From: Thermodesulfobacteriota bacterium
GTDB lineage: Bacteria; Desulfobacterota_D; UBA1144; Nemesobacterales; Nemesobacteraceae
DNA length: 64,000 bases
Reading direction: 5' to 3'
Assembly (NCBI GenBank): GCA_965202785.1
Contig: OZ241855.1
Location: 576,001 to 640,000, forward strand
Under the pieces are notes generated by a model. That model was not told where the DNA came from. It saw nothing but the letters and a program-made list of their open reading frames with translations, and searched no databases. This document shows, piece after piece, positions 1 through 64,000 of the stretch. A program made the position numbers and the translations under genes. Every line of letters begins with the position of its first letter. The stretch's first letter is position 1.

Positions 1-301
1 TTGAAACCCTCTCAACTCCTATGTGCACTGTCGCGTGCTCGGCAACGGAAGCGTGGCCGTAGTTAAGAACCCACTTCTCGTGGAACTTCTCCGCCCTGTC
101 CCTCCCCATTTCCTGCTCCCTTATTACGGTGTCTATGTTTTCCCTGAAACTTTTGGGGCTTCTGCTTACGTAGGCGAAGATGACGGCAACGACTTCCTCG
201 GGAATGTTGCTTATGGTGTAGATGTCCCTGTCGAGATTGGAAACGTAGCGTTCCATCTCACGGGCAACGTCTTCATCATCAATTTTTATCTCGGTGGACA
301 A
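1..301 (-). CDS. thyX: FAD-dependent thymidylate synthase ThyX, N-terminal part (runs off the window start)
   Basis: Not in the ORF track. Manual translation from TTG at 301 gives MSTEIKIDDEDVAREMERYVSNLDRDIY...FAYVSRSPKS...FHEKWVLNYGHASVAEHATVHIGVERVS; YGHxSVAEH...GVExVS is typical of ThyX. Confidence 0.85.
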   Translation of the reverse strand, partial: MSTEIKIDDEDVAREMERYVSNLDRDIYTISNIPEEVVAVIFAYVSRSPKSFRENIDTVIREQEMGRDRAEKFHEKWVLNYGHASVAEHATVHIGVERVS

Positions 302-338
302 GCCTGCTCTCCCGTTCCCCTCCCGTGGCTCCCGCGGT

Positions 339-1103
339 TCAGGAGACCGTATGGGTTTCCTTGAGTTTATCAACTATGTAAGGCATGACCTGGCTCGGGC
401 TTCCGTATATGACGGCGCTTACGTAATCGTCGGCCGGGGTTTTCCTCTCGCCGATAATAACGACCTTGTTCCCCTTGTTCATGACCTGGAAGGGAAAGGA
501 CGCCACGGGCTCGATCTCCAGATTCGCCCCGACGATTATGAAAAGATCGCAGTGCTGAAGCCTCATCCAGGACTCCCTTATCTCCCAGTGGGGAAGCGGC
601 TGTCCCGGAAAGGACAGCGGAGGCTTCATCTGATCGCTCTGGCATTCCTTGCATTTCGGAATGCCGGTCTTGCTGTCCTCAAGGGAAAGCAGTATTCCGT
701 CGGTGCGGTAATCGTTTCCGCATTCATGGCAGTGGATCCAGTTTATCGTCGAGTATATCTCTATTATTTTTTCGCTGCCGGTTTTGCTGTGCAGGCCGTC
801 GGCCGCCTGGGTAAGAACGCAGTCGACGTTGCAGAGAAACTCCATCTCGTAAATGGCTTCGTGGGCAGCAGAGGGCTGAGCCTCCGAGATTCTGGGATAA
901 AAATCCTTTATCTTCTCCCAGTACTCTCTCCTTACCTCCGGGCGATTTTTGAATTTTCCTATGTCGGGATTGAAGCTCAGATCCGAAACGTCGGGCAGTC
1001 CGACTTCAAGAGAGAGTTCAATTCCCGTTAGAAAAACTATCTGAGAGGCTTCCCGGGCCCACTCGACCGTTGCCGAGAGCGCATCCTGTTCCTGCTCGCT
1101 CAT
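339..1103 (-). CDS. Sir2/CobB-family sirtuin-like protein with degenerate catalytic motifs
   Basis: Sirtuin layout: IVFLTG, TQAADGLH, Zn ribbon CHEC...CKEC, FPGQPLP, DLFIIVG. GAG, FR, QN and the catalytic HG are substituted. Confidence 0.85.
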   Translation of the reverse strand: MSEQEQDALSATVEWAREASQIVFLTGIELSLEVGLPDVSDLSFNPDIGKFKNRPEVRREYWEKIKDFYPRISEAQPSAAHEAIYEMEFLCNVDCVLTQAADGLHSKTGSEKIIEIYSTINWIHCHECGNDYRTDGILLSLEDSKTGIPKCKECQSDQMKPPLSFPGQPLPHWEIRESWMRLQHCDLFIIVGANLEIEPVASFPFQVMNKGNKVVIIGERKTPADDYVSAVIYGSPSQVMPYIVDKLKETHTVS

Positions 1104-1251
1104 TTCAGGTTTTGATTATAACCGCTTGCGTTGACTGTCCGCAAATTGATCGCAGCGTGGCGATGCCGGGAGAATTCAGGGTGTGAGGACCTTCTCCATC
1201 TATAAATTCATTCCGTCAAAAACCGCCGGGAAAAAGCCGTCAACCACACAA

Positions 1252-1272
1252 TTAAATCGATTTAAATCGATT
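1252..1272. promoter_or_regulatory. Candidate operator: perfect 18-bp palindrome AATCGATTTAAATCGATT
   Basis: Two overlapping palindromes (1252-1265 and 1255-1272) in a divergent intergenic region. Confidence 0.35.
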
Positions 1273-1303
1273 GCGGTGCAGAGTACAGGTAGAATATCGC
1301 TTC

Positions 1304-1624
1304 GTGGGCACAAAACCTAAGGAAATAAACGAATTTACCGAAAAAGCTCTTCAGATCGTCTGGGACACCGGTGAAGAAAGCATATTCTTTTACGAAGAAC
1401 TCAGGGAGATCTGCCCCTGCGCCACCTGCAGGAGGCTCAGAAAAAAAAGCAGAACCGGGAAACTCCCGTTTAAAAAACGGATACCCCTCGGAAAAAGCAG
1501 CATGGCGCCGGAGAAAATAGAGTACATCGGGAATTACGCCATAAGGTTCATAGGCGAGAACTGGTGCGAAACCGGATTCTATACCTTCGACTTTTTAAGG
1601 AAAAACAGCGTTTCGGGCGAGTAA
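1304..1624 (+). CDS. DUF971 / GBBH-like N-terminal domain protein
   Basis: LQIVWD...LREICPCATC...IGNYAIRF...TGFYTFDFLR pattern; GTG start assumed. Confidence 0.8.
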   Translation: MGTKPKEINEFTEKALQIVWDTGEESIFFYEELREICPCATCRRLRKKSRTGKLPFKKRIPLGKSSMAPEKIEYIGNYAIRFIGENWCETGFYTFDFLRKNSVSGE

Positions 1625-1642
1625 CGTCCCCGCAGAGGAAAA

Positions 1643-2509
1643 TTACGCCCGTCGCGCGCTTATGGAAAGCCACTTTCTGGTGACAAAGTGGTCGCCGTCC
1701 TCATTCACTTCCCCGTGGAGAAGAATCGCCGGCTCGACGGCGTTTTTCATAGCATCGGAAACGGCCTCATCCGGATAGCCGTGAAGGGCGCCGGCGGCAT
1801 ACTGCTGAAAAGAGCTTATGTATTCCCACGCTTCTTTCGTAAGATCAGCGGCGAATTCCTGAGCGTCAACAAGGTCAAGTCCCACTTGGCCCACCAGCTC
1901 TTCGTAGTAGGAGCGCGGGTGGAACTTTGCGGCTTCGGCTTTCCTCTCGACCTTTACTCTTTTCACTCCCTGTTTTCTCAGGAACTGGACGGCGCTTCTC
2001 ACCTGGGTTCTGTAGAAAGGTATGGTGTCCTCGGGTCTTGCCCCCTCGTAAAAAGAGGTGTTGAAGAAAAACCAGCCTCCAGGCTTAAGCGCTTTTTTGA
2101 TCGCTTTTAGGCTCTTGAGTTGTTCCTCTTCGGTAAGGTAATGTATGCCGTTGCCCCATATAGCCACGTCGAGGCTTTTCGGAGGCAGATCAAGATCCTG
2201 TATGGTTGAATTGATAAGAGTCAGCTTGTCAACCTCTTTCTCAAGCCTGCGCTTGGCAAGTTTAAGAGCGCCTGCCGACTGGTCAAGGCAGAACACCGCA
2301 GACTCCTTTAGATTTGCGGGAAGCATTTCGAAGAAAAGCTGCGCCATGGTGCCCGCGCCTGTAGCGATGTCAAGGAACCTGTCGAGACTCTCCACCCCTC
2401 TATTAACCATTATCTGGATCCAGCTTCTGGTTATATCGCCGTTTACCTTTCTGTACTCCTCGGTATCGGCAAAAGGCTCATAGTTGTAATCTTCCATATG
2501 CTTTTCCAT
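1643..2509 (-). CDS. Class I SAM-dependent methyltransferase
   Basis: Motif I FLDIATGAG, LDQS, and LKPGGWF. Confidence 0.85.
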   Translation of the reverse strand: MEKHMEDYNYEPFADTEEYRKVNGDITRSWIQIMVNRGVESLDRFLDIATGAGTMAQLFFEMLPANLKESAVFCLDQSAGALKLAKRRLEKEVDKLTLINSTIQDLDLPPKSLDVAIWGNGIHYLTEEEQLKSLKAIKKALKPGGWFFFNTSFYEGARPEDTIPFYRTQVRSAVQFLRKQGVKRVKVERKAEAAKFHPRSYYEELVGQVGLDLVDAQEFAADLTKEAWEYISSFQQYAAGALHGYPDEAVSDAMKNAVEPAILLHGEVNEDGDHFVTRKWLSISARRA

Positions 2510-2639
2510 CGTTTCTCTCCTCGGCTCTTGACCGGCCCGCACAACCTACTCTTTATACCCTGAATTCTAACATAATAACAATAAGAAAATTAAAAAAAAT
2601 AAAAACCGAACCGAGAAAGTTTTAAAACGATGGAAGAGG

Positions 2640-3281
2640 TCAGACTCCCCTTTTTTCTCCCCAGAATATTTTGTGAAGCTGCGGAAGCACCCTTACGTTT
2701 TCCATGCCGTCGCGCAGGACTCTCTCGGCTATCCAGTCCGCTTTTGTACCGTAAACGGGCTGAAATATGATTGAAGCCCTTATGCGACGCTTCGCCATAA
2801 CATCCCTTGCGTATTCGTAGTCCGCACCGTCCGCTATTACGAACTTGAGCTGATCCTTTTCCCCCAGGGCATCATAAAGCGAAAAATCCATCCTGGAGGC
2901 CATGCCCGAACCGGGGCACTTGCAGTCCATGCTCACGACCGAATTGGGGTGGGAAAAAATTCCGGGCGGCTTCTTGTTCCCGCTTGTTTCAAGCACGACC
3001 ACGAAATCCCTTTCGAGGAGAAATCCCGCTATCTCTTCCACTTCGTCCCGCTGGATAAGCGGCTCCCCGCCGGTTATGCAGACGCGGGAGCATCCGTACT
3101 CAAGAATCCTGCCGAGAACCTCGCCGGTTTCCATCTCCCGGAAGTCATTCCCCTCCACGGCGTACATGGTGTCGCACCAACTGCACCTGAGATCACAGGC
3201 AAAAAGCCTGAGAAAGACCGTCGGCAGCCCGATATGGATTCCTTCACCCTGTATTGAAAAGAAGATCTCGTTTACCTTCAT
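2640..3281 (-). CDS. queE: 7-carboxy-7-deazaguanine synthase (radical SAM)
   Basis: EIFFSIQGEG, CDLRCSWCDT, ITGGEP, PQLHK; follows queC. Confidence 0.95.
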   Translation of the reverse strand: MKVNEIFFSIQGEGIHIGLPTVFLRLFACDLRCSWCDTMYAVEGNDFREMETGEVLGRILEYGCSRVCITGGEPLIQRDEVEEIAGFLLERDFVVVLETSGNKKPPGIFSHPNSVVSMDCKCPGSGMASRMDFSLYDALGEKDQLKFVIADGADYEYARDVMAKRRIRASIIFQPVYGTKADWIAERVLRDGMENVRVLPQLHKIFWGEKRGV

Positions 3282-3286
3282 CGCAG

Positions 3287-3961
3287 CTACGCCTCGTATT
3301 CCGTCGGATCGTTCACATCCGCCTCGATAAAGGCCCTTTTTCTCTCCCTGCACGAACTGCAGGTGCCGCAGTGCATGCGGGAACCCACGTAGCATGACCA
3401 CGTGTCCTCGAAGGGAACCCCGAGACCTGCGCCGAGTCTGACTATCCCTGACTTGTCCATATCTACAAACGGAGCGACTATGGTGAGACGTTCGTTATCA
3501 GTCGCGAGTCTCTCCGCTTTCTCGAAAGCCGAAACGAATTCCACCCGGCAGTCGGGATACACACCCCTGTCGGAATGATGCGCGCCGTAGAACACAGTGT
3601 CGCATCCGATGCCCTGCGAATAGGCAACCGCAAGGGAAAGAAAGATGGCGTTTCGGTTCGGAACTACTGTTGCCGAGAGGGTCTCGTAATTGCGCGCAGT
3701 CGCGGAAACCCTTGGAATATCGACGTCCCGGTCGGTAAGGGCGGAAGCGCCGAAAAGAGTTCTTACGGAAGAAAGATCGATTATGTTGGGGGCGAGCCCC
3801 AGACGGCGGCATATATTCTCTGAGGAACGGATTTCCTTCTCGTGTTTCTGTCCGTAGATGAAGGTAAGAGGAAAGACTTCATACCCTTCCCGGACCGCCT
3901 TGTAGCAGAGAGTGGAACTGTCCACGCCCCCGGAGACCATAACAACCGCTTTCCCAGACAT
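3287..3961 (-). CDS. queC: 7-cyano-7-deazaguanine synthase
   Basis: SGGVDS, VPNRN, YPDCR, TWSCY...CGTCSSC. Confidence 0.95.
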   Translation of the reverse strand: MSGKAVVMVSGGVDSSTLCYKAVREGYEVFPLTFIYGQKHEKEIRSSENICRRLGLAPNIIDLSSVRTLFGASALTDRDVDIPRVSATARNYETLSATVVPNRNAIFLSLAVAYSQGIGCDTVFYGAHHSDRGVYPDCRVEFVSAFEKAERLATDNERLTIVAPFVDMDKSGIVRLGAGLGVPFEDTWSCYVGSRMHCGTCSSCRERKRAFIEADVNDPTEYEA

Positions 3962-4135
3962 TTCCTTAATATTAAAGTCGAAAAAAACAAATAACAATTC
4001 CCGTAACCGGACCCCTCCTGAACAACGGGCGGGAAAAACGGTAATTCAAATGGTTTCAGCATGTTGGCAGAAACGAATCGGAATTATATAATTATTCGTT
4101 TGAGGGTGTGAGGAACACAGAGCAAAGGCGCTTTC

Positions 4136-6043
4136 ATGAGCAAAACAGAAAAAGAACATGGACAGGTTCTTCTCTTCGATGATTTTCCAAGCGTTTCGAA
4201 AGAAAGCTGGAAAAAAGAAGCCGAGAAAAGGGTTTCCTATAAAGATCTCATATGGCATACCGAAGACGGCATAGAGGTTGAACCCTTCTACACCGAAGAA
4301 GAAGCCAGGGACTTTTTCCTGGGGGAAACCCCGCTTCCAGGAGAATTTCCCTTCGTGCGGGGAACCAGCAAAAAAGATAACAGCTGGCTACTTACAGAAG
4401 AGATAAGGCTCACAACACCGAAAGAGACTAGGGCCGCGGCACTTGCGGCAATAGAGGGCGGAGCTGATTCTCTTACCTTCATCCCGCAGGGGGGAATAAA
4501 ACGCAAGGCCCTCGAAACTCTCCTAAAAGGTATAGATCCCCTGCGCATCGGCATAAACTTCGCCTTGAGAGAATATCCGGAAAAGGTCTGCGCCCTTTTC
4601 ATTTCCTCCTGCGCCAAGAAAGAAATCGACACGCAGGAACTCAGCGGGGCCGTGTTCTTCGACCCTCTATCGCATCTGTTTGGACACGGGTCCCCTGTGA
4701 CGCCGCTTGACGAGGATATGGACAAAATCGCAAAAACCATCGGATACCTCTCAGATACCGCGCCCGGCTACGCGGCGTTTTCGGTAAAAAGCTCGACGTT
4801 TAAAGACTCAGGGGCGACTATAAGCCAGGAACTCGCCTTCACCATCGCCGCGGCGGTCGAGTATCTGGTTATGCTTCGCCAAAAAGGCGTTGACGCGGAC
4901 AGCGCCTGCCGCCACCTCGTTTTTTCCTTCTCCACGGGATCAAGCTACTTTGCGGAAATCGCCAAGCTTCGCGCGGCAAGAGCTCTCTGGGCGAACGTCG
5001 CCCAGCAGTTCTCCCCCGCCTCTGCCGAATCCACGAAAATGAGGATCCACTGCCGCACGACCGCCTTCAATAAAACCATTTACGACCCGCACACAAACAT
5101 ATTGCGGACGGCGCTTGAAGCCATGGCGTCTGTAATCGGGGGGACAGATTCCCTGACCGTGGAGCCCTTTGACGCCCACTACAGAGAACCCGACGGATTC
5201 TCAAGGAGAGTGGCGAGAAACATTCAGCTTCTGACAAGAAACGAATCCCACCTCGATGCAGTGACTGACCCCGGAGGCGGCTCCTACCACATAGAGAGAC
5301 TGACGCAGTCCATCTCGCAGAAATCCCTCGAGCTGTTCCAGGAAATAGAGAGAAAAGGCGGCTACCTTGAGTGCATTAAAAGCGGCTTCATACAAAACGC
5401 GGTCGAGGACAGCAGGGAAAAAGTCCTGGGCGACATTTCCCGGAGAAAAAAAACGCTTGTCGGAACGAACGAATTTCCCAACCTGCTGGAAAAAATGGCG
5501 GGGGATATCCGGAAAACCGTCCCCGCGAAAGAAGAGTCTAACGGTTCGGCCCCGACGGTAGCGCCTCTTACGGAGTTAAGGGCAGCTCAAGTTTTTGAGA
5601 AAATAAGGCTTCTAAGCGAACAATACGCAAAAAGAACGGGCGAGGCGCCCAAAGTTTTTCTGCTTCACCTGAGCGATTCTCCGCAGACAGTCGCAAGATC
5701 GGTTTTTTCGATGAATTTCTTCGGATGCGGGGGGTTCGCGATAGTCGACGGAGCAGAAAATCCGGGCATCGATGAGGGAGTCGCGGCAGCCTTGCGCGAG
5801 AATCCGCTTGCGGTAGTAATCTGCGGTTCCGACAGGGATTACGAGCAGTTCGCGGAGGAGGCCGCAATAAAACTCAAGGACAAGGGAGCGGAAATAAAAG
5901 TTGTCATCCCAGGCCGTGGACAAGGCGAAGAGGGAGGGCTCGCCGAGGCGGGTGTGGACGATTTTATCAATGCTGATTCGGACGTCCGCGACGTGCTTGA
6001 GAGATACCAGCAGTTGCTTTTCTCAGACAAGGTAGGACCATGA
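4136..6043 (+). CDS. mutA: Methylmalonyl-CoA mutase small (beta) subunit
   Basis: [25 protein letters not shown]; lacks DxHxxG; overlaps mutB. Confidence 0.9.
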
Positions 6044-8175
6044 GACCTGATTTTTCGAAAATAAATCTCGGCGGCGGTTCAAACGGCAGTGCCGCGCGTG
6101 CGAGCGGAGATGTCGCAAGGGAGTCACCGGAGAAAATAGACATAAAAACGTTTTATGTCCCCGACGACCTCAGCGATTCAGAACACCTGGGATTTGTCTC
6201 CGGAATTCCGCCCTACCTTCGCGGACCCTACCCGACCATGTACCTCACGAGGCCCTGGACCATCAGGCAGTACGCGGGATTCTCCACCGCGGAGGAATCA
6301 AACGCTTTTTACAGGAGAAACCTGGCCGCGGGGCAGAAGGGGCTTTCAATAGCCTTTGATCTTCCGACTCACAGGGGATATGACTCGGATCATCCCAGGG
6401 TTTCGGGAGACGTTGGAAAGGCAGGCGTAGCAATAGATTCGATACTCGACATGGAAATTCTTCTCGATCGAATACCCCTTGATCAGATCTCGGTTTCGAT
6501 GACCATGAACGGCGCGGTTCTGCCGATCATGGCTTTCTACATAGTCGTTGCGGAGCGTCAGGGAGTGGGACCGGAAAAACTCAGCGGAACGATCCAGAAC
6601 GACATACTCAAGGAGTTCATGGTAAGGAACACCTACATTTACCCGCCCGAATTCTCGATGAAGATAGTCTCAGACATTTTCGAATATACATCGAAAAACA
6701 TGCCGAAGTTCAATTCAATAAGCGTAAGCGGCTACCACATGGAAGAAGCGGGCGCCACGTCGGACATAGAGCTTGCCTACACGCTCGCCGACGGCCTTGA
6801 GTACTTAAGGGCGGGTGTTGAGGCGGGACTTAACATTGACGATTTCGCTCCCAGAATTTCCTTTTTCTGGGGAATAGGCATGGACCATTTCATGGAAATC
6901 GCAAAAATGAGGGCGGCGAGGATGCTCTGGGCCAAGATCGTCAAGACCTTTGAGCCCAAAAAGCCGGCTTCACTCATGCTCAGAACTCACTGCCAGACTT
7001 CGGGATGGAGCCTTACGGAACAGGATCCGTTTAACAACGTGACGAGAACATGCGTTGAAGCCCTGAGCGCGGTGCTCGGCGGCACCCAGTCACTCCACAC
7101 AAACGCCCTGGATGAAGCGATCGCCCTTCCCACCGACTTTTCCGCCAGAATAGCGAGAAACACCCAGCTTTATCTTCAGAAAGAAACGGATGTATGCAGG
7201 TTGATCGATCCCTGGGCGGGGTCCTACTATGTCGAGTACCTGACTCACAATCTGGCAAGAAGGGCCTGGGAACTCATAATGGAAATAGAGGAACTGGGAG
7301 GAATGTCCAAGGCCATAGAAACCGGGTTGCCGAAAATGAGAATAGAGGAAGCGGCGGCTCGAAAACAGGCGAGAATAGACTCGGGAAAAGACATAATAGT
7401 GGGAGTCAACAGTTATAATTCGGACGCGCAGGAAGAATTCGATATACTGGAAGTGGATAACCGCAAGGTGAGGGAGAACCAGATTAAAAGACTAGAGAAG
7501 CTCAAGGAAAAAAGGGATTCCGAGGCGGTTGAGCGCGCGCTTCGGAAAATCGCTGAATGTGCAGAAACGGGACAAGGCAACCTTCTCTCCCTGGCAGTTG
7601 AGGCCGCGAGGGAAAACGCCACCCTCGGAGAAATATCGGACGCGTGCGAGGAGGCATGGGGGAGATACAGGCCCGGATGGCGCACGATCTCGGGAGTATA
7701 TTCATCGGAAATTTCGAAGGACGCCGGATTTGTCAAGGCAAGAGAGCTTGCTGACCGCTTCGCCACTCTAGAAGGGAGAAGACCCAGAATACTGGTCGCA
7801 AAAATGGGCCAGGACGGCCACGACCGCGGGGCGAAGATAATAGCAACGGGCTTTGCCGACCTCGGTTTCGACGTGGACATAGGCCCGCTCTTTCAGACCC
7901 CTGAAGAAGCGGCAAGGCAGGCAGTTGAAAACGATGTCCACATAATCGGAATATCAAGCCTGGCCGCCGGCCACAAGACACTCATCCCCGACCTTATAGA
8001 AAAGCTCAACGAGATGGGAGGCGACGACATAATGGTGGTCGCGGGAGGGGTTATACCCAAACGCGATTACGACTACCTGAGGAACGCCGGAGTCTCGCAG
8101 ATATTCGGTCCGGGGACAGTGCTGTCCGAAGCGGCTGAAGCCATACTCGTGCCCCTGACAGAAACCCGAACATGA
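6040..8175 (+). CDS. mutB: Methylmalonyl-CoA mutase large (alpha) subunit
   Basis: [19 protein letters not shown]12-binding GQDGHDRG. Confidence 0.97.
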
Positions 8176-9197
8176 CGCCGGACAAAAAAACGGAAGCGGA
8201 AACCTACCGCCAAGGCATAGCCAAGGGAGAAATACCCGCTCTGAGCAGGGCGATAACCCTCGCGGAGAGCACCCTCCCCGAGCATAAAAAGCTTGCGCGG
8301 GAAATAATCACGTGGTGTCTGCCGCGGTCCGGGAAATCCATAAGGGTGGGAATTACGGGTATACCCGGAGTCGGGAAGAGCAGCTTCATAGAATCTCTGG
8401 GTCTCTATCTGGCCCGCGAGTGCGGAAGAAAGATAGCCGTGCTCGCAATCGACCCCACAAGCAGCGAAACCGGGGGAAGCGTTCTGGGCGACAAACTAAG
8501 GATGCAGGAGCTTTCCCGGCACGAAAATGTCTATATAAGACCTTCCCCGTCAGCCGGTTCTCTGGGAGGAGTCGCAAAAAAGACAAGCGACGCCGTGATT
8601 CTCTGCGAGGCGGCCGGGTTCGACACGATCTTTATAGAAACAGTGGGGGTCGGGCAATCCGAAATTACCTGTCACTCCATGGTCGATTTTTTCATGCTGC
8701 TCATGATCACCGGGGCGGGAGACGACATTCAGGGAATAAAGAAGGGAATAATCGAGCGCGCCGACGCGGTACTGATAACCAAAGCGGATGGAAGAAACAA
8801 GAAAAAGGCGGAGCTTATGAAACAGGAAATGGAAGAGTCGCTTAGATTCCACAGACCGCCCGAATCCGGGTGGGTTCCCAAGGCTTGTGCCTGCTCCTCC
8901 GTTACGGGTTACGGAATAAGGGAAATCTGGCAGTGCGTCATGGACTATGAAGATCTCTGCAGAGAAAACGGATACTTTACGGAAAAAAGAAGAAGGCAGT
9001 CTAAATACCGCCTGCACGAAGCGCTCATCCAGAATCTTGAGGACAGCTTTTATGAAAACTCCCTCATCAAAGAAACGCTCGGCAAAGTGGAAAAAGAAGT
9101 AATGGAAGGAAAAACGGATCCCTACACGGGAGCCGCTAACCTGCTCGATCTTTATTTTGAAGAGCTTCGTCCACATCGGTCGCCACAAGAAAAATGA
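8172..9197 (+). CDS. meaB: Methylmalonyl-CoA mutase-associated GTPase
   Basis: [24 protein letters not shown]; adjacent to the mutase. Confidence 0.95.
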
Positions 9198-9667
9198 TCA
9201 TTAAAGCCCTCTCACCGAAATACATAAACGAGATCGTGAAGATCGAAAACGAGTCCTTCATCGCCCCGTGGCCGAAACAGGTGCTCGCAGATTACATCAA
9301 AAAACCCGGGTTTTTCTGCAATATAGCCATAAACGGAAGTGATGAAGATGTTGCGGGCTACTCAATATCCACCCTTGTCTACGACGAAATTCACATATTC
9401 AAGATTGCCGTGGCATCCTGTCACAGGAGAAAGGGAACAGCGATTGAACTGCTCTCAGACACCTTTAATTTTTATGAAAAGATGGGGGCCCTCTCGGTTA
9501 TCCTCGAGGTAAGAACGACAAACACCCCGGCGATCACGCTTTACGAAAAGCTCGGGTTTGAGATTCTCAGAACACGCAAGAATTACTACGGCAGGGGGAG
9601 AGGGGACGCATATGTCATGGGTCTTGCGCTTGACAGCTACTATCAGAAGTTTCTCTCGGCCACGTAA
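9194..9667 (+). CDS. rimI: Ribosomal protein S18 N-acetyltransferase (GNAT)
   Basis: IENESFIAPW, LEVR..N..AI.LYEKLGF...RKNYY...DAYVM. Confidence 0.85.
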   Translation: MIIKALSPKYINEIVKIENESFIAPWPKQVLADYIKKPGFFCNIAINGSDEDVAGYSISTLVYDEIHIFKIAVASCHRRKGTAIELLSDTFNFYEKMGALSVILEVRTTNTPAITLYEKLGFEILRTRKNYYGRGRGDAYVMGLALDSYYQKFLSAT

Positions 9668-10626
9668 TCGGCAAGGCAACCGAGGGATTCCTTATAATCG
9701 TTCTGCGGTATCTCGTCCAGAGATTTTTTCGCTTCAACCACAAATTCTTTTGCCCGCTGTCTGGTCAAATCGACCCCGCGGTAGTGGGCTACTAACTGCG
9801 ATATCTCCGCTATCTCGGAATTATCGAGATCATCTTCCTTGTCAAGCGTTTCGATCACTTTGCGTCTCACGTCTTCCGGGGCGTTCTCAATCGAGTAGTA
9901 GAGCGGAAGGGTCATCTTCCGTTCAGCCAGATCCTGTCCGGTCTTTTTCCCGAACTTGGTTTCCTCAGAACAGTAATCGAGTGCATCGTCTATAAGCTGA
10001 AACGCTATTCCTATGTTGCGTCCATAGTGTGAAAGAGCCTTGACCGCTCCGTTTGAAGTATTCGCCAGAAGCGCCCCGGTCTCGGTCGAGCACTCAATGA
10101 GCGCAGCCGTTTTGTGGTCAATCACGGAAAAACAGAAGTCCTCCGAGATTTCGATCATTTTTCTTTCGCTCATAATCTCGAGCACATGGCCCTCGGCAAG
10201 GCGCGATGAAGCCCTGGAAACCACTCTCAGGAGTTCAAGGCTGCCGCAGCTGTATATAAGCTCAAGACCCCGGGCCAGCATAAAATCTCCCACAAGCACG
10301 GTGGGTTTGTTTCCCCAGACCATATTTGAAGAGGCGTTTCCCCTTCTGAACTCCGCCTGATCAACCACATCGTCGTGAAAAAGGGTGCCTGCGTGGAAAA
10401 GTTCAATCCCTGCGGCGGCCGCGATCCGGTTTTCCCCATCGGTAAGCCCGCAGGCGGCGCTTGAGAGAAGAACCAGGGAAGGCCTGATTCTCTTTCCTCC
10501 TCCACCAAGCAGATACTTGGCTATTTCGTAAACCAGAGGAACATCGGATTTTATGAATTCATCGATTTTCCCCTCTGTTTCCGCGAGGCTCGGGTGAATT
10601 ATCTCAATTATGTCTGAGAACTCCAT
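9643..10626 (-). CDS. ispB: Polyprenyl diphosphate synthase (IspB-like)
   Basis: GGKRIRP, HDDVVD..FRRG, FQLIDDALD. Confidence 0.88.
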   Translation of the reverse strand: MEFSDIIEIIHPSLAETEGKIDEFIKSDVPLVYEIAKYLLGGGGKRIRPSLVLLSSAACGLTDGENRIAAAAGIELFHAGTLFHDDVVDQAEFRRGNASSNMVWGNKPTVLVGDFMLARGLELIYSCGSLELLRVVSRASSRLAEGHVLEIMSERKMIEISEDFCFSVIDHKTAALIECSTETGALLANTSNGAVKALSHYGRNIGIAFQLIDDALDYCSEETKFGKKTGQDLAERKMTLPLYYSIENAPEDVRRKVIETLDKEDDLDNSEIAEISQLVAHYRGVDLTRQRAKEFVVEAKKSLDEIPQNDYKESLGCLADYVAERNF

Positions 10627-10756
10627 CGGACGCTTAGACTATACGAACGAACCCGACAAGTCAAAGACTGGACACCGCCTTTAACCTGATGTAAGTTTCC
10701 TTTTTTAAATGAAATTTTTCGTAAAACAGTCCGCAAGAACGTAACGGTAAACCGAT

Positions 10757-11293
10757 TTGAACCTGTTCGATATCCTACTCTTATTAATAATCTTGGCCTG
10801 TTTCGGGGGGGGACTCAGGTCAGGACTTATAAAGCAGTTTTTCTCTCTGGCCGCCATAATAGGGGGAGTAGCGCTGGGCTTTTTCTTCTATGAGCCGTTG
10901 GGGGCCATTCTTCTTGAAAAGAACATTATCGCCGAACCGAGAATCGCTGACATTCTGGGATTTCTGATCGTAGCCTCCCTTGCGTACATGCTCATACATT
11001 ATCTTTCCCATTTCCTGACGGACCTGCTTGAAAAAATCAAGATGGGATGGATTAACCACCTCCTCGGCGGGGCGATGGGCTTTATAATCGGTCTATTGCT
11101 CTGCTACATAATGGTAACCGGGGTCAAGCAGTTTGTGGATGAAGATGCTCCTTTCATCAAGAATTCCGTTCTGGCCCCCAAAGTCATCACCGGATATCAC
11201 ATTATCAGGGAACAGGCGCCGGATGATCTTGACGAGAGCTTGGAAAAACTCCTGGAGCTGCGGGAAGAAAAACGGAACTCAGACTTCGAGTGA
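10757..11293 (+). CDS. CvpA family membrane protein
   Basis: N-terminal MNLFDI, several TM helices, INHLLGG. Confidence 0.8.
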   Translation: MNLFDILLLLIILACFGGGLRSGLIKQFFSLAAIIGGVALGFFFYEPLGAILLEKNIIAEPRIADILGFLIVASLAYMLIHYLSHFLTDLLEKIKMGWINHLLGGAMGFIIGLLLCYIMVTGVKQFVDEDAPFIKNSVLAPKVITGYHIIREQAPDDLDESLEKLLELREEKRNSDFE

Positions 11294-11497
11294 GAGAGGA
11301 TAAACCGCAGACTTACAAAGCAGTTTTCCCCGCGGCACTGCCTAGGAATCCCGCAGCTCCGAGCCGCTTTTGAGGCCGAGGCACTGTTTTTTTCAATCAC
11401 TGTTAACCAGTATTCCCTTAATTAACTGCGCTGATTCAGTTAGACTCTTATTTGAAGAGCGTTTTGTCCATGGCCTTTCTCTAGAGCAACTCGCAAC

Positions 11498-12517
11498 ATG
11501 GTTTCGATAACTACTCTTGACGAATTCATCATAAAAAATCAGTATGAATTCCCCTATTCCACCGGGGAGCTCTCCAGGCTGCTTCGGGATATAGGGTTCG
11601 CGGCGAAAATAGTTCACAGGGAAGTAAACAAAGCCGGTCTGGTCGCGGACATCCTGGGCAAAACGGGTCAGGTAAACATCCAGGGAGAAGAGGTAAGAAA
11701 GCTTGATTCCTACGCGAATGAAAGGTTTCTGACCGCGCTTGAACATGGCGGAGAATGCGCCGGGGTGGCTTCTGAGGAAAACGAGGATTTCATAGCATTT
11801 TCCGACGAGAACTCGAGAAACTCAAAATACGTCATAGCCATCGATCCTCTCGACGGATCCTCCAACATAGACGTGAACGTATCGGTCGGAACCATATTTT
11901 CCGTATACAGAAGAACGTCAAAGATGTTTTCCCCGTGTCTAAAGGAGGATTTTCTGCAGCCGGGCAAGGCCCAGACGGCCGCCGGATACATAATATACGG
12001 TTCTTCAACCATGCTGGTGTACACTACCGGCCACGGAGTAAACGGGTTTACTCTTGACCCGTCGATAGGAGAGTTCTGCCTCTCTCATCCGAACATAAAG
12101 ATCCCGAGCCACGGCAGCATCTTCTCGGTCAACTACTATAACTACTCGAAATTCCCCGACAGGGTAAGGACCTATCTTGATCACTGCAGGGACGGGGAGA
12201 ACAATTCCAGCCTTTCGCTGAGGTACGTCGGGTCCATGGTGGCAGATATACACAGAAACCTGCTCAAGGGAGGAATATTCCTTTATCCGAAAACCTCGGA
12301 TTCTCCCAACGGAAAACTCAGACTTCTCTACGAGTGCAACCCGATGGCCTTCATCGTGGAACAGGCCGGAGGAGCGTCGTCAAGCGGAACGGAAAGAACT
12401 CTTGACATTCAGCCGAAGGAACTTCACCAGAGAACCCCCATATATATAGGTTCCTACAACATGGTAAGTAAGTTCCTCAATTTCTTGAAGGACACCAAAG
12501 AACCTGAGGAGGAGTAA
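11498..12517 (+). CDS. fbp: Class 1 fructose-1,6-bisphosphatase
   Basis: [32 protein letters not shown]. Confidence 0.97.
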
Positions 12518-12519
12518 AA

Positions 12520-13566
12520 ATGGGTGAAAAAATAAGCTTCGGGCTTACCGCCCCACTTCCGGGAAAACCGGTTACGGAACTTGTGGACTTCGCCGTGCGC
12601 TGCGAGGAGGCCGGTTTCGACGCCGTGTGGTATCCAGACCACATACTGTTTATGGCGAAAAAACTGACTCCCGAAGTATGGTCGGTAATCACGGCCGCGG
12701 CGGTAAAGACTGAAAGAATCCGCCTTGGAGCCATAGGGGATCCTCACAGGTCCCATCCCGCGATGTTCGCCCACAGACTCGCGACCATAGACAACCTCTC
12801 CGGGGGAAGAGCGTTCAGCTGCCTTGGGTACGGGGAAAAAATGAATCTTGACTACTACGGCATAAGCTGGAACAGGCCTCTTGCGCGTCTTAGGGAATCC
12901 GTGCCGCTTATGAGGCGGCTTTGGGCCGGGGAGACGGTAACCTTCGAAGGGGAATTCTTCTCTCTCAGCGAAGCCGAAGTAAGGGTAAGCCCCGTTAACG
13001 GAAAGGATGTTCCCGTATACATCGCCGCGACCGGACCGAAGGCTCTCGGGGTCGCAGGCGCGCTCGGAGATGGCTGGGTAACAAACGCAATGCCCACATG
13101 GGTTTTCTCGAGCAAGCTCGCCGAAGTGGAAAAAGCCATGGGCGAGAACGCCGCGGCGGCGGCAAACTTTGAGAAATGCATATATATTTTCGTGTCCGTA
13201 GCCGAGGATAAGGACACCGCCTACGAAACCCTTGACAGAATAAAGCACGCTATAATCTGGCCCGACGTGATAGAGGAAGCCGGGTACGACCTCGAAATAG
13301 AACCGCAGTACAAGGGGCTTTCCTATACGAGCATAATGCCCAACGATCAGGACATGCTAGCAAGATTCAGGCAGATGGGGGAAAAATACTATACGAGGGA
13401 TATACTGTCGGACTTCGTTATATACGGAACGGCCGACGACGCGATAAAAAGGTTCGAACAATACATAGAAGCCGGAGTTACCCACTTCATAATCAGGGAT
13501 TTCAGCCCTGATCTGGAATACTCCTTCAATGCCCTTTCAGGAGAAGTGATAAATCACTTCAGGTAG
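12520..13566 (+). CDS. LLM-class oxidoreductase, probably F420-dependent
   Basis: GFDAVWYPDH, LATIDNLSGGR, GYGEKMN, PVYIAATGPK..GDGW; cofE and npdG are in the window. Confidence 0.85.
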   Translation: MGEKISFGLTAPLPGKPVTELVDFAVRCEEAGFDAVWYPDHILFMAKKLTPEVWSVITAAAVKTERIRLGAIGDPHRSHPAMFAHRLATIDNLSGGRAFSCLGYGEKMNLDYYGISWNRPLARLRESVPLMRRLWAGETVTFEGEFFSLSEAEVRVSPVNGKDVPVYIAATGPKALGVAGALGDGWVTNAMPTWVFSSKLAEVEKAMGENAAAAANFEKCIYIFVSVAEDKDTAYETLDRIKHAIIWPDVIEEAGYDLEIEPQYKGLSYTSIMPNDQDMLARFRQMGEKYYTRDILSDFVIYGTADDAIKRFEQYIEAGVTHFIIRDFSPDLEYSFNALSGEVINHFR

Positions 13567-13580
13567 GACCCCGACACTAC

Positions 13581-14654
13581 TCAGGCAATCGTGATTTCCC
13601 GCTCCAGGTAAACATTCTGAATGCTTTTCAGAAGCGCGACGCCTTCGCGCATGGGCTTCTGGAAAGACTTCCTTCCGCTTATGAGCCCCATCCCCCCGGC
13701 CCTTTTATTTACGATGGCGGTTCTAACCGCATCTCCAAGATCGTCTGAGCCTGAAGCGCCCCCAGAATTTATAAGTCCTATCCTTCCCATGTAGCAGTTC
13801 GCGAGCTGATAGCGGGTAAGGTCTATGGGGTGATCGGAAGTCAGCTTTGAATAAACGCGCTCATGGGTTTTTCCGAAGGAAAGGGCCGTAAAGCCTCCGT
13901 TGTTCTCCGGTAGCTTCTGCTTGACTATATCGGCTCCCACGCTCACCGAAAGGTGGTTTGCCTGTCCCGTGAGGTCAGCCGAAACATGATAATCGGCCTC
14001 GTCCTGCTTGAAGGCCGGATTTCTCAGATAAGCCCAGAGTATGGTCGCAAGTCCCAGAGAATGGGCGTGGCTGAAAACCTCGGATATTTCCTGGATCTGG
14101 CGGGAGCTTTCCTCGGAACCGAAATATATCGTCGCTCCGACCGCCACGGCCCCCATCTGAAAAGCCTGATCCACGTTTCCGAAAAGAATCTGATCGAAAG
14201 TGTTGGGGTAGCTTAGCAGCTCATTGTGGTTGATTTTAGCTATGAAGGGGATTTTGTGCGCGTATTTTCTTGAGACAGAGGCCAGCACTCCCACGGTCGA
14301 GGCAACGGCATTACATCCTCCTTCCATGGCGAGCTTCACAATGTTCTCGGGATCGAAATAAAGCGGATTGACCGCGAAAGACGCTCCAGCCGAGTGCTCA
14401 ATCCCCTGGTCCACCGGAAGAATTGATACGTATCCGGTTCCTCCGAGACGGCCGTGATTAAGAATGGTCTGCAGGTTTCTTATCACCGCGGGCGAGCGGT
14501 CGTTCTGGACGAATACCTCGTCTATGTAACCCGGCCCCGGAAGATAAAGGCTTTTTTTGCTTATAGTCGTGCACTTGTGACCGAGAAGGTATTCCGAATC
14601 CTCCCCCAGAAACGCCTGTATCTTATCGATTCCCTTAAGTTCTTTTATGGCCAT
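13581..14654 (-). CDS. fbaB: Class I fructose-bisphosphate aldolase
   Basis: [27 protein letters not shown]. Confidence 0.95.
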
Positions 14655-14708
14655 GTGTTCACCCCTGAAAAATTTCAGATTCTACCGAAATAAATACCTG
14701 ATAGGGCC

Positions 14709-15905
14709 CTAGCTGTCACTGAGAACCGATATTCCCGGGAGGTCGGATCCTCCGAGGAACTCGAAACAGGCACCGCCCCCAGTCGAAACGTGGGTTGCTT
14801 CTGAGAACTTGACTCCGGACTTTTTAAGCGACGCCACACTGTCCCCTCCTCCGAGAACCGTGGTAGCCCCCCTCCACGTGGCAAGCGCGAACGATCTGGC
14901 GATGGCGCTTGTGCCGTTTGAGAAATCGTCCACTTCGAAAAATCCCATTGGACCGTTCCAGAAAACCGTACCCTCTCCCTTTATATGCGAAGTGAATTTC
15001 TCAACCGTCTTAGGCCCTATGTCAAAAGCCGTCATGTCGTCGAGGATCTCAGCGCCCGTAACCGCAAGAGTCTTCTTGCCGCCGGCAGACTCAGCCATTA
15101 CGTGGTCAACGGGCAGAAGGATCTTTTCCTTGTAGGTGTCAAGGGCTTCCCGGGCCCAGTAGAGCATCTCCCTCTCCACAGAACATTTTCCTACGTTCAC
15201 TCCCTGCGCCGCCAGAAAGGTATAAGCCACCCCACCGCCCACAAGAACCTTGTCTGCCTTCTTGATTATATTCTTTAGGGCTCCTATCTTGTCCTTTATC
15301 TTCATTCCCCCGACAATGACTAAGTAGGGTTTTTTGGGTCTCTTTATTAAACGGCTCAGAAACTTCATTTCGTTTCCAACCATGAGGCCCGCGAGCTTCT
15401 TATCGAAGTGAGTGGTCATTCCGTAGGTGGAGGCATGGGCCCTGTGCGAGGTGCCGAAAGCCTCGTTCACGTAGATATCGGCTAAGGACGCGAGTTTTTT
15501 CGAGAAATCCGCATCATTTTCCTGTTCCTCGTTGTGGTACCTCAGGTTTTCAAGGAGCATCACCTCGCCGTTTTTGAGTCTTTTCGAGGTGTTCTTAACT
15601 TTGCTGCCGACAACCGCGCCCGGAAAATGGATCTTGGTTCCCAGAAACTCATTAAGCCTGGCGGCCACAGGAGCCATGGAAAGACGTTCTATCCTGCGTC
15701 CCTTCGGTCTTCCCATGTGGGAAGCCAGTATTACCCTAGCCCCGCATCTTGTAAGGTAATCGATCGTGGGGATAGTGCGTCTTATCCTGTAGTCTTCGGT
15801 TATCTTTCTGCCGTTTACGGGAACGTTGAAATCAACCCTTACGAAAACTCTTTTCCCCTCGTACTCCGAGCAGGGAAGGTCCGTTACAAGAAGCTTTTTC
15901 TTCAA
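14709..15905 (-). CDS. pgk: Phosphoglycerate kinase
   Basis: RVDFNVP, SHMGRP, LLENLR, WNGPMG, HVSTGGGA. Confidence 0.97.
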   Translation of the reverse strand: MKKKLLVTDLPCSEYEGKRVFVRVDFNVPVNGRKITEDYRIRRTIPTIDYLTRCGARVILASHMGRPKGRRIERLSMAPVAARLNEFLGTKIHFPGAVVGSKVKNTSKRLKNGEVMLLENLRYHNEEQENDADFSKKLASLADIYVNEAFGTSHRAHASTYGMTTHFDKKLAGLMVGNEMKFLSRLIKRPKKPYLVIVGGMKIKDKIGALKNIIKKADKVLVGGGVAYTFLAAQGVNVGKCSVEREMLYWAREALDTYKEKILLPVDHVMAESAGGKKTLAVTGAEILDDMTAFDIGPKTVEKFTSHIKGEGTVFWNGPMGFFEVDDFSNGTSAIARSFALATWRGATTVLGGGDSVASLKKSGVKFSEATHVSTGGGACFEFLGGSDLPGISVLSDS

Positions 15906-16909
15906 AGCGTTTCCCCTACGAGTTCTATAAGATCAACCACCCTGGAAGTGTATCCGTACTCGTTGTCGTACCAGGCGACAACCTTGACCAGGTTATCCTC
16001 CACCACCGAAGTCAGCATTGAATCAAAGGAGCAGGAATGAGTATCTCCCACAAGATCGGAAGAGACGATTTCGTCCTCGACATACGCAAGGTAGCCGCCC
16101 AAGGTTCCCTCGGCCGCTTCCTTGAACTTGGCGTTCACTTCATCCACAGAAGTTCCTTTTTCCACCTCGCAGGAAAAATCCACAAGCGACACGTTGGGCG
16201 TGGGCACCCTTACGGCTACCGCGGAGAGTTTCCCTTTCAGTTCGGGAAAAACGATCTGTATGGCGTTTGCGGCCCCCGTGCTGGTAGGGATAATGGAGAG
16301 GGCAGCCGCTCTGGCCCTTCTTTTATCCTTATGCGGAGTGTCAAGTATTCTCTGATCGTTCGTATAGGAGTGTATAGTGGTCATCTCTCCGCGTCTGATT
16401 GAGAAATTTTCGTGGAGAACCTTGACCAGCAACCCGAAGCAGTTGGTCGTGCAGGACGCATTTGAAATCACGTCGTGACCTTCGGGCTCGTAGTCGTCAT
16501 CGTTTATGCCCATTACCGTGGTGAAATCCACCTTGCCGCTTGCCGGCGCGGTAATTATCACCTTTTTCACGGTCTCACCCATGTGTGCCGCGGCGGCCTC
16601 GCGGGTTCTGAAAATGCCGCTTGCCTCCGCTATAACTTGTGCTCCCGTTTCGGCCCAGGGAATATTCGCGGGGTCTCTCTCCGAAAACACCCTTATGAAC
16701 TTTCCATCTACGGTTATTCCCTCGTCGTTGCGCTCGACCTCTCCCGGGTAGCGGCCGAATACCGAATCGTACTTGAAAAGATGGGCCAGGGTTTCGGTGT
16801 CCGTAATATCGTTTATGCCCACGAACTCAAGGTCTTCTCTGCCGAGACCTATTCTGAGCACGTGCCTTCCTATTCTTCCAAACCCGTTTATTCCAACCCT
16901 GATGGACAT
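15902..16909 (-). CDS. gap: Glyceraldehyde-3-phosphate dehydrogenase, type I
   Basis: GINGFGRIGR, SNASCTTNC, WYDNE; GGAGG RBS before the ATG at 16909. Confidence 0.97.
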   Translation of the reverse strand: MSIRVGINGFGRIGRHVLRIGLGREDLEFVGINDITDTETLAHLFKYDSVFGRYPGEVERNDEGITVDGKFIRVFSERDPANIPWAETGAQVIAEASGIFRTREAAAAHMGETVKKVIITAPASGKVDFTTVMGINDDDYEPEGHDVISNASCTTNCFGLLVKVLHENFSIRRGEMTTIHSYTNDQRILDTPHKDKRRARAAALSIIPTSTGAANAIQIVFPELKGKLSAVAVRVPTPNVSLVDFSCEVEKGTSVDEVNAKFKEAAEGTLGGYLAYVEDEIVSSDLVGDTHSCSFDSMLTSVVEDNLVKVVAWYDNEYGYTSRVVDLIELVGETL

Positions 16910-16969
16910 CGCAAAACCTCCGAAACTTGACTTCGCAAAACCTGAAACTTGACTTTGAAATTCGCAAAA
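16909..16969. repeat. Imperfect tandem duplication in the gap leader
   Basis: TCGCAAAACCTCCGAAACTTGACTT followed by TCGCAAAACCT--GAAACTTGACTT and a partial TTCGCAAAA. Confidence 0.6.
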
Positions 16970-17163
16970 ATTATACACTTGCCCGCCGTTAGTCAATAGG
17001 AAAATCAATTTGAGAAGAAATACCGCATCTCGTTGCGTGGCCAGACCACCCCGTTAGCCACGCAAACACCAAGCATAACGGTTTTTAATCGGTTTTTTCC
17101 ACCCCGCATTCAGTTAACCAAGCCCCCTGAAATACCTTTTTAATTGTACCGGATAACCGTGCG

Positions 17164-20100
17164 TTAGCTAGTTTGCAGGGAACCCCCACCGCTCGGCCTC
17201 GGCGTTCTCGTTCGGCTGAAATATCGCAACCACTTGCCAATATCGTCAAGAGCCAGATAAAAACAGGGCACGAGGTAAAGTATGACGAAAGTCGAAAAAA
17301 CAAGTCCGAAACCCAGGGAAGCCGCCATCGGAGCGAGAATACCCGCCTCGCCCTTGTAGGCGAACATCAGGGAGAAAAGCCCCGAGAAAGTCGTAAGCGT
17401 GGTGAGAACGATAGGCCGGAAACGGTACCTGGCGGAAAATACTATCGCTATTACCTTGCTCGGCATCTTTTTCGCCCTTCGGTTGATAAAGTTCAGCAGC
17501 AGCAGACTGTCGTTCACCACTATTCCCAGAAGCGCAACCATTCCTATTATGGCGGGAAGCGTCATGGGTTCGCCGCGCAGCAGAATCGCTATGACCACTC
17601 CCGTAACGCAAAAAGGCAGTGCACTCATTATTATAAGGGGCTGAAAGCTGGAACGCAGTATGCTTGCGAGAATGAGATAAATGAGAAGTAAAGCCAAAAG
17701 CGACGCCTTTTTTATGTCGCTTATAGCCTGAGTGTACTGCTCCTCCTCCCCCGCGAACCGAAACGAGTAGCCCGGGTAGTTCTCGAGAAGACCATCCAGA
17801 TACCGCGAAAGATTTGCGTTCACCTCCCTTGAAGTGGTCGTCTGGTTGTCCACTTCGGCTGTTACGGTGACCGTTCTTCGAAGTCTCTCCCTTCTTATCT
17901 CAAGCGGTGTCTTTGACTCCGTTATCTCCGCCACGGTGCCGATAGGAACCCGTTGACCAAAAGGAGTCAGGACCTGGTGCGATTTCACCGAGAAAACACC
18001 GGAATCTTCCCTTCCGTATCGCAGATTTATCTCAGCCTCTTCCTCGCCCACTCTGGTCTTCGAAACTGTGAGACCGTCTCCAAGAGCCTTGATCTCCCGG
18101 GCCACACTCCACTTGTCAATACCGAACACCCCGGCTTTTCTCTCGTCTATCTCAACTCTCGCCTCGGGCTTTCCGTAAACGAGATTACTGGTCGCAGCGC
18201 TCACCCCCGGCTGACTGCTCAGAAACTCCCGGACCCGGGAAGCTATTTCCATCAGCACCGGTAGTTCATCCCCGCTTACCTTGACGTCCACCGGTTTCCC
18301 GGTAGGAGGACCCGTTGTCTGGAGGAAATCAACCTGTTTGGCCCCCGTAACCGTTTCCCCTACTCTGCTCTCCGCAATCTCAGAGAGTTCAACCGCATTT
18401 TCTTTCCTGGCAGAGTAATCCTCGTATTCAACCATAACCGTAGCCAGATTGTCTCCCATGGAGAACAGATTGTCAGGATCCGACATATCGAGGCCAACCA
18501 TGGACAACGTGTTCTTCAGGACATGAGGGGGAACGCTGTGGCGCACGGCTTCCTCGACCTGGGCTACGGAAGCGACTGTATGCTCCAGACTGGATGAGGG
18601 GGGATTCTCAACCCTTACCATTACCTCCTCAATATCATGAAGGTAGAACATCACGTTGGGAATCCGGACAAAGATAAAGACCGAAACGGCAAAAATAACC
18701 GTGAAACATCCTATCACCGCATAGCGGTTTCTAAGGGCAAACAGAAGTCCCCGCAGATACAGGCCTCTTACGCGCAGAAGCGGCGCGTTTCCGCGAGGAG
18801 ATCTCGTCGTGCCGTTTGCCGGAAGCCAGTCGGCGCAGTGAGATGGCATGATCACCAGGGCTTCGAAAAGGGAGAAGCAAAGAGCGAAGATCGCCACTTT
18901 GGGAATTATGGAGAGGAACTGTCCGATTAGCCCCGTGGCAAGAAGAAGGGGGGTAAACGCAGCGATATTGGTCAGCACAGTCGCAACCACTGGCCAGGCA
19001 ACCTCCCTTGTCCCTATTACCGCCGCCCTCAGCGGTTCCACTCCCCTTGATATATACCTCTGGACGTTCTCAACAACGATTATGGCGTCATCCACCACCA
19101 TGCCCAGCATCATTATAAGACCGAACATGGAGAGAACATTCAGTGTTGTGCCGGTCATCTTCATTAATATCGCAGCCCCCAGAAAAGAAACGGGAATCCC
19201 CAGGGCAGCTATGAAGGCCGCCTTGCGGTCAAGAAAGAGAGCAAGAAGGATTAATACCAGAACAAACCCCAGGCCTCCGCTCTTAAGCATGGTCCGAAGG
19301 CGACTTTTCACCCAGTGTGACCTGTCAAACGTCAGGGTTATCTCCACATCTTCGGGAAGCTCGTTTTCGTATTTTTCGGTAAGCTGCCTTACGTGACCGA
19401 CGGCATCGAGGATATCAACGTTTTTCTGCTTCTCCACCCAGAAAGTAATCGCAGGACGACCGTTTATCCTCGATCTCAGGTCCTCTCGCTGTTCCCCGAG
19501 AGCTACAGTCGCCACATCGCGGAGCAGAACATGTTTACCCTCGATGTTCCTGGCAACCGGAATATCGAGAAGATCTTTCACAGATCTTATCTTTCCCTCG
19601 GTTCTAAGCAGAAAATCAGCCCTGTTCCGAGTAAAACTCGCCCCGGGAATATCCAGATTTCTCGCATTGATGGCATCTGAAATCTCCTCGATCCCCACTC
19701 CAAACTGCACCATCTTCGGGTAATCCAGGTAGACCCATATTGCCGGGTCAGGCAGTCCGACGGAAGTCACGTTGTCAATACCGTCTAAAAGCGCAAGCTC
19801 ATCCCGCAGCCTTCTGGCGTTGCTATAGAGAATATTTCTTGGTATATCCCCTGAGACCGAAACGCCCACCAGCGGAAAACTCGCCTTTCTCTCTTCTGTT
19901 ACGGGTTCTTCGGCATCTTCGGGAAGATCGTCCACTATCAGGTTGACCTTGGAATCAATCTCCCAGGCGATCCTTCTGGTGTTTTCACCTGGGTGAACCT
20001 CAGCCGTAACCCGCGAGAACCCTTCGGAAGAAACGGATTTTACGATCTTGACGCCGGAGATATTCTTTATCTGCTGCTCAATTGGAACACTTACAAGATT

Positions 20101-20280
20101 CTCAACGTCTTCGGCGGAGGAACCCGGAAAAGACGTGGTTACCGTCACCATTTCGAGTTTTACCGACGGGAACAGTTCAAGGGGAAGAGAGAATGCAAAC
20201 AGAAGCCCTATAAACATTATGGCTCCCATCAGCAGGTTTACGAAAAACGAATTTCTTACTGAAAAATCGGCGATGTGCAT
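17164..20280 (-). CDS. RND efflux permease (AcrB/CzcA superfamily)
   Basis: 1038 aa; LELFP, GMVVDDAIIVVEN, GIVVNDSLLL, RFRPIVLTTLTT. Confidence 0.95.
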   Translation of the reverse strand: MHIADFSVRNSFFVNLLMGAIMFIGLLFAFSLPLELFPSVKLEMVTVTTSFPGSSAEDVENLVSVPIEQQIKNISGVKIVKSVSSEGFSRVTAEVHPGENTRRIAWEIDSKVNLIVDDLPEDAEEPVTEERKASFPLVGVSVSGDIPRNILYSNARRLRDELALLDGIDNVTSVGLPDPAIWVYLDYPKMVQFGVGIEEISDAINARNLDIPGASFTRNRADFLLRTEGKIRSVKDLLDIPVARNIEGKHVLLRDVATVALGEQREDLRSRINGRPAITFWVEKQKNVDILDAVGHVRQLTEKYENELPEDVEITLTFDRSHWVKSRLRTMLKSGGLGFVLVLILLALFLDRKAAFIAALGIPVSFLGAAILMKMTGTTLNVLSMFGLIMMLGMVVDDAIIVVENVQRYISRGVEPLRAAVIGTREVAWPVVATVLTNIAAFTPLLLATGLIGQFLSIIPKVAIFALCFSLFEALVIMPSHCADWLPANGTTRSPRGNAPLLRVRGLYLRGLLFALRNRYAVIGCFTVIFAVSVFIFVRIPNVMFYLHDIEEVMVRVENPPSSSLEHTVASVAQVEEAVRHSVPPHVLKNTLSMVGLDMSDPDNLFSMGDNLATVMVEYEDYSARKENAVELSEIAESRVGETVTGAKQVDFLQTTGPPTGKPVDVKVSGDELPVLMEIASRVREFLSSQPGVSAATSNLVYGKPEARVEIDERKAGVFGIDKWSVAREIKALGDGLTVSKTRVGEEEAEINLRYGREDSGVFSVKSHQVLTPFGQRVPIGTVAEITESKTPLEIRRERLRRTVTVTAEVDNQTTTSREVNANLSRYLDGLLENYPGYSFRFAGEEEQYTQAISDIKKASLLALLLIYLILASILRSSFQPLIIMSALPFCVTGVVIAILLRGEPMTLPAIIGMVALLGIVVNDSLLLLNFINRRAKKMPSKVIAIVFSARYRFRPIVLTTLTTFSGLFSLMFAYKGEAGILAPMAASLGFGLVFSTFVILYLVPCFYLALDDIGKWLRYFSRTRTPRPSGGGSLQTS

Positions 20281-20633
20281 AGAGAATCAGTCGATAATGC
20301 CTAGTGTGCGCCCGATTATGACCCCGAATGCGGGGGGAACTGATCAAGCGGCATGTCTTTTCGGTATCGGCAGGTTTTCCTCCTGCGGATTCGAAACCGT
20401 ATCTTGCTTTGCCAAACGGAGTTTCCACCCGGTCTGCGGTCAACCGCAACCTCTAAACGCCTTTTGTTAATTTTACCGGATAATAAAACGCCGCCTAATT
20501 CCCCGGAAAACCCCCGAAAACTCCGGAAGGGACACCTAGAATTCAAAGCTGCTCATGCCATCCACGGGACAAATGTCTGAATTGCCGGGGGCGGATTGAG
20601 TTTTTCTGATTCCCGTAGTATCGTTTCACGGTG

Positions 20634-21674
20634 ATGGAAAATCTTAACGTATGTATTCTCGGAGCAAGCGGCTACACGGGAGCGGAACTCATAAGGCTCC
20701 TTGGGGGACATCCCCGGGCCAGTATTTCGCATTTAACAGCGTCAAGGCACGCAGGCCGTGCTCTGGCCGAGGTCTTTCCGCACCTTGGCGAAATAGCCGA
20801 TCTCGAGCTCAGCAGTTCTGACCCCTCGCTCATTCCGGACGATACCGATGTGGTATTCGCCGCGCTTCCCCACGGAGCATCGGCCGAACTCATAGAAGAA
20901 ATCTATGGGAGGGACGTAAGGATAATCGATCTCGGAGCGGATTTCCGTCTCAGGGAAGGCACCTACAGGGACTGGTACGGGGATCATCCGTGCGCCCATC
21001 TGCTCGAAAACGCCGTCTACGGAATCCCTGAACTGCATGCGGAACGGATATCGGAAACAAAACTGGTGGCAAACCCCGGATGCTATCCCACCTCTTCTAT
21101 CCTTCCGCTCGCGCCGCTTCTTGAAAACGGCATGGTGGAGACGGGGGGAATTATAATTGATTCCAAATCCGGAGCTTCGGGAGCAGGAAGGAACCCTTCG
21201 CTTGACCTTCATTTCTGCGAGGTCTCCGAAGGAATGAAAGCCTACAAGGTAGGCGAGCACCGTCATACCCCTGAAATAGAGCAGGGGCTCTCGGACTTTC
21301 TGGGCAGCAAGGTGGAAGTCGCTTTCACCCCGCATCTTGTACCGATAAACAGGGGAATACTCTCGACAATATACGTAAACCTCTCGGGAAGCCATAAGAC
21401 CCGGGAACTGCTGGACGCCCTCGGTAAATTCTACGAGAACTCACCCTTCGTGAGGATTCTCCCCGAGGGGACTTTTCCGAACACCTCCTGCGTCAGAGGT
21501 TCAAACTTCTGCGACATAGGGGTAAGGACAAACCCCGGGAAAAAAACCGCGGTAATTGTCTGTGCCATAGATAACCTGGTAAAGGGAGCCTCAGGCCAGG
21601 CGATACAGAGCATGAACATCATGCTTGACCTTCCTGAGAGTCTGGGACTTGACTCCCCCCCGCTTTATCCCTGA
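20634..21674 (+). CDS. argC: N-acetyl-gamma-glutamyl-phosphate reductase
   Basis: GASGYTG, VANPGCYPT, HRHTPEI, DNLVKGASGQA. Confidence 0.97.
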   Translation: MENLNVCILGASGYTGAELIRLLGGHPRASISHLTASRHAGRALAEVFPHLGEIADLELSSSDPSLIPDDTDVVFAALPHGASAELIEEIYGRDVRIIDLGADFRLREGTYRDWYGDHPCAHLLENAVYGIPELHAERISETKLVANPGCYPTSSILPLAPLLENGMVETGGIIIDSKSGASGAGRNPSLDLHFCEVSEGMKAYKVGEHRHTPEIEQGLSDFLGSKVEVAFTPHLVPINRGILSTIYVNLSGSHKTRELLDALGKFYENSPFVRILPEGTFPNTSCVRGSNFCDIGVRTNPGKKTAVIVCAIDNLVKGASGQAIQSMNIMLDLPESLGLDSPPLYP

Positions 21675-21739
21675 CTTGAGCGACAATACACGCCGTCTGT
21701 CGATATACGCAACTCGGCAAGCGGCTCCCGGACATCCCG

Positions 21740-22906
21740 TCAGAAATCCTGAAGCGTCCTTATTCTCTCCACTATCGCGGGAAGAAGCTCGATCACCCTG
21801 TCGACTTCCTCCGAACGGGTAAAACGGCCGAAGCTGAACCTGACCGAGCAGAGCGCTTCCTGTTCTTCGAGCCCCATGGCGATCAATACGTGGGAAGGGT
21901 CAACGTTTCCTTCGGAGCATGCAGAACCAGTTGAAACCGCCACTCCGGCGGTATCGAGATTCATTACCACCGAATCACCCGGAGTGTTTGGAAAACCAAC
22001 GTTAAGGGTGTTGGAGACCCTCGCGTCGGGATGTCCGTTCAGGTAAACATCCTCTATTCTCCGGGAAAGCTCTTCGAAAAGACGGTCGCGAAGTTTCCCC
22101 AGTCTTTCGTTTTCCGCCTCAAGCTCCCCACGCAGAAGCTCGCACGCGTAACCGAATCCGCAGACGGCCGCCACGTTCTCCGTTCCCGACCTCTTTCCCC
22201 TCTCCTGCCCCCCGCCGTGCACGAAAGGCTCAAGGGCGACCCCTTTTTTCAAGTAAAGAGCTCCTGTTCCCTTGGGACCGCATATCTTGTGGGCGGAAAA
22301 AGACGCCATGTCCACCGGCAGGTCCCCAAGATCGATTTCCATCTTTCCCAGAGCCTGAACCGCATCCGTATGGAAAGCCACTCCCCTCTCGCGGGCAATT
22401 TCTCCTATATCACGAATCGGACTTATAACTCCGGTCTCGTTATTCACGTACATGCAGGAAACAAGAATCGTGCGCTCGGTAATCGCTTCCCGGAACTGTT
22501 CGGGAAAGACCCCTCCGAAGGAATCCACGGGAAGATAGGTGACCTCGAAACCCCTGCGTTCAAGAAACCTGAACGCTTCAAGACACGAGGCGTGCTCGAC
22601 CGCGGTCGTAACCAGATGGTTTCCCCTGTCGCAAAGAGCGTAGGCCAGGCCTTTTATGGCGAAGTTGTTGCTTTCACTGCCCCCGGAGGTAAAAACTATT
22701 TCTCCCGGCCTCGCCCCGAGGCAACCCGATACTCTCTCGCGGGCGGAATCAACCGCCGCGCGCGCGACGCTTCCGGGAGAATGAATGCTGGAAGGATTCC
22801 CATAATCTCCGGCAAGATAGGGAGTCATCTCTTCCAAGACGCGCGGGTCAAGAGGCGTGGTCGCGTTATAGTCAAGATATATGGAATGTTCGTGATCAGG
22901 CGACAT
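21740..22906 (-). CDS. Cysteine desulfurase (IscS/NifS group)
   Basis: YLDYNATTP, GNPSS, SAHKICGPKG, STGSACS. Confidence 0.93.
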   Translation of the reverse strand: MSPDHEHSIYLDYNATTPLDPRVLEEMTPYLAGDYGNPSSIHSPGSVARAAVDSARERVSGCLGARPGEIVFTSGGSESNNFAIKGLAYALCDRGNHLVTTAVEHASCLEAFRFLERRGFEVTYLPVDSFGGVFPEQFREAITERTILVSCMYVNNETGVISPIRDIGEIARERGVAFHTDAVQALGKMEIDLGDLPVDMASFSAHKICGPKGTGALYLKKGVALEPFVHGGGQERGKRSGTENVAAVCGFGYACELLRGELEAENERLGKLRDRLFEELSRRIEDVYLNGHPDARVSNTLNVGFPNTPGDSVVMNLDTAGVAVSTGSACSEGNVDPSHVLIAMGLEEQEALCSVRFSFGRFTRSEEVDRVIELLPAIVERIRTLQDF

Positions 22907-23038
22907 TTTCTCACCATCGCTTAAACAGCTTGCGTAACAGCGAATAATAACCGATCAACAGCGGAAATACTCCGGATTCGAGTTGTTTCAGCGGGTTAAC
23001 GTCTTGGGGACAAGATCAGGCGCACCGGCAAGCCAACT

Positions 23039-23722
23039 TCAGATCAGGTCAGGCTTGTCGGTGATAATTCCGTTAATCCCCGCCCCGGCCAGTTTTTCGC
23101 CTCGTTTCGGATCGTTAACCGTCCAGCAGCACACAAAAAGACCTCTTCTCCGGGCTTCCGAAGCAAGGCGGCGCGTCATAAAACGGTGATTCGTGGCAAC
23201 TACCCGACACCCCAGGGAAAGAGCCTTCTTCACGCACCCGAAGCCGAAAACCGTAATAAGTCCCGTAGTAATGGAGCGATCAAGCTCCCTCACGGCAAGA
23301 AGACAGTCCTCGCGGAAAGAAACCACCGCTACATCTTTTATAAGACCATGAGCTTTTATAAGCGAGACCGTTTCTTCCTCGGTACCTTTTTCCTTAAGTT
23401 CGACCACCAGTCCGCAGCGCCCCGCGAAATTCTCAAAGACCTCTTCGAGAGTCGGTATCCGCTCCCCGAAACCGGCGTCAAGAGACCTGAGTTCAGAGAG
23501 CGTCTTCCCCGAAACGGCTCCCTTGCCGTCCGTGGTCCTGTCCACCTTCCGGTCGTGAATGACGACCAGGCGGCCGTCAAGACTCATCCTCACGTCAAAC
23601 TCTATCACCGAAGCCCCCATGTCAAGGGCCCTGCGGAAAGAGCGAAGAGTATTTTCCGGTTCGTAATGGCTCGCGCCGCGGTGAGAGATAAGGAGGAAGT
23701 CTTTTTTGAAAAAACCTTTCAT
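23039..23722 (-). CDS. Glycerophosphodiester phosphodiesterase
   Basis: SHRGAS..PENT, EFDV, HD, WTVN, ITDKPD. Confidence 0.93.
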   Translation of the reverse strand: MKGFFKKDFLLISHRGASHYEPENTLRSFRRALDMGASVIEFDVRMSLDGRLVVIHDRKVDRTTDGKGAVSGKTLSELRSLDAGFGERIPTLEEVFENFAGRCGLVVELKEKGTEEETVSLIKAHGLIKDVAVVSFREDCLLAVRELDRSITTGLITVFGFGCVKKALSLGCRVVATNHRFMTRRLASEARRRGLFVCCWTVNDPKRGEKLAGAGINGIITDKPDLI

Positions 23723-23736
23723 GGAATCTGGGGGAA

Positions 23737-24513
23737 TTACCTGAACAGGTCATGGGCCGGATCTCTGATCAGTTCATCCGAACTTCCTTCCCCCCGGATG
23801 TACTCAACCCCGCGGGCTACCACAACGGGCAGGGCCGCGGTTTTCTCCATGAGCAATCCCGCGGCGCACGCCACCTGGTCCGCGGTCGCCATCTCGGTTG
23901 CCGTAAGCAGAAGACCTTTGCTGTCGGTCTCTCCCCTGCGGTCAGAAAGCGGCTTCATGCCGCTGCAGCCAATGGCGATGTCGGTAAGCCCTTCCCGCCA
24001 GGGGCGTCCCACCGTATCACTTATTATGACGGCTACGTATTTCCCGGTTTCCTGTTCTATATGTTCTCTTATAGCCCCGGCGGAGCGGTCGGAATCAAGC
24101 GGAAGAAGCGTGACGTCCTCGCCCCCGGAAACGTTTGAAGCATCAACTCCGGCGTTTGCCAGCACAAGCCCTGCGACCGTCTCAACTATAAGCCTTCCCT
24201 TGCCGCTTTCTCTCTCGTCCATTTTCACGATTCTCCTGGTCTCCCCCAGAATCACCTCCACCAACCTCGGATCCTTTGAAACCTCCTCGGAGACCGTAAC
24301 AGCAAAATCCGACGGTTCCACCTGGGAAAGATTGATGACCCTGCCTTCGGCCTTTGAGACCACCTTCTGCGCAACTACAACTATATCCCCGTCAAGAAAA
24401 GAAAACCCCTCACTGGCGGCGGCGCGCAGAATCATCTCCCCGAGACCGTCCCCTTCCTTCACTTCCGGAATTCCCCTCAGGGGAACAAACTTTATTCCTC
24501 CAGTCTTGTCCAT
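23737..24513 (-). CDS. cofE: Coenzyme F420-0:L-glutamate ligase
   Basis: GIPEVKEGD, QKVVSKAEGR, ANAGVDASN, DTVGRPWREG. Confidence 0.93.
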   Translation of the reverse strand: MDKTGGIKFVPLRGIPEVKEGDGLGEMILRAAASEGFSFLDGDIVVVAQKVVSKAEGRVINLSQVEPSDFAVTVSEEVSKDPRLVEVILGETRRIVKMDERESGKGRLIVETVAGLVLANAGVDASNVSGGEDVTLLPLDSDRSAGAIREHIEQETGKYVAVIISDTVGRPWREGLTDIAIGCSGMKPLSDRRGETDSKGLLLTATEMATADQVACAAGLLMEKTAALPVVVARGVEYIRGEGSSDELIRDPAHDLFR

Positions 24514-24605
24514 GCGGAAACTCTCCCGATGCCGCGGCGGCGCAGCGTTTTGTATATACCGGTTAAACCATCTAGTATATAGTACCGATATTACAGAGGA
24601 GAGAA

Positions 24606-24998
24606 ATGGAAAGGTTCTATCTGGAAAGAGAGACCGACCTCGAGCTTGGAAAGCAGTTCGAGGTATCCGGCGTGGCGAGGGAATCAGGACTCATGATCCG
24701 CATATTCGTGACATCCTCGCTTAAAAAGGAAATGATGGAACCCGATTCCGAGGCCTCGGCCCGCGGCGAGGATGAAGACACCAGGCTAAAAGAGATACTT
24801 TCCCCTCTCGTGTCGTCCATAAGGTCGACCAGGAAAACGAAGAGAACCAACGTGATCAATTTCACCGCTTCAGTTACTAAAGACGGGAAAGGCCGGGAAT
24901 TTCATGTTATTTCCTACCTAGGTCCGGTAACGAAAGACTCCGAAGAACCCTGCATAACCCTTCTCCTGCCCGAAGACCTGCCGGAAGAAACACCTTAG
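24606..24998 (+). CDS. Hypothetical protein, DUF6573-like
   Basis: VSGVARESG..I.VT...EDTRL...GP...EPCITLLLPED resembles DUF6573 as I recall it. Confidence 0.55.
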   Translation: MERFYLERETDLELGKQFEVSGVARESGLMIRIFVTSSLKKEMMEPDSEASARGEDEDTRLKEILSPLVSSIRSTRKTKRTNVINFTASVTKDGKGREFHVISYLGPVTKDSEEPCITLLLPEDLPEETP

Positions 24999-25027
24999 CC
25001 GCAAAATCGTGTATTATTAGCTTTACA

Positions 25028-26191
25028 ATGGGGTGTACAGAGGACATTTCCGGCGAAATCTACTTTGACAACAACGCAACTACAAAACCACTTCCCGAAG
25101 TAACGGAGGCCATGCACGAAGCCATGGGTGAGGGATTCGGCAATCCCTCAAGCGCCCATTCGGCCGGAGAGCGAGCGAGGGGCCGCATGGACCTTGCCCG
25201 CAAACGGACCTCCGATCTTTTGGGATGCTCCCCCGAAGACCTCATATTCACAAGTTCCGGCACGGAATCAAACAACATGGTCTTTTATTCCTGCACGAGG
25301 AAAAAAGAGAAGCCGCGCGTTGTCACAACCCAGGTAGAGCACTCCTCGATAATGAAGATGTGCAATTTCCTCGAACTAAACGACGTGCACATCGAAATGC
25401 TCGAGGTGGACAGAGAGGGGATTCTTGATATCCGAGGACTCGAAAACGCGATCTCCGAGAAAACCGACCTAGTTTCCGTGCAGTGGGTTAACAACGAGAC
25501 CGGAGTCATACAGGATATGGCAAGCATTTCCGAGGTCTGCAGGAAAAACGGAGTGCTTCTCCACACCGACGCTGCCCAAGCCGTAGGAAAGCTCGAGGTG
25601 GACCTCGCGAAGCTCCCCGTGGATTTTCTCTCTTTCACAGCCCATAAAATCAGCGGTCCTCAGGGTGCCGCGGCTCTCTATGCAAAAGACAGGCTGCTTG
25701 TAAATCCTTTTCTTTTCGGAGGATTCCAAGAAGACGGATTTCGTCCCGGGACTGAGAACCTTCCGGGCATATCAGGCTTTGGGACCGCCTGCGAAATAAG
25801 GCGCACAAGACTTGAGCAGGCCATAGGAAAGATGAAGGATCTTCGCAACCAGTTCGAGAAGACGATAATCGAATCCATTCCGGACACCTCGATCAACGGG
25901 GATGGCGGGGAGAGAATATGCAACACCACAAATATCCATTTCGGCAGAACTGACGGAAGAAAATTGGTCTCCCTTCTTGACGAGGCGGGAATAAGGTGTT
26001 CGCAGAGTTCTGCGTGCACGAACTTCGACGTTACGCCATCCTACGTCCTTACCGCCATGGGGCTGGATGAAGAGCATGCGCATTCAAGCATAAGATTCAG
26101 CTTCTGCCCGGAAAACACCTTCAAGGAGGTGGAAAGAGCGGCAGAGATAATCCGGGAAAAGTGCGAATTTCTGAGGAGCCAGCCCTGCTGA
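25028..26191 (+). CDS. Second cysteine desulfurase (NifS/IscS group)
   Basis: YFDNNATT, GNPSS, TAHKISGPQG, CSQSSAC. Confidence 0.9.
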   Translation: MGCTEDISGEIYFDNNATTKPLPEVTEAMHEAMGEGFGNPSSAHSAGERARGRMDLARKRTSDLLGCSPEDLIFTSSGTESNNMVFYSCTRKKEKPRVVTTQVEHSSIMKMCNFLELNDVHIEMLEVDREGILDIRGLENAISEKTDLVSVQWVNNETGVIQDMASISEVCRKNGVLLHTDAAQAVGKLEVDLAKLPVDFLSFTAHKISGPQGAAALYAKDRLLVNPFLFGGFQEDGFRPGTENLPGISGFGTACEIRRTRLEQAIGKMKDLRNQFEKTIIESIPDTSINGDGGERICNTTNIHFGRTDGRKLVSLLDEAGIRCSQSSACTNFDVTPSYVLTAMGLDEEHAHSSIRFSFCPENTFKEVERAAEIIREKCEFLRSQPC

Positions 26192-26218
26192 ACCCGGACA
26201 CCCCGGGAAGACGGAAAA

Positions 26219-27358
26219 TCAGTCGACAACCCTTACCGGCTGACCGGGAAGGAGACCGAAATTCCCCTCGGTTATGATTCTAGAATCCGGGGGAAGCGAA
26301 TCAAAGGATATATAGGCCGAATTATCGTCTATCCACGTGGGCGCCACTTTAGCCTTGAGAACTTCTCCGTTTTTTTCAACCAGCACGAAAGAGGAATTTT
26401 CTTTATTGTCGGACAAGACAGCCGTCTTGGGAATTCTGACGACATTATCAAGCATCTGCACCGGTATTTTTACGGAAACCATTTCTCCGGGCCACCATTT
26501 TACCGAGGGATCGGATATGGCAATCTCGACATCGTAGGTGCCCGAGAAATCATCAGAACCCGGACTCACGCCGTCAACCTCGCCCGCGACGGTTTCCACC
26601 GTGCCGTCTCTTGTAAGTGATACCTCAAGGACATCTCCCCGGTTGACGCTTCTGGCAACAGACACGTCCACACCAGCTATGACTTTCCTGCCGCTTAGAT
26701 TAACGACCTTGGCTACCACATCCCCATTTCTTGTCTCCTGTCCGACGTCGGGAACGATTTCAACAACCTGGCCTTGGATAGGAGAACGGATCTTGAGATT
26801 TTCGTAATTCCACTTGGCCCTTTTGTAAGAAGCTTCAAGGGCCTTCACGCCGGCCGAGGCGGTTTCAAGAAGGTTTAGTGACGCCTCGGTCTCGTCCTCA
26901 GAGACTATTCCCTTTTCGAAAAGAGCCGAATTCCTGCGGTAGACCCTTTCAGCCTCGGCAAGCTTCCCCTTGGCGGATTCAAGATTGTACTTCGCCTCGT
27001 CAAGCCGCGTTTCCACGCGGTAATCGTGGAGTTCGAGGATAATTCCGTCCTTTTCGATTTCCTGACCTCGACCGGAATCTATCCGCTTTACCCATCCCGA
27101 AACGGTCGTCCGGACCAAGACAGTCTGCTTGCCACGGACTCTTCCGAGAACTTCGGTGTAAACTGAACCTGAGGACGCAATGGGCGTCATCACTTTTATG
27201 GGCCTGTAGGCGTTATCCCCAGAGTGATCCTGTGCACTCGATTCCCTTTCATAAAGAAACTTCGCGTACAGGAGCAACAGGAGCAATAGGAAACCAAGAA
27301 AAATTAAAACCAGAGTCAACCAGTTCTTCGTTTTTCTTTCCCTGAACCAAGATCTCAT
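26219..27358 (-). CDS. RND efflux periplasmic adaptor (membrane fusion protein)
   Basis: N-terminal TM, lipoyl-like halves, coiled coil, IRSPIQG, PGQPVRV. Confidence 0.9.
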   Translation of the reverse strand: MRSWFRERKTKNWLTLVLIFLGFLLLLLLLYAKFLYERESSAQDHSGDNAYRPIKVMTPIASSGSVYTEVLGRVRGKQTVLVRTTVSGWVKRIDSGRGQEIEKDGIILELHDYRVETRLDEAKYNLESAKGKLAEAERVYRRNSALFEKGIVSEDETEASLNLLETASAGVKALEASYKRAKWNYENLKIRSPIQGQVVEIVPDVGQETRNGDVVAKVVNLSGRKVIAGVDVSVARSVNRGDVLEVSLTRDGTVETVAGEVDGVSPGSDDFSGTYDVEIAISDPSVKWWPGEMVSVKIPVQMLDNVVRIPKTAVLSDNKENSSFVLVEKNGEVLKAKVAPTWIDDNSAYISFDSLPPDSRIITEGNFGLLPGQPVRVVD

Positions 27359-27522
27359 CTATTCTTCCACCCACAAAAGCTTCAACAAAAAAGACATTCA
27401 TAACAATATTGAGAATCTGGCGATTTAGCAATAACCAGCAAAATTAGGAACACCCGGTAAAACAGATTGACTTTTGGCCAGAATACCCCGATAATTATTA
27501 AGAGATTTTAAGGAGGATGTTA

Positions 27523-27813
27523 GTGAACGGAAAACCTTTAACGAAATCCCAGCTTTCAACCAGCTTGGCAGAGAAGGCGGGAATAACCAAGGCGACAGCC
27601 AAAACCGTTATTGATGCTATAGCGTCAATTGCATGTGAAGAGGTAAAGGGAAAAGGAGAATTCACGATTCCTGGAATCGGCAAACTGGTTATCAGCAATC
27701 GCAGTGCCAGAATGGGGAGAAATCCCGCCACCGGTGAAGTAATCAGCATACCTGCAAGAAAGGTCCTGAAGTTTCGCGTGGCTAAAGCCTGCAAAGATTC
27801 TGTACTAGGTTAA
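27523..27813 (+). CDS. hup: HU family DNA-binding protein
   Basis: TKSQL, PGIGK, ARMGRNPATGE, IPARKVLKFR; AGGAGG RBS. Confidence 0.93.
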   Translation: MNGKPLTKSQLSTSLAEKAGITKATAKTVIDAIASIACEEVKGKGEFTIPGIGKLVISNRSARMGRNPATGEVISIPARKVLKFRVAKACKDSVLG

Positions 27814-27832
27814 AACTGTCTCCACGCTCTAC

Positions 27833-29128
27833 CTAGTTGATTCCACCTCTAAGCGACCAGTTGAGAATTTCTACTGGATGCACAATCTTGGTCTTGGAAT
27901 CTGAACCGAGCAGTCCCTTGCGGATTTGTATCATGCACCCGGGATTCCCGACAGCCAGATAATCGGCGCCGGTTTTCTCTATATTATTTACTTTCCCTGA
28001 GAGAAGCTTGGCGGACATCTCCGGCTGCGCTATATTATATATCCCTGCGCTTCCGCAGCAGTGATCCGACCGCTGCATTTCGACAAATTCCAGTCCCGGG
28101 ATACTTTTCAGAAGTTCTCTTGGGGCGGACCGTATTCTCTGTCCGTGAACAATATGGCACGCATCCTGATAAGTAATCTTTATATCAAGAGGGTGCAGCG
28201 ACGCCCCTATTTCCCCATCCGAAAGAAATTCCATGACATCCACGGTTTTCGCTGAGAGCTGCGCCGCGGCTTCGGAGTAAACCGGATCCCGGCGCAGGAT
28301 CTCGGCGTATTCCTTCATAGTGGAACCGCATCCGGCAGAATTAACGACTACGGCATCTACATTTAAGGTGGCGAAAAGGTCCACCAGCTTTCTTGCGAAC
28401 TCCCTTCCTTCCTCAAGCCTTCCCGAGTGAACAGAAAGGGCCCCGCAACATCCCTGATTCTTGGGAACAAGAACTTCGCAGCCGCTTGCGCAAAGCACTT
28501 CGATCGTTGCCCTGTTTATTTCCGGGAAGAAAACCCCCTGAACGCACCCGCTCAGAAGGGCGACTTTCTTTTTTCTCTCTCCAATTGCCGGATAAAAAGC
28601 CGAAAGAGTTTCCCCAAAAGCAGAGTTGACTTCGGGCAGCATATGGAACATGGAAGAAGCCGAGAGACTTATTCTGTTAATAAGCCACGGCGGGAAAACC
28701 CTCTTCAGGCCAAGGACCCTTACCAGGTAGACAAAAGGCAGGAGAAACTTCAACCTTTGGGGATAGGGGAAGATTCTGAAGATAAAAGCCCTGAGAATTT
28801 TCTCCCCCAGCCCCCTCTTAAACCTCCTTTCAATCTGCCCCCTCGACATCTCTATCAAACTTCCATACTTGACTCCGGAGGGACACGCAGTCTCACAGGC
28901 AAGACACCCCAGACACAGATCAAGGTGCTTTACAAGCGACTCGCCCATCTGGATTCTTCCCTCCTCCGCGGCCTTTATCAGATGTATTCTTCCCCTGGGA
29001 GAATCAAGTTCGTTTCCGGTCTCAAGATAGGTGGGACAAGATGAAAGACAGAACCCGCAGTGAACGCAGTCCTGTATTATCTTCCTGCTCGGGCGATCCG
29101 TATGGTCAAAAGCGGTCTCAAGCGACAT
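27833..29128 (-). CDS. glcF: Glycolate oxidase iron-sulfur subunit
   Basis: CVHCGFCLSSCP, CLGCLACETACP, two CCG domains. Confidence 0.92.
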   Translation of the reverse strand: MSLETAFDHTDRPSRKIIQDCVHCGFCLSSCPTYLETGNELDSPRGRIHLIKAAEEGRIQMGESLVKHLDLCLGCLACETACPSGVKYGSLIEMSRGQIERRFKRGLGEKILRAFIFRIFPYPQRLKFLLPFVYLVRVLGLKRVFPPWLINRISLSASSMFHMLPEVNSAFGETLSAFYPAIGERKKKVALLSGCVQGVFFPEINRATIEVLCASGCEVLVPKNQGCCGALSVHSGRLEEGREFARKLVDLFATLNVDAVVVNSAGCGSTMKEYAEILRRDPVYSEAAAQLSAKTVDVMEFLSDGEIGASLHPLDIKITYQDACHIVHGQRIRSAPRELLKSIPGLEFVEMQRSDHCCGSAGIYNIAQPEMSAKLLSGKVNNIEKTGADYLAVGNPGCMIQIRKGLLGSDSKTKIVHPVEILNWSLRGGIN

Positions 29129-29912
29129 TGCGTCCCTCCGCTCCCGAAGAAATCGAAAAACCGAAAGTCTTGGAACCCGCGCTTTGGAAAACCTCTTCGA
29201 GTTCCTCTTGGGCGCCAAACGATTTTTTCCCAAGTTTTCTGCCGGATATATCAAAGTGAAGAGAGTCCTGAGAAAAAGGATTTGGGCAGATCGTATAGTT
29301 AAGCCCGTCTTGCGACGACAGGGCTATCTCCACCGTGTCTCCTAGGTAGTTAACCGGAACGTTCGGAATAGTGGCTGATCTTGATCCGTGGCAGAGGGAA
29401 AGCGATATCATGTCGCCCACCTGAAGAAACCTGAGATTGGTCTGGACATCGGCAGAAAGGTATCCGTTCGGGTTCCCCTCTCCTGCCCTGATCCCGATGC
29501 TTCGGTGCAGGAATTCCCTGATTTTCTCCCTAAGCGAAATGGCCGCCTTGTTACTTGGATCTCTGGATATGGTCCTTTCATTAAGTTCGGAAAAGTGAAG
29601 CGCTATTAGCGCGCAGGCATATGGATGCTCGTCGGCATGTTTTTCGAAACACTCAGACCAGATCTCAAACTGGCTCTCGGGCCGCATTTCCATGAAACTT
29701 CTCGGATAGCCGTTTTTCGGGTTAAGATCAGCCGCGGAATCCGTTTTCTCCCATCCGCAGTCATGTTCCCTTATCGCAAGCATCACCTCATCTTTTGGGG
29801 TGATCCCCTCGAAATCCTCATTGCCCCAGAAATTCATTATTCTTGAAGAAAGAAAAGCGTGGCCTGGCTGCGTTATAAGAGTCCACCCCTCACCAAATTC
29901 CCTTCTTATCAT
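29118..29912 (-). CDS. DUF3891 family protein (HD-like)
   Basis: LITQPGHAFLS..WGNEDF, AIREHDCGW, DMISLSLC. Confidence 0.8.
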   Translation of the reverse strand: MIRREFGEGWTLITQPGHAFLSSRIMNFWGNEDFEGITPKDEVMLAIREHDCGWEKTDSAADLNPKNGYPRSFMEMRPESQFEIWSECFEKHADEHPYACALIALHFSELNERTISRDPSNKAAISLREKIREFLHRSIGIRAGEGNPNGYLSADVQTNLRFLQVGDMISLSLCHGSRSATIPNVPVNYLGDTVEIALSSQDGLNYTICPNPFSQDSLHFDISGRKLGKKSFGAQEELEEVFQSAGSKTFGFSISSGAEGRNVA

Positions 29913-29923
29913 AATCCGTATCC

Positions 29924-31234
29924 TCAGTCTGCATCGAATATTTTTTCGCCGGGCAGAATGTTTCCCGGATCAAAACGCTGTTTGATGTTCTTCATAAGAA
30001 AAAGCGCTTCTCCGAAATCTCCCCACGCTTTTACCCTCTCCCGGAGTTCGCGACGGACCCTCGAGAACATGATACGGCCCCCGAGCGAATCGGCAAGATT
30101 TTCAAGAAAACGCGCCGCTTTGACCGCCTCTTCACCCTCACCGCTTACCGAAACAAGCGCAACCCCCCTGGCAGGCCTCGAAAGGCAGCGCACCGTGATT
30201 CCCGATAGTGCCGGATTGCTCTCAATATCGGAGAGAATCTCGATTGAGGCAGTTACGGGGAGAGTCAGCTTCGAGGAAAAACTTGCCCCGGATGAAAACG
30301 GGAATTCCCTTGCCGAATCCCATAACTCCTGTGAATCCTCATTCCCCATCTCGAGGAAAGAGGCAGATTTCCCAGAGCTTATCTCCCTTACCTGTTTTAT
30401 CTGCTCGATCACTGCCCCTTCGAAGCTGTCGAATCTAAGCAGAATGCTTCTTTTTGCTCCCGATGCCGCCGAGAATTCCGAAGAGAGTCTCTCGTCAAGT
30501 ATTTCAAAGCATGTGGGAACGACATCCGCAGCAAGTATCGCCCTAGCCGCATGGGAACAGGAAACATGGTTGTCAAAACCCAGAACTAGGGTTCTTGAGA
30601 AGGGTTGGCGGGGGTATAATCTAAAAGTCGCTTCCACTAAGACGCACAGGGTTCCGAGCGAACCTGCCATAAGCTTAGGAATATCATAACCCGCTACGTT
30701 TTTAACTACTTTTCCTCCCAAGTTTATGATCTCACCGTCAGCCCTCACGGCCCTGACTCCCAAGATAAGTTCCCTGCACGTGCCGTATCTGGTACTCATT
30801 GGACCGCAAAGATTTGTCGACACAAGCCCACCCACGGTGGCTCCGGAGTCAAGGCCGGGCGGATCCACGGGAAAAAGCTGGTTTTCACGCCCGACGGCAT
30901 TCTGAAACTCCCTCACCTCCATCCCGCATTCGACCGTGGAAACCATGTCGGAAGGCTCGTAAAACAGAACCCTGCCAAGACGCTTGAGTGAAAGCGCCGC
31001 GTCGACGGCACCGACCGGGTTGCCCAGAAAAAGCTTGGTGCCCCTCGCAAAAGGAAAAACACGGATGCCATTTCGGGAAGCAAACCCGAGGACCCGGGAT
31101 ATCTCCTCGACGGTTTCGGGATAGAGAATTACCTCAGGAGAGAAGCCGAATTCCGGAACGCCCGAGTCCGTATCACCGGAACCGGGAACGTGGAAACCTG
31201 AAACCATCTTGGAGAGTTCTGTTACCTGAGACAT
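29924..31234 (-). CDS. glcE: Glycolate oxidase FAD-binding subunit
   Basis: ATVGG, GGKVVKNVAGYD, GSLGTL, KQRFDP. Confidence 0.9.
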   Translation of the reverse strand: MSQVTELSKMVSGFHVPGSGDTDSGVPEFGFSPEVILYPETVEEISRVLGFASRNGIRVFPFARGTKLFLGNPVGAVDAALSLKRLGRVLFYEPSDMVSTVECGMEVREFQNAVGRENQLFPVDPPGLDSGATVGGLVSTNLCGPMSTRYGTCRELILGVRAVRADGEIINLGGKVVKNVAGYDIPKLMAGSLGTLCVLVEATFRLYPRQPFSRTLVLGFDNHVSCSHAARAILAADVVPTCFEILDERLSSEFSAASGAKRSILLRFDSFEGAVIEQIKQVREISSGKSASFLEMGNEDSQELWDSAREFPFSSGASFSSKLTLPVTASIEILSDIESNPALSGITVRCLSRPARGVALVSVSGEGEEAVKAARFLENLADSLGGRIMFSRVRRELRERVKAWGDFGEALFLMKNIKQRFDPGNILPGEKIFDAD

Positions 31235-31284
31235 CTTTTTTCAAACGAACGGACCGTTAAACCTTGAACATAGAACCCGCTCTA

Positions 31285-32772
31285 CTAGAAAAGTTCCCCC
31301 ATTTCCTTTGCGTGAGCAGCTTCGGAACCTGGTTTTTGCATCCCGGGCTCAACGCATGTTCTAGGAGTCGGAAACACCTTGCCGGGATTGCAGAGCCCCT
31401 CTTCGTCAAAAGCGCACCGCACAAGATTCATCGTGTCTATTTCCTGTTCGCTGAACATAAGCGGAAGAAACCTCTTTTTGTCAAAGCCAACTCCATGCTC
31501 TCCCGTAATGCTGCCGCCGACGTCAACGCATACCCTGAGAATTTCCCCGGAAAGCTCCTCGGCTTTCTCCGATTCCCCTTCAATTTCGGGATCATAGAGC
31601 ACCAGAGGATGAAGATTTCCGTCCCCCGCGTGAAAGACGTTCGCAACCCGAAGACCGTACCGTCTGCCGAGCTCTCTTATCTCTCCAAGCACCCTAGCCA
31701 GACTGCTCCTTGGAATTACGCCGTCCTGAACATAGTATCCGGGACTTATCTTCCCCATGGCTGCAAACGCACTTTTACGCCCCTTCCAGAAAAGCTCCCT
31801 CTCGCTTTCATTCGCCGCCAGCTTTATTTCAATCGCGCCGTTTTCCCGAAGTATCCCGGTTACGGTAGGAACCTGAGCGTTAACCTCCGCCCCAGGTCCG
31901 TCGAGTTCCACGAGAAGAATAGCTCCCGCATCCCTAGGGTATCCGGCACCTACCGTGGTTTCCACAGCGTTTATGCTGAGATTGTCCATGATTTCCATTC
32001 CCGCTGGAATAACTCCGGAAGAAATGATCGCGGAGACCGACGCCCCGGCGTCCTCGATTCTCTCAAAAGAAGCAAAAAGAGTTTTAACCATCTGAGGTTT
32101 TTTTATTATTCTCAAAAAGACCTTGGTCACTATGCCCAAAAGCCCCTCGCTTCCAACCACAAGCGAAAGAAGGTCATATCCGAGACTCTCCGGGGTAGGA
32201 CCCCCGAGCGTGACCACTGCTCCGTCGGGCAGAACCATCTCCACTCCGAGCACATGGTTGGTCGTAACCCCATACTTAAGACAATGAACTCCACCGGAGT
32301 TCTCCGCGACATTGCCTCCTATCGTGCACACGATCTGGCTTGAAGGATCGGGAGCGTAGTAAAATCCCTCGTCACTCACGGCATCGGTTACGGAAATATT
32401 GACCACTCCGGGCTCGACCACAACGACACGGTTCGGGATATCCACGTCAAGAATCCTGTTCATTCTTGAAAGTGATATCACTATGCCCTCGCGACTGGGG
32501 AGAGCACCACCGGAGAGGCCGGTTCCCGCCCCTCTCGGAACAAAAGGAATTTTCTCGCGATTGCAGAGTGTTACAACCAGGGAGACTTCCTCCGCACTTG
32601 AAGGGAGAACAACGAAAAGAGGCTTTACCCTGTATCCGGTAAGCCCGTCGCTTTCATAGGCAATCAGCTCATCCTCGGCTGAGATAACCGCCCCGGCACC
32701 CAGGATTTCCACAAGTTCCGAGGCGATGCGGGATTTCCATCCGCCGGTTCTTTTTACAGCTTGCGAGTCCAT
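31285..32772 (-). CDS. glcD: Glycolate oxidase subunit D (FAD-linked)
   Basis: RGAGTGLSGG, APDPSSQ, HCLKYGVT, FHAGDGNLHP, GEHGVG. Confidence 0.95.
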   Translation of the reverse strand: MDSQAVKRTGGWKSRIASELVEILGAGAVISAEDELIAYESDGLTGYRVKPLFVVLPSSAEEVSLVVTLCNREKIPFVPRGAGTGLSGGALPSREGIVISLSRMNRILDVDIPNRVVVVEPGVVNISVTDAVSDEGFYYAPDPSSQIVCTIGGNVAENSGGVHCLKYGVTTNHVLGVEMVLPDGAVVTLGGPTPESLGYDLLSLVVGSEGLLGIVTKVFLRIIKKPQMVKTLFASFERIEDAGASVSAIISSGVIPAGMEIMDNLSINAVETTVGAGYPRDAGAILLVELDGPGAEVNAQVPTVTGILRENGAIEIKLAANESERELFWKGRKSAFAAMGKISPGYYVQDGVIPRSSLARVLGEIRELGRRYGLRVANVFHAGDGNLHPLVLYDPEIEGESEKAEELSGEILRVCVDVGGSITGEHGVGFDKKRFLPLMFSEQEIDTMNLVRCAFDEEGLCNPGKVFPTPRTCVEPGMQKPGSEAAHAKEMGELF

Positions 32773-32814
32773 CGTTAAACTTATAGTATATCGGAACTTG
32801 GGGAACGCGAAAAA

Positions 32815-33432
32815 TTGACTGAGACTATCAAAGAAACCGATCCGCTCGTATTTGATAAGCTATCCGAATGCCTTACGGGCGGAGGGGTGATCGTATACCC
32901 GACCGAAACTCTCTACGGAATCGGCTGTCTTGCGTTTGACCGGGAGGCCTGCCGGAGAATAGTAAGGATAAAACAAAGATCCGGAGGCAAGGGACTTATA
33001 GTCCTCGTGAGTGACAAGGAAATGCTTGACCGCCACTTCCATGTTCCCGGCGACCTGCTTGAGAGATACTCCCGAAGCCAAAAACCCCTTACGCTCATAC
33101 TGCGCCCGAAGTCCGTTTTTCCACAAGAGGTGTCAGGAGAAAGGGAATCGGTCGCGGCAAGAATCTCCACTTCTCCCTTCGCAAAAGAGATCCTTCGCCG
33201 CGTGGGAGAGCCCATAACCTCTACGAGCGCGAACATAAGCGGCAGGGGGAACTCAAACCGGTTTGCTGATATCCGCAGGGATTTTCCAAGCGGAATTGAT
33301 GTTATCGTTGATTCTGGTAATCTTCCACCCTCAATGGGTTCAGCGATAGTGAACCTGACGACCACGTCACCCGAAATTATCAGAGAGGGAGATCTTTCCG
33401 TAACCGAAATAGAGAGGATTCTTCATGGCTGA
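32815..33432 (+). CDS. tsaC: Threonylcarbamoyl-AMP synthase (YrdC/Sua5)
   Basis: YPTETLYGIG, K.R, TSTSANISG. Confidence 0.9.
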   Translation: MTETIKETDPLVFDKLSECLTGGGVIVYPTETLYGIGCLAFDREACRRIVRIKQRSGGKGLIVLVSDKEMLDRHFHVPGDLLERYSRSQKPLTLILRPKSVFPQEVSGERESVAARISTSPFAKEILRRVGEPITSTSANISGRGNSNRFADIRRDFPSGIDVIVDSGNLPPSMGSAIVNLTTTSPEIIREGDLSVTEIERILHG

Positions 33433-34636
33433 AATAAAACCTTTCAGAGGTATAAGATACAGCAAGGAAGCGGTCGAGGACTTCGCGAAAGTCATCGCTC
33501 CTCCCTACGACGTAATAAGCCCGCAGCAACGTGAGGAACTGTGTGCCAAAAGTCCTTTTAACGCCGTGAGAATTGAACTGCCCGAAGGAGAAGGCAGGCA
33601 GCGTTATCAAAATGCGAAGGAAATCTATTCGAAGTGGCTCCGCGACAAAGTGCTCATAAGGGACGACGAGCCTTCAATCTATCCTTACTACCAGGACTTC
33701 GAGTTCGAAGGACAACGCTACACAAGAAAAGGGTTCATAACGAACCTAAAGGTTGAAGATTTCGACAAGAAAATCGTTCTGCCGCATGAACAGACTTTCA
33801 GAAAACACAAGGAAGACCGACTGGCGCTCACAGTCGCTTGCAACTCCAACCTGAGCCAGATCTTCTGCGTCTATCCCGACACCTCGGGAGAAATCGAGGA
33901 GGATGTAGACAGAAATACCGGAGAACCGCTTGTGGACGTCACTTTTGAAGAAGGAATAAGGAATATTCTCTGGAAGATATCCGATCCGAGAGTCATAGAA
34001 CGCATAAAAAGCCGCCTCGCAAACAGATCCATTCTGATCGCAGACGGTCATCACCGCTACGAAACCTCGGTAAACTTCAGAGACCTGAAGAGAAAAGAAA
34101 CGGGGGACAATTCAGGACAGATGCCCTGGGATTACGTAATGACCTACCTCTCGCGCGGAGAAGGCCAAGGACTGATAATTAACCCCACTCACAGGATAGC
34201 AAGAAAAGTCGGAGACAACCTGATTGACAATCTGCGGAAAGATTTCAAAGTCGAGAGAATTGCGCTTGAGAATTCGCTTGATCTCGGCCCGGATCAGATA
34301 TCCGTTGTGACCAAGAATCCCGAGAGAACCTTCAGGATTGCTCCCAAGACGACGCAAGAAAAAGACTATGAGAACCTCGCCGTGATAACTCTTCACAGCC
34401 AGGTGTTCGGAGCACTTATAGAAGAAGACAAGGCGGGTGTACGATACTCCAAGTTCCCAGAAGAAGTATTCGAGAATGTGCACAATGGGGAGTTTGAGGC
34501 CGGATTTCTTCTTCCCAAACTAAAATCAGAGGACATATTCAAAGTGGTTCTCGACGGAACCAAGATGCCTCACAAGACCACCTACTTCTATCCGAAGATT
34601 CTCTCCGGATTAGTATTCAACCCTCTGTGGCGTTAA
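33425..34636 (+). CDS. DUF1015 family protein
   Basis: PFRGIRY, APPYDVI, PHEQT, IADGHHRYE, MPHKTTYFYPK. Confidence 0.9.
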   Translation: MAEIKPFRGIRYSKEAVEDFAKVIAPPYDVISPQQREELCAKSPFNAVRIELPEGEGRQRYQNAKEIYSKWLRDKVLIRDDEPSIYPYYQDFEFEGQRYTRKGFITNLKVEDFDKKIVLPHEQTFRKHKEDRLALTVACNSNLSQIFCVYPDTSGEIEEDVDRNTGEPLVDVTFEEGIRNILWKISDPRVIERIKSRLANRSILIADGHHRYETSVNFRDLKRKETGDNSGQMPWDYVMTYLSRGEGQGLIINPTHRIARKVGDNLIDNLRKDFKVERIALENSLDLGPDQISVVTKNPERTFRIAPKTTQEKDYENLAVITLHSQVFGALIEEDKAGVRYSKFPEEVFENVHNGEFEAGFLLPKLKSEDIFKVVLDGTKMPHKTTYFYPKILSGLVFNPLWR

Positions 34637-34642
34637 GCAGAT

Positions 34643-34688
34643 AAAAAAAAGAGGAGGGATAACCGTTAAGGTCTCCCTCCTCTTCTTT
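34643..34688. terminator. Bidirectional intrinsic terminator
   Basis: Stem AAGAGGAGGGA / TCCCTCCTCTT flanked by A and T tracts, between convergent genes. Confidence 0.8.
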
Positions 34689-34736
34689 ATTACTCATCAA
34701 GAACTCAGTGTCTTCTCAGACACCGGCTCTTCGCCA

Positions 34737-35708
34737 TTATCCCTGGCTATACTGCGGCAGCAGGAACCTGTGACGCATCGTGTACTCAAACGGCGTAGAG
34801 TATACTATATGACCCATGTCATCAGCTCCTCTCTCTACCGTGTTCGTCCAGATCGTCAACGCCGGCGGTATTATCAGGTTAAACGTGAAGCTTATCAACC
34901 CTACTACCTCCGTTGCCGGTATCTGACCACCCATGTAGTCAAACGGCGTCCCCGACATGAACCACGAACGTACATCCTCCGTAACAGCCGTCCTCACGCT
35001 CTCAGGATTCAGCTGGAACCTGTGTCCCGTCCCGAATCCCGGCGGAAGATCCGACGGCAGATACGTTACTTCATGGATACTGTTCGATACATCAGGCCTC
35101 GTCGTTATCCTGTAGTTCATCCTTCCCCAGTCGGTCTTGCCATAAAACGTAGGCCTGGCCGAAAGCGGACGGTCCGAATAACGTCCGTTCGCTGTGTGCA
35201 GTATGTAGCCTCTGCGCTCCATCAAGTGGTTGAAATAGTTGTTGTTGGTACCATGCTCGAACCCGGCGATGTATGCAGCCTTCTTCGGAAATCCGAATGG
35301 CTCCTTACCGGCAAAAATCGGAGAGTCGTTCGACAGATACATATACGGATAGTATCCCGCTTTGTATATGTGTCCGCTTCCGTCATCCACCGTTGCCGAG
35401 AACGTTACGCCCATCTCCATGTATGGACCTAACATCGTGTTCTTGTGTATTACGTACCAAAACTCTATTACATCATCCTGAACCTCTATCGGTTCCGGAA
35501 CTACCGCTTTCATAGCGTTGATGTCTGCCCTTATCACATAGGCCATCCACCTGCTCTCTGTATACGTAAGCGGTATGATGTCGTAGTCGAACACTGGGTC
35601 CGCTACTCCCTGACTGATTATGTGGATCCTGTCCCTGTCCAATGGTAATGGTGGAACTTCTCCCTCATCCAGCCAAGGATAACTGTACTCATTTGCATGT
35701 AATCCCAT
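34737..35708 (-). CDS. Acetoacetate decarboxylase-fold protein (paralog 2)
   Basis: LGPYMEMGV...YYPYMYL...AGKEPFGFPKK (Schiff-base Lys motif); AAGGAGG RBS. Confidence 0.75.
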   Translation of the reverse strand: MGLHANEYSYPWLDEGEVPPLPLDRDRIHIISQGVADPVFDYDIIPLTYTESRWMAYVIRADINAMKAVVPEPIEVQDDVIEFWYVIHKNTMLGPYMEMGVTFSATVDDGSGHIYKAGYYPYMYLSNDSPIFAGKEPFGFPKKAAYIAGFEHGTNNNYFNHLMERRGYILHTANGRYSDRPLSARPTFYGKTDWGRMNYRITTRPDVSNSIHEVTYLPSDLPPGFGTGHRFQLNPESVRTAVTEDVRSWFMSGTPFDYMGGQIPATEVVGLISFTFNLIIPPALTIWTNTVERGADDMGHIVYSTPFEYTMRHRFLLPQYSQG

Positions 35709-35739
35709 TATGGTTTTACCTCCTTAAATCTTTTTTATC

Positions 35740-36720
35740 TTATGAACCCTGACTGATCGGGAACTGCTGCCTCAATCCATACTTGTATGGCGTGGCATAT
35801 CCACGATAACTTGCCGGCCTCTCATATGTCTCCGTCCATAGCACTACCGCTGGCGGTATTACAAGATCGAACACAAACGAGATCAATCCAGTTACTTCCT
35901 GAATCTTCAGCTCCGCTCCCATGTTGTCAAACGGAGTGGCCTGCATGAACCAGTTTATCGCGTCTCCGCTTGCTGTCCTGGTGTGCTCAGGCTTAATCTT
36001 GAACCTGTGTCCCGTTATCATGCTGTCAAACGGAGGCGGCAACGCCGATGGCAGATATGTCAGCTGCCACTCCGAACTCGATACGTCCGGACGCGTTATG
36101 ACCTTCATGTTGAACTTACCCCAGTCCGTCTTACCGTAGAAATACGGAGGTGTTACCTGCTTGTCGTCGAACTGTCCTGTCGCGCTGTGCATCAGGTAAC
36201 CGTTACGACTCATTGCAAATCCAAAGAAATCCGTGCCCTTCTCTCCACCATGTACCGTACATCTGATGTAGGACATCTTCTTTGGAAATCCAAGTACACG
36301 ACCAGCGTCCACTGGCGCGTCACCCGTAAGATACATATACGGATAGTATCCCGCTCTCCACACGTTCCCGTCAGGATCCGTGTATGATGCCGATACCGTT
36401 ACGCCAAACTCAAGATATGGACCTAACATCGTGTTCTTGTGATCCACATACCAAAACTCTACCAGGTCCGCATTCTCGCCATCCCATACCTGCAACGGGG
36501 GATTCGGGCACAGACGACTCCGAGTTGCCTCGTCGCACCTTACTACAAATGCTGACCACCTGCTGTCCGTGTATGTCAGCGGCAGCACGTCTATGTCCCA
36601 CAGCGGATCCGACGGATTCGCTATGATCCATGACTTGATATCCCGCTCTATCGGAGGGGGCGGGACCTCTTTCGTCAACTCCCAGTACTTCGTTGGGACG
36701 TTTAAATGACTATGGCTCAT
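35740..36720 (-). CDS. Acetoacetate decarboxylase-fold protein (paralog 1)
   Basis: LGPYLEFGV...YYPYMYL...AGRVLGFPKK; AAGGAGG RBS. Confidence 0.75.
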   Translation of the reverse strand: MSHSHLNVPTKYWELTKEVPPPPIERDIKSWIIANPSDPLWDIDVLPLTYTDSRWSAFVVRCDEATRSRLCPNPPLQVWDGENADLVEFWYVDHKNTMLGPYLEFGVTVSASYTDPDGNVWRAGYYPYMYLTGDAPVDAGRVLGFPKKMSYIRCTVHGGEKGTDFFGFAMSRNGYLMHSATGQFDDKQVTPPYFYGKTDWGKFNMKVITRPDVSSSEWQLTYLPSALPPPFDSMITGHRFKIKPEHTRTASGDAINWFMQATPFDNMGAELKIQEVTGLISFVFDLVIPPAVVLWTETYERPASYRGYATPYKYGLRQQFPISQGS

Positions 36721-37263
36721 ATTCTAAGCCTCCTTACTGTAGATTTGGGCCAAAACTTACCACCCATTCCATACCTCTTTAACACCCTATCTTCCCCTGT
36801 TGATAGAATGTTGGTAGCTCTGTTGGATGCGAATAGACGCAACCTCACCCGATTTACATTCAATCAAATCTTACACCCTTTTGTCAAGCACTTTTTTGCG
36901 ATCTTGGCAAACTTTTTTCCGGTTCCGGGGTACCGAAGAAAATCTACCCGCTTAACCGCCTAAAAATGCCGATTTGGGTGTGAAAAAAAGAGGGGATTTT
37001 TCATCCAAAACGCGATCACGGCTTATACCGAAATTGGGCAAAAAAAAGCCGCCGAAGCCACTTAATCCCGTTAGGGAAAAAACAGCCACGGCGGCAACCG
37101 GAAGGTGGAACATTTGATATAGTACTCTCTATTTACCAGTAATGTCAATAAAGTTTTTACGGCAATTGCAAAGTTCCTTTGCCACGATGCGCTAAAACGG
37201 CTATACTGCCTTCCCGAAAAACTTTCTCGCTACAATGAGGATTGGCACAGGGAGGACGCCAAA

Positions 37264-38406
37264 TTGCCTATAGATTTCGAATTCACGGACGAGCAGCGCA
37301 TGTTCCGGGAAATGATAGTGGATTTCGCCCAGAACGAGATAGAACCGCTGGTTGAAGAAGCGGAAGCCACCCAGACCTTCCCCAAGCAGCTGTTTCCCAT
37401 GCTCGGGGAAATCGGACTGCTCGGAATCTCCTTTCCGGAAGAATACGGAGGGGTCGCTCAGGACAAGATAATGGACTGCATATTCTCCGAGGAGATGGGG
37501 AGAGTTAACGCCGGCATAGCCATGTGCATTAACGCCCACACAAGCCTTTCCATGTTCCCCATATACAAATTCGGCTCCGAGGAACAGAAGCAGAAATATC
37601 TCGTCCCCGGGATACAGGGCGAACTAATAGGCTCCCTGGGAATCACCGAACCTAATGCCGGTTCCGACGCGCGAAGCATAAGAACCCAGGCGGAGAAAAA
37701 GGGAGACAGCTACGTGCTTAACGGTACGAAAACCTGGATAACAAACGGCACCATGTGCGACTACGCAGTTGTGGCCGCCTACACCGACAAGACGAAAAAG
37801 GGTCACGGAATAAGCATATTCATAGTGGACAAGGGCACACCGGGATTTTCCGTAAGCGGAAAGATGCACAAGCTAGGGCATCGCTCCGCGGACACGTCGG
37901 AACTTATATTCGAGGGCTGCGAGGTTCCCGAAGAAAGCTTGCTCGTGGGAGAAGGAGGTTTTGCGGGAGCGATGGAGACCCTTCTCGGAGCACGCATAAC
38001 CCACGCCGCAAAAAGCGTCGGAATAGCCCAGGCCGCCTTTGAGTACGCCCTTCAGTATTCAAAGGAAAGAGAGGCGTTCGGAAGACCCATATCCAAGTTT
38101 CAGGCCATAAGTTTCAAGCTCGCCGACATGGCGGTCAAAATAGAGACCGCGAGACTCCTGGTTTACAAGGCCGCATGGCTCTACAGCAACGGGAAAAGGT
38201 GTCTTAAAGAGGCTTCCATGGCCAAGCTCTACTCGGCCGAGATAGTGCAGTGGGTGGCCACAGAGGCCCTGCAGGTACTCGGGGGCTACGGTTACAGCGT
38301 CGAGTATAACGCGGAGAGATACTACCGCGACGCCAGACTAGCTTCCATAACCGAAGGCACTTCGGAGATACAGCGTATCGTTATTTCGCGCGAACTTGGG
38401 ATTTAG
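37264..38406 (+). CDS. Acyl-CoA dehydrogenase
   Basis: ITEPNAGSD, NGTKTWITN, REAFGRPI, QVLGGYGY, ITEGTSEIQR. Confidence 0.95.
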   Translation: MPIDFEFTDEQRMFREMIVDFAQNEIEPLVEEAEATQTFPKQLFPMLGEIGLLGISFPEEYGGVAQDKIMDCIFSEEMGRVNAGIAMCINAHTSLSMFPIYKFGSEEQKQKYLVPGIQGELIGSLGITEPNAGSDARSIRTQAEKKGDSYVLNGTKTWITNGTMCDYAVVAAYTDKTKKGHGISIFIVDKGTPGFSVSGKMHKLGHRSADTSELIFEGCEVPEESLLVGEGGFAGAMETLLGARITHAAKSVGIAQAAFEYALQYSKEREAFGRPISKFQAISFKLADMAVKIETARLLVYKAAWLYSNGKRCLKEASMAKLYSAEIVQWVATEALQVLGGYGYSVEYNAERYYRDARLASITEGTSEIQRIVISRELGI

Positions 38407-38488
38407 TTTGGCAAAAGGGTTAGGTATGTAGTAATATGATACGGATTTTGAACATCAAAGAGCACTAAGTTAAGGAGGAAGCATTACA

Positions 38489-39700
38489 ATGTCTAAGAAC
38501 CTTCCGGGCATACAGGAGACCCGAGAACTTCTGAAGAAGAAAAAAGTGGTTATCGCCGGGGTGGGCGAAACCGAACAGGGAAAAATCCCGGATAAAAGCT
38601 CCTTTCACTTCCTAAGCGAAGCTTCCAAGCTCGCGATTGAGGACGCGGGAATTAAAAAAGACGACGTGGACGGCCTGGTAACGGCCTTCTCCCTCGTGGA
38701 ACACACCTTCATGCACTGCACCACATTTGCCGACTACTTCGGCATGAACCCGAGATTTTTCTCCTCGGTCGCGGTGGGTGGAGCCACGGCGGTGTGGATG
38801 GTGGCGGAAGCCGCCATGGCAATAGCCTCGGGGCAGGCTGAAGTGGTACTTTGCGTAAGGGGGGACAACACCCTCTCGGGAATATCCTCTTCGGGGATGC
38901 TCGCCCTTATAAGGGAGATGTGCCACGCGGAGTTTGAGTTCCCCTACGGACTTACGACTCCCGGGGGATACGCCCTTGCGGCGCAGAGATACCTCCATGA
39001 CTGGGACAGCCGGAGAGAACATCTCGCCGCGGTTGCGGTAACCATGAGAAAGCACGCCGCGGACAAGGAAAACGCCATGAACAAGGATCCCCTCTCAATA
39101 GAGGACGTCCTTAATTCAAGGGTCATAGCGGAGCCTCTTACCAAGTATGACTGCTCGATCATCTCCGATGGGGGAGCGGCTTTCATAGTGACTACGGAGG
39201 ACAAGGCGAAGGAGCTCGGTATAGAGAACGACCTTGCCTACCTCTGGGGAATGGGACAGGGATACTCCCACCAGTACCTCACCACTCTTGAGAACCTTGA
39301 CCAGATATACAACGCTGTCGAGCGATCGGGGGAGAAGGCGTTCACCACGGCGGGGATAGAGCCAAGGGACGTTGACATAGCGTTTCTTTATGACTGCTTC
39401 ACCATAACCGTTCTGCTTGAACTTGAGGGGCTGGGTTTTGTTCCCAAGGGAGAGGGGGGAGCGTTTGCTCTTGAGGGAAGGATGGAGATAGGGAAGGACC
39501 TTCCGGTGAACACCCACGGGGGACTGCTCTCCCAGGCTCACCTGGGGGCCATGCATCATGTTGTGGAGGCCACTCTGCAGCTCAGGGGGGACGCGGGATG
39601 TCGGCAGGTTGAGGACCCCGAGGTGGCGGTTGTGCATGGAAACGGAGGGATAGTGTCGGCTCACAGCACGGTGGTTCTTGGGAACCAGCCGATTAATTAA
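38489..39700 (+). CDS. Thiolase-superfamily protein (SCP2/Ltp2-like), lacking the nucleophilic Cys
   Basis: IAGVGET, VAVGGAT, SDGGAA, YDCFT, VNTHGGLLSQAH. Confidence 0.88.
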   Translation: MSKNLPGIQETRELLKKKKVVIAGVGETEQGKIPDKSSFHFLSEASKLAIEDAGIKKDDVDGLVTAFSLVEHTFMHCTTFADYFGMNPRFFSSVAVGGATAVWMVAEAAMAIASGQAEVVLCVRGDNTLSGISSSGMLALIREMCHAEFEFPYGLTTPGGYALAAQRYLHDWDSRREHLAAVAVTMRKHAADKENAMNKDPLSIEDVLNSRVIAEPLTKYDCSIISDGGAAFIVTTEDKAKELGIENDLAYLWGMGQGYSHQYLTTLENLDQIYNAVERSGEKAFTTAGIEPRDVDIAFLYDCFTITVLLELEGLGFVPKGEGGAFALEGRMEIGKDLPVNTHGGLLSQAHLGAMHHVVEATLQLRGDAGCRQVEDPEVAVVHGNGGIVSAHSTVVLGNQPIN

Positions 39701-39722
39701 CACAAACAAGGAGACAGAGAAG

Positions 39723-40148
39723 ATGTCAGAAGAGAAAAAAGCGTATAACAAGCCTTTGCCTGAGTTCCGGCCCGAGACGAAGCCGTTTTGGGAAGCTGCC
39801 AGGGAGCACAAGCTGGTTATCCCTAGATCAAGGGAGACGGGGGAGTTTTTCTTTTACCCGAGGGCTCTTTCCCCTGGAGGGGACATGAGTGAGGACATAG
39901 AGTGGGTTGAGAGCGAGGGACGGGGGAAGGTGTGGACTTTTTCCATACACCACATGGGACCATCGAAAGCCTACAAGGGTGAGCCTCCTTATGTAGTGGC
40001 CCTTATCGAGATGGAAGAGGGAGTGAAGATGATGTCAAACGTCATTGACGTTGACCCAGGTGAAGTGACCATCGGCATGGAAGTGCAGGTCTGCTTCGAT
40101 GACGTTACAGATGAGGTCACCCTCCCCAAATTCAAACCTGCCGGTTAA
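39723..40148 (+). CDS. DUF35 OB-fold protein (ChsH2 C-terminal-like) with Zn ligands absent
   Basis: PLP...PFWEAA, YPR, WVESEGRGKVWTFS, PYVVALIEMEEG, LPKFKP. Confidence 0.88.
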   Translation: MSEEKKAYNKPLPEFRPETKPFWEAAREHKLVIPRSRETGEFFFYPRALSPGGDMSEDIEWVESEGRGKVWTFSIHHMGPSKAYKGEPPYVVALIEMEEGVKMMSNVIDVDPGEVTIGMEVQVCFDDVTDEVTLPKFKPAG

Positions 40149-40163
40149 GAAAGGAGAACGAAA

Positions 40164-40616
40164 ATGCCAAGAATTTTTTACGAGGACCTAAACGAGGGAG
40201 ACGAGCACAAAAGCTCAGGTAGAACTGTTACTGAAGCTGACGTCGTCAACTTCGCGGGACTTTCCGCAGACTACAACAACATGCACATAGACGAGGAGTT
40301 CGCCAAAAAAACCGTGTTCAAGACAAGAGTAGCTCACGGCATGCTGGTGACTTCCATAGCCACGGGCCTCTGGTTCACCATGCCGAGGCTGGCGACCGTC
40401 GCCTTCATGGGTCTTGAAGACTGGAGATTTTCGGGAGCCGTATTCCCGGGTGACACGATTCACATAACGAGAAAGCTTGTCGAGAAAAGGGAGCACAAGC
40501 GTCCGAACATGGGATTCTTTATCTTCGAAGTAAACGTATTTACCCACAAAGACGCTGAAAAACCCGTCCAGAGGGGAAAATGGGTGATTCTCGTTCAGAG
40601 AAAAGAGGAAGGATAG
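40164..40616 (+). CDS. MaoC-family dehydratase
   Basis: RTVTEADVVNFAGLSADYNNMHID, RVAHG, VFPGDTI. Confidence 0.92.
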   Translation: MPRIFYEDLNEGDEHKSSGRTVTEADVVNFAGLSADYNNMHIDEEFAKKTVFKTRVAHGMLVTSIATGLWFTMPRLATVAFMGLEDWRFSGAVFPGDTIHITRKLVEKREHKRPNMGFFIFEVNVFTHKDAEKPVQRGKWVILVQRKEEG

Positions 40617-40701
40617 AGACTCTGGAATCTGCTGACTTCGGCTGATACACGAAACTCAAACCCACATCGAAGTCAGAGAACCGACGAGGCAAAAAGAGCA
40701 A

Positions 40702-40775
40702 ATCGGGAGAGAAGGGGATTTTGCGATTTCGCCTCTCCTGTGCCGTCGCGTATACGGGTCCGTACGCAACGGTTC
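40702..40775 (-). ncRNA. Group IIC intron-like domains V and VI (3' end)
   Basis: Minus strand reads GAA-CCGTTGC-GTACG-GACC-CGTAT-AC-GCGACGG-CAC-AGGAGAGG...CCTTCTCTCCCGAT: a fully paired DV with AC bulge and a ...CCCGAT terminus. Confidence 0.75.
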
Positions 40776-41030
40776 GAAGAAGGCATTTAATTTTCTTTCA
40801 TTTTTATTTGGACTTTCCACCCATTCAGCCGAGTGTCCGTCCCAGAGCAGTGCTCAAATGTGCCCACTGAACCGCCTATCCAAGCCACCGGGCTCTTGGC
40901 TTGGCGACAGCTTTGCGCATCTCACGAGCGTCGACAAAGATAGCTTGGTTATAAAAAACACCCTTGATCGGTCAGTTTTTTCCGAGTCCCGGGAGACACG
41001 GATATTTGCGAAAGAATTTTCTTCTCCTGT

Positions 41031-42494
41031 CTAAACGCGTTTTCTCAAGAAAACGGCCGAGAACAAAATAGATGCCATCAAGAATAGGTTGAACAAAGCG
41101 CTTCGAGGCGTATCGGCGGTTGCGGTGATCGCGCATCCCCCATCATCCATCCTCATCGCCTCATCCTCCTTGCAGTATTCGGCACTGTCCAGATAAATTC
41201 CCGAACCGACAATGTAATATTGTGGAGGCGCACCGAGGGCGGCAAACCTACTAGGTGTTATGTCTATCACCTCGATGTAACTTTTCTTGATCGAGAGGCC
41301 AGGAACACTGTTCTTCTCAATATAGTCCTCAATACGGGTACTGGGGTCTTCGGGGTTGGCCCAGTGATATGTGACGAAACCGCCGTTTCCCTCTGCTAAA
41401 TCTGCGAGGTTCCCGCTTCCATCTGTCACTACCCTGCGAAAAGCGTCCCAGACAATTCTTCCATCACACTCAAACGGGTCCGGATCTTCTAATCCGACGC
41501 TCAGACCATGAAGATCAAAATCCAGCCCGTTTATAATCGAGATGCCCTGAACCGGGTCCAGCATGAAACTGTATATGGAACCATCTTTGAAATCCCCGGA
41601 GGCATAACATGATATTGTTTTAAAGCTTTCTGAAATGAATTTATTTTCAAGTTCCTCTCTAGCATCAGGACTAGCAAGACCCGGATTTTCTGTTATTATC
41701 CGGAGCGCCGCATCAGACCGTTGTGCCTTAGATTTCTCAGCGATTTCTTTTACATGCTGTACAAGGAGATCTTCTTTCCTTTGCGGGTCTGCCTCATCAT
41801 TGACCTGCTTGGCGGTAGTACTAAGTCTGAAATCCTCAGTTCCACAGTCAGGAGTGTCTTTGTCGATTACATCATAGTCGTCTCTCGCGTGATGAAAGCC
41901 TATGACGTTCGTCACAACAATATCAGCAACGGGGGTAACCACACCGATTCCACAAGCCACTTTGTTCTCTCCATTATCATTATAATCCACGCACACCGGA
42001 TCAGTATTGCCTGGGAACAATCCCGAATCAAGCAAGGTCTGTATGCTTCCGGTCGTCGTGCCGTTGGCATTTTCAAACCCGTAAGAAGTGATATATTTTC
42101 TGCCGTACAGATCGGGATATCGACTGTGATTTGGTATATACCCTTCGGATGTTATTCCTATGGAGTAAATATCGTTGTGATGGAAGACTCCATCGCCACC
42201 ATCTTCTTCTGTTTCTCTCGTTCGTTTCAAGAATATCGTGAATTCTCTCGACCGCTCCGATTTGTTGAGATCCGGATCTGTTGCAATTTGGTTGATGTGT
42301 TCTGACAGATGAAGAACAAGATTCTTGATACTGTCTCTATTTGCAATATCGGTGATATCCTTCGCATTTATATCGAGTTCTGCACTGTGTGTATAGCCTT
42401 TGTACTGATGAGCGGATGCTTCAATACCGAACGAAAAACCAGAAACCGCCGCTAAAAACAAACTCAAAATTATTCTACGGATTATTAAGCTCAT
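41031..42494 (-). CDS. Secreted Cache-domain protein with a C-terminal GGC-TM sorting-like tail
   Basis: Signal peptide (EASA/H); FKDGSIYSFMLD...GFVTYHWANP...KKSYI...IVGSGIY resembles sCache_2; tail DDGGCAITATADTPRSALFNLFLMASILFSAVFLRKRV. Confidence 0.7.
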   Translation of the reverse strand: MSLIIRRIILSLFLAAVSGFSFGIEASAHQYKGYTHSAELDINAKDITDIANRDSIKNLVLHLSEHINQIATDPDLNKSERSREFTIFLKRTRETEEDGGDGVFHHNDIYSIGITSEGYIPNHSRYPDLYGRKYITSYGFENANGTTTGSIQTLLDSGLFPGNTDPVCVDYNDNGENKVACGIGVVTPVADIVVTNVIGFHHARDDYDVIDKDTPDCGTEDFRLSTTAKQVNDEADPQRKEDLLVQHVKEIAEKSKAQRSDAALRIITENPGLASPDAREELENKFISESFKTISCYASGDFKDGSIYSFMLDPVQGISIINGLDFDLHGLSVGLEDPDPFECDGRIVWDAFRRVVTDGSGNLADLAEGNGGFVTYHWANPEDPSTRIEDYIEKNSVPGLSIKKSYIEVIDITPSRFAALGAPPQYYIVGSGIYLDSAEYCKEDEAMRMDDGGCAITATADTPRSALFNLFLMASILFSAVFLRKRV

Positions 42495-42733
42495 ATCTGA
42501 GAACCTCCCTCAACATATCCTTTTCCTCTTCCAAACCTCAGCAATATGGAATGACCGTTCCTTGCTACGAATATTCTACAGTTTTAAATTTTTTGTCAAA
42601 ACACCTATAAAAATAGGCATCTGCGATGTAATGGTTTTCGGGGTTCAGGTTTCAGGAACCAGAGCGGTATCAGCGTAACACCCCGACACAAGCGACACCA
42701 TACCTCCGGGTTTCCGATCATGCTCGGCACACT

Positions 42734-42768
42734 AAAAAAAGGGGGGACTCGAAAGTCCCCCTTTTTTT
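42734..42768. terminator. Strong intrinsic terminator downstream of the AmiS/UreI gene
   Basis: AAAAAAAGGGGGGAC-TCGAAA-GTCCCCCTTTTTTT. Confidence 0.9.
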
Positions 42769-42789
42769 GTAAACCACCTGTAAACCGGC

Positions 42790-42960
42790 ACTCCCTTGCT
42801 TCAAAGACAAGGAATTATTTGCTCGGCGACTGCTACTTGAAGCTGAAGTCGCCTCGCAAACTTCCGTTAAGTTTCGGACTGCCTAGCCGAAACAAAACTG
42901 ACTCTTAAAAGTCCCGTGCTTCCCGTTCATCCCGACACCGGGATTTTTCAGAAAAGCACG
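42790..42960 (-). other. Multi-hairpin structured 3' UTR or candidate ncRNA
   Basis: Consecutive inverted repeats CCTTG/CAAGG, GGCGACT/AGTCGCC, GTTTCGG/CCGAAAC, CGTGCTT/AAGCACG with nested ATCCCG/CGGGAT. Confidence 0.4.
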
Positions 42961-42973
42961 ACAGTATCAAACC

Positions 42974-43498
42974 TTAGCCTGGTACTCCACCGAGAGGATT
43001 CCACTTCTCTGTAAGCAGAAGCATTCCCGGTATCAACAGAGTCACTATCGACTCTATTATGAACAGATAGGCTATCGGCTTGCCAAGATCCTGTCCCTGC
43101 GAGAACGCGAGGAAGCAAAGAAGTACCAGCAAAGCCCATGCCCAGCAGAAGTACGCAAAGTACGCAAGCCCAAGTGCCTGGAAATGAGCCCCGTACCATA
43201 TAAACACCACCGTTGCGAAAAGACAGTACACTCCAAGCCCTTTCGCGTCATGTCCGTGTACGAATACCGCGTAGACTATCAGGTATATCAATGCAAATAC
43301 CGATACTAGCGCGGTAGCCGCCGTAAGACCCAGGGTGTGCAGCTTCCAAGCGGCAATCGCTATGAGAACGCCGACTCCAAGATTGAGCACGCCCACTTCC
43401 TTCGCTCCGGTTTTACCCAAAAGGGTCATTCCGTTCGCGAAGAACACAAACCCTACGAGCAGCAAAACGTAACCTAACAAAGCTTCTATTGGAACCAT
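42974..43498 (-). CDS. AmiS/UreI family amide/urea channel
   Basis: LLLVGFVFFANG, KEVGVLNL.VG, FALIYL, KGLGVYCLF, WAWA.L, TLLIPG; about 6 TM segments. Confidence 0.85.
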   Translation of the reverse strand: MVPIEALLGYVLLLVGFVFFANGMTLLGKTGAKEVGVLNLGVGVLIAIAAWKLHTLGLTAATALVSVFALIYLIVYAVFVHGHDAKGLGVYCLFATVVFIWYGAHFQALGLAYFAYFCWAWALLVLLCFLAFSQGQDLGKPIAYLFIIESIVTLLIPGMLLLTEKWNPLGGVPG

Positions 43499-43630
43499 AC
43501 TAACCATACCTCCTGTATGAGATCATAACCGTTCCTGGTCCCAAGACAGGGACCGCTAATTATGCTTTTATCACAGGAGCGTATTCAATGTCAAGCGTAA
43601 ATTACAACCGCAACTCGGGGCAAAACGACA

Positions 43631-44128
43631 TTACCGGGAAGGAATAAAATCCAAAGCGACCGAGTTTATGCAGTATCGAAGCCCCGTTGGAGGAGGACCA
43701 TCTTTGAAAACATGTCCCAGGTGTTCTCCGCATTTACTTGATACTACCTCATAGCGCCTGAGTCCGAAGGAATTGTCGGGGACTATCCTCACGGCGTCCT
43801 CGCTTACGGGCCTCCAGAAACTCGGCCATCCGGTTTTTGAATCGTATTTATGCTCGGAGGAAAAAACGGGCTGTCCGCAGCCGGCGGTCACGTATACCCC
43901 TTTTTCCTTGTTGTAAAGCAGTTCCCCCGAGAAGGGAGCTTCCGTGCCTTTTTTCCAGAGCACTTTGTACTCAAGGGGCGAAAGCTTCTTTTTCCACTGC
44001 TCCGTGGTAAGTCCCATTATCCCCTCGGGCGGCCTCTTCTCAGCCTGCTCGCCTCCCGCGGGCGAAAACGGCGAAAAAACAAGGACCGAAACCGCAAGGA
44101 TAATCAAGAATATTCCGCGCACAATCAT
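43631..44128 (-). CDS. msrB: Peptide-methionine (R)-S-oxide reductase with signal peptide
   Basis: GTEAPF, KYDSKTGWPSF, HLGHVF.DGP, RYCINS. Confidence 0.95.
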   Translation of the reverse strand: MIVRGIFLIILAVSVLVFSPFSPAGGEQAEKRPPEGIMGLTTEQWKKKLSPLEYKVLWKKGTEAPFSGELLYNKEKGVYVTAGCGQPVFSSEHKYDSKTGWPSFWRPVSEDAVRIVPDNSFGLRRYEVVSSKCGEHLGHVFKDGPPPTGLRYCINSVALDFIPSR

Positions 44129-44241
44129 GAAGATGACCTCTTACTTCTGAATATAAACATCCGCGGTGTTCATGTAAAGTGTCTTAAAATCAGGTATCTA
44201 AAAACAAAAACCCTGCGCGAAGCGCGGTGGAGGTAACAAGC

Positions 44242-45636
44242 ATGCCGAAAACACTTGAGGTTCTCGGAGTCTACGACGAAAAACTCATAAGAAAAATTCC
44301 CGTGACCAGCAAAAAGGAGATGCAGAAAGCGCTTTCCGAGGCAAGGGCTCTTGCCGATAGGCCTTCAGAGAGAATTCCCGTTCCGCAAAGAATAGAGATC
44401 CTCGAGCGAACCAGGGCGTTTGTAGAGAGAAACTACGACCGTATCGTAGCGGACGCCGCCGCAGAGGGAGGAAAACCCCTCATTGACACCAGAGCCGAGA
44501 TTACGAGGGCCATAAACGGAATAAAGGTGGCGGCCGAATCCCTCTCAAATCTCGGAGGAGAGGAAATACCCATGGGCTCAAACGCCGCTTCCCTTAACAG
44601 GATGGCATTCACTCTCAGGGAACCTATAGGGGTCGTGGTGGCCATCTCGGCCTTCAATCACCCTTTTAACCTCGCCGTTCACCAAGTGATACCAGCGGTG
44701 GCTGTCGGCTGCCCGGTAATCATAAAACCCGCGCTTAATACCCCCCTTTCCTGCCTTAACCTGCTTGAAGCTCTCTACGAGAGCGGTCTTCCGGAAAAGT
44801 GGGCCCGCCCCGTTATAGTGGACGATACGCTCGCCGAGGCGCTGGCCACCGACAGAAGGGTCAACTACCTTACATTCATCGGCTCCGCCAAAGTGGGATG
44901 GCATCTGAGGTCAAGACTCGCACCGGGAACGAGATGTGCTCTTGAGCACGGGGGCGCGGCTCCCGTGATAGTGGAGCGCGACGCCGACATAGACGACATG
45001 CTTCCCCTTCTGGCAAAAGGCGGCTTCTACCACGCGGGCCAGGTCTGCGTTTCCGTGCAAAGGGTTTTCGCACAAAGCTCGGTAGTGAAAAAGGTCGCCA
45101 GGGGACTTAAAAAACTCGCCCTTGAGACAAAAGTCGGAGACCCGATGAGCGAAGACACGCAGATAGGCCCCCTTATAAACCCGAAGGAGGTTTCGAGAGT
45201 CCATACCTGGGTAAGAGAGGCTTTGAGAAAAGACGGAAAGCTTCTTTGCGGAGGCAGGAAAATAGGGAAAACCTGCTACGAACCCACGGTAATCCTTAAC
45301 CCGAGCCAGAGTTGCAGGCTATCGCGCGAGGAAATCTTCGGACCCGTTATAGCCGTTTACTCTTATGAGAAAACGGACGATGCCATAGAACTGGCAAACA
45401 GCCTCCCCTACTCGTTTCAGGCGTCGGTATTCACCAAGAACATCGATACCGCCCTTGGGGCCGTGAAGAAGTTAAAGGCGGCCTCAGTGCTCGTAAACGA
45501 TCACACCGCGTTCCGGGTCGACTGGATGCCTTTCCGGGGAGCCGGGCACTCGGGAATAGGAACGGGAGGAATTCCGTACACTATGCGCGAGATGACCCAC
45601 GAAAAACTTATGGTGATAAGGTCATCCGCGGTATAA
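44242..45636 (+). CDS. Aldehyde dehydrogenase family protein
   Basis: AFNHP, FIGS, LEHGG, GQVCVS, EEIFGP. Confidence 0.93.
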   Translation: MPKTLEVLGVYDEKLIRKIPVTSKKEMQKALSEARALADRPSERIPVPQRIEILERTRAFVERNYDRIVADAAAEGGKPLIDTRAEITRAINGIKVAAESLSNLGGEEIPMGSNAASLNRMAFTLREPIGVVVAISAFNHPFNLAVHQVIPAVAVGCPVIIKPALNTPLSCLNLLEALYESGLPEKWARPVIVDDTLAEALATDRRVNYLTFIGSAKVGWHLRSRLAPGTRCALEHGGAAPVIVERDADIDDMLPLLAKGGFYHAGQVCVSVQRVFAQSSVVKKVARGLKKLALETKVGDPMSEDTQIGPLINPKEVSRVHTWVREALRKDGKLLCGGRKIGKTCYEPTVILNPSQSCRLSREEIFGPVIAVYSYEKTDDAIELANSLPYSFQASVFTKNIDTALGAVKKLKAASVLVNDHTAFRVDWMPFRGAGHSGIGTGGIPYTMREMTHEKLMVIRSSAV

Positions 45637-45649
45637 AAAGATCCTAGAA

Positions 45650-45690
45650 AAAAGTTCCTGCCGGGACCGAATCCATCCCGGCAGGAAAAT
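45650..45690. terminator. Inverted repeat/terminator between convergent genes
   Basis: 12-bp stem TTCCTGCCGGGA / TCCCGGCAGGAA. Confidence 0.7.
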
Positions 45691-45710
45691 ATCGTTGCGA
45701 CAAGACAGGC

Positions 45711-48251
45711 TTAGAAGCTGTACTCGTAAGCCACGTAGTAATAGCCACCGTTAAATCCAAAAGGCGCCGAACGCCGCGAGTAGGTGAAAACTCCCGGGGA
45801 ATCGACTATAAGAGACCCGTCGTGATCATATATGGTACCGCCCCTTGACTGGCCGATCTCGTTTTTGTCGGGCTTTACATCAAAAAGGTTGTTTGCCCCG
45901 ACTTTAATCGTGCCGACTTTGCCCAGTCCCAGGCTAAGATTCGCATCGGTAATGTACTTTGCTCCATAAGTCTGGCTTTTCCCGCCGTCAACAACCGTAT
46001 ATTCCCCGTAGCGGTGAACGGCAACCAGCAGGGATGCGAATCCTTTTGAATAAGAACCGGAAAGGGAGAACCGGTCCTTAGGCTGCCATTCTTCTATAAT
46101 CGAACGGTCCTGCGCCGTAAAAAGCTCTTCGGGAAGGCCGAGCGGAAGATTCACGTCCGTGATCTCGGTTTCGTTTACAGTTCCCGCAAAAACGATTTTT
46201 AAAGTAGACCTGTCGGAAAAAGAATGATCATAACTCGCGACCACATCTACCCCCTTGGTCGTAGTGTCCGCGGCGTTCATGAAGAACTGACCCTGCTGAG
46301 CCCCTACGCTATCCCTTACCGACTGGGGAATAGCTTCATTGCCCTCGCTAATCCTTCCGCTCAGGATAATACGATCGTCAATCAGTATGTAGTAGAAATC
46401 GGTCGTAATTGTGAGAGCGGGGAACGGGTTGAACACGAAACCGGCGCTGAAATTCCTTGAAGTTTCTTCTTTAAGCTCCGGAACTCCTATCATCCTTGCC
46501 AGATCACTGTCATTACGGAAAGTCCCCACTTCAAATGCATCAAATTCTCCCGTCTGCTCATTAAGATTGAACTGTGTCGAGACGTTATTGAAATAAATCT
46601 GCTGCATGGAGGGAGCCCTAAACCCGGTGCTCGCAGAACCTCTAAGGGCAAACGAATCGGAAAGCCCGGCTCGGGCGGAGAGTTTTCCGTTAAAGGTGTT
46701 TCCGAAATCGCTGTAGTTCTCGTAGCGCACCGCAGGACTTAAAAGCAGCACCTCCCCCACGTCAAACTCCGCGTCGGCGTAAGCGGAAAAAGCATCCCTC
46801 GCTTCTGAAAGCTCGTTGCTAGGCTTGAAACCAGGAAATACCTGTATTCCGGGAGACCCTCTACCTCCAGGACCATCGTAGTCTTCATATGAATACGCTT
46901 CGCCGGCTTCTATTTCATATTCCTCCCTTCTGTACTCACCTCCCCAGGCAAGATTTCCAAACGTAAAAGGAGCTGTAAAATCAAGATTCACGTTATGCTG
47001 AAGAAGCTTCAACTCTCCCGCGTCGGCGGACAGTGGAATTGAACCGGTGTAATCCGCATCGGAGAGACATTGCTCCGCTTCACCGGTATGACACCTGACC
47101 CATGAAGCGTTATGGGAATCAGTGATTTCAAAGGAAAAAGAGTTTCCACCCACTACATAACTCGCGTCCATTTTGACGCTGTCGGTAAGGTCTCCCTCGA
47201 AACCCAGACCGACTCCGAAATCATTTATACTGGTGTTGATAAGAGGAAGAAAACCGTCCGGGTAATCTGATCCGGCAGGGTTTCTGTCAAGCTGATTCGC
47301 CCTTCTGTAAAAACCTCCGCTCTCGTTTTCCCTTTTTGACAGGTCAAAGAAGCTGTAAATCTCACCGTGCATCAGGTCCACCGGCGCTCTCATGTTGAGC
47401 ACAAAACTTACGTGCGTGGAATCTGCGTCACCCACTCTGAACCTGTCCCTGTCAAAGACACGCTCGGGATCGTTTACACTGTTGGCTGAAAGCGTCCGCG
47501 GACCACTCAGGCTTCCGCACGGGGCCGCATTTCCATCCGCGTCAAGACATTCACTTCCCGGATACTGGATATCTCCCATTACTCCCGCCCTGTTGGAACG
47601 GCTCCTGTCCCTTACTTCAAGGGTCGCATTAACGACGCTTTCGCCGCCGAGCGAAAAACCCTTGTTTATGCTCGCCACAAGAGTTTCTCCGTCTCCTTCG
47701 TAGAGCTGTCCGGCAGTCGCCGTTATCTTGCCGTCGTAGCCGTCCTTAAGGATTATGTTTATAACACCGGATATAGCATCTGAACCGTACTGCGCTGAAG
47801 CACCGTCCCTCAGCACCTCGATTCTCTTTATGGCACTTACGGGAATCGTGTTCATGTCAACGCCCGCGGTACCACGACCCACGGAGGTGTTTACGTGTAT
47901 AAGGGCGCTTTTGTGGCGCCGCTTTCCGTTAACAAGCACCAGAACCTGATCAGGTCCAAGGCCTCGAAGTGTGGCGGGGCGAAGAGAATCGGTTCCGTCG
48001 CTTATGGTCGAGCTCGAGAAATTAAAAGACGGTATGAGCTCCTGAATAATTCTTCCCACCTCGGTCTGGCCCGTCGCGACGATCTCCTCTTCGGTTATGA
48101 CGTCAACGGGAACCGGGGAGTCTGAAACGCTGCGTTCCTCAAAACGGCTTCCGAGCACTACGAGCTTTTCAAGTTCGAAAGCGTTTGTTAAGGGACTTAG
48201 CAAACCTGCAACTAGCAGTGTGGCAAGTCCCGCAATGATTCCTTTTCTCAT
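45711..48251 (-). CDS. TonB-dependent outer-membrane receptor
   Basis: Signal peptide, LVVLGSR, LRGLGPDQVLVLVNGKR, RIEVLRDGASAQYGSDA, C-terminal YSF. Confidence 0.95.
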   Translation of the reverse strand: MRKGIIAGLATLLVAGLLSPLTNAFELEKLVVLGSRFEERSVSDSPVPVDVITEEEIVATGQTEVGRIIQELIPSFNFSSSTISDGTDSLRPATLRGLGPDQVLVLVNGKRRHKSALIHVNTSVGRGTAGVDMNTIPVSAIKRIEVLRDGASAQYGSDAISGVINIILKDGYDGKITATAGQLYEGDGETLVASINKGFSLGGESVVNATLEVRDRSRSNRAGVMGDIQYPGSECLDADGNAAPCGSLSGPRTLSANSVNDPERVFDRDRFRVGDADSTHVSFVLNMRAPVDLMHGEIYSFFDLSKRENESGGFYRRANQLDRNPAGSDYPDGFLPLINTSINDFGVGLGFEGDLTDSVKMDASYVVGGNSFSFEITDSHNASWVRCHTGEAEQCLSDADYTGSIPLSADAGELKLLQHNVNLDFTAPFTFGNLAWGGEYRREEYEIEAGEAYSYEDYDGPGGRGSPGIQVFPGFKPSNELSEARDAFSAYADAEFDVGEVLLLSPAVRYENYSDFGNTFNGKLSARAGLSDSFALRGSASTGFRAPSMQQIYFNNVSTQFNLNEQTGEFDAFEVGTFRNDSDLARMIGVPELKEETSRNFSAGFVFNPFPALTITTDFYYILIDDRIILSGRISEGNEAIPQSVRDSVGAQQGQFFMNAADTTTKGVDVVASYDHSFSDRSTLKIVFAGTVNETEITDVNLPLGLPEELFTAQDRSIIEEWQPKDRFSLSGSYSKGFASLLVAVHRYGEYTVVDGGKSQTYGAKYITDANLSLGLGKVGTIKVGANNLFDVKPDKNEIGQSRGGTIYDHDGSLIVDSPGVFTYSRRSAPFGFNGGYYYVAYEYSF

Positions 48252-48486
48252 CTCCATCCTCCTTGATCTGAAATAATGCGGATTTTCGATTATAACACAG
48301 AACACAGCATAGTTTAAAGCGTAATATCTACAGGAAAACGAAAAATCTAGAAATAATTGCCCTTCCTTACGAGTCCTAAGAAAAACCACCGCGGAGCAAG
48401 TGTAGGCAATCGGGTTCCATCAAGGCACGATGGGTCTTCCCGGCGTTTGAAACATAAGGACATTGCTTTATACTTTCAGCCTGATC

Positions 48487-50283
48487 ATGGAAACAGACTT
48501 AATTCGAAATTTCTCCATAATAGCCCACGTCGATCACGGCAAGTCAACTCTCGCCGACAGGCTCCTTGAGTTCACCGGCACCCTAAGCGAACGCGAGAAA
48601 ACCGAGCAGTTCCTAGACAACATGGAGATAGAGAGAGAAAGGGGAATAACGATAAAAGCCCAGGCGGTAAGACTCAAGTACAAAGCTGACGACGGCAGAA
48701 CATACGAATTCAACCTTATAGACACTCCCGGGCACGTCGATTTCAGCTATGAAGTGTCGCGAAGCCTGATAGCGTGCGAGGGAGCTCTACTGGTCGTTGA
48801 CGCCTCCCAGGGAGTTGAGGCCCAGACGCTTGCCCATGCCTACCTGGCCGCCGACTCCGGGCTTGAACTCGTCCCCGTCGTAAACAAAATAGACCTGCCT
48901 TCCGCGGAACCCGACAGGGTGAAAAAAGAGATAGAGGACATAGTCGGAATCTCCACCGAGGACGCCGTTTTGGCAAGCGCCAAGGAAGGAACCGGCACTA
49001 AGGAAATACTGGAATCGATCGTGGCGCTCATACCGCCCCCGAAAACCCCCGAGGACTCAAGGCTCAAGGCACTCATATTCGACAGCTGGTTCGATTCGTA
49101 CCAGGGCGTCGTGATGCTGGTAAGGATATACGAAGGAACGGTAAGACTCGGGATGAACATCAAGCTAATGGCAACCGGCAAGAAATACGAAGTCAGGAAA
49201 ATAGGTACGTTCGCTCCGCAGGCAACAGAACTTGAGCAGCTCGGGGCGGGACAGGTCGGATTCATAACTGCCTCTATAAAGGAAATCGGCGAGGCGGGGG
49301 TCGGGGATACAATAACGGCGGCCGATTCCCCCACTGAAAAGCCCCTCGAGGGGTTCAAGGTAATAAAACCCATGGTCTTCAGCGGACTCTACCCAATCGA
49401 TACGGGAGATTACGACAAACTGAAAGAGGGACTCGAAAAACTCAAACTAAATGACTCATCTCTCGTTTACGAACCGGAGACATCGCTTGCGCTCGGATTT
49501 GGATTCCGCTGCGGTTTTCTCGGACTTCTTCACATGGAGATCGTGCGGGAGAGAGTGGAGAGGGAATTCGAAGTGAATCTCATAACGACTGCCCCCACGG
49601 TTATTTACAGGGCCGTCTATCCGGGAGGAAAGGAAGTTTACGTCGATAACCCGAGCGAACTTCCGACGGGCGACCGCTCAGCCCGGCTCCAGGAACCGTA
49701 CGTGTACGTGTCTGTTCACACCCCTTCGGATTACCTTGGGCAGATATTCGAGCTCTGCGAGAAAAGAAGGGGGATACAGAGGAACCTGAGCTACGTGACC
49801 GAGAACAGGGCCATAATCGAATACGAACTTCCCCTTGCGGAAATAGTCTACGATTTCTACGACACCCTTAAATCCGTCACCAAGGGGTATGCCTCGATGG
49901 ATTACGAACCCGCGGGATACAAGGATTCTGACCTCATAAAGCTCGATATTCTCGTTAACGGAAACCCGGTTGACGCGCTCTCCATAATCTCTCACAAGGA
50001 CAAAGCATACGAGAGGGGGAGGGAACTTATAGTGAAGCTCCGCTCGCTAATCCCCCGCCAGCTCTACGAGGTAGCCATACAGGCGGCGATCGGAAGCCGG
50101 GTGATAGCCCGCGAATCCGTAAAGGCGATGAGAAAGGACGTTACCTCCAAGTGCTACGGGGGGGACGTCACCAGGAAAAGAAAGCTTCTTGAGAAACAGA
50201 AAGAGGGAAAAAAGAGGATGAAGCAGGTAGGAAGGGTGGAGATACCGCAGGAAGCTTTTCTGGCCGTGCTTAAAAACGACTGA
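48487..50283 (+). CDS. lepA: Elongation factor 4
   Basis: [49 protein letters not shown]. Confidence 0.98.
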
Positions 50284-50310
50284 AGGCAAAGCCCCCCTTG
50301 GAAGTGAACT

Positions 50311-51999
50311 TCAGTCCATCGCCCTCATCATCATTTCCGTGATCACCCGCGTTGCGCCGCTTACCGCGTCAGGGTCGGTTCTCACGTTAAGCACCGCCGG
50401 AAGTCCCGAGGAAGAAGCCCTTTCCAGGCTCGGGGTCAGGTCTTTTATGTTCTCTACCTTCTCCCCGTATCCGCCCATCGCTTTTATTATTTCGTGAAAA
50501 TCGACAAAACCGAGATCCACTCCCTGAGTCACCCCCGCGTCAGGATAGGTTATCTCTATCTGATGCTTGGTCATTCCCCACGCAGAATCGTTGCACACGA
50601 CAACCACAAACGGGATAGAGTGCCTCACCGCGGTTTCCATCTCCATGAAATTCATGGCCACGGCCCCGTCCCCGGTCACGAGCGCCACGGGCTTTTCGGG
50701 AAAAGCGACCTTTGCCCCCAGCGCGAAAGGCACTCCGACGCCCATGCACCCGAGCGGGCCTCCCTTAAGGTAATGCCCCGGCCTTCTCACCTCGGATGAA
50801 AGGTCCGTCCATGATTGGCAGTCTCCCCCGTCAACCGCGATTATCCCTTCTCCCCCGAAGTAGTCCGAAACAGTTCTTGCCACCGTGGCAGGGTGGATTC
50901 CCTTCGATTTGGAAACGGTCCGGCGAAACGCCGCGCGGGCGCGTGACCTTGCGGAGCGGGCCTCCTTCATCCAAGAGCTGAAATCGAATCTTGCCTTGTT
51001 TTCCCGGGCGTAGAGATTCGCCTTTGCGAGAAAGGAATCGAGATCGCAGACGACCCCGAGATCAGCCGGGCGGTTCCTTCCTATTTCCTCCGGGCTAATA
51101 TCCACCTGGACGGTCTTGGCCTTGGGGTTTATTGTCTTTCCGAACCCGGCGTAGATGCTGAGCCTTATGCCGAGAAGGATCACAAGATCCGCATTTGCAC
51201 TTATCTCCCTGAATCCCCCGGGACTTGCAGGTGATGCCGCCCCGAAGCAGCATTTGTGATTGTCGGGGAGAATGCCTCTTCCCATGTTAAGAGTGAAAAC
51301 AGGCGCTCCGAGCCTTTCTGCGAACTCCGAAAGACTCTGCTCGGCGCCCGAGTACCACCCGCCGCTCCCGACAATCACGACGGGTCTTTTCGAGGCGGAA
51401 AGCAGCCGGAAAAACTCCGAGATCTTGCGCTCGGGCGGTTCGCAGTCCGTATCGGGAACGGGAGCCCTCGCGGGCGAAGTCTCTTTTTCATCGCAGCTCG
51501 GATAAAGAACCTCGTAGGACATTCCAAGGTACGCAGGCCCCGGCCTGGCAGAGATCGCGGCCCCGTAGGCAGCCGATACGTACTCCTCGAGCCTCTCGAC
51601 CTCGTAAACCGTCCTCGCCCACTTCGTAACGGGCCTCACGATCGCTTCCTGGTCTATCTCCTGAAGGGACATCCTGTCGTTCTCCTCGATCCCCGAACGT
51701 CCTGAAATCAGCATCATCGGAGAGTTTGCTAGGTAGGAACCCGATATCCCCGTGAGGGCGTTCGTGAGTCCGGGACCCGCCGTCACAAGGCATATCCCCG
51801 GCACTCTTCTGAGTCTCCCGTAGGCATCCGCCGCCATCGCGGCTCCCTGCTCATGATGGGTGTCGACAAGCCTTATGCCAAGGTCCGTACAGGCCTTGTA
51901 AACGGGGTTTATGTGTCCCCCTCCGAGGGTAAATATGTCCCTCACTCCCAGGTCGTAAAGAGCCTTTGAGACCAGATGTCCGCCCTGCAGTCTCGCCAT
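50311..51999 (-). CDS. Thiamine-diphosphate-dependent enzyme (acetolactate synthase / 2-hydroxyacyl-CoA lyase-like)
   Basis: GGHI, HHEQGA, TAGPG, GCMGVG, GDGA...NDSAWG. Confidence 0.9.
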   Translation of the reverse strand: MARLQGGHLVSKALYDLGVRDIFTLGGGHINPVYKACTDLGIRLVDTHHEQGAAMAADAYGRLRRVPGICLVTAGPGLTNALTGISGSYLANSPMMLISGRSGIEENDRMSLQEIDQEAIVRPVTKWARTVYEVERLEEYVSAAYGAAISARPGPAYLGMSYEVLYPSCDEKETSPARAPVPDTDCEPPERKISEFFRLLSASKRPVVIVGSGGWYSGAEQSLSEFAERLGAPVFTLNMGRGILPDNHKCCFGAASPASPGGFREISANADLVILLGIRLSIYAGFGKTINPKAKTVQVDISPEEIGRNRPADLGVVCDLDSFLAKANLYARENKARFDFSSWMKEARSARSRARAAFRRTVSKSKGIHPATVARTVSDYFGGEGIIAVDGGDCQSWTDLSSEVRRPGHYLKGGPLGCMGVGVPFALGAKVAFPEKPVALVTGDGAVAMNFMEMETAVRHSIPFVVVVCNDSAWGMTKHQIEITYPDAGVTQGVDLGFVDFHEIIKAMGGYGEKVENIKDLTPSLERASSSGLPAVLNVRTDPDAVSGATRVITEMMMRAMD

Positions 52000-52156
52000 G
52001 AGTGGTTCTCCCGTAATCAAACAAACCATTATTTGGCGGGAAATACAACCCGGGGGGAACAAAAAACTTTCCTTGAGTTCCGCCGGATGATGATTAACGT
52101 GGAATCGGGGAAGGGGTAACGGGGATAAAAAATTCATTTAAACGGAGGTAAAGACA

Positions 52157-52576
52157 ATGAAATACGCAGTAAACCTACTGGAGCCGGCCAACGTCTTTCG
52201 CAACTTCGCAAGCGTCTTTCCGGGGGTTTTTGATTCCGACGCGGCGGAGGGAGGCAGGAGCCCCAAGGTCGACGTTTTCGACGACGGAAACAACTTTGTC
52301 TTGTCGGCGGAATTGCCCGGGGTAGGCAGGGAAGATCTCGACATAGACGTAAAAGACAACCGGCTTACGATAAAGGGAGAAAAAAAGCTTGAGAACAAGA
52401 CCGAGAAGGAAGGATATCTCAGGGTCGAGAGGTCCTACGGGGTGTTTGAGAGAAGTTTTTTCCTTGACGACAACATAGACAGAGAAACCATAAAGGCCGA
52501 GTACGAAGACGGCGTCCTGCGCCTCACCCTGCCGAGAAAGCAGGACGAGCCTTCAAAGAAAATAGAAGTGAACTGA
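52157..52576 (+). CDS. Hsp20/alpha-crystallin small heat-shock protein
   Basis: AELPGV, LTIKGEK, ERSYGVFERSF, YEDGVLRLTLPR. Confidence 0.95.
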   Translation: MKYAVNLLEPANVFRNFASVFPGVFDSDAAEGGRSPKVDVFDDGNNFVLSAELPGVGREDLDIDVKDNRLTIKGEKKLENKTEKEGYLRVERSYGVFERSFFLDDNIDRETIKAEYEDGVLRLTLPRKQDEPSKKIEVN

Positions 52577-52578
52577 TC

Positions 52579-52613
52579 AAAAAAGGGGGAGCGCCAAGCG
52601 ACGCTCCCCCTTT
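52579..52613. terminator. Bidirectional intrinsic terminator
   Basis: AAAGGGGGAGCG / CGCTCCCCCTTT. Confidence 0.85.
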
Positions 52614-52679
52614 AATCGTCTTCGCTAAAACACCAATCCGCTCTGGAGAGGTGCCTTAGTCAGAAAACATCCCTAAAAA

Positions 52680-53708
52680 CTAAGAACTGCTGCCGTTCCG
52701 TCTGCCCGCTGCACGGTTTCCGAACGATACGGCAAGAAACAGTCCGGACACTATCAACAGCAGGTTAAGAGCATTATTCCGAGGAGTACTGTCGCTTCCC
52801 GCCGCGATTGCACAGCCTCCGCCGCTGACAGAGGTGGGCATCCCAGGTTCCATCTCAGGCTCCATTTCGGGTTCCATCTCAGGCTCCATCTCTTCACCGC
52901 CATCAGCCATTCCATTCCCGTCACATTCTGGCAGGTTGCTGTCCATTTCCGAAGGATAGATGCCGGACCCGAAGATAATGCCCGGAGTAGCGGAGAGCGC
53001 CGGCGCTCCCAAGTACTCAAAGGGGTCTACAACGTAGCTAACTTTCAAAGAGTCCCCAGGGGCTACTGCAGGATCGTTACTGTCTATTTCGTCACCATCT
53101 ACATCCGGGTTTTCCCAGCAATACTTAATAATGCCGTCGTTCATGGGAGTCTCCGCCTCGTTAAGAATTAATTCCCCGACATCCTGTCCGGCCTCGTCCA
53201 CGGCAACCACACGCATCCCCTCAGCAACCTCTGGGTCGTCCCCGTGATAAAGCATGGTTCCTGTATCATCCATAATAAAAAGGTATACGGAACCCGACTT
53301 CCAAGGTCCGTCTTCGTAGCCAAAGACCTCAGCGAATCGTTGCTCAAAATCGCAATAAGGATCTAGATCCGACCTGCCTGTTAGACCGATAAGGTCAAAG
53401 CTACCAATAAGTGGCCTTATTTGATCTGCCGGAGCAGTTGCAAGATCTATTCCGAATCTTTCGAGCGCAGTAGAAATAGTAGCATTTTCACTAAAATCAC
53501 ACTCTCTTATAATAGTATTTATGTAATATTCATCAACCGCCTCTTGTACGAATTGCTTAAGTTCTTCTTCGGTATCTACCTCATCGGCGTGTACAGCGTG
53601 CACAGAAGTCGTAATACCGGAAAAAGCGCCTGCGAGCATAAGCAGACACGAAAAAAGACCTGCAAGGGCCGCTGTCCTAAAGACAGTATTTCGCATTAAT
53701 ATTCTCAT
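52680..53708 (-). CDS. Secreted single Cache-domain protein with (EMEP)4 linker and C-terminal GGGC-TM sorting-like tail
   Basis: Signal peptide; WKSGSVYLFIMDDTG.MLYHG...DEAGQD...GIIKYCWENP...KVSYV...IFGSGIY; tail SGGGCAIAAGSDSTPRNNALNLLLIVSGLFLAVSFGNR. Confidence 0.75.
   Translation of the reverse strand: MRILMRNTVFRTAALAGLFSCLLMLAGAFSGITTSVHAVHADEVDTEEELKQFVQEAVDEYYINTIIRECDFSENATISTALERFGIDLATAPADQIRPLIGSFDLIGLTGRSDLDPYCDFEQRFAEVFGYEDGPWKSGSVYLFIMDDTGTMLYHGDDPEVAEGMRVVAVDEAGQDVGELILNEAETPMNDGIIKYCWENPDVDGDEIDSNDPAVAPGDSLKVSYVVDPFEYLGAPALSATPGIIFGSGIYPSEMDSNLPECDGNGMADGGEEMEPEMEPEMEPEMEPGMPTSVSGGGCAIAAGSDSTPRNNALNLLLIVSGLFLAVSFGNRAAGRRNGSSS
52845..52892 (-). repeat. In-frame 12-bp tandem repeat, 4 copies, encoding EMEP
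   Basis: GAGATGGAGCCT GAGATGGAACCC GAAATGGAGCCT GAGATGGAACCT. Confidence 0.9.
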
Positions 53709-53937
53709 TATATCCTCCTTACTGATTTGTTAGGTTTAAGCCCTGAAGAACCCCGATTCTCACCGGGTCGTTAGCGGCATTTATTTTATAAATTAAAACA
53801 AGAAAGCAATAACCCTGTCAAGCACTTTCAGGCCAAAATTCTCAGGCAAAATTAGGTATAACTAGTATTACAGTTTGACATGCGAATCTCCTCGCAACAA
53901 AGAATTTTTCCCGTTAGGCAAGTCACGCAACGACCGA

Positions 53938-53965
53938 GAAAACCGGCGAAGCCGTCGGTTTTTTT
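53938..53965 (+). terminator. Intrinsic terminator-like hairpin in a divergent intergenic region
   Basis: AAAACCGGCG-AAGC-CGTCGGTTTTTTT. Confidence 0.6.
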
Positions 53966-54088
53966 GTCCCAAGATACCTGTAGGCCGAACATTCTATCAT
54001 CCACCGCCAAGCGACTGATTCAGGAAGTCGGCGAGGCCGGAACGAATCGCTTGTTATGAAGGAAAAACTAAAGTAAATTTCCTTCCGT

Positions 54089-55063
54089 ATGCTGGAGATC
54101 AGTTCTAGCTCTGAAATAAAGCTTGCCGGTACCGATATATACTTCGACTCGAAACGGGCCGTGCCGCTTTCTTTTGTTTCAAGCGCAAACCTGAGCAAAC
54201 TTCCCCGAAGCGAAAAAATCATAGCTACGCCCGAAACGATAAAGCTTCTGGGGAAAAAAATTAAAGGCTCCGCAGTTCTTTCTTCCCCTTACGGAAAACC
54301 TTTCACTCTGGGCAGCTACTCGATTGAGCTCATCCCATCGGGACAGATGCTCGGGGCGGCGCAGGTAGTCGTCGAAAAAGACGGGAAGAGAATCGTTTAC
54401 GCAGGCGGCTTCAAGCTTAAAAATACCGCCACTGCCGGCTACGCGGAACTCAGAAGGTGCGACACGCTGGTCGTAAATTGCGCTTACGGAGCACCGAAGT
54501 TCATTTTCCCGCCGCCCGAAGTAGTAATGGAATCCATATTCGAATTCGTAAACAGGACGCTGTTTGAAGACAGCGTGCCGGTAATTCTGGCAAACCCCAT
54601 GGGAAAAGCGCAGGACCTTATACTTTTCCTCGGGGAGAGAGAAATAGAGATGAGCCTTCATCCGGCAATGGTTAAGACTCTAAGGCTCTATGAGGAACTC
54701 GGGGTGAAGATTCCCCCCTACGGAGGAATAAAAAGAAAGCATTTTAAAAACAAGGTCCTAATAGCCCCTCTTTCCTACAGGGACTCCGCCGTCGTCGAGA
54801 ACCTTCAAAGAAAGAAGGTCGCGGTGATAAGCGGCCGCTCAATGGAAAACGGAACGTTTGTTAGATCGGCTCTACGGGCCGAGGTGGCGTTTCCCTTAAG
54901 CAACCACTTTGGATACGATGAGATCTCAGAGTATCTCGGCGTCTCAAGGCCCGGGAACGTGATCATAAGGGGAAACTTCGGCGACAGCTTCACCGAGGGG
55001 CTCAAGAAGGACGGGTGGAACATAACGGCGTTTAAAAAGCCGCGCCAGCTGGCGCTTTTCTGA
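54089..55063 (+). CDS. Metallo-beta-lactamase/beta-CASP exonuclease-like protein with metal ligands lost
   Basis: Family layout is present (IIATPET, LGAAQ, VY.G.FK, CDTLV, YG.P.FIFPP, GKAQ, PLS.H) but HxHxDH reads SANLSK. Confidence 0.7.
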   Translation: MLEISSSSEIKLAGTDIYFDSKRAVPLSFVSSANLSKLPRSEKIIATPETIKLLGKKIKGSAVLSSPYGKPFTLGSYSIELIPSGQMLGAAQVVVEKDGKRIVYAGGFKLKNTATAGYAELRRCDTLVVNCAYGAPKFIFPPPEVVMESIFEFVNRTLFEDSVPVILANPMGKAQDLILFLGEREIEMSLHPAMVKTLRLYEELGVKIPPYGGIKRKHFKNKVLIAPLSYRDSAVVENLQRKKVAVISGRSMENGTFVRSALRAEVAFPLSNHFGYDEISEYLGVSRPGNVIIRGNFGDSFTEGLKKDGWNITAFKKPRQLALF

Positions 55064-55070
55064 GGACGAA

Positions 55071-55490
55071 ATGCCGGTTGAAACGAAATCATTCACGATA
55101 AGCACCCAGGGCGACTGCGACATACTGGACATAACTCCTCACGTGAGCCGGGAGCTCTCCAAGGCTGAGCTGTCTTCGGGCACGGCCACGGTCTTTGTCG
55201 CCGGCTCGACCTGCGCGGTCACGACCATAGAGTACGAAAGCGGGGTGCTCTCAGACCTGAAAGACGCGTTTGAAAGGATGGCGCCGGAGGGCATGCCCTA
55301 CGCGCACAACGCCAGATGGGGCGACGGAAACGGACACTCGCACGTGAGAGCGTCGGTACTCGGACCCTCGCTTACGGTTCCGTTCTCAGAGGGCAGTCCC
55401 CTGCTCGGCACCTGGCAGCAGATAGTGCTCGTTGACTTCGACAACCGCCCCAGGACGAGGAGGGTAATCGTCCAGATTATCGGAGAATGA
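55071..55490 (+). CDS. yjbQ: YjbQ/UPF0047 family protein
   Basis: DIT, TTIEYE.G, HN..WGDGNGHSH, LGTWQQI, DFD.RPR. Confidence 0.9.
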   Translation: MPVETKSFTISTQGDCDILDITPHVSRELSKAELSSGTATVFVAGSTCAVTTIEYESGVLSDLKDAFERMAPEGMPYAHNARWGDGNGHSHVRASVLGPSLTVPFSEGSPLLGTWQQIVLVDFDNRPRTRRVIVQIIGE

Positions 55491-55497
55491 CCGCGCC

Positions 55498-56157
55498 TCA
55501 GACGAACTTGACCGAAAAATGCGTGGGCTTGTACCTTACGTTAAGGTTGACGATAAGGGGAGTAAGCGACTCTATCATCGAGGAAACCTCAAGCGGACCC
55601 GCGTCAAGCACCCTGAGGCTCTTCATTTCCTCGGTAAGATTCTTGATCACCTCTTTAGCTCCCTCGTCATCCCCGCATATGACCACGTCGTAATCGAGAT
55701 CCTCGCTTATGTTGGCAAGTTCCTTCGCGGGAAGGTTGTGATAGGCGGACACTAGCCTCGCCGTCTCGGGAAGCGCTTCCTTTATCTCAAGAGCCGAAGA
55801 ACCCTGGGCGGGGGGATCGAACAGAAAAGTCTTGCCTTCCCTTTTCATGGAAACCACCGGGGTTACGACTATCTGATCCGTGATGCTGTCGCCGCATCCC
55901 GCTACAGTGGCCGCCGCGTACTCGGGAGGAATACTTATTATTATTACCTCGGAAGCCGCCGCGGCATCCGCGTTCGCCATGCCGTGTATGTTCGATTCGA
56001 TTCCGAGACCCTCGAGCGTCTCCGCGTGGCCAGCCGCTATGCCAAGCGCTTTTTCCTCGCTTCTGGAGCCTATGTAGATCTCATGTCCCGCTCTTGACCA
56101 GCGCAGCACCAGACCTTCCGCTATGTCTCCCGTTCCACCTAGAAGTGAAATTTTCAT
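55498..56157 (-). CDS. npdG: NADPH-dependent F420 reductase
   Basis: LGGTGD..GL.LRW, IGSR, SAYHNL, DVVICGDD, DAGPL...IESLT. Confidence 0.88.
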   Translation of the reverse strand: MKISLLGGTGDIAEGLVLRWSRAGHEIYIGSRSEEKALGIAAGHAETLEGLGIESNIHGMANADAAAASEVIIISIPPEYAAATVAGCGDSITDQIVVTPVVSMKREGKTFLFDPPAQGSSALEIKEALPETARLVSAYHNLPAKELANISEDLDYDVVICGDDEGAKEVIKNLTEEMKSLRVLDAGPLEVSSMIESLTPLIVNLNVRYKPTHFSVKFV

Positions 56158-56276
56158 CTTTGATCTCTCCTTGCGTCAGAATTTTTACAGAACTTCTATC
56201 GTATATGCCTGCGGAGCGTTTTTCAAGCGTCCCGAAACCGTCACCCCGGGAACAGTGGAATCCGGCTTCCAGTCCA

Positions 56277-56576
56277 TCACAGACCGGCGGCCATCTGAAA
56301 AAGAGAGTTGACGACGGCGCGCTTTATAAAAACTATCAGAAGCAGAACCACTATGGGACTTAAGTCTATCGAGCCCCCGATGGGAGGAATGTATCTCCTG
56401 GCAAAGCCCAGAACCGGCTCCGTGGCCGAGTAAAGAAACCTCACTATGGGGTTATACGGGTCGGGGTTCACCCATGAAAGTATCGCCCGTCCCACTATGA
56501 GCCATATGTAAACGCTAAGAAGTATGTCCACCACTTCGGCGATGGCCCTTAAGAAATTGCCTCCTAATATTTCCAT
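56277..56576 (-). CDS. yggT: YggT family membrane protein
   Basis: LSWVNPDPYNPIVRFL..TEP, IDLSPI. Confidence 0.92.
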   Translation of the reverse strand: MEILGGNFLRAIAEVVDILLSVYIWLIVGRAILSWVNPDPYNPIVRFLYSATEPVLGFARRYIPPIGGSIDLSPIVVLLLIVFIKRAVVNSLFQMAAGL

Positions 56577-56577
56577 G

Positions 56578-57393
56578 TCAGTCCTCCTCTCCTGAAAGTT
56601 CCGCGGAGCGTCTGGCCGCGGACTCGATAGCGGATATAACAGCAGCCCGGAAACCGCCCCGCTCAAGTGAATGAATCCCGCTTGCCGTGGTCCCCCCGGG
56701 CGACGTGACCATGTCCTTTATCTCGGCAGGGTGCCCGGCGCCTTCCTGAATCATTTTCGAGGTGCCCAAAACTGTCTGCGCGGCAAGATCCGTTGCAAGC
56801 TTTCTTGGGAGCCCCATCTTAACCGCACCGTCGCAAAGCGCCTCGATGAAAATCGACACAAACGCCGGACCGCTTCCGGAAAGGGCCGTAACGGCATCCA
56901 TGAGACTCTCGCCCTCAACCCGGAAGGCTTTTCCCAGGGAACCCAGGATTTCGAGAACCAGATCTTCTTCCTCACCGGAGAACCCCTCCCCGAAATAAAC
57001 GCAGGATGCCCCCTCAAGCACTAGACTCGGGGTGTTGGGCATAACCCGCGCGAGCTTTATCTCCCTTCCGATAAGCTTTTTTATGGAAGAGTACCCTACC
57101 CCGGCAGCGATCGACACGTAGAGCTTGTTCTTGGTGGCGACGTTTTTCACTTCCCTGCAGACCTCGGGGATTATCTGGGGCTTTACGGAAAAAATAACTA
57201 TATCGGATTTTTTTACCGCCTCCCCGTTATCGGAGGTGGTCGCGACTCCGTACTGCGAGGACAGGTAAGAAAGTCTCTCGGGGTCTACGTCTGAGAGCGT
57301 TACGTCCCTTTTCTTAAAGCTTCCCGAGGCGAGAAGTCCCCTCACCATCGCCTCGGCCATGTTTCCCGCTCCTATGAATGCTGTCTTTTTCAT
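56578..57393 (-). CDS. proC: Pyrroline-5-carboxylate reductase
   Basis: FIGAGNM, RVMPNTP, SGSGPA, VTSPGGTT. Confidence 0.96.
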   Translation of the reverse strand: MKKTAFIGAGNMAEAMVRGLLASGSFKKRDVTLSDVDPERLSYLSSQYGVATTSDNGEAVKKSDIVIFSVKPQIIPEVCREVKNVATKNKLYVSIAAGVGYSSIKKLIGREIKLARVMPNTPSLVLEGASCVYFGEGFSGEEEDLVLEILGSLGKAFRVEGESLMDAVTALSGSGPAFVSIFIEALCDGAVKMGLPRKLATDLAAQTVLGTSKMIQEGAGHPAEIKDMVTSPGGTTASGIHSLERGGFRAAVISAIESAARRSAELSGEED

Positions 57394-57401
57394 CTTCAAA
57401 C

Positions 57402-58091
57402 TCACTCGGGCCTCGGACCAAAAAGCGCCGAGCCGACCCTGAGAATCGTGGCTCCCTCTTCGATCGCCACCTCGAAATCGCTGCTCATGCCCATTGAAAG
57501 CTCCTGTATTCCGGGAAACTCCCCCGACACCTTCTCCCTCATCTCCCTGAGCTCCGAGAACCATGGCCTGCTCATCTCGGGATCCTCGAAATAAGGGGGC
57601 ATCATCATGAGCCCCTCAAGCGAAACGTTCCGGAATCCGGAAGCGCTTTCGAGAAACTCCTTAAGATCGCTCCCCCTGATCCCGTTTTTGCTGTCCTCCC
57701 CGCCGTTTATCTCAACAAGCGCCCGGACACGGATCCCGGCAGCCGCGGCCCTCTTATCAAGCTCCGCCACCAAGGCCATGTTGTCAACCGCGTGCACAAG
57801 ATCCGCCTTGCCCACAACGTACTTCACCTTGTTTCTCTGCAGGGCCCCGATGAAGTGCCAGCGAAGCGTGCCGGCGGCGGCGCTTCCGGCTTCCCTCTGC
57901 TTGTCGCGAAGCTCCTGGGCGTAATTCTCTCCGAAATCCCGAAGCCCCAGCCGGTTGGCCTCCAGGATCACCGCCAAGGGGAATTTCTTAGAAACCGCTA
58001 CCAGCCGCACATCCTCCCGGTTCCTCCCGGATCTTCGGCACGCCTCTGCGATTCTCCGTTCTACTTCGTCTATGCTATCCTTCAAACTCAT
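57402..58091 (-). CDS. yggS: PLP homeostasis protein YggS
   Basis: LVAVSK, FGENYAQE, WHFIG.LQRNK, LSMGMS.D, RVGSALFG. Confidence 0.95.
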   Translation of the reverse strand: MSLKDSIDEVERRIAEACRRSGRNREDVRLVAVSKKFPLAVILEANRLGLRDFGENYAQELRDKQREAGSAAAGTLRWHFIGALQRNKVKYVVGKADLVHAVDNMALVAELDKRAAAAGIRVRALVEINGGEDSKNGIRGSDLKEFLESASGFRNVSLEGLMMMPPYFEDPEMSRPWFSELREMREKVSGEFPGIQELSMGMSSDFEVAIEEGATILRVGSALFGPRPE

Positions 58092-58678
58092 CCGGATTCC
58101 ACGACACCTATATCCGAGAGTACTGAAACCAGCTCAAAAAGCGGAAGTCCGACGACACCCGTGTAGGAACCTTTTATCCACTCAACAAGGCACGATCCGA
58201 TCCCCTGAATGGCGTATGCGCCCGCCTTGTCCATTGGCTCTCCGGTCTTAATGTACCGACGCATCCCTTCCGTATCAAGGGACTTCATCCGCACCTCGGT
58301 GCGGGTGGCCCCAAGGTGAAGAACCTCGCCGGGGGGCCTCGCAACGCAGAAGGCCGTTATGACCTCATGGGTTCTTCCGGAGAGTTCTTGCAGCATAAAG
58401 AGCGCGTCTTCTTCGTCGCGGGGCTTGCCGAAAATCTCTCCCGAGACGGACACGACCGTGTCGCTGCCCACGACGATTCGCCCTCGCCGCTCTTGCGCGC
58501 AGACGTAAAGCGCCTTTTCCCTGGCCATGCGCTTTGCGAAATCAAGCGGCGCCTCTCCATCCCAGGCGCTCTCGCGCACCCGCGGCGGAATCACTTCGAA
58601 ATCAAGACCAACACTCGCAAGCAGATCCCGTCTTCTCGGGGAAGAGGAAGCAAGTACGAAGCTTCTGTTCTTAAGCAT
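58088..58678 (-). CDS. maf: Maf family nucleotide pyrophosphatase
   Basis: LASSSPRR, GSDT, GKP, DKAGAYAIQG, VVGLP. Confidence 0.95.
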   Translation of the reverse strand: MLKNRSFVLASSSPRRRDLLASVGLDFEVIPPRVRESAWDGEAPLDFAKRMAREKALYVCAQERRGRIVVGSDTVVSVSGEIFGKPRDEEDALFMLQELSGRTHEVITAFCVARPPGEVLHLGATRTEVRMKSLDTEGMRRYIKTGEPMDKAGAYAIQGIGSCLVEWIKGSYTGVVGLPLFELVSVLSDIGVVESG

Positions 58679-58757
58679 CCAGGAAAGACCCCCCAAGCGG
58701 AAACCCGAAACTTGAAAACGCGTCTTCTGCGTATACAATCATCAACTTCAAGCTCAG

Positions 58758-59600
58758 ATGGAAATCAAAGAACTTTACCTGAAAGGCAGAAAAAGCTTCG
58801 AGGAAAACGGCTTCGAGTGCCCCGGCATCGAAACAAGAGCGATACTCGCAAGAAGCCTCGGCACGGACCCGCTGGAATTCTACGCGCATCCGGAAAGACG
58901 CGTGGACCCCGAACGCGCGGAAGTATTTGAAGAGCTCCTTCACCGACGCCTCGGGGGAGAACCCCTCGCGTACATTACCGGCGAGCGGGAATTCTGCTCG
59001 AGGCCCTTTGTCGTGACCCGCGACGTCCTGATACCGAGACCGGAGACCGAGACGCTCGCGGAACTCGCCATGGAAACCGCGGGACGGATGAAAAATCCAC
59101 GCATCCTCGACCTCGGAACGGGAAGCGGATGCCTCGCCGTAACCCTGTCTCTCGAAGCGCAAGGCTGTACGGTTTTCGCCTCGGACGTATCCGCCGCGGC
59201 GCTCGGGGTAGCCAGAAAAAACGCCCGTGCACACGGCGCGCGCGTCCGGTTCGTCCGCTCGGATCTTCTGGGCTGCTTTGCAAAATCTTCGTTTGACATG
59301 ATAATTTCCAACCCGCCTTACGTGTCCGAAGCGGAATACGCGGAGCTTTCCCCGCAGATAAGGCGTTATGAGCCGCGCGCGGCGCTTCTCGGCGGGGGGG
59401 ACGGGCTTGCGTACATAAGGAAAATAGCGGCCGCGGCGGGAACCGCGCTTCGAGAAGGCGGCTTTCTGCTTCTTGAAATCGGGGCCGGGCAGGCAGAGAG
59501 CGCAGAGAGCATAGTCAGTGAGAACGGTTTTTCAGACATACGCATCGAAACCGATATCGGCGGCGTAGAAAGGGTAGTGAAAGCGACTTGGAAAAAATAG
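58758..59600 (+). CDS. prmC: Release factor glutamine methyltransferase
   Basis: EPLAYI, VLIPRPETE, LDLGTGSG, SNPPY. Confidence 0.95.
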   Translation: MEIKELYLKGRKSFEENGFECPGIETRAILARSLGTDPLEFYAHPERRVDPERAEVFEELLHRRLGGEPLAYITGEREFCSRPFVVTRDVLIPRPETETLAELAMETAGRMKNPRILDLGTGSGCLAVTLSLEAQGCTVFASDVSAAALGVARKNARAHGARVRFVRSDLLGCFAKSSFDMIISNPPYVSEAEYAELSPQIRRYEPRAALLGGGDGLAYIRKIAAAAGTALREGGFLLLEIGAGQAESAESIVSENGFSDIRIETDIGGVERVVKATWKK

Positions 59601-60844
59601 TAATAGAGGGAAAAAACAGGCTTTCCGGAGAGGTGTCGGTCGGCGGAGCAAAAAACGCCGTCCTTCCCATAATGGCAGCCTGCATACTGAACGACGGGGA
59701 AAACACCATCTCGAACGTGCCGGATCTGGCGGACGTGCGGACCATGATGAAACTCCTCGAAACCCTGGGCGCGAGATGCGAGTATACAGACGGTGACCTG
59801 ATCGTCGACTCAACAAGCATCGACCGCTACAAGGCTCCCTACGATCTGGTAAAGACGATGAGGGCTTCCGTGCTGGTTCTGGGACCGCTTGTGGCCAGAT
59901 TCAAAAAAGCCGAAGTCTCCCTCCCCGGAGGATGCGCCATAGGAGAAAGGCCTATAGATCAGCACATAAAGGGACTTCGAATCCTCGGAACGTCGGTGCA
60001 GCTTGAAGACGGATACGTAAGCGCCGTTGCGGAAAAACTTGAAGGAACCACCGTGCCCTTCGATCTCTCGACCGTCACGGGGACCGAAAACATAATGCTG
60101 CTGGCCAGCGTCTGCGAAGGAGAAACCGTCATCCTGAACGCCGCATGCGAGCCCGAAGTGGTGGACCTCGCAAACGCCCTCAATCTGATGGGAGCGAAAA
60201 TAGAAGGAGCCGGAACGGATATAATAACGATAACGGGGGTAAGCTCGCTCGGTCCGCTCAAGGACTACAGCGTAATGCCTGACAGGATAGAGGCGGGAAC
60301 GCTGATGATAGCCGGCGCCCTCAATGAAAGCGATCTCGTGATCAGGAACTGCAGGTTCGAGCACCTTGGGGCACTCACAGGGAAGCTGCTTCAGACGGGA
60401 ACGGAGATAGAAAAAAATGGGAACTCCATTAGAGTGCGGGGCACAGGGAAGATAAAAAGCATAGACTTCTCCACGCTCCCATACCCGGGATTCCCGACCG
60501 ACATGCAGGCCCAGATGATGATACTCATGTGCGTTGCCGAGGGGATGAGCGTCATAACGGAGAACATATTTCCGCAGAGGTTCATGCACACCGCCGAACT
60601 GCGGAGGATGGGCGCGGACATAAAGCTTGTCGGAAACAGCGCCGTGGTAAGAGGTGTCCGGGAGATGAGGGGCGCCCCCATCATGGCAAGCGATCTTCGG
60701 GCGAGCGCCTCGCTCGTGCTGGCAGGGCTTTGCGGCACCGGCAGGACGGAAGTGTCGAGAATCTACCATCTTGACCGGGGATACGAGAAACTTGATGAAA
60801 AACTGCGGTCGGTAGGAGCCAGAATCTGGAGGGAAAAAGAGTGA
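59588..60844 (+). CDS. murA: UDP-N-acetylglucosamine 1-carboxyvinyltransferase
   Basis: GAKNA, MRAS, LPGGCAIG.RP, PTDMQ, HLDRGY. Confidence 0.97.
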   Translation: MEKIVIEGKNRLSGEVSVGGAKNAVLPIMAACILNDGENTISNVPDLADVRTMMKLLETLGARCEYTDGDLIVDSTSIDRYKAPYDLVKTMRASVLVLGPLVARFKKAEVSLPGGCAIGERPIDQHIKGLRILGTSVQLEDGYVSAVAEKLEGTTVPFDLSTVTGTENIMLLASVCEGETVILNAACEPEVVDLANALNLMGAKIEGAGTDIITITGVSSLGPLKDYSVMPDRIEAGTLMIAGALNESDLVIRNCRFEHLGALTGKLLQTGTEIEKNGNSIRVRGTGKIKSIDFSTLPYPGFPTDMQAQMMILMCVAEGMSVITENIFPQRFMHTAELRRMGADIKLVGNSAVVRGVREMRGAPIMASDLRASASLVLAGLCGTGRTEVSRIYHLDRGYEKLDEKLRSVGARIWREKE

Positions 60845-61458
60845 TAACCATAGCGACGCCCAGAGGGAGGCTGCTTGAGGAGACCGTCGATCTTTTCAAG
60901 AAGGCCTCGATAGACATAACGGAGATAATAAAGGATTCGAGAAAACTCATATTCGAGTTCGAAGAGGCGGGGATGAGGCTGCTTATAGTGAGACCCACAG
61001 ACGTCACCTCCTACGTCGAGTACGGTGCCGCGGACTGCGGAATAGTCGGCAGAGACACACTAATGGAGCAGGACGGCGACCTCTACGAGCCTCTTGACCT
61101 CAGAATAGGAAAATGCAAGATGGTAGTCGCCGCTCCGAAGGGCTTTGAGAAATCTGGCAAGGCGTCCTTGCGGATCGCGACAAAGTACCCGAAGATCGCA
61201 AGTGATTTCTACAACAAAAAAGGCATAAGCACGGAAGTCATAAAACTCTACGGTTCGGTTGAGCTTGCCCCCATAATAGGGCTTTGCGACGCTATAGTGG
61301 ATCTTACGGCTACGGGAGAAACCCTGAAGAAAAACGATCTTGAGATAGTGGAAGTGGTAGCGGAAGTAAGCGCAAAGTTAATTGTCAACAAGGTAAGCAT
61401 GAAAATAAAGTCAAAGGAAATAAAGGAACTGATTCAGAAACTCGAGGAGGTAAGATAA
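60841..61458 (+). CDS. hisG: ATP phosphoribosyltransferase, short form
   Basis: RPTDV..YVEYG, ATKYP, LYGSVELAP, TGETLKKN. Confidence 0.95.
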   Translation: MITIATPRGRLLEETVDLFKKASIDITEIIKDSRKLIFEFEEAGMRLLIVRPTDVTSYVEYGAADCGIVGRDTLMEQDGDLYEPLDLRIGKCKMVVAAPKGFEKSGKASLRIATKYPKIASDFYNKKGISTEVIKLYGSVELAPIIGLCDAIVDLTATGETLKKNDLEIVEVVAEVSAKLIVNKVSMKIKSKEIKELIQKLEEVR

Positions 61459-61485
61459 GCCACCTCCCTTTTTTCACGTGGCTTA

Positions 61486-62532
61486 TCAGAAAAGCTCGAG
61501 CTGGGCGGGTCCGTCTCTTCTGAATCGGGAAACATCAAGAGACGCTTTCCTTCCCCCAAAACCGAACTTCCCGTAAGCCACGCGAAAGATCTTTTCGGTC
61601 TGCTCGGCGAAAATTCCCTTGCCCTTCATCCGGACGCGGTACTCAGAAGAGTTAAGGCCTCCGTCCCTCATAGACTCGATTCGCCCCAGTATTTTTTTCT
61701 TTCTGTCGGGATAGTGGCGCCCAAGCCACTCGGAGAATATGTCGCCAACTCCGTAGGGAAGCCTGAGCATCACATAGCCCGCATCGACCGCACCGCGGGC
61801 AGAAGCTTCTTTCATTATGGCCGGAATCTCATGGTCAGTGAGCCCGGGAATCACAGGGGCTATGAGCACCGTCACGGGAATACCGGCGTCCGCAAGCCTG
61901 GCTATTGCCCTGAGCCTGTATTCGGGCTGCGACGTCCTGGGTTCCATCTTTCTTGCAAGTTCGCCGTCAAGCGTCGTGACGGAGATAACCACGCTCGCGC
62001 AGCCGATTCTGGCCATGTCGGAGAAAATATCAATATCGCGGGTCACCAGATAGTTTTTGGTTATCACCCCGACAGGGTTTCGGAATTCCCTCAGAACCTC
62101 CAGGCATTTTCTCGTTATCCGGAAATGCTTTTCCGCCGGTTGATAGCAGTCGGTAACCCCGCTTATCGCTATCGGCTTAGGAACCCATTTCGCCGAGCGA
62201 AGCTCCTTTCTCAGAAGCTCGGGGGCATTTTGCTTTACGAAGATCTTTGTTTCGAAATCAAGCCCCGCGGAAAGCCCCAGGTATTCGTGCGTGGGCCTTG
62301 CGTAGCAGTAAACGCATCCGTGCTCGCATCCCCGATAGGGATTAATGCTTGCGTCAAAGGAAATATCGGGGCTCTGGTTGTAGGAGATTATGGTTTTCGT
62401 CCGGTCCCTGTAGTAAACGGTTCTGGGAGCGCCATCAGCGACGAGCACGTCCTCGTCCGCAACAAAGTCAATCCGTTCGAACCTTCCCGCAGGGTTCTCC
62501 TGGGATCCCCTTCCTTTTATGTATGGCTTCAC
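61486..62532 (-). CDS. PA0069/Rv2578c family radical SAM protein
   Basis: SINPYRGCEHGCVYCYARPTHEYL, TDCYQP, LRLP; GTG start assumed. Confidence 0.92.
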   Translation of the reverse strand: MKPYIKGRGSQENPAGRFERIDFVADEDVLVADGAPRTVYYRDRTKTIISYNQSPDISFDASINPYRGCEHGCVYCYARPTHEYLGLSAGLDFETKIFVKQNAPELLRKELRSAKWVPKPIAISGVTDCYQPAEKHFRITRKCLEVLREFRNPVGVITKNYLVTRDIDIFSDMARIGCASVVISVTTLDGELARKMEPRTSQPEYRLRAIARLADAGIPVTVLIAPVIPGLTDHEIPAIMKEASARGAVDAGYVMLRLPYGVGDIFSEWLGRHYPDRKKKILGRIESMRDGGLNSSEYRVRMKGKGIFAEQTEKIFRVAYGKFGFGGRKASLDVSRFRRDGPAQLELF

Positions 62533-62553
62533 TTCGCGAGTCTCCCCTGAACT

Positions 62554-62593
62554 AAAAAGCCCCAAAGCGGCAACGACCGCCTCGGGGCTTTTG
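62554..62593 (-). terminator. Terminator-like hairpin after lon
   Basis: AAAAGCCCC..GCGG / CCGC..GGGGCTTTT. Confidence 0.6.
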
Positions 62594-62616
62594 AAACACT
62601 AAGCAATTGTTTGCCT

Positions 62617-64000
62617 TCAGTTTATGTTCTTCGGCACCGGGTCGGCCTCTAGGTCATAACCGGACTTGGGAACGACAAAGTTCTTGAGCACAGGCTCATC
62701 CGAGAGAATTACCTTTTCAACAACTTCGTCCATATGTTCCACGGGAGTTATCTTCACCTCTTTTCTCACGTTCTCCGGTATGTCCTCAATGTCCTTCTTA
62801 TTCTCTACGGGAATCAGCACTTCCTTCACCCTGCCCCTGTGGGCGGCGAGGATTTTCTCCTTGAGCCCTCCGATGGTAAGCACTCTTCCGCGAAGCGTGA
62901 TCTCTCCCGTCATTGCAATTTCCCTGTTTATGGGCTTTCTCGTAATGGCGCTCGTAATGGCGCTCGCTATCGCTATGCCGGCGCTCGGGCCGTCCTTGGG
63001 AGTGGCTCCCTCGGGAACGTGAATGTGTATATCCACGTTCTGGTAGAAAAGCCTTTCAAGCCCCAGGCGCTGCGCCCGGCTCCTTACGTAGCTCATCGCC
63101 GCGCGCGCGGATTCCTGCATCACCTCTCCGAGCTTTCCGGTGACGGTGAAATTTCCCTTGCCGGGAACAATTGAAACCTCTATCGTAAGAAGCTCCCCTC
63201 CAAGCTCCGTCCACGCAAGCCCCGTGGCGGCTCCCACCTGGTCGGTTTGCTCGATCTCCCCGTACTCGTACTTGGGAGTACCGAGGTACTTACCGACGTT
63301 CTTGGCGGTGATATTGACTCCCTTGGTCTTTTGCCTCTCAACGATCTCCCTAGCAACCTTTCTGCAAAGCGCCGCTATCTCCCTCTCGAGGTTCCTGACG
63401 CCGCTTTCCTTCGTGTACCTTCTTATGATCTCCAGAAGGGCCTCGTTTTTCATAGACACCTTGTGGTCGTTAAGACCGTGATCATTCTTCTGCTTCCCTA
63501 TAAGAAACTTCCTGGCTATCTGGAGTTTCTCCTGCTCCGTGTAGCCGGGAAGGCGGATTATCTCCATGCGGTCCTGAAGCGCCCAAGGAATCGTGTGCAG
63601 CACGTTCGCCGTCATTATGAACATCACTTTCGAAAGGTCGTAGTCGGCCTCGATGTAGTGATCGTTGAAATTTGAGTTCTGCTCAGGGTCAAGGGCCTCA
63701 AGAAGCGCCGAAGCCGGATCTCCCCTGAAGTCCATCCCGAGCTTGTCGATCTCGTCAAGGAGAAAGACAGGGTTTATGGTTCCGGCCTTTTTCATTCCCT
63801 GTATGATCTTGCCCGGAAGAGCTCCTATGTAGGTCCTCCTGTGTCCCCTTATCTCGGCCTCGTCCCTTACCCCGCCAAGAGACGTCCTGACGAACTTGCG
63901 GCCCATTGCGCGCGCTATGGACTTGGCCAAAGAGGTCTTTCCCACGCCCGGGGGTCCCACAAAACAGATTATCGGGCCCTTGAGCTTCTCGGCGAGAACC
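62617..64000 (-). CDS. lon: Lon protease, C-terminal part (start lies beyond the window)
   Basis: [31 protein letters not shown]. Confidence 0.97.

What the first reader, a model, noticed from the sequence alone, without database searches (positions are those of the whole stretch)
40702..42732. Group IIC intron ends bracketing a cargo gene instead of a reverse transcriptase
Seen: on the minus strand a strong intrinsic terminator (42768-42734) ends ...GTCCCCCCTTTTTTTA and is followed at once by GTGTGCCGAGCATG (42732-42719). The same strand shows a domain V/VI-like sequence ending ...TCCCGAT at 40702, giving a 2031-bp span. The only long co-oriented ORF inside is the secreted Cache-domain protein (41031-42494), and no RT/maturase motif is present. 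Established: group IIC introns start with GUGYG, end in AY, insert directly downstream of terminator stem-loops and carry their ORF upstream of DV. Inference: this could be a non-autonomous intron-derived vehicle delivering surface-protein genes to terminators using an RT in trans. It could also be a decayed intron later split by a gene insertion. Only about 240 nt precede the ORF, so domains I-III appear truncated or decayed.
Basis: partly seen in the sequence, partly recalled or inferred. Interest (0 to 1): 0.9.

Follow-up and report, generated by a model that had tools for sequence, protein, structure and literature searches.

The report
Gutted group IIC intron holding a gene
A 2-kb insertion just after a transcription terminator really does start and end with the two tips of a group II intron, but everything between them has been replaced by a transposon scrap, an intact surface-protein gene and a scrap of a neighbouring gene, so it is most likely a dead intron relic and not a gene-delivery vehicle.

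Summary
Window 40702-42732 (minus strand) is one insertion that only this genome carries. In 19 of 35 congeners the two flanks lie 45 nt or less apart, and no congener holds the insert. The breakpoints are 42734 and 40702, give or take 3 nt of T-run.

Both ends come from a group IIC intron family that is active in the same genus, in records titled Candidatus Dadabacteria or Thermodesulfobacteriota. Family members sit right after terminators, start with the same 15 nt and end in ...CCCGAT. A covariance model built only from the relatives' domain V-VI ends hits 40702-40779 at 58.9 bits (E 2.7e-14).

The interior is not intron. It holds about 110 nt of the right end of a DDE insertion sequence (IS), a promoter, an intact 487-aa secreted Cache-like gene, and a roughly 90-nt piece of an aldehyde dehydrogenase gene. 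I found no domains I-IV and no reverse transcriptase (RT) in the insert or elsewhere in the genome. The surviving domain V-VI has lost the bulged branch-point A and changed the catalytic triad, and Rfam RF00029 no longer detects it.

Best reading (0.72): a IIC intron inserted once, and its core was later replaced and eroded at the DNA level. The "vehicle using an RT in trans" reading is not supported. Capture by RT template switching is not excluded (about 0.1).

The parts
42734..42768 (-). Intrinsic terminator of the upstream AmiS/UreI-family gene (42974-43507): A-run, 8-bp GC-rich stem, T-run. It is the intron target motif and the end of the 5' exon.
   Evidence: stem 42761-42742. It is conserved in the empty alleles of G011, G023, G021, G022 and G049.
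42716..42732 (-). Remnant of the group IIC intron 5' end. The 15 nt GTGTGCCGAGCATGA are identical to the genus intron family, and up to 17 nt may be intron-derived.
   Evidence: Six congener introns begin with the same 15 nt directly after terminators.
42605..42716 (-). Remnant of the right end of a DDE-transposase insertion sequence. It comprises the last codons of the transposase and the right terminus, with about 168 nt missing between them at 42667.
   Evidence: The full IS is at L048 3745-5415. Pfam DDE_Tnp_1/DUF772 is. The IS is multi-copy in G042, G048 and G050.
42570..42599 (-). Sigma-70-like promoter match (TTGACA, 18-nt spacer, AATATT) in front of the cargo gene.
   Evidence: 10 of 12 positions. 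This is a consensus match only.
41031..42494 (-). Intact 487-aa gene. The protein has an N-terminal signal-peptide-like segment, a Cache-like C-terminal half, and a C-terminal Gly-Gly-Cys, hydrophobic, basic tail. It belongs to a multi-copy family found only in this genus among the genomes searched.
40805..40897 (-). Fragment homologous to codons ~118-148 of the aldehyde dehydrogenase gene that lies downstream of paralogous Cache-like genes elsewhere.
   Evidence: a 60-nt match downstream of paralogues in 8 genomes. (tblastn E 2e-6, 52-60% identity). The Aldedh ORF downstream of the paralogue is shown.
40702..40779 (-). Remnant of intron domains V and VI, ending ...CCCGAT. All 12 DV pairs are intact, with the 2-nt bulge and the GACC loop. 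DVI has lost the bulged A.
   Evidence: (58.9 bits, E 2.7e-14). RF00029 gives no hit.
40699..40701 (-). T residues whose assignment to the insert or the flank is ambiguous. The occupied allele reads T7-A-[insert]-TT-GC. The empty alleles read T7-GC or T8-CGC.
40164..40616 (+). Convergent downstream neighbour, a MaoC-like dehydratase gene. It forms the flank on the 3'-exon side.
   Evidence: In relatives it lies adjacent to the terminator.

Best explanation
A group IIC intron retrohomed once into the T-run behind the AmiS/UreI terminator, in the lineage leading to this species. This step is inferred from the target motif, the family ends and the precise empty sites.

The intron core (domains I-IV and the RT gene, about 1.75 kb) was then lost. 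In its place sits a piece of ordinary chromosomal DNA from another member of the same bacterial group. That piece runs: IS right end, a roughly 118-nt promoter region, a Cache-like surface-protein gene, then the start of an aldehyde dehydrogenase gene.

The most likely route is at the DNA level. Either an IS-associated segment was inserted, or incoming DNA recombined through shared mobile-element sequence. Deletions then removed everything non-functional: most of the IS, about 168 nt inside its right end, and most of the dehydrogenase gene.

The two intron tips survive because they are the outermost pieces of the relic. A deletion running past the 5' tip would damage the AmiS terminator. The DV-DVI hairpins followed by the T-rich 3' exon may now serve as the 3' end of the cargo transcript; this last point is inference only.

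Today the element is an immobile relic. The Cache-like gene is expressed from its own promoter as an ordinary gene, and nothing in this genome could splice or mobilise the element.
For: 1. One insertion with intron-defined borders.
- In G011 the two flanks abut, with a 3-nt overlap.
- In 19 of 35 congeners the flank alignments end at query 915-920 and resume 13-45 nt further on. In 4 more the unaligned gap is 100-264 nt. In 12 the flanks are on different contigs or places. None of the 35 holds the insert.
- Contigs from runs X3, X4 and X6 join 40611/40612 to 42734.

2. The ends are genuine intron ends.
- The G007 element (1866 nt) scores RF02001 at 137.9 bits and RF01998 at 55 bits, and encodes RVT_1 plus GIIM.
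- It and five other copies sit directly after terminators, start with the same 15 nt and end in ...CCCGAT.
- Model R1 hits 40702-40779 at 58.9 bits.
- The DV-DVI structure covaries: 93.8% of cells are paired, against 34-63% when the partners are slid, and 6 pairs show changes on both sides.

3. The interior is not intron.
- No Rfam group II hit appears at E<=10.
- BLAST against the G007 intron matches only the last 76 nt.
- RT proteins match only where the ORF overlaps DV-DVI.

4. The interior is chromosomal DNA with decayed neighbours.
- IS remnant.
- Aldehyde dehydrogenase fragment.

5. No machinery is present. There is no RF00029, GIIM, RVT_1 or RF02001 above cut-off, no DNA match to the intron, and only this one R1 hit in the genome.

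6. The genus shows the same erosion from inside.
- G015 keeps a 145-nt remnant (5' ~67 nt joined to DV-DVI) at the site where G011 has a 630-nt ORF-less intron.
- G046 keeps nt 1-32 joined to nt 1063 onward, and G044 keeps 1-84 joined to 338 onward.

7. The relic is degenerate.
- The triad reads CGU where the family has CGC, its G.U wobble has become G-C, and the bulge is UA where the family has YG.
- The DVI bulged A is C.
- RF00029 scores the G007 end at 39.8 bits but gives nothing for the window.

8. The allele is real and stable. Contigs of X2 and X3 cover both junctions, and contigs of X4 and X6 cover the 5' junction.
Against: - No intermediate was found. There is no copy with an intact intron at this site, no donor locus with IS, this Cache-like gene and the dehydrogenase in a row, and no trace of a second IS or a target-site duplication. 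The order and number of DNA events is therefore inferred, not shown.
- At least four separate deletions or junctions are needed.
- All of this happened on the terminal branch. The closest congener, G049, has an empty site while its flanks are 91-96% identical.
- The DV-DVI relic is only 71% identical to the genus family yet keeps 12 of 12 DV pairs, two of them by changes on both sides. That is too much change, and too well compensated, for neutral decay in place. It points to a divergent intron lineage that I could not find, or to selection on the hairpin.
- The cargo is co-oriented with the intron, which an RNA-level capture would also predict.
Confidence: 0.72

Rival explanations
1. Capture during retrohoming by RT template switching. 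The intron RNA had reverse-spliced into the site and was broken. The RT copied DVI-DV, jumped to a cellular read-through transcript (IS 3' end, Cache-like gene, start of the dehydrogenase gene) and jumped back to the last ~15 nt of the intron 5' end. One event would thus have made a chimeric 'retrogene' bounded by intron tips.
For: - The cargo has the same orientation as the intron.
- The borders of the whole unit are exactly the intron ends, and no intermediate with a full intron is known.
- The inner junctions show 0-3 nt of overlap.
- The two internal gaps could be further jumps: 168 nt in the IS end, and several hundred nt between the gene and dehydrogenase codon ~118.
- Group II intron RTs switch templates readily. 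For PMC3683930 and bioRxiv 10.1101/792986 I saw only the abstracts, in the listing.
Against: - The inner 3' junction lies inside a coding region, with no terminator or other RNA 3' end. Only one terminator-like site exists in 40000-43600, and it is the AmiS one.
- The published end-to-end switching goes to the 3' end of the acceptor (abstract of 10.1101/792986).
- No source copy of the cargo exists in this genome. The nearest paralogue is 45% identical by BLASTP (48% in the alignment).
- No RT is left in the genome.
- The genus shows plain deletional erosion of introns that explains the same end-retention.
Confidence: 0.1
2. Homologous recombination through mobile-element copies. In a donor, the segment lay between two intron copies, or between an IS and an intron. 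It entered a resident intron at this site by recombination in the shared sequences, and the duplicated element sequence was later deleted down to the tips.
For: - Intron and IS copies are numerous in several congeners. G042 has 6 exact intron 5' ends and 9 IS-end matches. G048 has 14 and G050 has 15 IS-end matches.
- The cargo gene has no orthologue in the 35 congeners. It is 49-50% identical to the nearest orthogroup, whose members are 76-82% alike. This points to import.
- In G007 a conserved intron site carries 10.8 kb of foreign genes between a 94-nt 5' piece and a 124-nt 3' piece.
Against: - No donor arrangement was found.
- It still needs the same later deletions as the best explanation, of which it is really a sub-case.
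- The G007 case has an IS directly after its 3' piece and no demonstrable empty site.
Confidence: 0.1
3. One reading: a non-autonomous, intron-derived vehicle that still moves surface-protein genes to terminators using an RT supplied in trans.
For: - ORF-less derivatives of this intron family do exist and have multiplied in congeners that also hold related copies. The roughly 630-nt copies are built from nt 1-532 plus 1774-1866, with at least 5 in G042 and 1 intact plus 1 IS-interrupted in G011.
- The insert's borders are exactly the intron ends.
Against: - Those ORF-less copies keep the whole ribozyme, while this element keeps about 15-17 nt of it.
- The element exists as one copy in one species. 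There are no other DV-DVI or 5'-end copies in the genome, and no second example enclosing a single gene in 36 genomes.
- There is no RT in the genome.
- The branch-point A is lost and the catalytic triad altered.
- The cargo carries IS and pseudogene scraps.
Confidence: 0.03
4. The 5' and 3' pieces are unrelated remnants of two different intron insertions that happen to flank the gene.
For: - The 5' piece is identical to the genus family, while the 3' piece is only 71% identical to it.
- Solo 5' and solo 3' fragments are common in the genus.
Against: - The empty alleles remove both pieces and everything between them as one block whose borders are the two intron ends.
- Two independent insertions would not give a right-hand breakpoint that coincides with the 3' end of the second intron.
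- Fifteen nucleotides are too few to measure divergence of the 5' piece.
Confidence: 0.04

Closest known systems
Bacterial class C (IIC) group II introns that insert after intrinsic terminators (for example B.h.I1; Robart et al. 2007 is cited in PMC3001079 and PMC4424553)
   Same: - The element sits directly behind a terminator stem-loop and T-run.
- It starts with GUGYG and ends in AU.
- DV has a lower stem, a 2-nt bulge, an upper stem and a tetraloop.
- It is homologous to a family in the same genus that carries RT/maturase ORFs.
   Evidence: The IIC targeting rule is stated in PMC4424553 and in the abstract of PMC1702495.
   Different: - Domains I-IV and the RT gene are absent.
- DVI lacks the bulged A, and the triad and bulge differ from the family.
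- The interior is unrelated chromosomal DNA with a functional gene.
Truncated or fragmented bacterial group II introns embedded among other mobile DNA (described in the review PMC4424553)
   Same: It is an inactivated copy, invaded by or associated with an insertion sequence, and lies outside housekeeping genes (passage seen).
   Different: Both extreme tips are kept while the whole core is exchanged for a working, unrelated gene. In the literature searches I ran I saw no description of that architecture.
ORF-less group II introns mobilised or spliced by a related RT in trans
   Same: The genus has them, as roughly 630-nt copies in G042 and G011. The review says bacterial ORF-less introns reside in genomes with related introns.
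   Different: Those copies keep a complete ribozyme and live beside RT-encoding relatives. This element has neither.
[quoted passage not shown]
   Same: It is the idea that a IIC intron could join a gene to a structured target motif.
   Different: Here there is no integron, no attC and no integrase, and the gene lies inside the intron remnant. The 2009 paper itself is not held.
Engineered targetrons carrying cargo genes in domain IV
   Same: A foreign gene sits between intron 5' and 3' parts. I saw only the listing and abstracts of PMC2518211 and PMC3706431.
   Different: Targetrons keep all the catalytic domains and need the RT. They are laboratory constructs.

Membership tests
Group IIC (class C) intron | 5' end GUGYG, conserved with family members | tested here: met
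   Positions 42732-42718 are identical over 15 nt to six congener introns. It is the only exact copy in the genome.
Group IIC (class C) intron | Insertion directly downstream of an intrinsic terminator, with a precise empty site | tested here: met
   The terminator is at 42768-42734. Empty alleles were found in 19 of 35 congeners, with breakpoints within 3 nt of T-run ambiguity.
Group IIC (class C) intron | Domain V hairpin (lower stem, 2-nt 3' bulge, upper stem, tetraloop) followed by DVI and a 3' AY | tested here: met
   The lineage model R1 gives 58.9 bits, E 2.7e-14. All 12 DV pairs are formed and the structure covaries.
Group IIC (class C) intron | Match to the general group II DV-DVI model (Rfam RF00029) | tested here: not met
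   There is no hit at E<=10 even in a 181-nt search. The G007 family member scores 39.8 bits.
Group IIC (class C) intron | Catalytic triad with G.U wobble and a bulged branch-point A in DVI. The roles of these positions are recalled knowledge; no call here supplied them. | tested here: not met
   The family has CGC with G.U and a bulged A 8 nt from the 3' end. The window has CGU with G-C, and C in place of the bulged A, which gives a continuous helix.
Group IIC (class C) intron | Ribozyme domains I-IV | tested here: not met
   No group-II-D1D4 family appears at E<=10 in 40300-43300. BLAST against the G007 intron matches only the last 76 nt.
Group IIC (class C) intron | Intron-encoded RT/maturase | tested here: not met
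   tblastn with three congener RTs finds nothing in the interior. RVT_1 and GIIM are absent from the whole genome, which is 96% complete.
Non-autonomous (ORF-less) intron mobilised in trans | Complete ribozyme, plus a related RT-encoding intron in the same genome | tested here: not met
   The only R1 hit in the genome is this relic.
DDE-transposase insertion sequence (remnant) | Homology to the transposase 3' end and right terminus of a multi-copy IS | tested here: met
   Insert nt 18-129 match IS copies in G011, G023, G041, G042, G048 and G050. The left end and most of the transposase gene are absent.
Cache-domain extracellular protein | Significant match to a Cache Pfam model | tested here: inconclusive
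   dCache_2 scores E 0.35 on the protein, below the cut-off. The protein aligns (E 6e-27) with P0054, which scores dCache_2 at 1.7e-21 and sCache_2 at 1.8e-14. No structure was predicted.

The most novel reading that the evidence does not exclude
The unit was made in one step, when the reverse transcriptase of a retrohoming group IIC intron switched templates onto a cellular mRNA and back. That would have planted an expressed surface-protein gene behind a terminator as a bacterial 'retrogene' bounded by intron tips. If so, group II introns can transduce host genes, much as LINE elements make chimeric retrocopies in eukaryotes.
Probability: 0.1. Interest if true: 0.85.

Novelty: new member of a known kind. 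Interest (0 to 1): 0.4.

Why it matters
- It shows that a reader working from sequence alone can place intron borders to the base, and that the standard Rfam check would have wrongly dismissed them.
- It documents an undescribed, active group IIC intron family in a genus whose related records are titled Candidatus Dadabacteria or Thermodesulfobacteriota. The family includes full-length copies, bursts of roughly 630-nt ORF-less copies, and every stage of decay.
- The relic illustrates how the sites behind terminators, once opened by an intron, become tolerated landing places where foreign genes settle. Here that gene is a fast-evolving surface protein found in no other sampled species of the genus.
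- If the minority RNA-capture reading were right, it would be a new route of gene movement in bacteria. On the best reading it is an instructive but ordinary product of insertion and deletion.

Tried and rejected
- Rfam at gathering threshold on the whole window and at E<=10 on 40300-43300 and 40670-40850 found no group II family. I did not take this as refutation, because the lineage model and the congener introns show homology.
- I tried to find an intact intron with the window-type DV. The DV motif scan of genome contigs gave 12 stretches, all family-type or other lineages. The genus pattern scan returned only the family plus the window. The exact 28-mer scan of metagenome contigs gave 0. 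R1 on 15 further loci found nothing closer.
Everything else was 51% identical or less. The search for related loci in genome contigs and in metagenome contigs confirmed no relative.
- Integron cassette or attC reading: I looked by eye for attC-type core sites at the borders and saw none. This was not tested with a tool and was dropped once the intron homology was clear.
- IS200/IS605-like element inserting 3' of a short motif: considered before and dropped for the same reason.
- The G011 Cache-like gene at the paralogous AmiS'/thiolase' locus was inspected for intron-like ends and has none. The gene family is therefore not generally carried by introns.
- RNA evidence: no RNA holder was listed among the sequencing runs. 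Only contigs were laid, so nothing can be said about expression, splicing or transcript ends.
- NCBIfam gave no family for the cargo protein at E<=1.
- No structure prediction, complex prediction or atlas search was run, because the cargo's fold does not bear on the question.
- Leon and Roy 2009 is not held. Supplementary files were not consulted.
Full report
**What is at the coordinates.**
- On the minus strand, the AmiS/UreI-family gene (42974-43507; Pfam) is followed by an A-run, an 8-bp GC-rich stem and a T-run (stem 42761-42742).
- One base later the sequence reads GTGTGCCGAGCATGA (42732-42718).
- About 2 kb downstream, the same strand ends ...CTCTCCCGAT at 40702.
- The only long co-oriented ORF in between is 41031-42494 (487 aa).

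**The standard check fails, but it is misleading.**
- Rfam finds no group II family in the window at gathering threshold.
- It finds none at E<=10 in 40300-43300 or in a 181-nt slice around the 3' end.
- The genome is 1.64 Mb in one contig and 96% complete.
- It has no RF00029 hit above 13 bits, no GIIM, no RVT_1 and no RF02001 hit above 16 bits.
- Taken alone, these results would suggest that the finding is a chance resemblance.

**Empty sites.**
- I searched five congeners with window 32000-51000. In G011 the left flank ends at window 40702 and the right flank starts at 42734, on adjacent bases with a 3-nt overlap.
- G023, G021 and G022 also resume at exactly 42734.
- Across the genus, 19 of 35 congeners have the two flank alignments 13-45 nt apart. 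Four more have 100-264 unaligned nt. Twelve cannot be judged because the flanks are on different contigs or places. None holds the insert.
- The empty sequence is terminator, T7 (T8 in G049), then GC/CGC.
- The occupied allele reads T7-A-[GTGTG...CCCGAT]-TT-GC.
- Contigs of public runs show the same thing. Related strains about 9% diverged join 40611/40612 to 42734. Contigs of X2 and X3 cover both junctions of the occupied allele, and contigs of X4 and X6 cover its 5' junction. The insertion is thus real and stable, and is not an assembly artefact.

**The ends are intron ends.**
- A 15-nt match led to G007:C9. There a 1866-nt element lies behind a terminator and begins with the same 15 nt.
- It scores RF02001 at 137.9 bits and RF01998 at 55 bits. 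It encodes RVT_1 plus GIIM, with an in-frame TAG, and ends ...TATCCCGAT.
- Its DV-DVI scores 39.8 bits on RF00029, just under the 40-bit cut-off.
- The genus holds full-length copies in G007, G024 and G047. The RT ORFs are 486 aa in G024 and 498 aa in G047.
- It also holds roughly 630-nt ORF-less copies made of nt 1-532 plus 1774-1866: at least five in G042, and one intact plus one interrupted in G011. Many fragments are present too.
- All six copies inspected sit directly behind a terminator and T-run and are followed by T.
- I aligned twelve DV-DVI ends, leaving out this genome, and built a covariance model. In the window it hits 40702-40779 at 58.9 bits (E 2.7e-14, full length); the next hit scores 11.3 bits. 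This is the only hit in the whole genome.
- On the 13-row alignment the DV-DVI structure is supported. 93.8% of cells are paired, against 34-63% when the partners are slid, and six pairs show changes on both sides.
- Records that carry the family's DV motif are titled Candidatus Dadabacteria or Thermodesulfobacteriota. I infer that the genus belongs to that group.

**The interior is not intron.**
- BLAST of the insert against the G007 intron matches only the last 76 nt, at 71%.
- RT proteins match only where the G007 ORF overlaps DV-DVI.
- Insert nt 18-129 (window 42716-42605) are the last codons and the right terminus of a DDE-transposase IS. Complete copies of this IS exist in G011 and G023 (99% alike), and it is multi-copy in G042, G048 and G050.
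- Complete copies have about 168 nt between the two matching pieces. In the window those pieces abut.
- Next come a promoter-like site and a purine-rich stretch ahead of the ATG, and then the ORF.
- Downstream of the stop codon, 40897-40805 is homologous to codons ~118-148 of an aldehyde dehydrogenase. In other genomes that gene lies about 0.4-0.5 kb downstream of paralogous Cache-like genes.
- The 'cargo' is therefore a slice of ordinary chromosome: one live gene and the stumps of its two neighbours.

**The cargo gene.**
- It belongs to a family found in 20 of 24 congeners and in 0 of 16 genomes from other families of the order.
- The nearest orthogroup (G011, G007, G021, G023, G022) is 76-82% identical within itself but only 49-50% identical to this protein.
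- In a database of 5.8 billion proteins, only one protein is close (98%), and all others are 51% identical or less.
- Pfam does not recognise the protein itself. It aligns with 852-aa tandem relatives that score dCache_2 and sCache_2. 'Cache-like' is therefore reasonable but indirect.
- At another locus, G011 has a family member where this genome has 93 unrelated nt. That copy has no intron-like ends. The family comes and goes by other means too.

**State of the relic.**
- DV keeps all 12 pairs, the 2-nt bulge and the GACC loop.
- The triad is CGU where the family has CGC. Its G.U wobble is now G-C. The bulge is UA where the family has YG. The DVI bulged A is C, which makes a continuous helix.
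- That these positions matter for catalysis and branching is recalled knowledge; no call here supplied it.
- Two DV pairs differ from the family on both sides, and overall identity is 71%. The flanks, by contrast, differ from the closest congener by only 4-9%. The relic therefore probably descends from a different intron lineage from the one now common in the genus. I could not find that lineage.
- The 101-nt stretch covering DV, DVI and the T-rich flank folds at -33.5 kcal/mol, z = -3.2. A present role as a transcript 3' end is possible but untested.

**How it most likely arose.**
- Step 1: one retrohoming event behind the terminator. This is inferred, and supported by the target, the ends and the empty sites.
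- Step 2: replacement of the core by imported chromosomal DNA associated with an IS, followed by deletions. This is also inferred.
- The genus supplies direct parallels for erosion from the inside with both tips retained:
  - G015 has a 145-nt remnant at the very site where G011 has a 630-nt ORF-less intron.
  - G046 keeps nt 1-32 joined to nt 1063 onward, and G044 keeps 1-84 joined to 338 onward.
  - A conserved intron site in G007, G011 and G042 shows 94, 296 and 398 nt of 5' end followed by other DNA. In G007 this is 10.8 kb with two STAND-type NTPase genes before a 124-nt 3' piece and an IS.
[quoted passage not shown] It also states that bacterial ORF-less introns live beside related RT-encoding copies (passages).

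**What remains open.**
- I found no intermediate and no donor, so the DNA-level route is the most economical story but is not demonstrated.
- A one-step capture by RT template switching would also give a co-oriented insert bounded by intron tips. I hold it at about 0.1, for three reasons:
  - The inner 3' junction lies inside a coding region and not at an RNA end.
  - No source copy exists in this genome.
  - Plain deletion explains the same pattern elsewhere in the genus.
- The vehicle reading is at about 0.03, because the ribozyme is missing and the unit is single-copy.

**Literature.**
- I found no paper that holds both 'Dadabacteria' and 'group II intron'.
- In the searches, I found no description of natural intron tips enclosing an unrelated functional gene.
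- The nearest ideas are the proposed role of IIC-attC introns in cassette formation, which I saw only as cited in PMC3001079, and engineered targetrons with cargo in domain IV (listing).
- Supplementary files were not consulted.

Noticed in passing
L054 (G042:C1:527741-531272); also G042:C1 23675-24310, 38890-39517 and 525078-525705; L055 (G011:C1:324397-325022): ORF-less copies of about 630 nt from the same IIC family (nt 1-532 joined to 1774-1866), 95-97% alike. There are at least five in G042, two of them about 150 nt apart, and each sits behind a different terminator. This looks like a recent burst of non-autonomous introns.
   Followed up: partly
L095 (G015:C1:766023-766167) compared with L055 (G011): A 145-nt micro-remnant (5' ~67 nt joined to DV-DVI) lies at the orthologous site of the G011 ORF-less intron. 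It is a clean example of internal deletion that keeps both tips.
   Followed up: yes
L094 (G007:C9:93500-106500): A 94-nt intron 5' piece (99% identical to the full G007 copy) behind a terminator and a 124-nt 3' piece (83%) lie 10.8 kb apart. Two large STAND-type NTPase genes (NACHT/AAA_16; 1597 and 1334 aa) lie between them, and a DDE IS follows directly after. The same site carries truncated intron 5' ends in G011 and G042.
   Followed up: partly
L047 5043-5041 (G007 intron RT ORF): The RT ORF of the otherwise complete G007 intron is split by an in-frame TAG into 132-aa and 358-aa parts. The G024 and G047 copies have uninterrupted ORFs of 486 and 498 aa.
   Followed up: no
G000:C1:484142-497855 (L099) compared with L027 (G011) and L101 (G049): Each genome carries a second, 90-98% similar copy of the AmiS/UreI gene and of the thiolase/ChsH2-OB/MaoC block. 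Between them, G011 has a 1.64-kb Cache-like gene where this genome has 93 nt, and G049 has a 6.2-kb insertion about 0.6 kb further along.
   Followed up: partly
window 41031-41150 (C-terminus of the cargo protein) and many congener proteins: The last ~40 residues (Gly-Gly-Cys, a hydrophobic stretch, a basic tail) are conserved at 51-66% identity on dozens of otherwise different proteins of 60-1387 aa in the genus. This looks like a sorting signal. NCBIfam gave no match on the whole cargo protein.
   Followed up: no
window 29448-29520 (-): The second-best hit of the DV-DVI model scores 11.3 bits (E 0.3). I take it as chance.
   Followed up: no
L085 and L092 (records titled uncultured delta proteobacterium and Brocadiaceae): Related DV-DVI ends with compensatory changes occur outside the genus, so the intron lineage is wider than this genus.
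   Followed up: no

Follow-up and report, generated by a model that had tools for sequence, protein, structure and literature searches.

The hairpins at positions 40702–40775 of the window (the whole stretch of DNA analysed, 64,000 nucleotides) very probably belong to the 3'-terminal relic of a class C (IIC) group II intron, which comprises the end of domain IV, domain V (DV) and domain VI (DVI) and no longer works. The element is an ordinary decaying relic, the sole oddity of which is an intact host gene between the surviving intron ends. An intron of a family still active in other species of this Candidatus Dadabacteria genus inserted on the minus strand, directly 3' of the intrinsic terminator behind an AmiS/UreI-like gene, the usual type of class C target. 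What remains of this intron are its first 15–31 nt and its last ~98 nt, with the ribozyme body and the gene for the reverse transcriptase (RT)/maturase gone, and the interior is now host-derived, with an intact Cache-like gene, a promoter-like site and a dehydrogenase fragment. The relic RNA should be able neither to splice nor to move. A full-text search returned no papers on Dadabacteria and group II introns, and the class C family found here in Candidatus Dadabacteria has not been described so far.

The relationship to this family was established by comparison with other genomes. In a search of 40 related genomes, 77-nt DNA matches to window positions 40777–40701 were found at 70–73% identity at four loci, two in one genome of the same genus and one each in two others. 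The gathering score of the Rfam model RF00029 (cut-off 40) was reached at three of these four loci with 40.1–41.8 bits, group-II-D1D4 Rfam matches of 55–134 bits were present at three of the four, and the intron copy of G024 codes for a protein of 467 aa with a score of 399.6 bits against TIGR04416 (group II intron reverse transcriptase/maturase). All four of the relatives' introns start with GUGUGCCGAGCAUGA immediately 3' of a hairpin and a U run. The window as a whole gave no Rfam match at gathering thresholds, and no group II model of Rfam matched at E ≤ 10 either in 39500–44500 or in a 451-nt search (40600–41050), with only chance matches to sRNA and miRNA families. A covariance model (R1) was built from 16 non-identical copies of the relatives, including full-length copies that encode the RT/maturase and excluding the window. 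It matched the window at 40798–40701 on the minus strand with 57.4 bits (E = 4.4e-14) over model positions 1–94 of 94, and this match was the only one in the 1.64 Mb genome. Because R1 matches end to end and finds nothing else in the genome, the homology of the 3' end to the intron family is secure.

The element is homologous to bona fide members of the class in both sequence and structure, and we place the 3' relic, from the end of domain IV through DV and DVI to the 3' end, at 40701..40798 (minus strand) from the R1 and blastn matches; the intron ends in ...CCCGAU, finishing at 40702 on the minus strand. The first-pass annotation, made from the letters alone, had identified the hairpins as DV and DVI of class C, and the relatives-only model and the full-length relatives support this identity. 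It had also made its reading depend on a significant covariance-model score and on covariation among homologs. A convincing score came from the family-specific model (57.4 bits) but not from RF00029, which gave no match at E ≤ 10. The structure of the family does covary: in an alignment that was fitted to the model and included four rows of another intron class, 93.7% of the cells were paired compared to 80.3% in shuffles and 43–53% with the partner slid, and 22 of the 26 pairs have changed on both sides. A working or domesticated element is not supported.

DV and DVI lie in a 414-nt gap that separates two convergent genes, one for a MaoC-like dehydratase (plus strand, end at 40616) and the other the 487-aa ORF described below (minus strand, 42494..41031). 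In the predicted folds of the minus strand, DV is a 30-nt hairpin at 40772–40743, followed by a linker at 40742–40740 and by DVI, a second and weaker hairpin, at 40739–40705. Each of the pairings listed for DV in the first-pass annotation (7 bp, an AC bulge, 5 bp and a GACC loop) can form. In the minimum-free-energy fold, which differs from that register, a 2-nt bulge separates a lower helix of nine base pairs from an upper one of three, capped by the GACC loop; this is the register that RF00029 imposes on a relative's copy, and in it the bulge is AU in the window and AC in the relatives. The altered residues that had been pointed out are all real when set against the family copies: the triad reads CGU where the relatives have CGC, a G–C pair replaces the G·U wobble, and DVI has C at the position of the branch A, UAU having become UCU. 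The bulged A within UAU is present in 11 of the 16 family rows. All 12 of the 12 DV pairs are kept, yet the triad, the wobble and the bulge depart from the conserved DV. The usual IIC DV sequence as given in the first-pass annotation is close to the variant of one relative, L067.

When the insert was compared by blastn with the 1,867-nt full-length intron, only the first 15–31 nt and the last 77 nt matched. No group-II-D1D4 Rfam match to domains I–IV was found at E ≤ 10 in 39500–44500. In the genome, which was searched as one contig of 1.64 Mb with 96% completeness, RF00029 gave nothing above 13 bits, RVT_1 gave no match and no protein-coding intron copy was found. A tblastn search with the intron protein of G024 revealed no RT remnant in the window and nothing better than E 0.11 in the genome. 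Since domains I–IV and an RT are absent from both the insert and the genome, no splicing of any kind should be possible, hydrolytic splicing included, which contradicts the earlier suggestion that any splicing would be hydrolytic. ORF-less bacterial introns normally accompany related protein-coding copies, according to PMC4424553.

It is exceedingly improbable that the element is instead a functional member of a divergent intron subfamily that splices by hydrolysis, as the first-pass annotation had it. Such a reading could draw on the kept DV pairing and on the proper 5' GUGUG and 3' AU termini at a class C target site, but it would have to accommodate a 5' part of only 15–31 nt, domains I–IV that go undetected at E ≤ 10, a genome without reverse transcriptase, changes in the triad, the wobble, the bulge and the branch site alike, and a DVI fold no better than shuffles. 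The insert does resemble class C introns in that it lies directly after a terminator hairpin, has a 5' GUGUG and a 3' ...AU, and contains a homologous DV–DVI. It differs from them by the loss of domains I–IV and of the intron-encoded protein, by CGU for CGC, the lost wobble and AU for AC, by a DVI without the bulged A, and by scores below every Rfam threshold. Target site and termini excepted, it lacks every defining feature of a functional class C intron.

The boundaries of the insert were examined in the relatives. The whole insert covers 2,031 nt (40702..42732, minus strand), carries the 5' and 3' termini of the intron at its edges and is missing in relatives. In the syntenic loci of G011, G001 and G018, window 39125–40702 is contiguous with 42734–43000 (the junction in L006 is 1501|1503). 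The two flanks are adjacent, forming an empty site, in 18 of the 35 other same-genus genomes, and the insert is in none of the 35; the remaining ones matched one flank or neither. Both boundaries of the insert are fixed because these empty sites exist. A ~98%-identical strain from another study's metagenome (run X3) has the insert at the identical site, and the empty-site joint 40611>42734 is likewise present on a contig of that metagenome.

Insertion behind terminators is described for class C introns (PMC4424553, PMC3898094), and the site fits this rule. Directly upstream of the insert, 3' of the AmiS/UreI-like gene, lies an intrinsic-terminator hairpin with a U tract (42736..42766, minus strand; stem 42761–42742), the target motif of the class and the sole terminator-like site on the minus strand of 40500–43000. 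The 5' terminal relic (42702..42732, minus strand) consists of the 15 nt GUGUGCCGAGCAUGA and of 16 further nt that have diverged. The 15-mer is identical to the 5' end of the family, opens every relative's intron and occurs once in the 1.64 Mb genome; by blastn the 5' relic has 15/15 identity to G007 and G011a and 25/31 to G024. The hairpin with its U tract, GUGUG at 42732 and ...CCCGAU at 40702 agree with descent from a class C intron (5' GUGYG, 3' AY).

The DNA between the intron ends has a different origin. The 487-aa ORF (41031..42494, minus strand) is intact, belongs to a multi-copy family of the genus and sits at the position of an intron-encoded protein, yet it has no similarity to the intron RT. 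No Pfam or NCBIfam model matched it at E ≤ 0.01, and its match to dCache_2 is itself sub-threshold (E 0.35). Because it aligns to both halves of P0053 (E 6e-27 and 3e-24), a homologous protein that carries dCache_2 and sCache_2, we call it a Cache-like and putatively extracytoplasmic protein, secreted or anchored; its sequence suggests a signal peptide and, at the C-terminus, a hydrophobic anchor. Its homologues number 55, one of which, from the near-identical strain, is 98% identical and the next nearest 51%. The family has at least three members in this genome; besides the ORF in the window, members were noted at L016 2–757 and L013 2130–3056. The C-terminal tail of the family is conserved, with acidic residues, G-C, a hydrophobic stretch ending in LFSAVF and basic residues. 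This tail resembles a signal for sorting or anchoring, although no NCBIfam model matches it.

The other segments of the interior are shorter. A 60-nt remnant of an aldehyde dehydrogenase pseudogene (40821..40880, minus strand) was recognized by its nucleotide match to the interior of a 504-aa aldehyde dehydrogenase gene, at 73–77% identity and with 15/60 differences from the consensus; its translation shares ~14/20 residues, with the frames read by eye. The full 504-aa gene follows paralogues of the ORF in L013 and L016, including a second locus of this genome. Two short segments of dispersed, non-intron repeats (42616..42709, minus strand) have matches in other genomes of the genus: 42667–42616 matches six places in G042 and others at 81–87%, and 42709–42665 and 42696–42667 have matches in G050, G023 and G011. 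Overall, these repeats have identities of 81–97% and occur also in G049, G024, G041 and G003; no Rfam family was found in five loci that share them. A promoter-like site precedes the ORF (42570..42599, minus strand; TTGACA-18-AATATT, a consensus match only, at 10/12 positions), which is weak evidence because four such sites were found in the region against 2.9 expected from shuffles. The AT-rich stretch around it, 42582–42609, is the most variable part in comparison with the X3 and X2 strains, with small insertions and substitutions.

An intact gene between the two intron ends is contrary to what simple decay predicts. The host DNA could have entered by replacement after the insertion, by recombination through intron copies, or with a cargo-bearing intron that was later left without domains I–III. 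We consider it distinctly unlikely that the Cache-like gene and the dehydrogenase fragment were already in domain IV of a ribozyme-competent ORF-less intron, in place of the RT gene, and that this intron was mobilised in trans by the protein of a related intron to the terminator site before a single internal deletion removed domains I–III. Such a history would account for true termini that flank host DNA and for an ORF with the orientation of the intron and the position of its protein, and ORF-less copies and internal deletions that keep the ends are recurrent in the genus. The dehydrogenase fragment (25%) and the 3' relic (~30%) are also similarly diverged, as if freed from selection together, and their divergence looks too old for decay in place. 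Domain IV cargo is feasible in the engineered introns described in PMC3898094, but cargo longer than 1,000 nt sharply cuts their mobility in the same account. No second copy of the chimera was found, with the nearest homologue of the ORF beyond the near-identical strain being only 51% identical; no 5' end was present within ~4.4 kb upstream of five other 3' fragments; and the promoter-like site and the dispersed repeats in the interior fit an insertion at the DNA level equally well. The wider statement that the intron either carried the host gene as domain IV cargo or acquired it during reverse transcription, and delivered it to a new terminator site, commands little credence as well. Template switching by the intron RT was considered as the origin of the chimera and found unsupported, since the activity described in PMC3898094 is end-to-end and would not on its own produce a switch ~100 nt into the intron and back.

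Among the titles and abstracts listed by a literature search, none described host genes or other cargo carried naturally by bacterial group II introns, the cargo described in PMC3898094 being engineered. Engineered targetrons are similar to the insert in having a non-RT gene flanked by the intron's 5' part and DV, but as described there they keep the whole ribozyme, which is absent here, and the resemblance is therefore only positional. Had intron mobility placed the host gene where it is, nature would offer a counterpart to the delivery of cargo by engineered introns, although the present data cannot demonstrate such an origin; the cargo or transduction reading, if true, would amount to natural gene transduction by a bacterial group II intron whose ribozyme was later stripped.

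Returning to the reading of a decaying relic, we compared it with the other copies in the genus. A census with the model across 36 genomes of the genus located 24 places, spread over 17 of the genomes; 20 of these places were aligned, and four further canonical copies were left out. Sixteen of the aligned copies belong to this class C family, and four to another class with an AGC-type DV. The 16 family copies comprise three full-length introns with the protein gene, three ORF-less introns, L073 (ORF-less with further deletions), one 146-nt form and eight 3' fragments including the window; among the other seven 3' fragments, six have DV and L071 does not. A full decay series of the intron family thus exists within the genus. 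The four copies of the other group II class (L074–L077, in G008, G022, G043 and G020) have an AGC-type triad and a longer DV loop and scored 29–34 bits with the model.

Some loci of the family deserve mention for themselves. One orthologous site is occupied by a 625-nt ORF-less intron (L014/L062, G011), a 245-nt form (metagenome contigs L053 and L055) and a 146-nt form (L070, G015). Only the 5' and 3' parts are left in the 146-nt form. In the 245-nt form, ~380 nt that lay between two CCGAU repeats are missing; L053 and L055 agree in the 3' flank and differ in the 5' flank. In G042, the tandem ORF-less copies L045 and L046 lie 779 nt apart at ~526–532 kb, and five copies were counted in that genome by the model and six by the pattern scan. 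A second intron copy in G011, L021 (G011:C1:132800–136000, 264–2407, minus strand), has proper ends ~2.1 kb apart, and its interior contains a 360-aa ORF on the opposite strand that, read from its translation, looks like a transposase of the IS110 family.

These shortened forms share with the window that the ends are kept and the interior is lost. However, the ORF-less and internally deleted derivatives (625 nt in G011, 245 nt in the metagenome and 146 nt in G015) consist of intron sequence only, while in the insert of the window 1.9 kb is foreign and much less of the intron is left. No 5' end was found within ~4.4 kb upstream of the five other 3' fragments for which upstream DNA was fetched; these are plain 5'-truncated pieces, unlike the copy in the window, and the arrangement of ends around a gene is unique to the window in this sample of five. 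In a survey of 90 Enterobacteriales genomes, 111 fragments corresponding to 55 distinct copies were counted, and orphan fragments were described as common (PMC3522654). The relic in the window resembles the orphan fragments of that account in being a decayed fragment with no active counterpart in its own genome, but differs from them as described there by keeping both termini ~2 kb apart around an intact host gene.

The age of the relic poses a problem for decay in place. Of 84 positions compared with the modern consensus, 24 are different in the relic (22–23 of 77 by blastn). At four-fold sites of the flanking genes, the divergence of this genome from the closest of three relatives is 31%, counted over both branches. 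Since these two values are about equal, neutral decay in place from the modern consensus alone seems too slow, as judged from these sequence divergences, and an older source lineage or an import of the region would be needed. The second bulge position is U in all eight diverged copies and C in all six canonical copies, which suggests that the relics probably descend from an older version of the intron; an older source removes part of the age discrepancy. Of the earlier proposal of a divergent subfamily or a domesticated RNA, the divergence stands, in the form of this older diverged group marked by the bulge U, but a working or domesticated status is not supported. The relic in the window has no excess of derived states shared with any of the seven other diverged copies (p 0.12–0.93). 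Despite the ~30% divergence of the 3' relic, the 5' end has no change in its first 15 nt. The decay series and the older wave marked by the bulge U fit the picture of extinction and recolonisation of bacterial introns presented in PMC3522654.

One observation that counts against the relic reading is the kept pairing of DV, which the first-pass annotation had taken as an argument against random decay. A degenerate pattern found 22 other DV copies (10 genome-contig and 12 metagenome-contig loci), all of which read CCGCCACGUACGGACCCGUACGCGUGGUGG, apart from a single C>U in one of them. The variant of the window is absent from these copies, with the limitation that the pattern was varied only at positions where the window differs and more divergent lineages are therefore missed. 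Compared to CCGCCACGUACGGACCCGUACGCGUGGUGG, DV of the window has eight changes, all transitions, that leave 12 of 12 pairs intact: two pairs are altered on both sides, two G·U pairs became Watson–Crick pairs and one G–C became G·U. In simulations, the probability that 12/12 pairs are kept after eight random changes was 0.07–0.08 with transitions only and 0.03–0.04 with the hand-counted transition share. This statistic is suggestive, not strong. The pairing score after eight substitutions is the best among the eight diverged copies; the other seven with DV retain 8–11 of 12 pairs after 3–11 substitutions, and DV of the window is the top of a distribution rather than an outlier of a different kind.

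The X3 strain offers a further comparison. It has three differences from the relic: a G>A in the triad that breaks a DV pair, one broken DVI pair and one restored DVI pair. There is no sign of constraint, since three differences in the ~98-nt relic compare with 13 in the 860-nt piece that includes it. With full DV pairing no more than mildly improbable under drift (0.03–0.08), a decayed DVI and a DV pair broken in the X3 strain, the argument from kept pairing is not supported. The bias towards transitions was likewise discarded as a sign of structural selection: it is 20/22 in the relic, but 11/15 in the neutral dehydrogenase fragment, and transitions occur in the unpaired linker too.

We regard it as distinctly improbable that the DV hairpin was exapted, i.e. 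kept by selection after the death of the intron as a stabiliser of RNA 3' ends or as a termination or pause element, whether in the minus-strand 3' untranslated region of the Cache-like gene or as the plus-strand complement behind the MaoC operon, which the insert has separated from its terminator. The 12 intact pairs, with two double compensatory changes and two conversions of G·U to Watson–Crick, would agree with such a role, but values of 0.03–0.08 are weak and one such case among eight diverged copies is unsurprising. The DV fold has −15.3 kcal/mol (z −3.5), with one of 200 shuffles as stable and 93% of the stability of the canonical hairpin, whereas the adjoining DVI has decayed: with 10 of 14 pairs left, its fold reaches −10.0 kcal/mol (z −1.2), no better than shuffles, compared to −23.6 kcal/mol (z −3.7) in a relative. 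The plus-strand complement of DV folds as well, at −12.2 kcal/mol, but its z of −1.9, with 10/200 shuffles as good, makes it indistinguishable from shuffles. In our own reading, the G>A variant of the X3 strain would remain a G·U pair on the plus strand, but it breaks the DV pair on the minus strand. On neither strand did a promoter and terminator scan predict a terminator-like site at DV or DVI, and DV is not immediately followed by a U tract.

We return to the decaying relic, in which DV would be a hairpin still stable after transition-rich drift that started from an older version of the family, and DVI would already be falling apart. Both hairpins would be at most passive parts of the 3' untranslated region of the transcript of the Cache-like gene. 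More generally, a DV look-alike that is isolated and well paired gives no evidence that a ribozyme works or has been domesticated; the empty sites and the census of the family were decisive here.

The DNA next to the insert has a feature of its own. The 64 nt right after the stop codon of the MaoC gene (window 40619–40682) are 79–88% conserved in several relatives and hold a 9-bp inverted repeat (CUGACUUCG / CGAAGUCAG, minus strand) with a 27-nt loop, and their conservation exceeds the expectation for a spacer.
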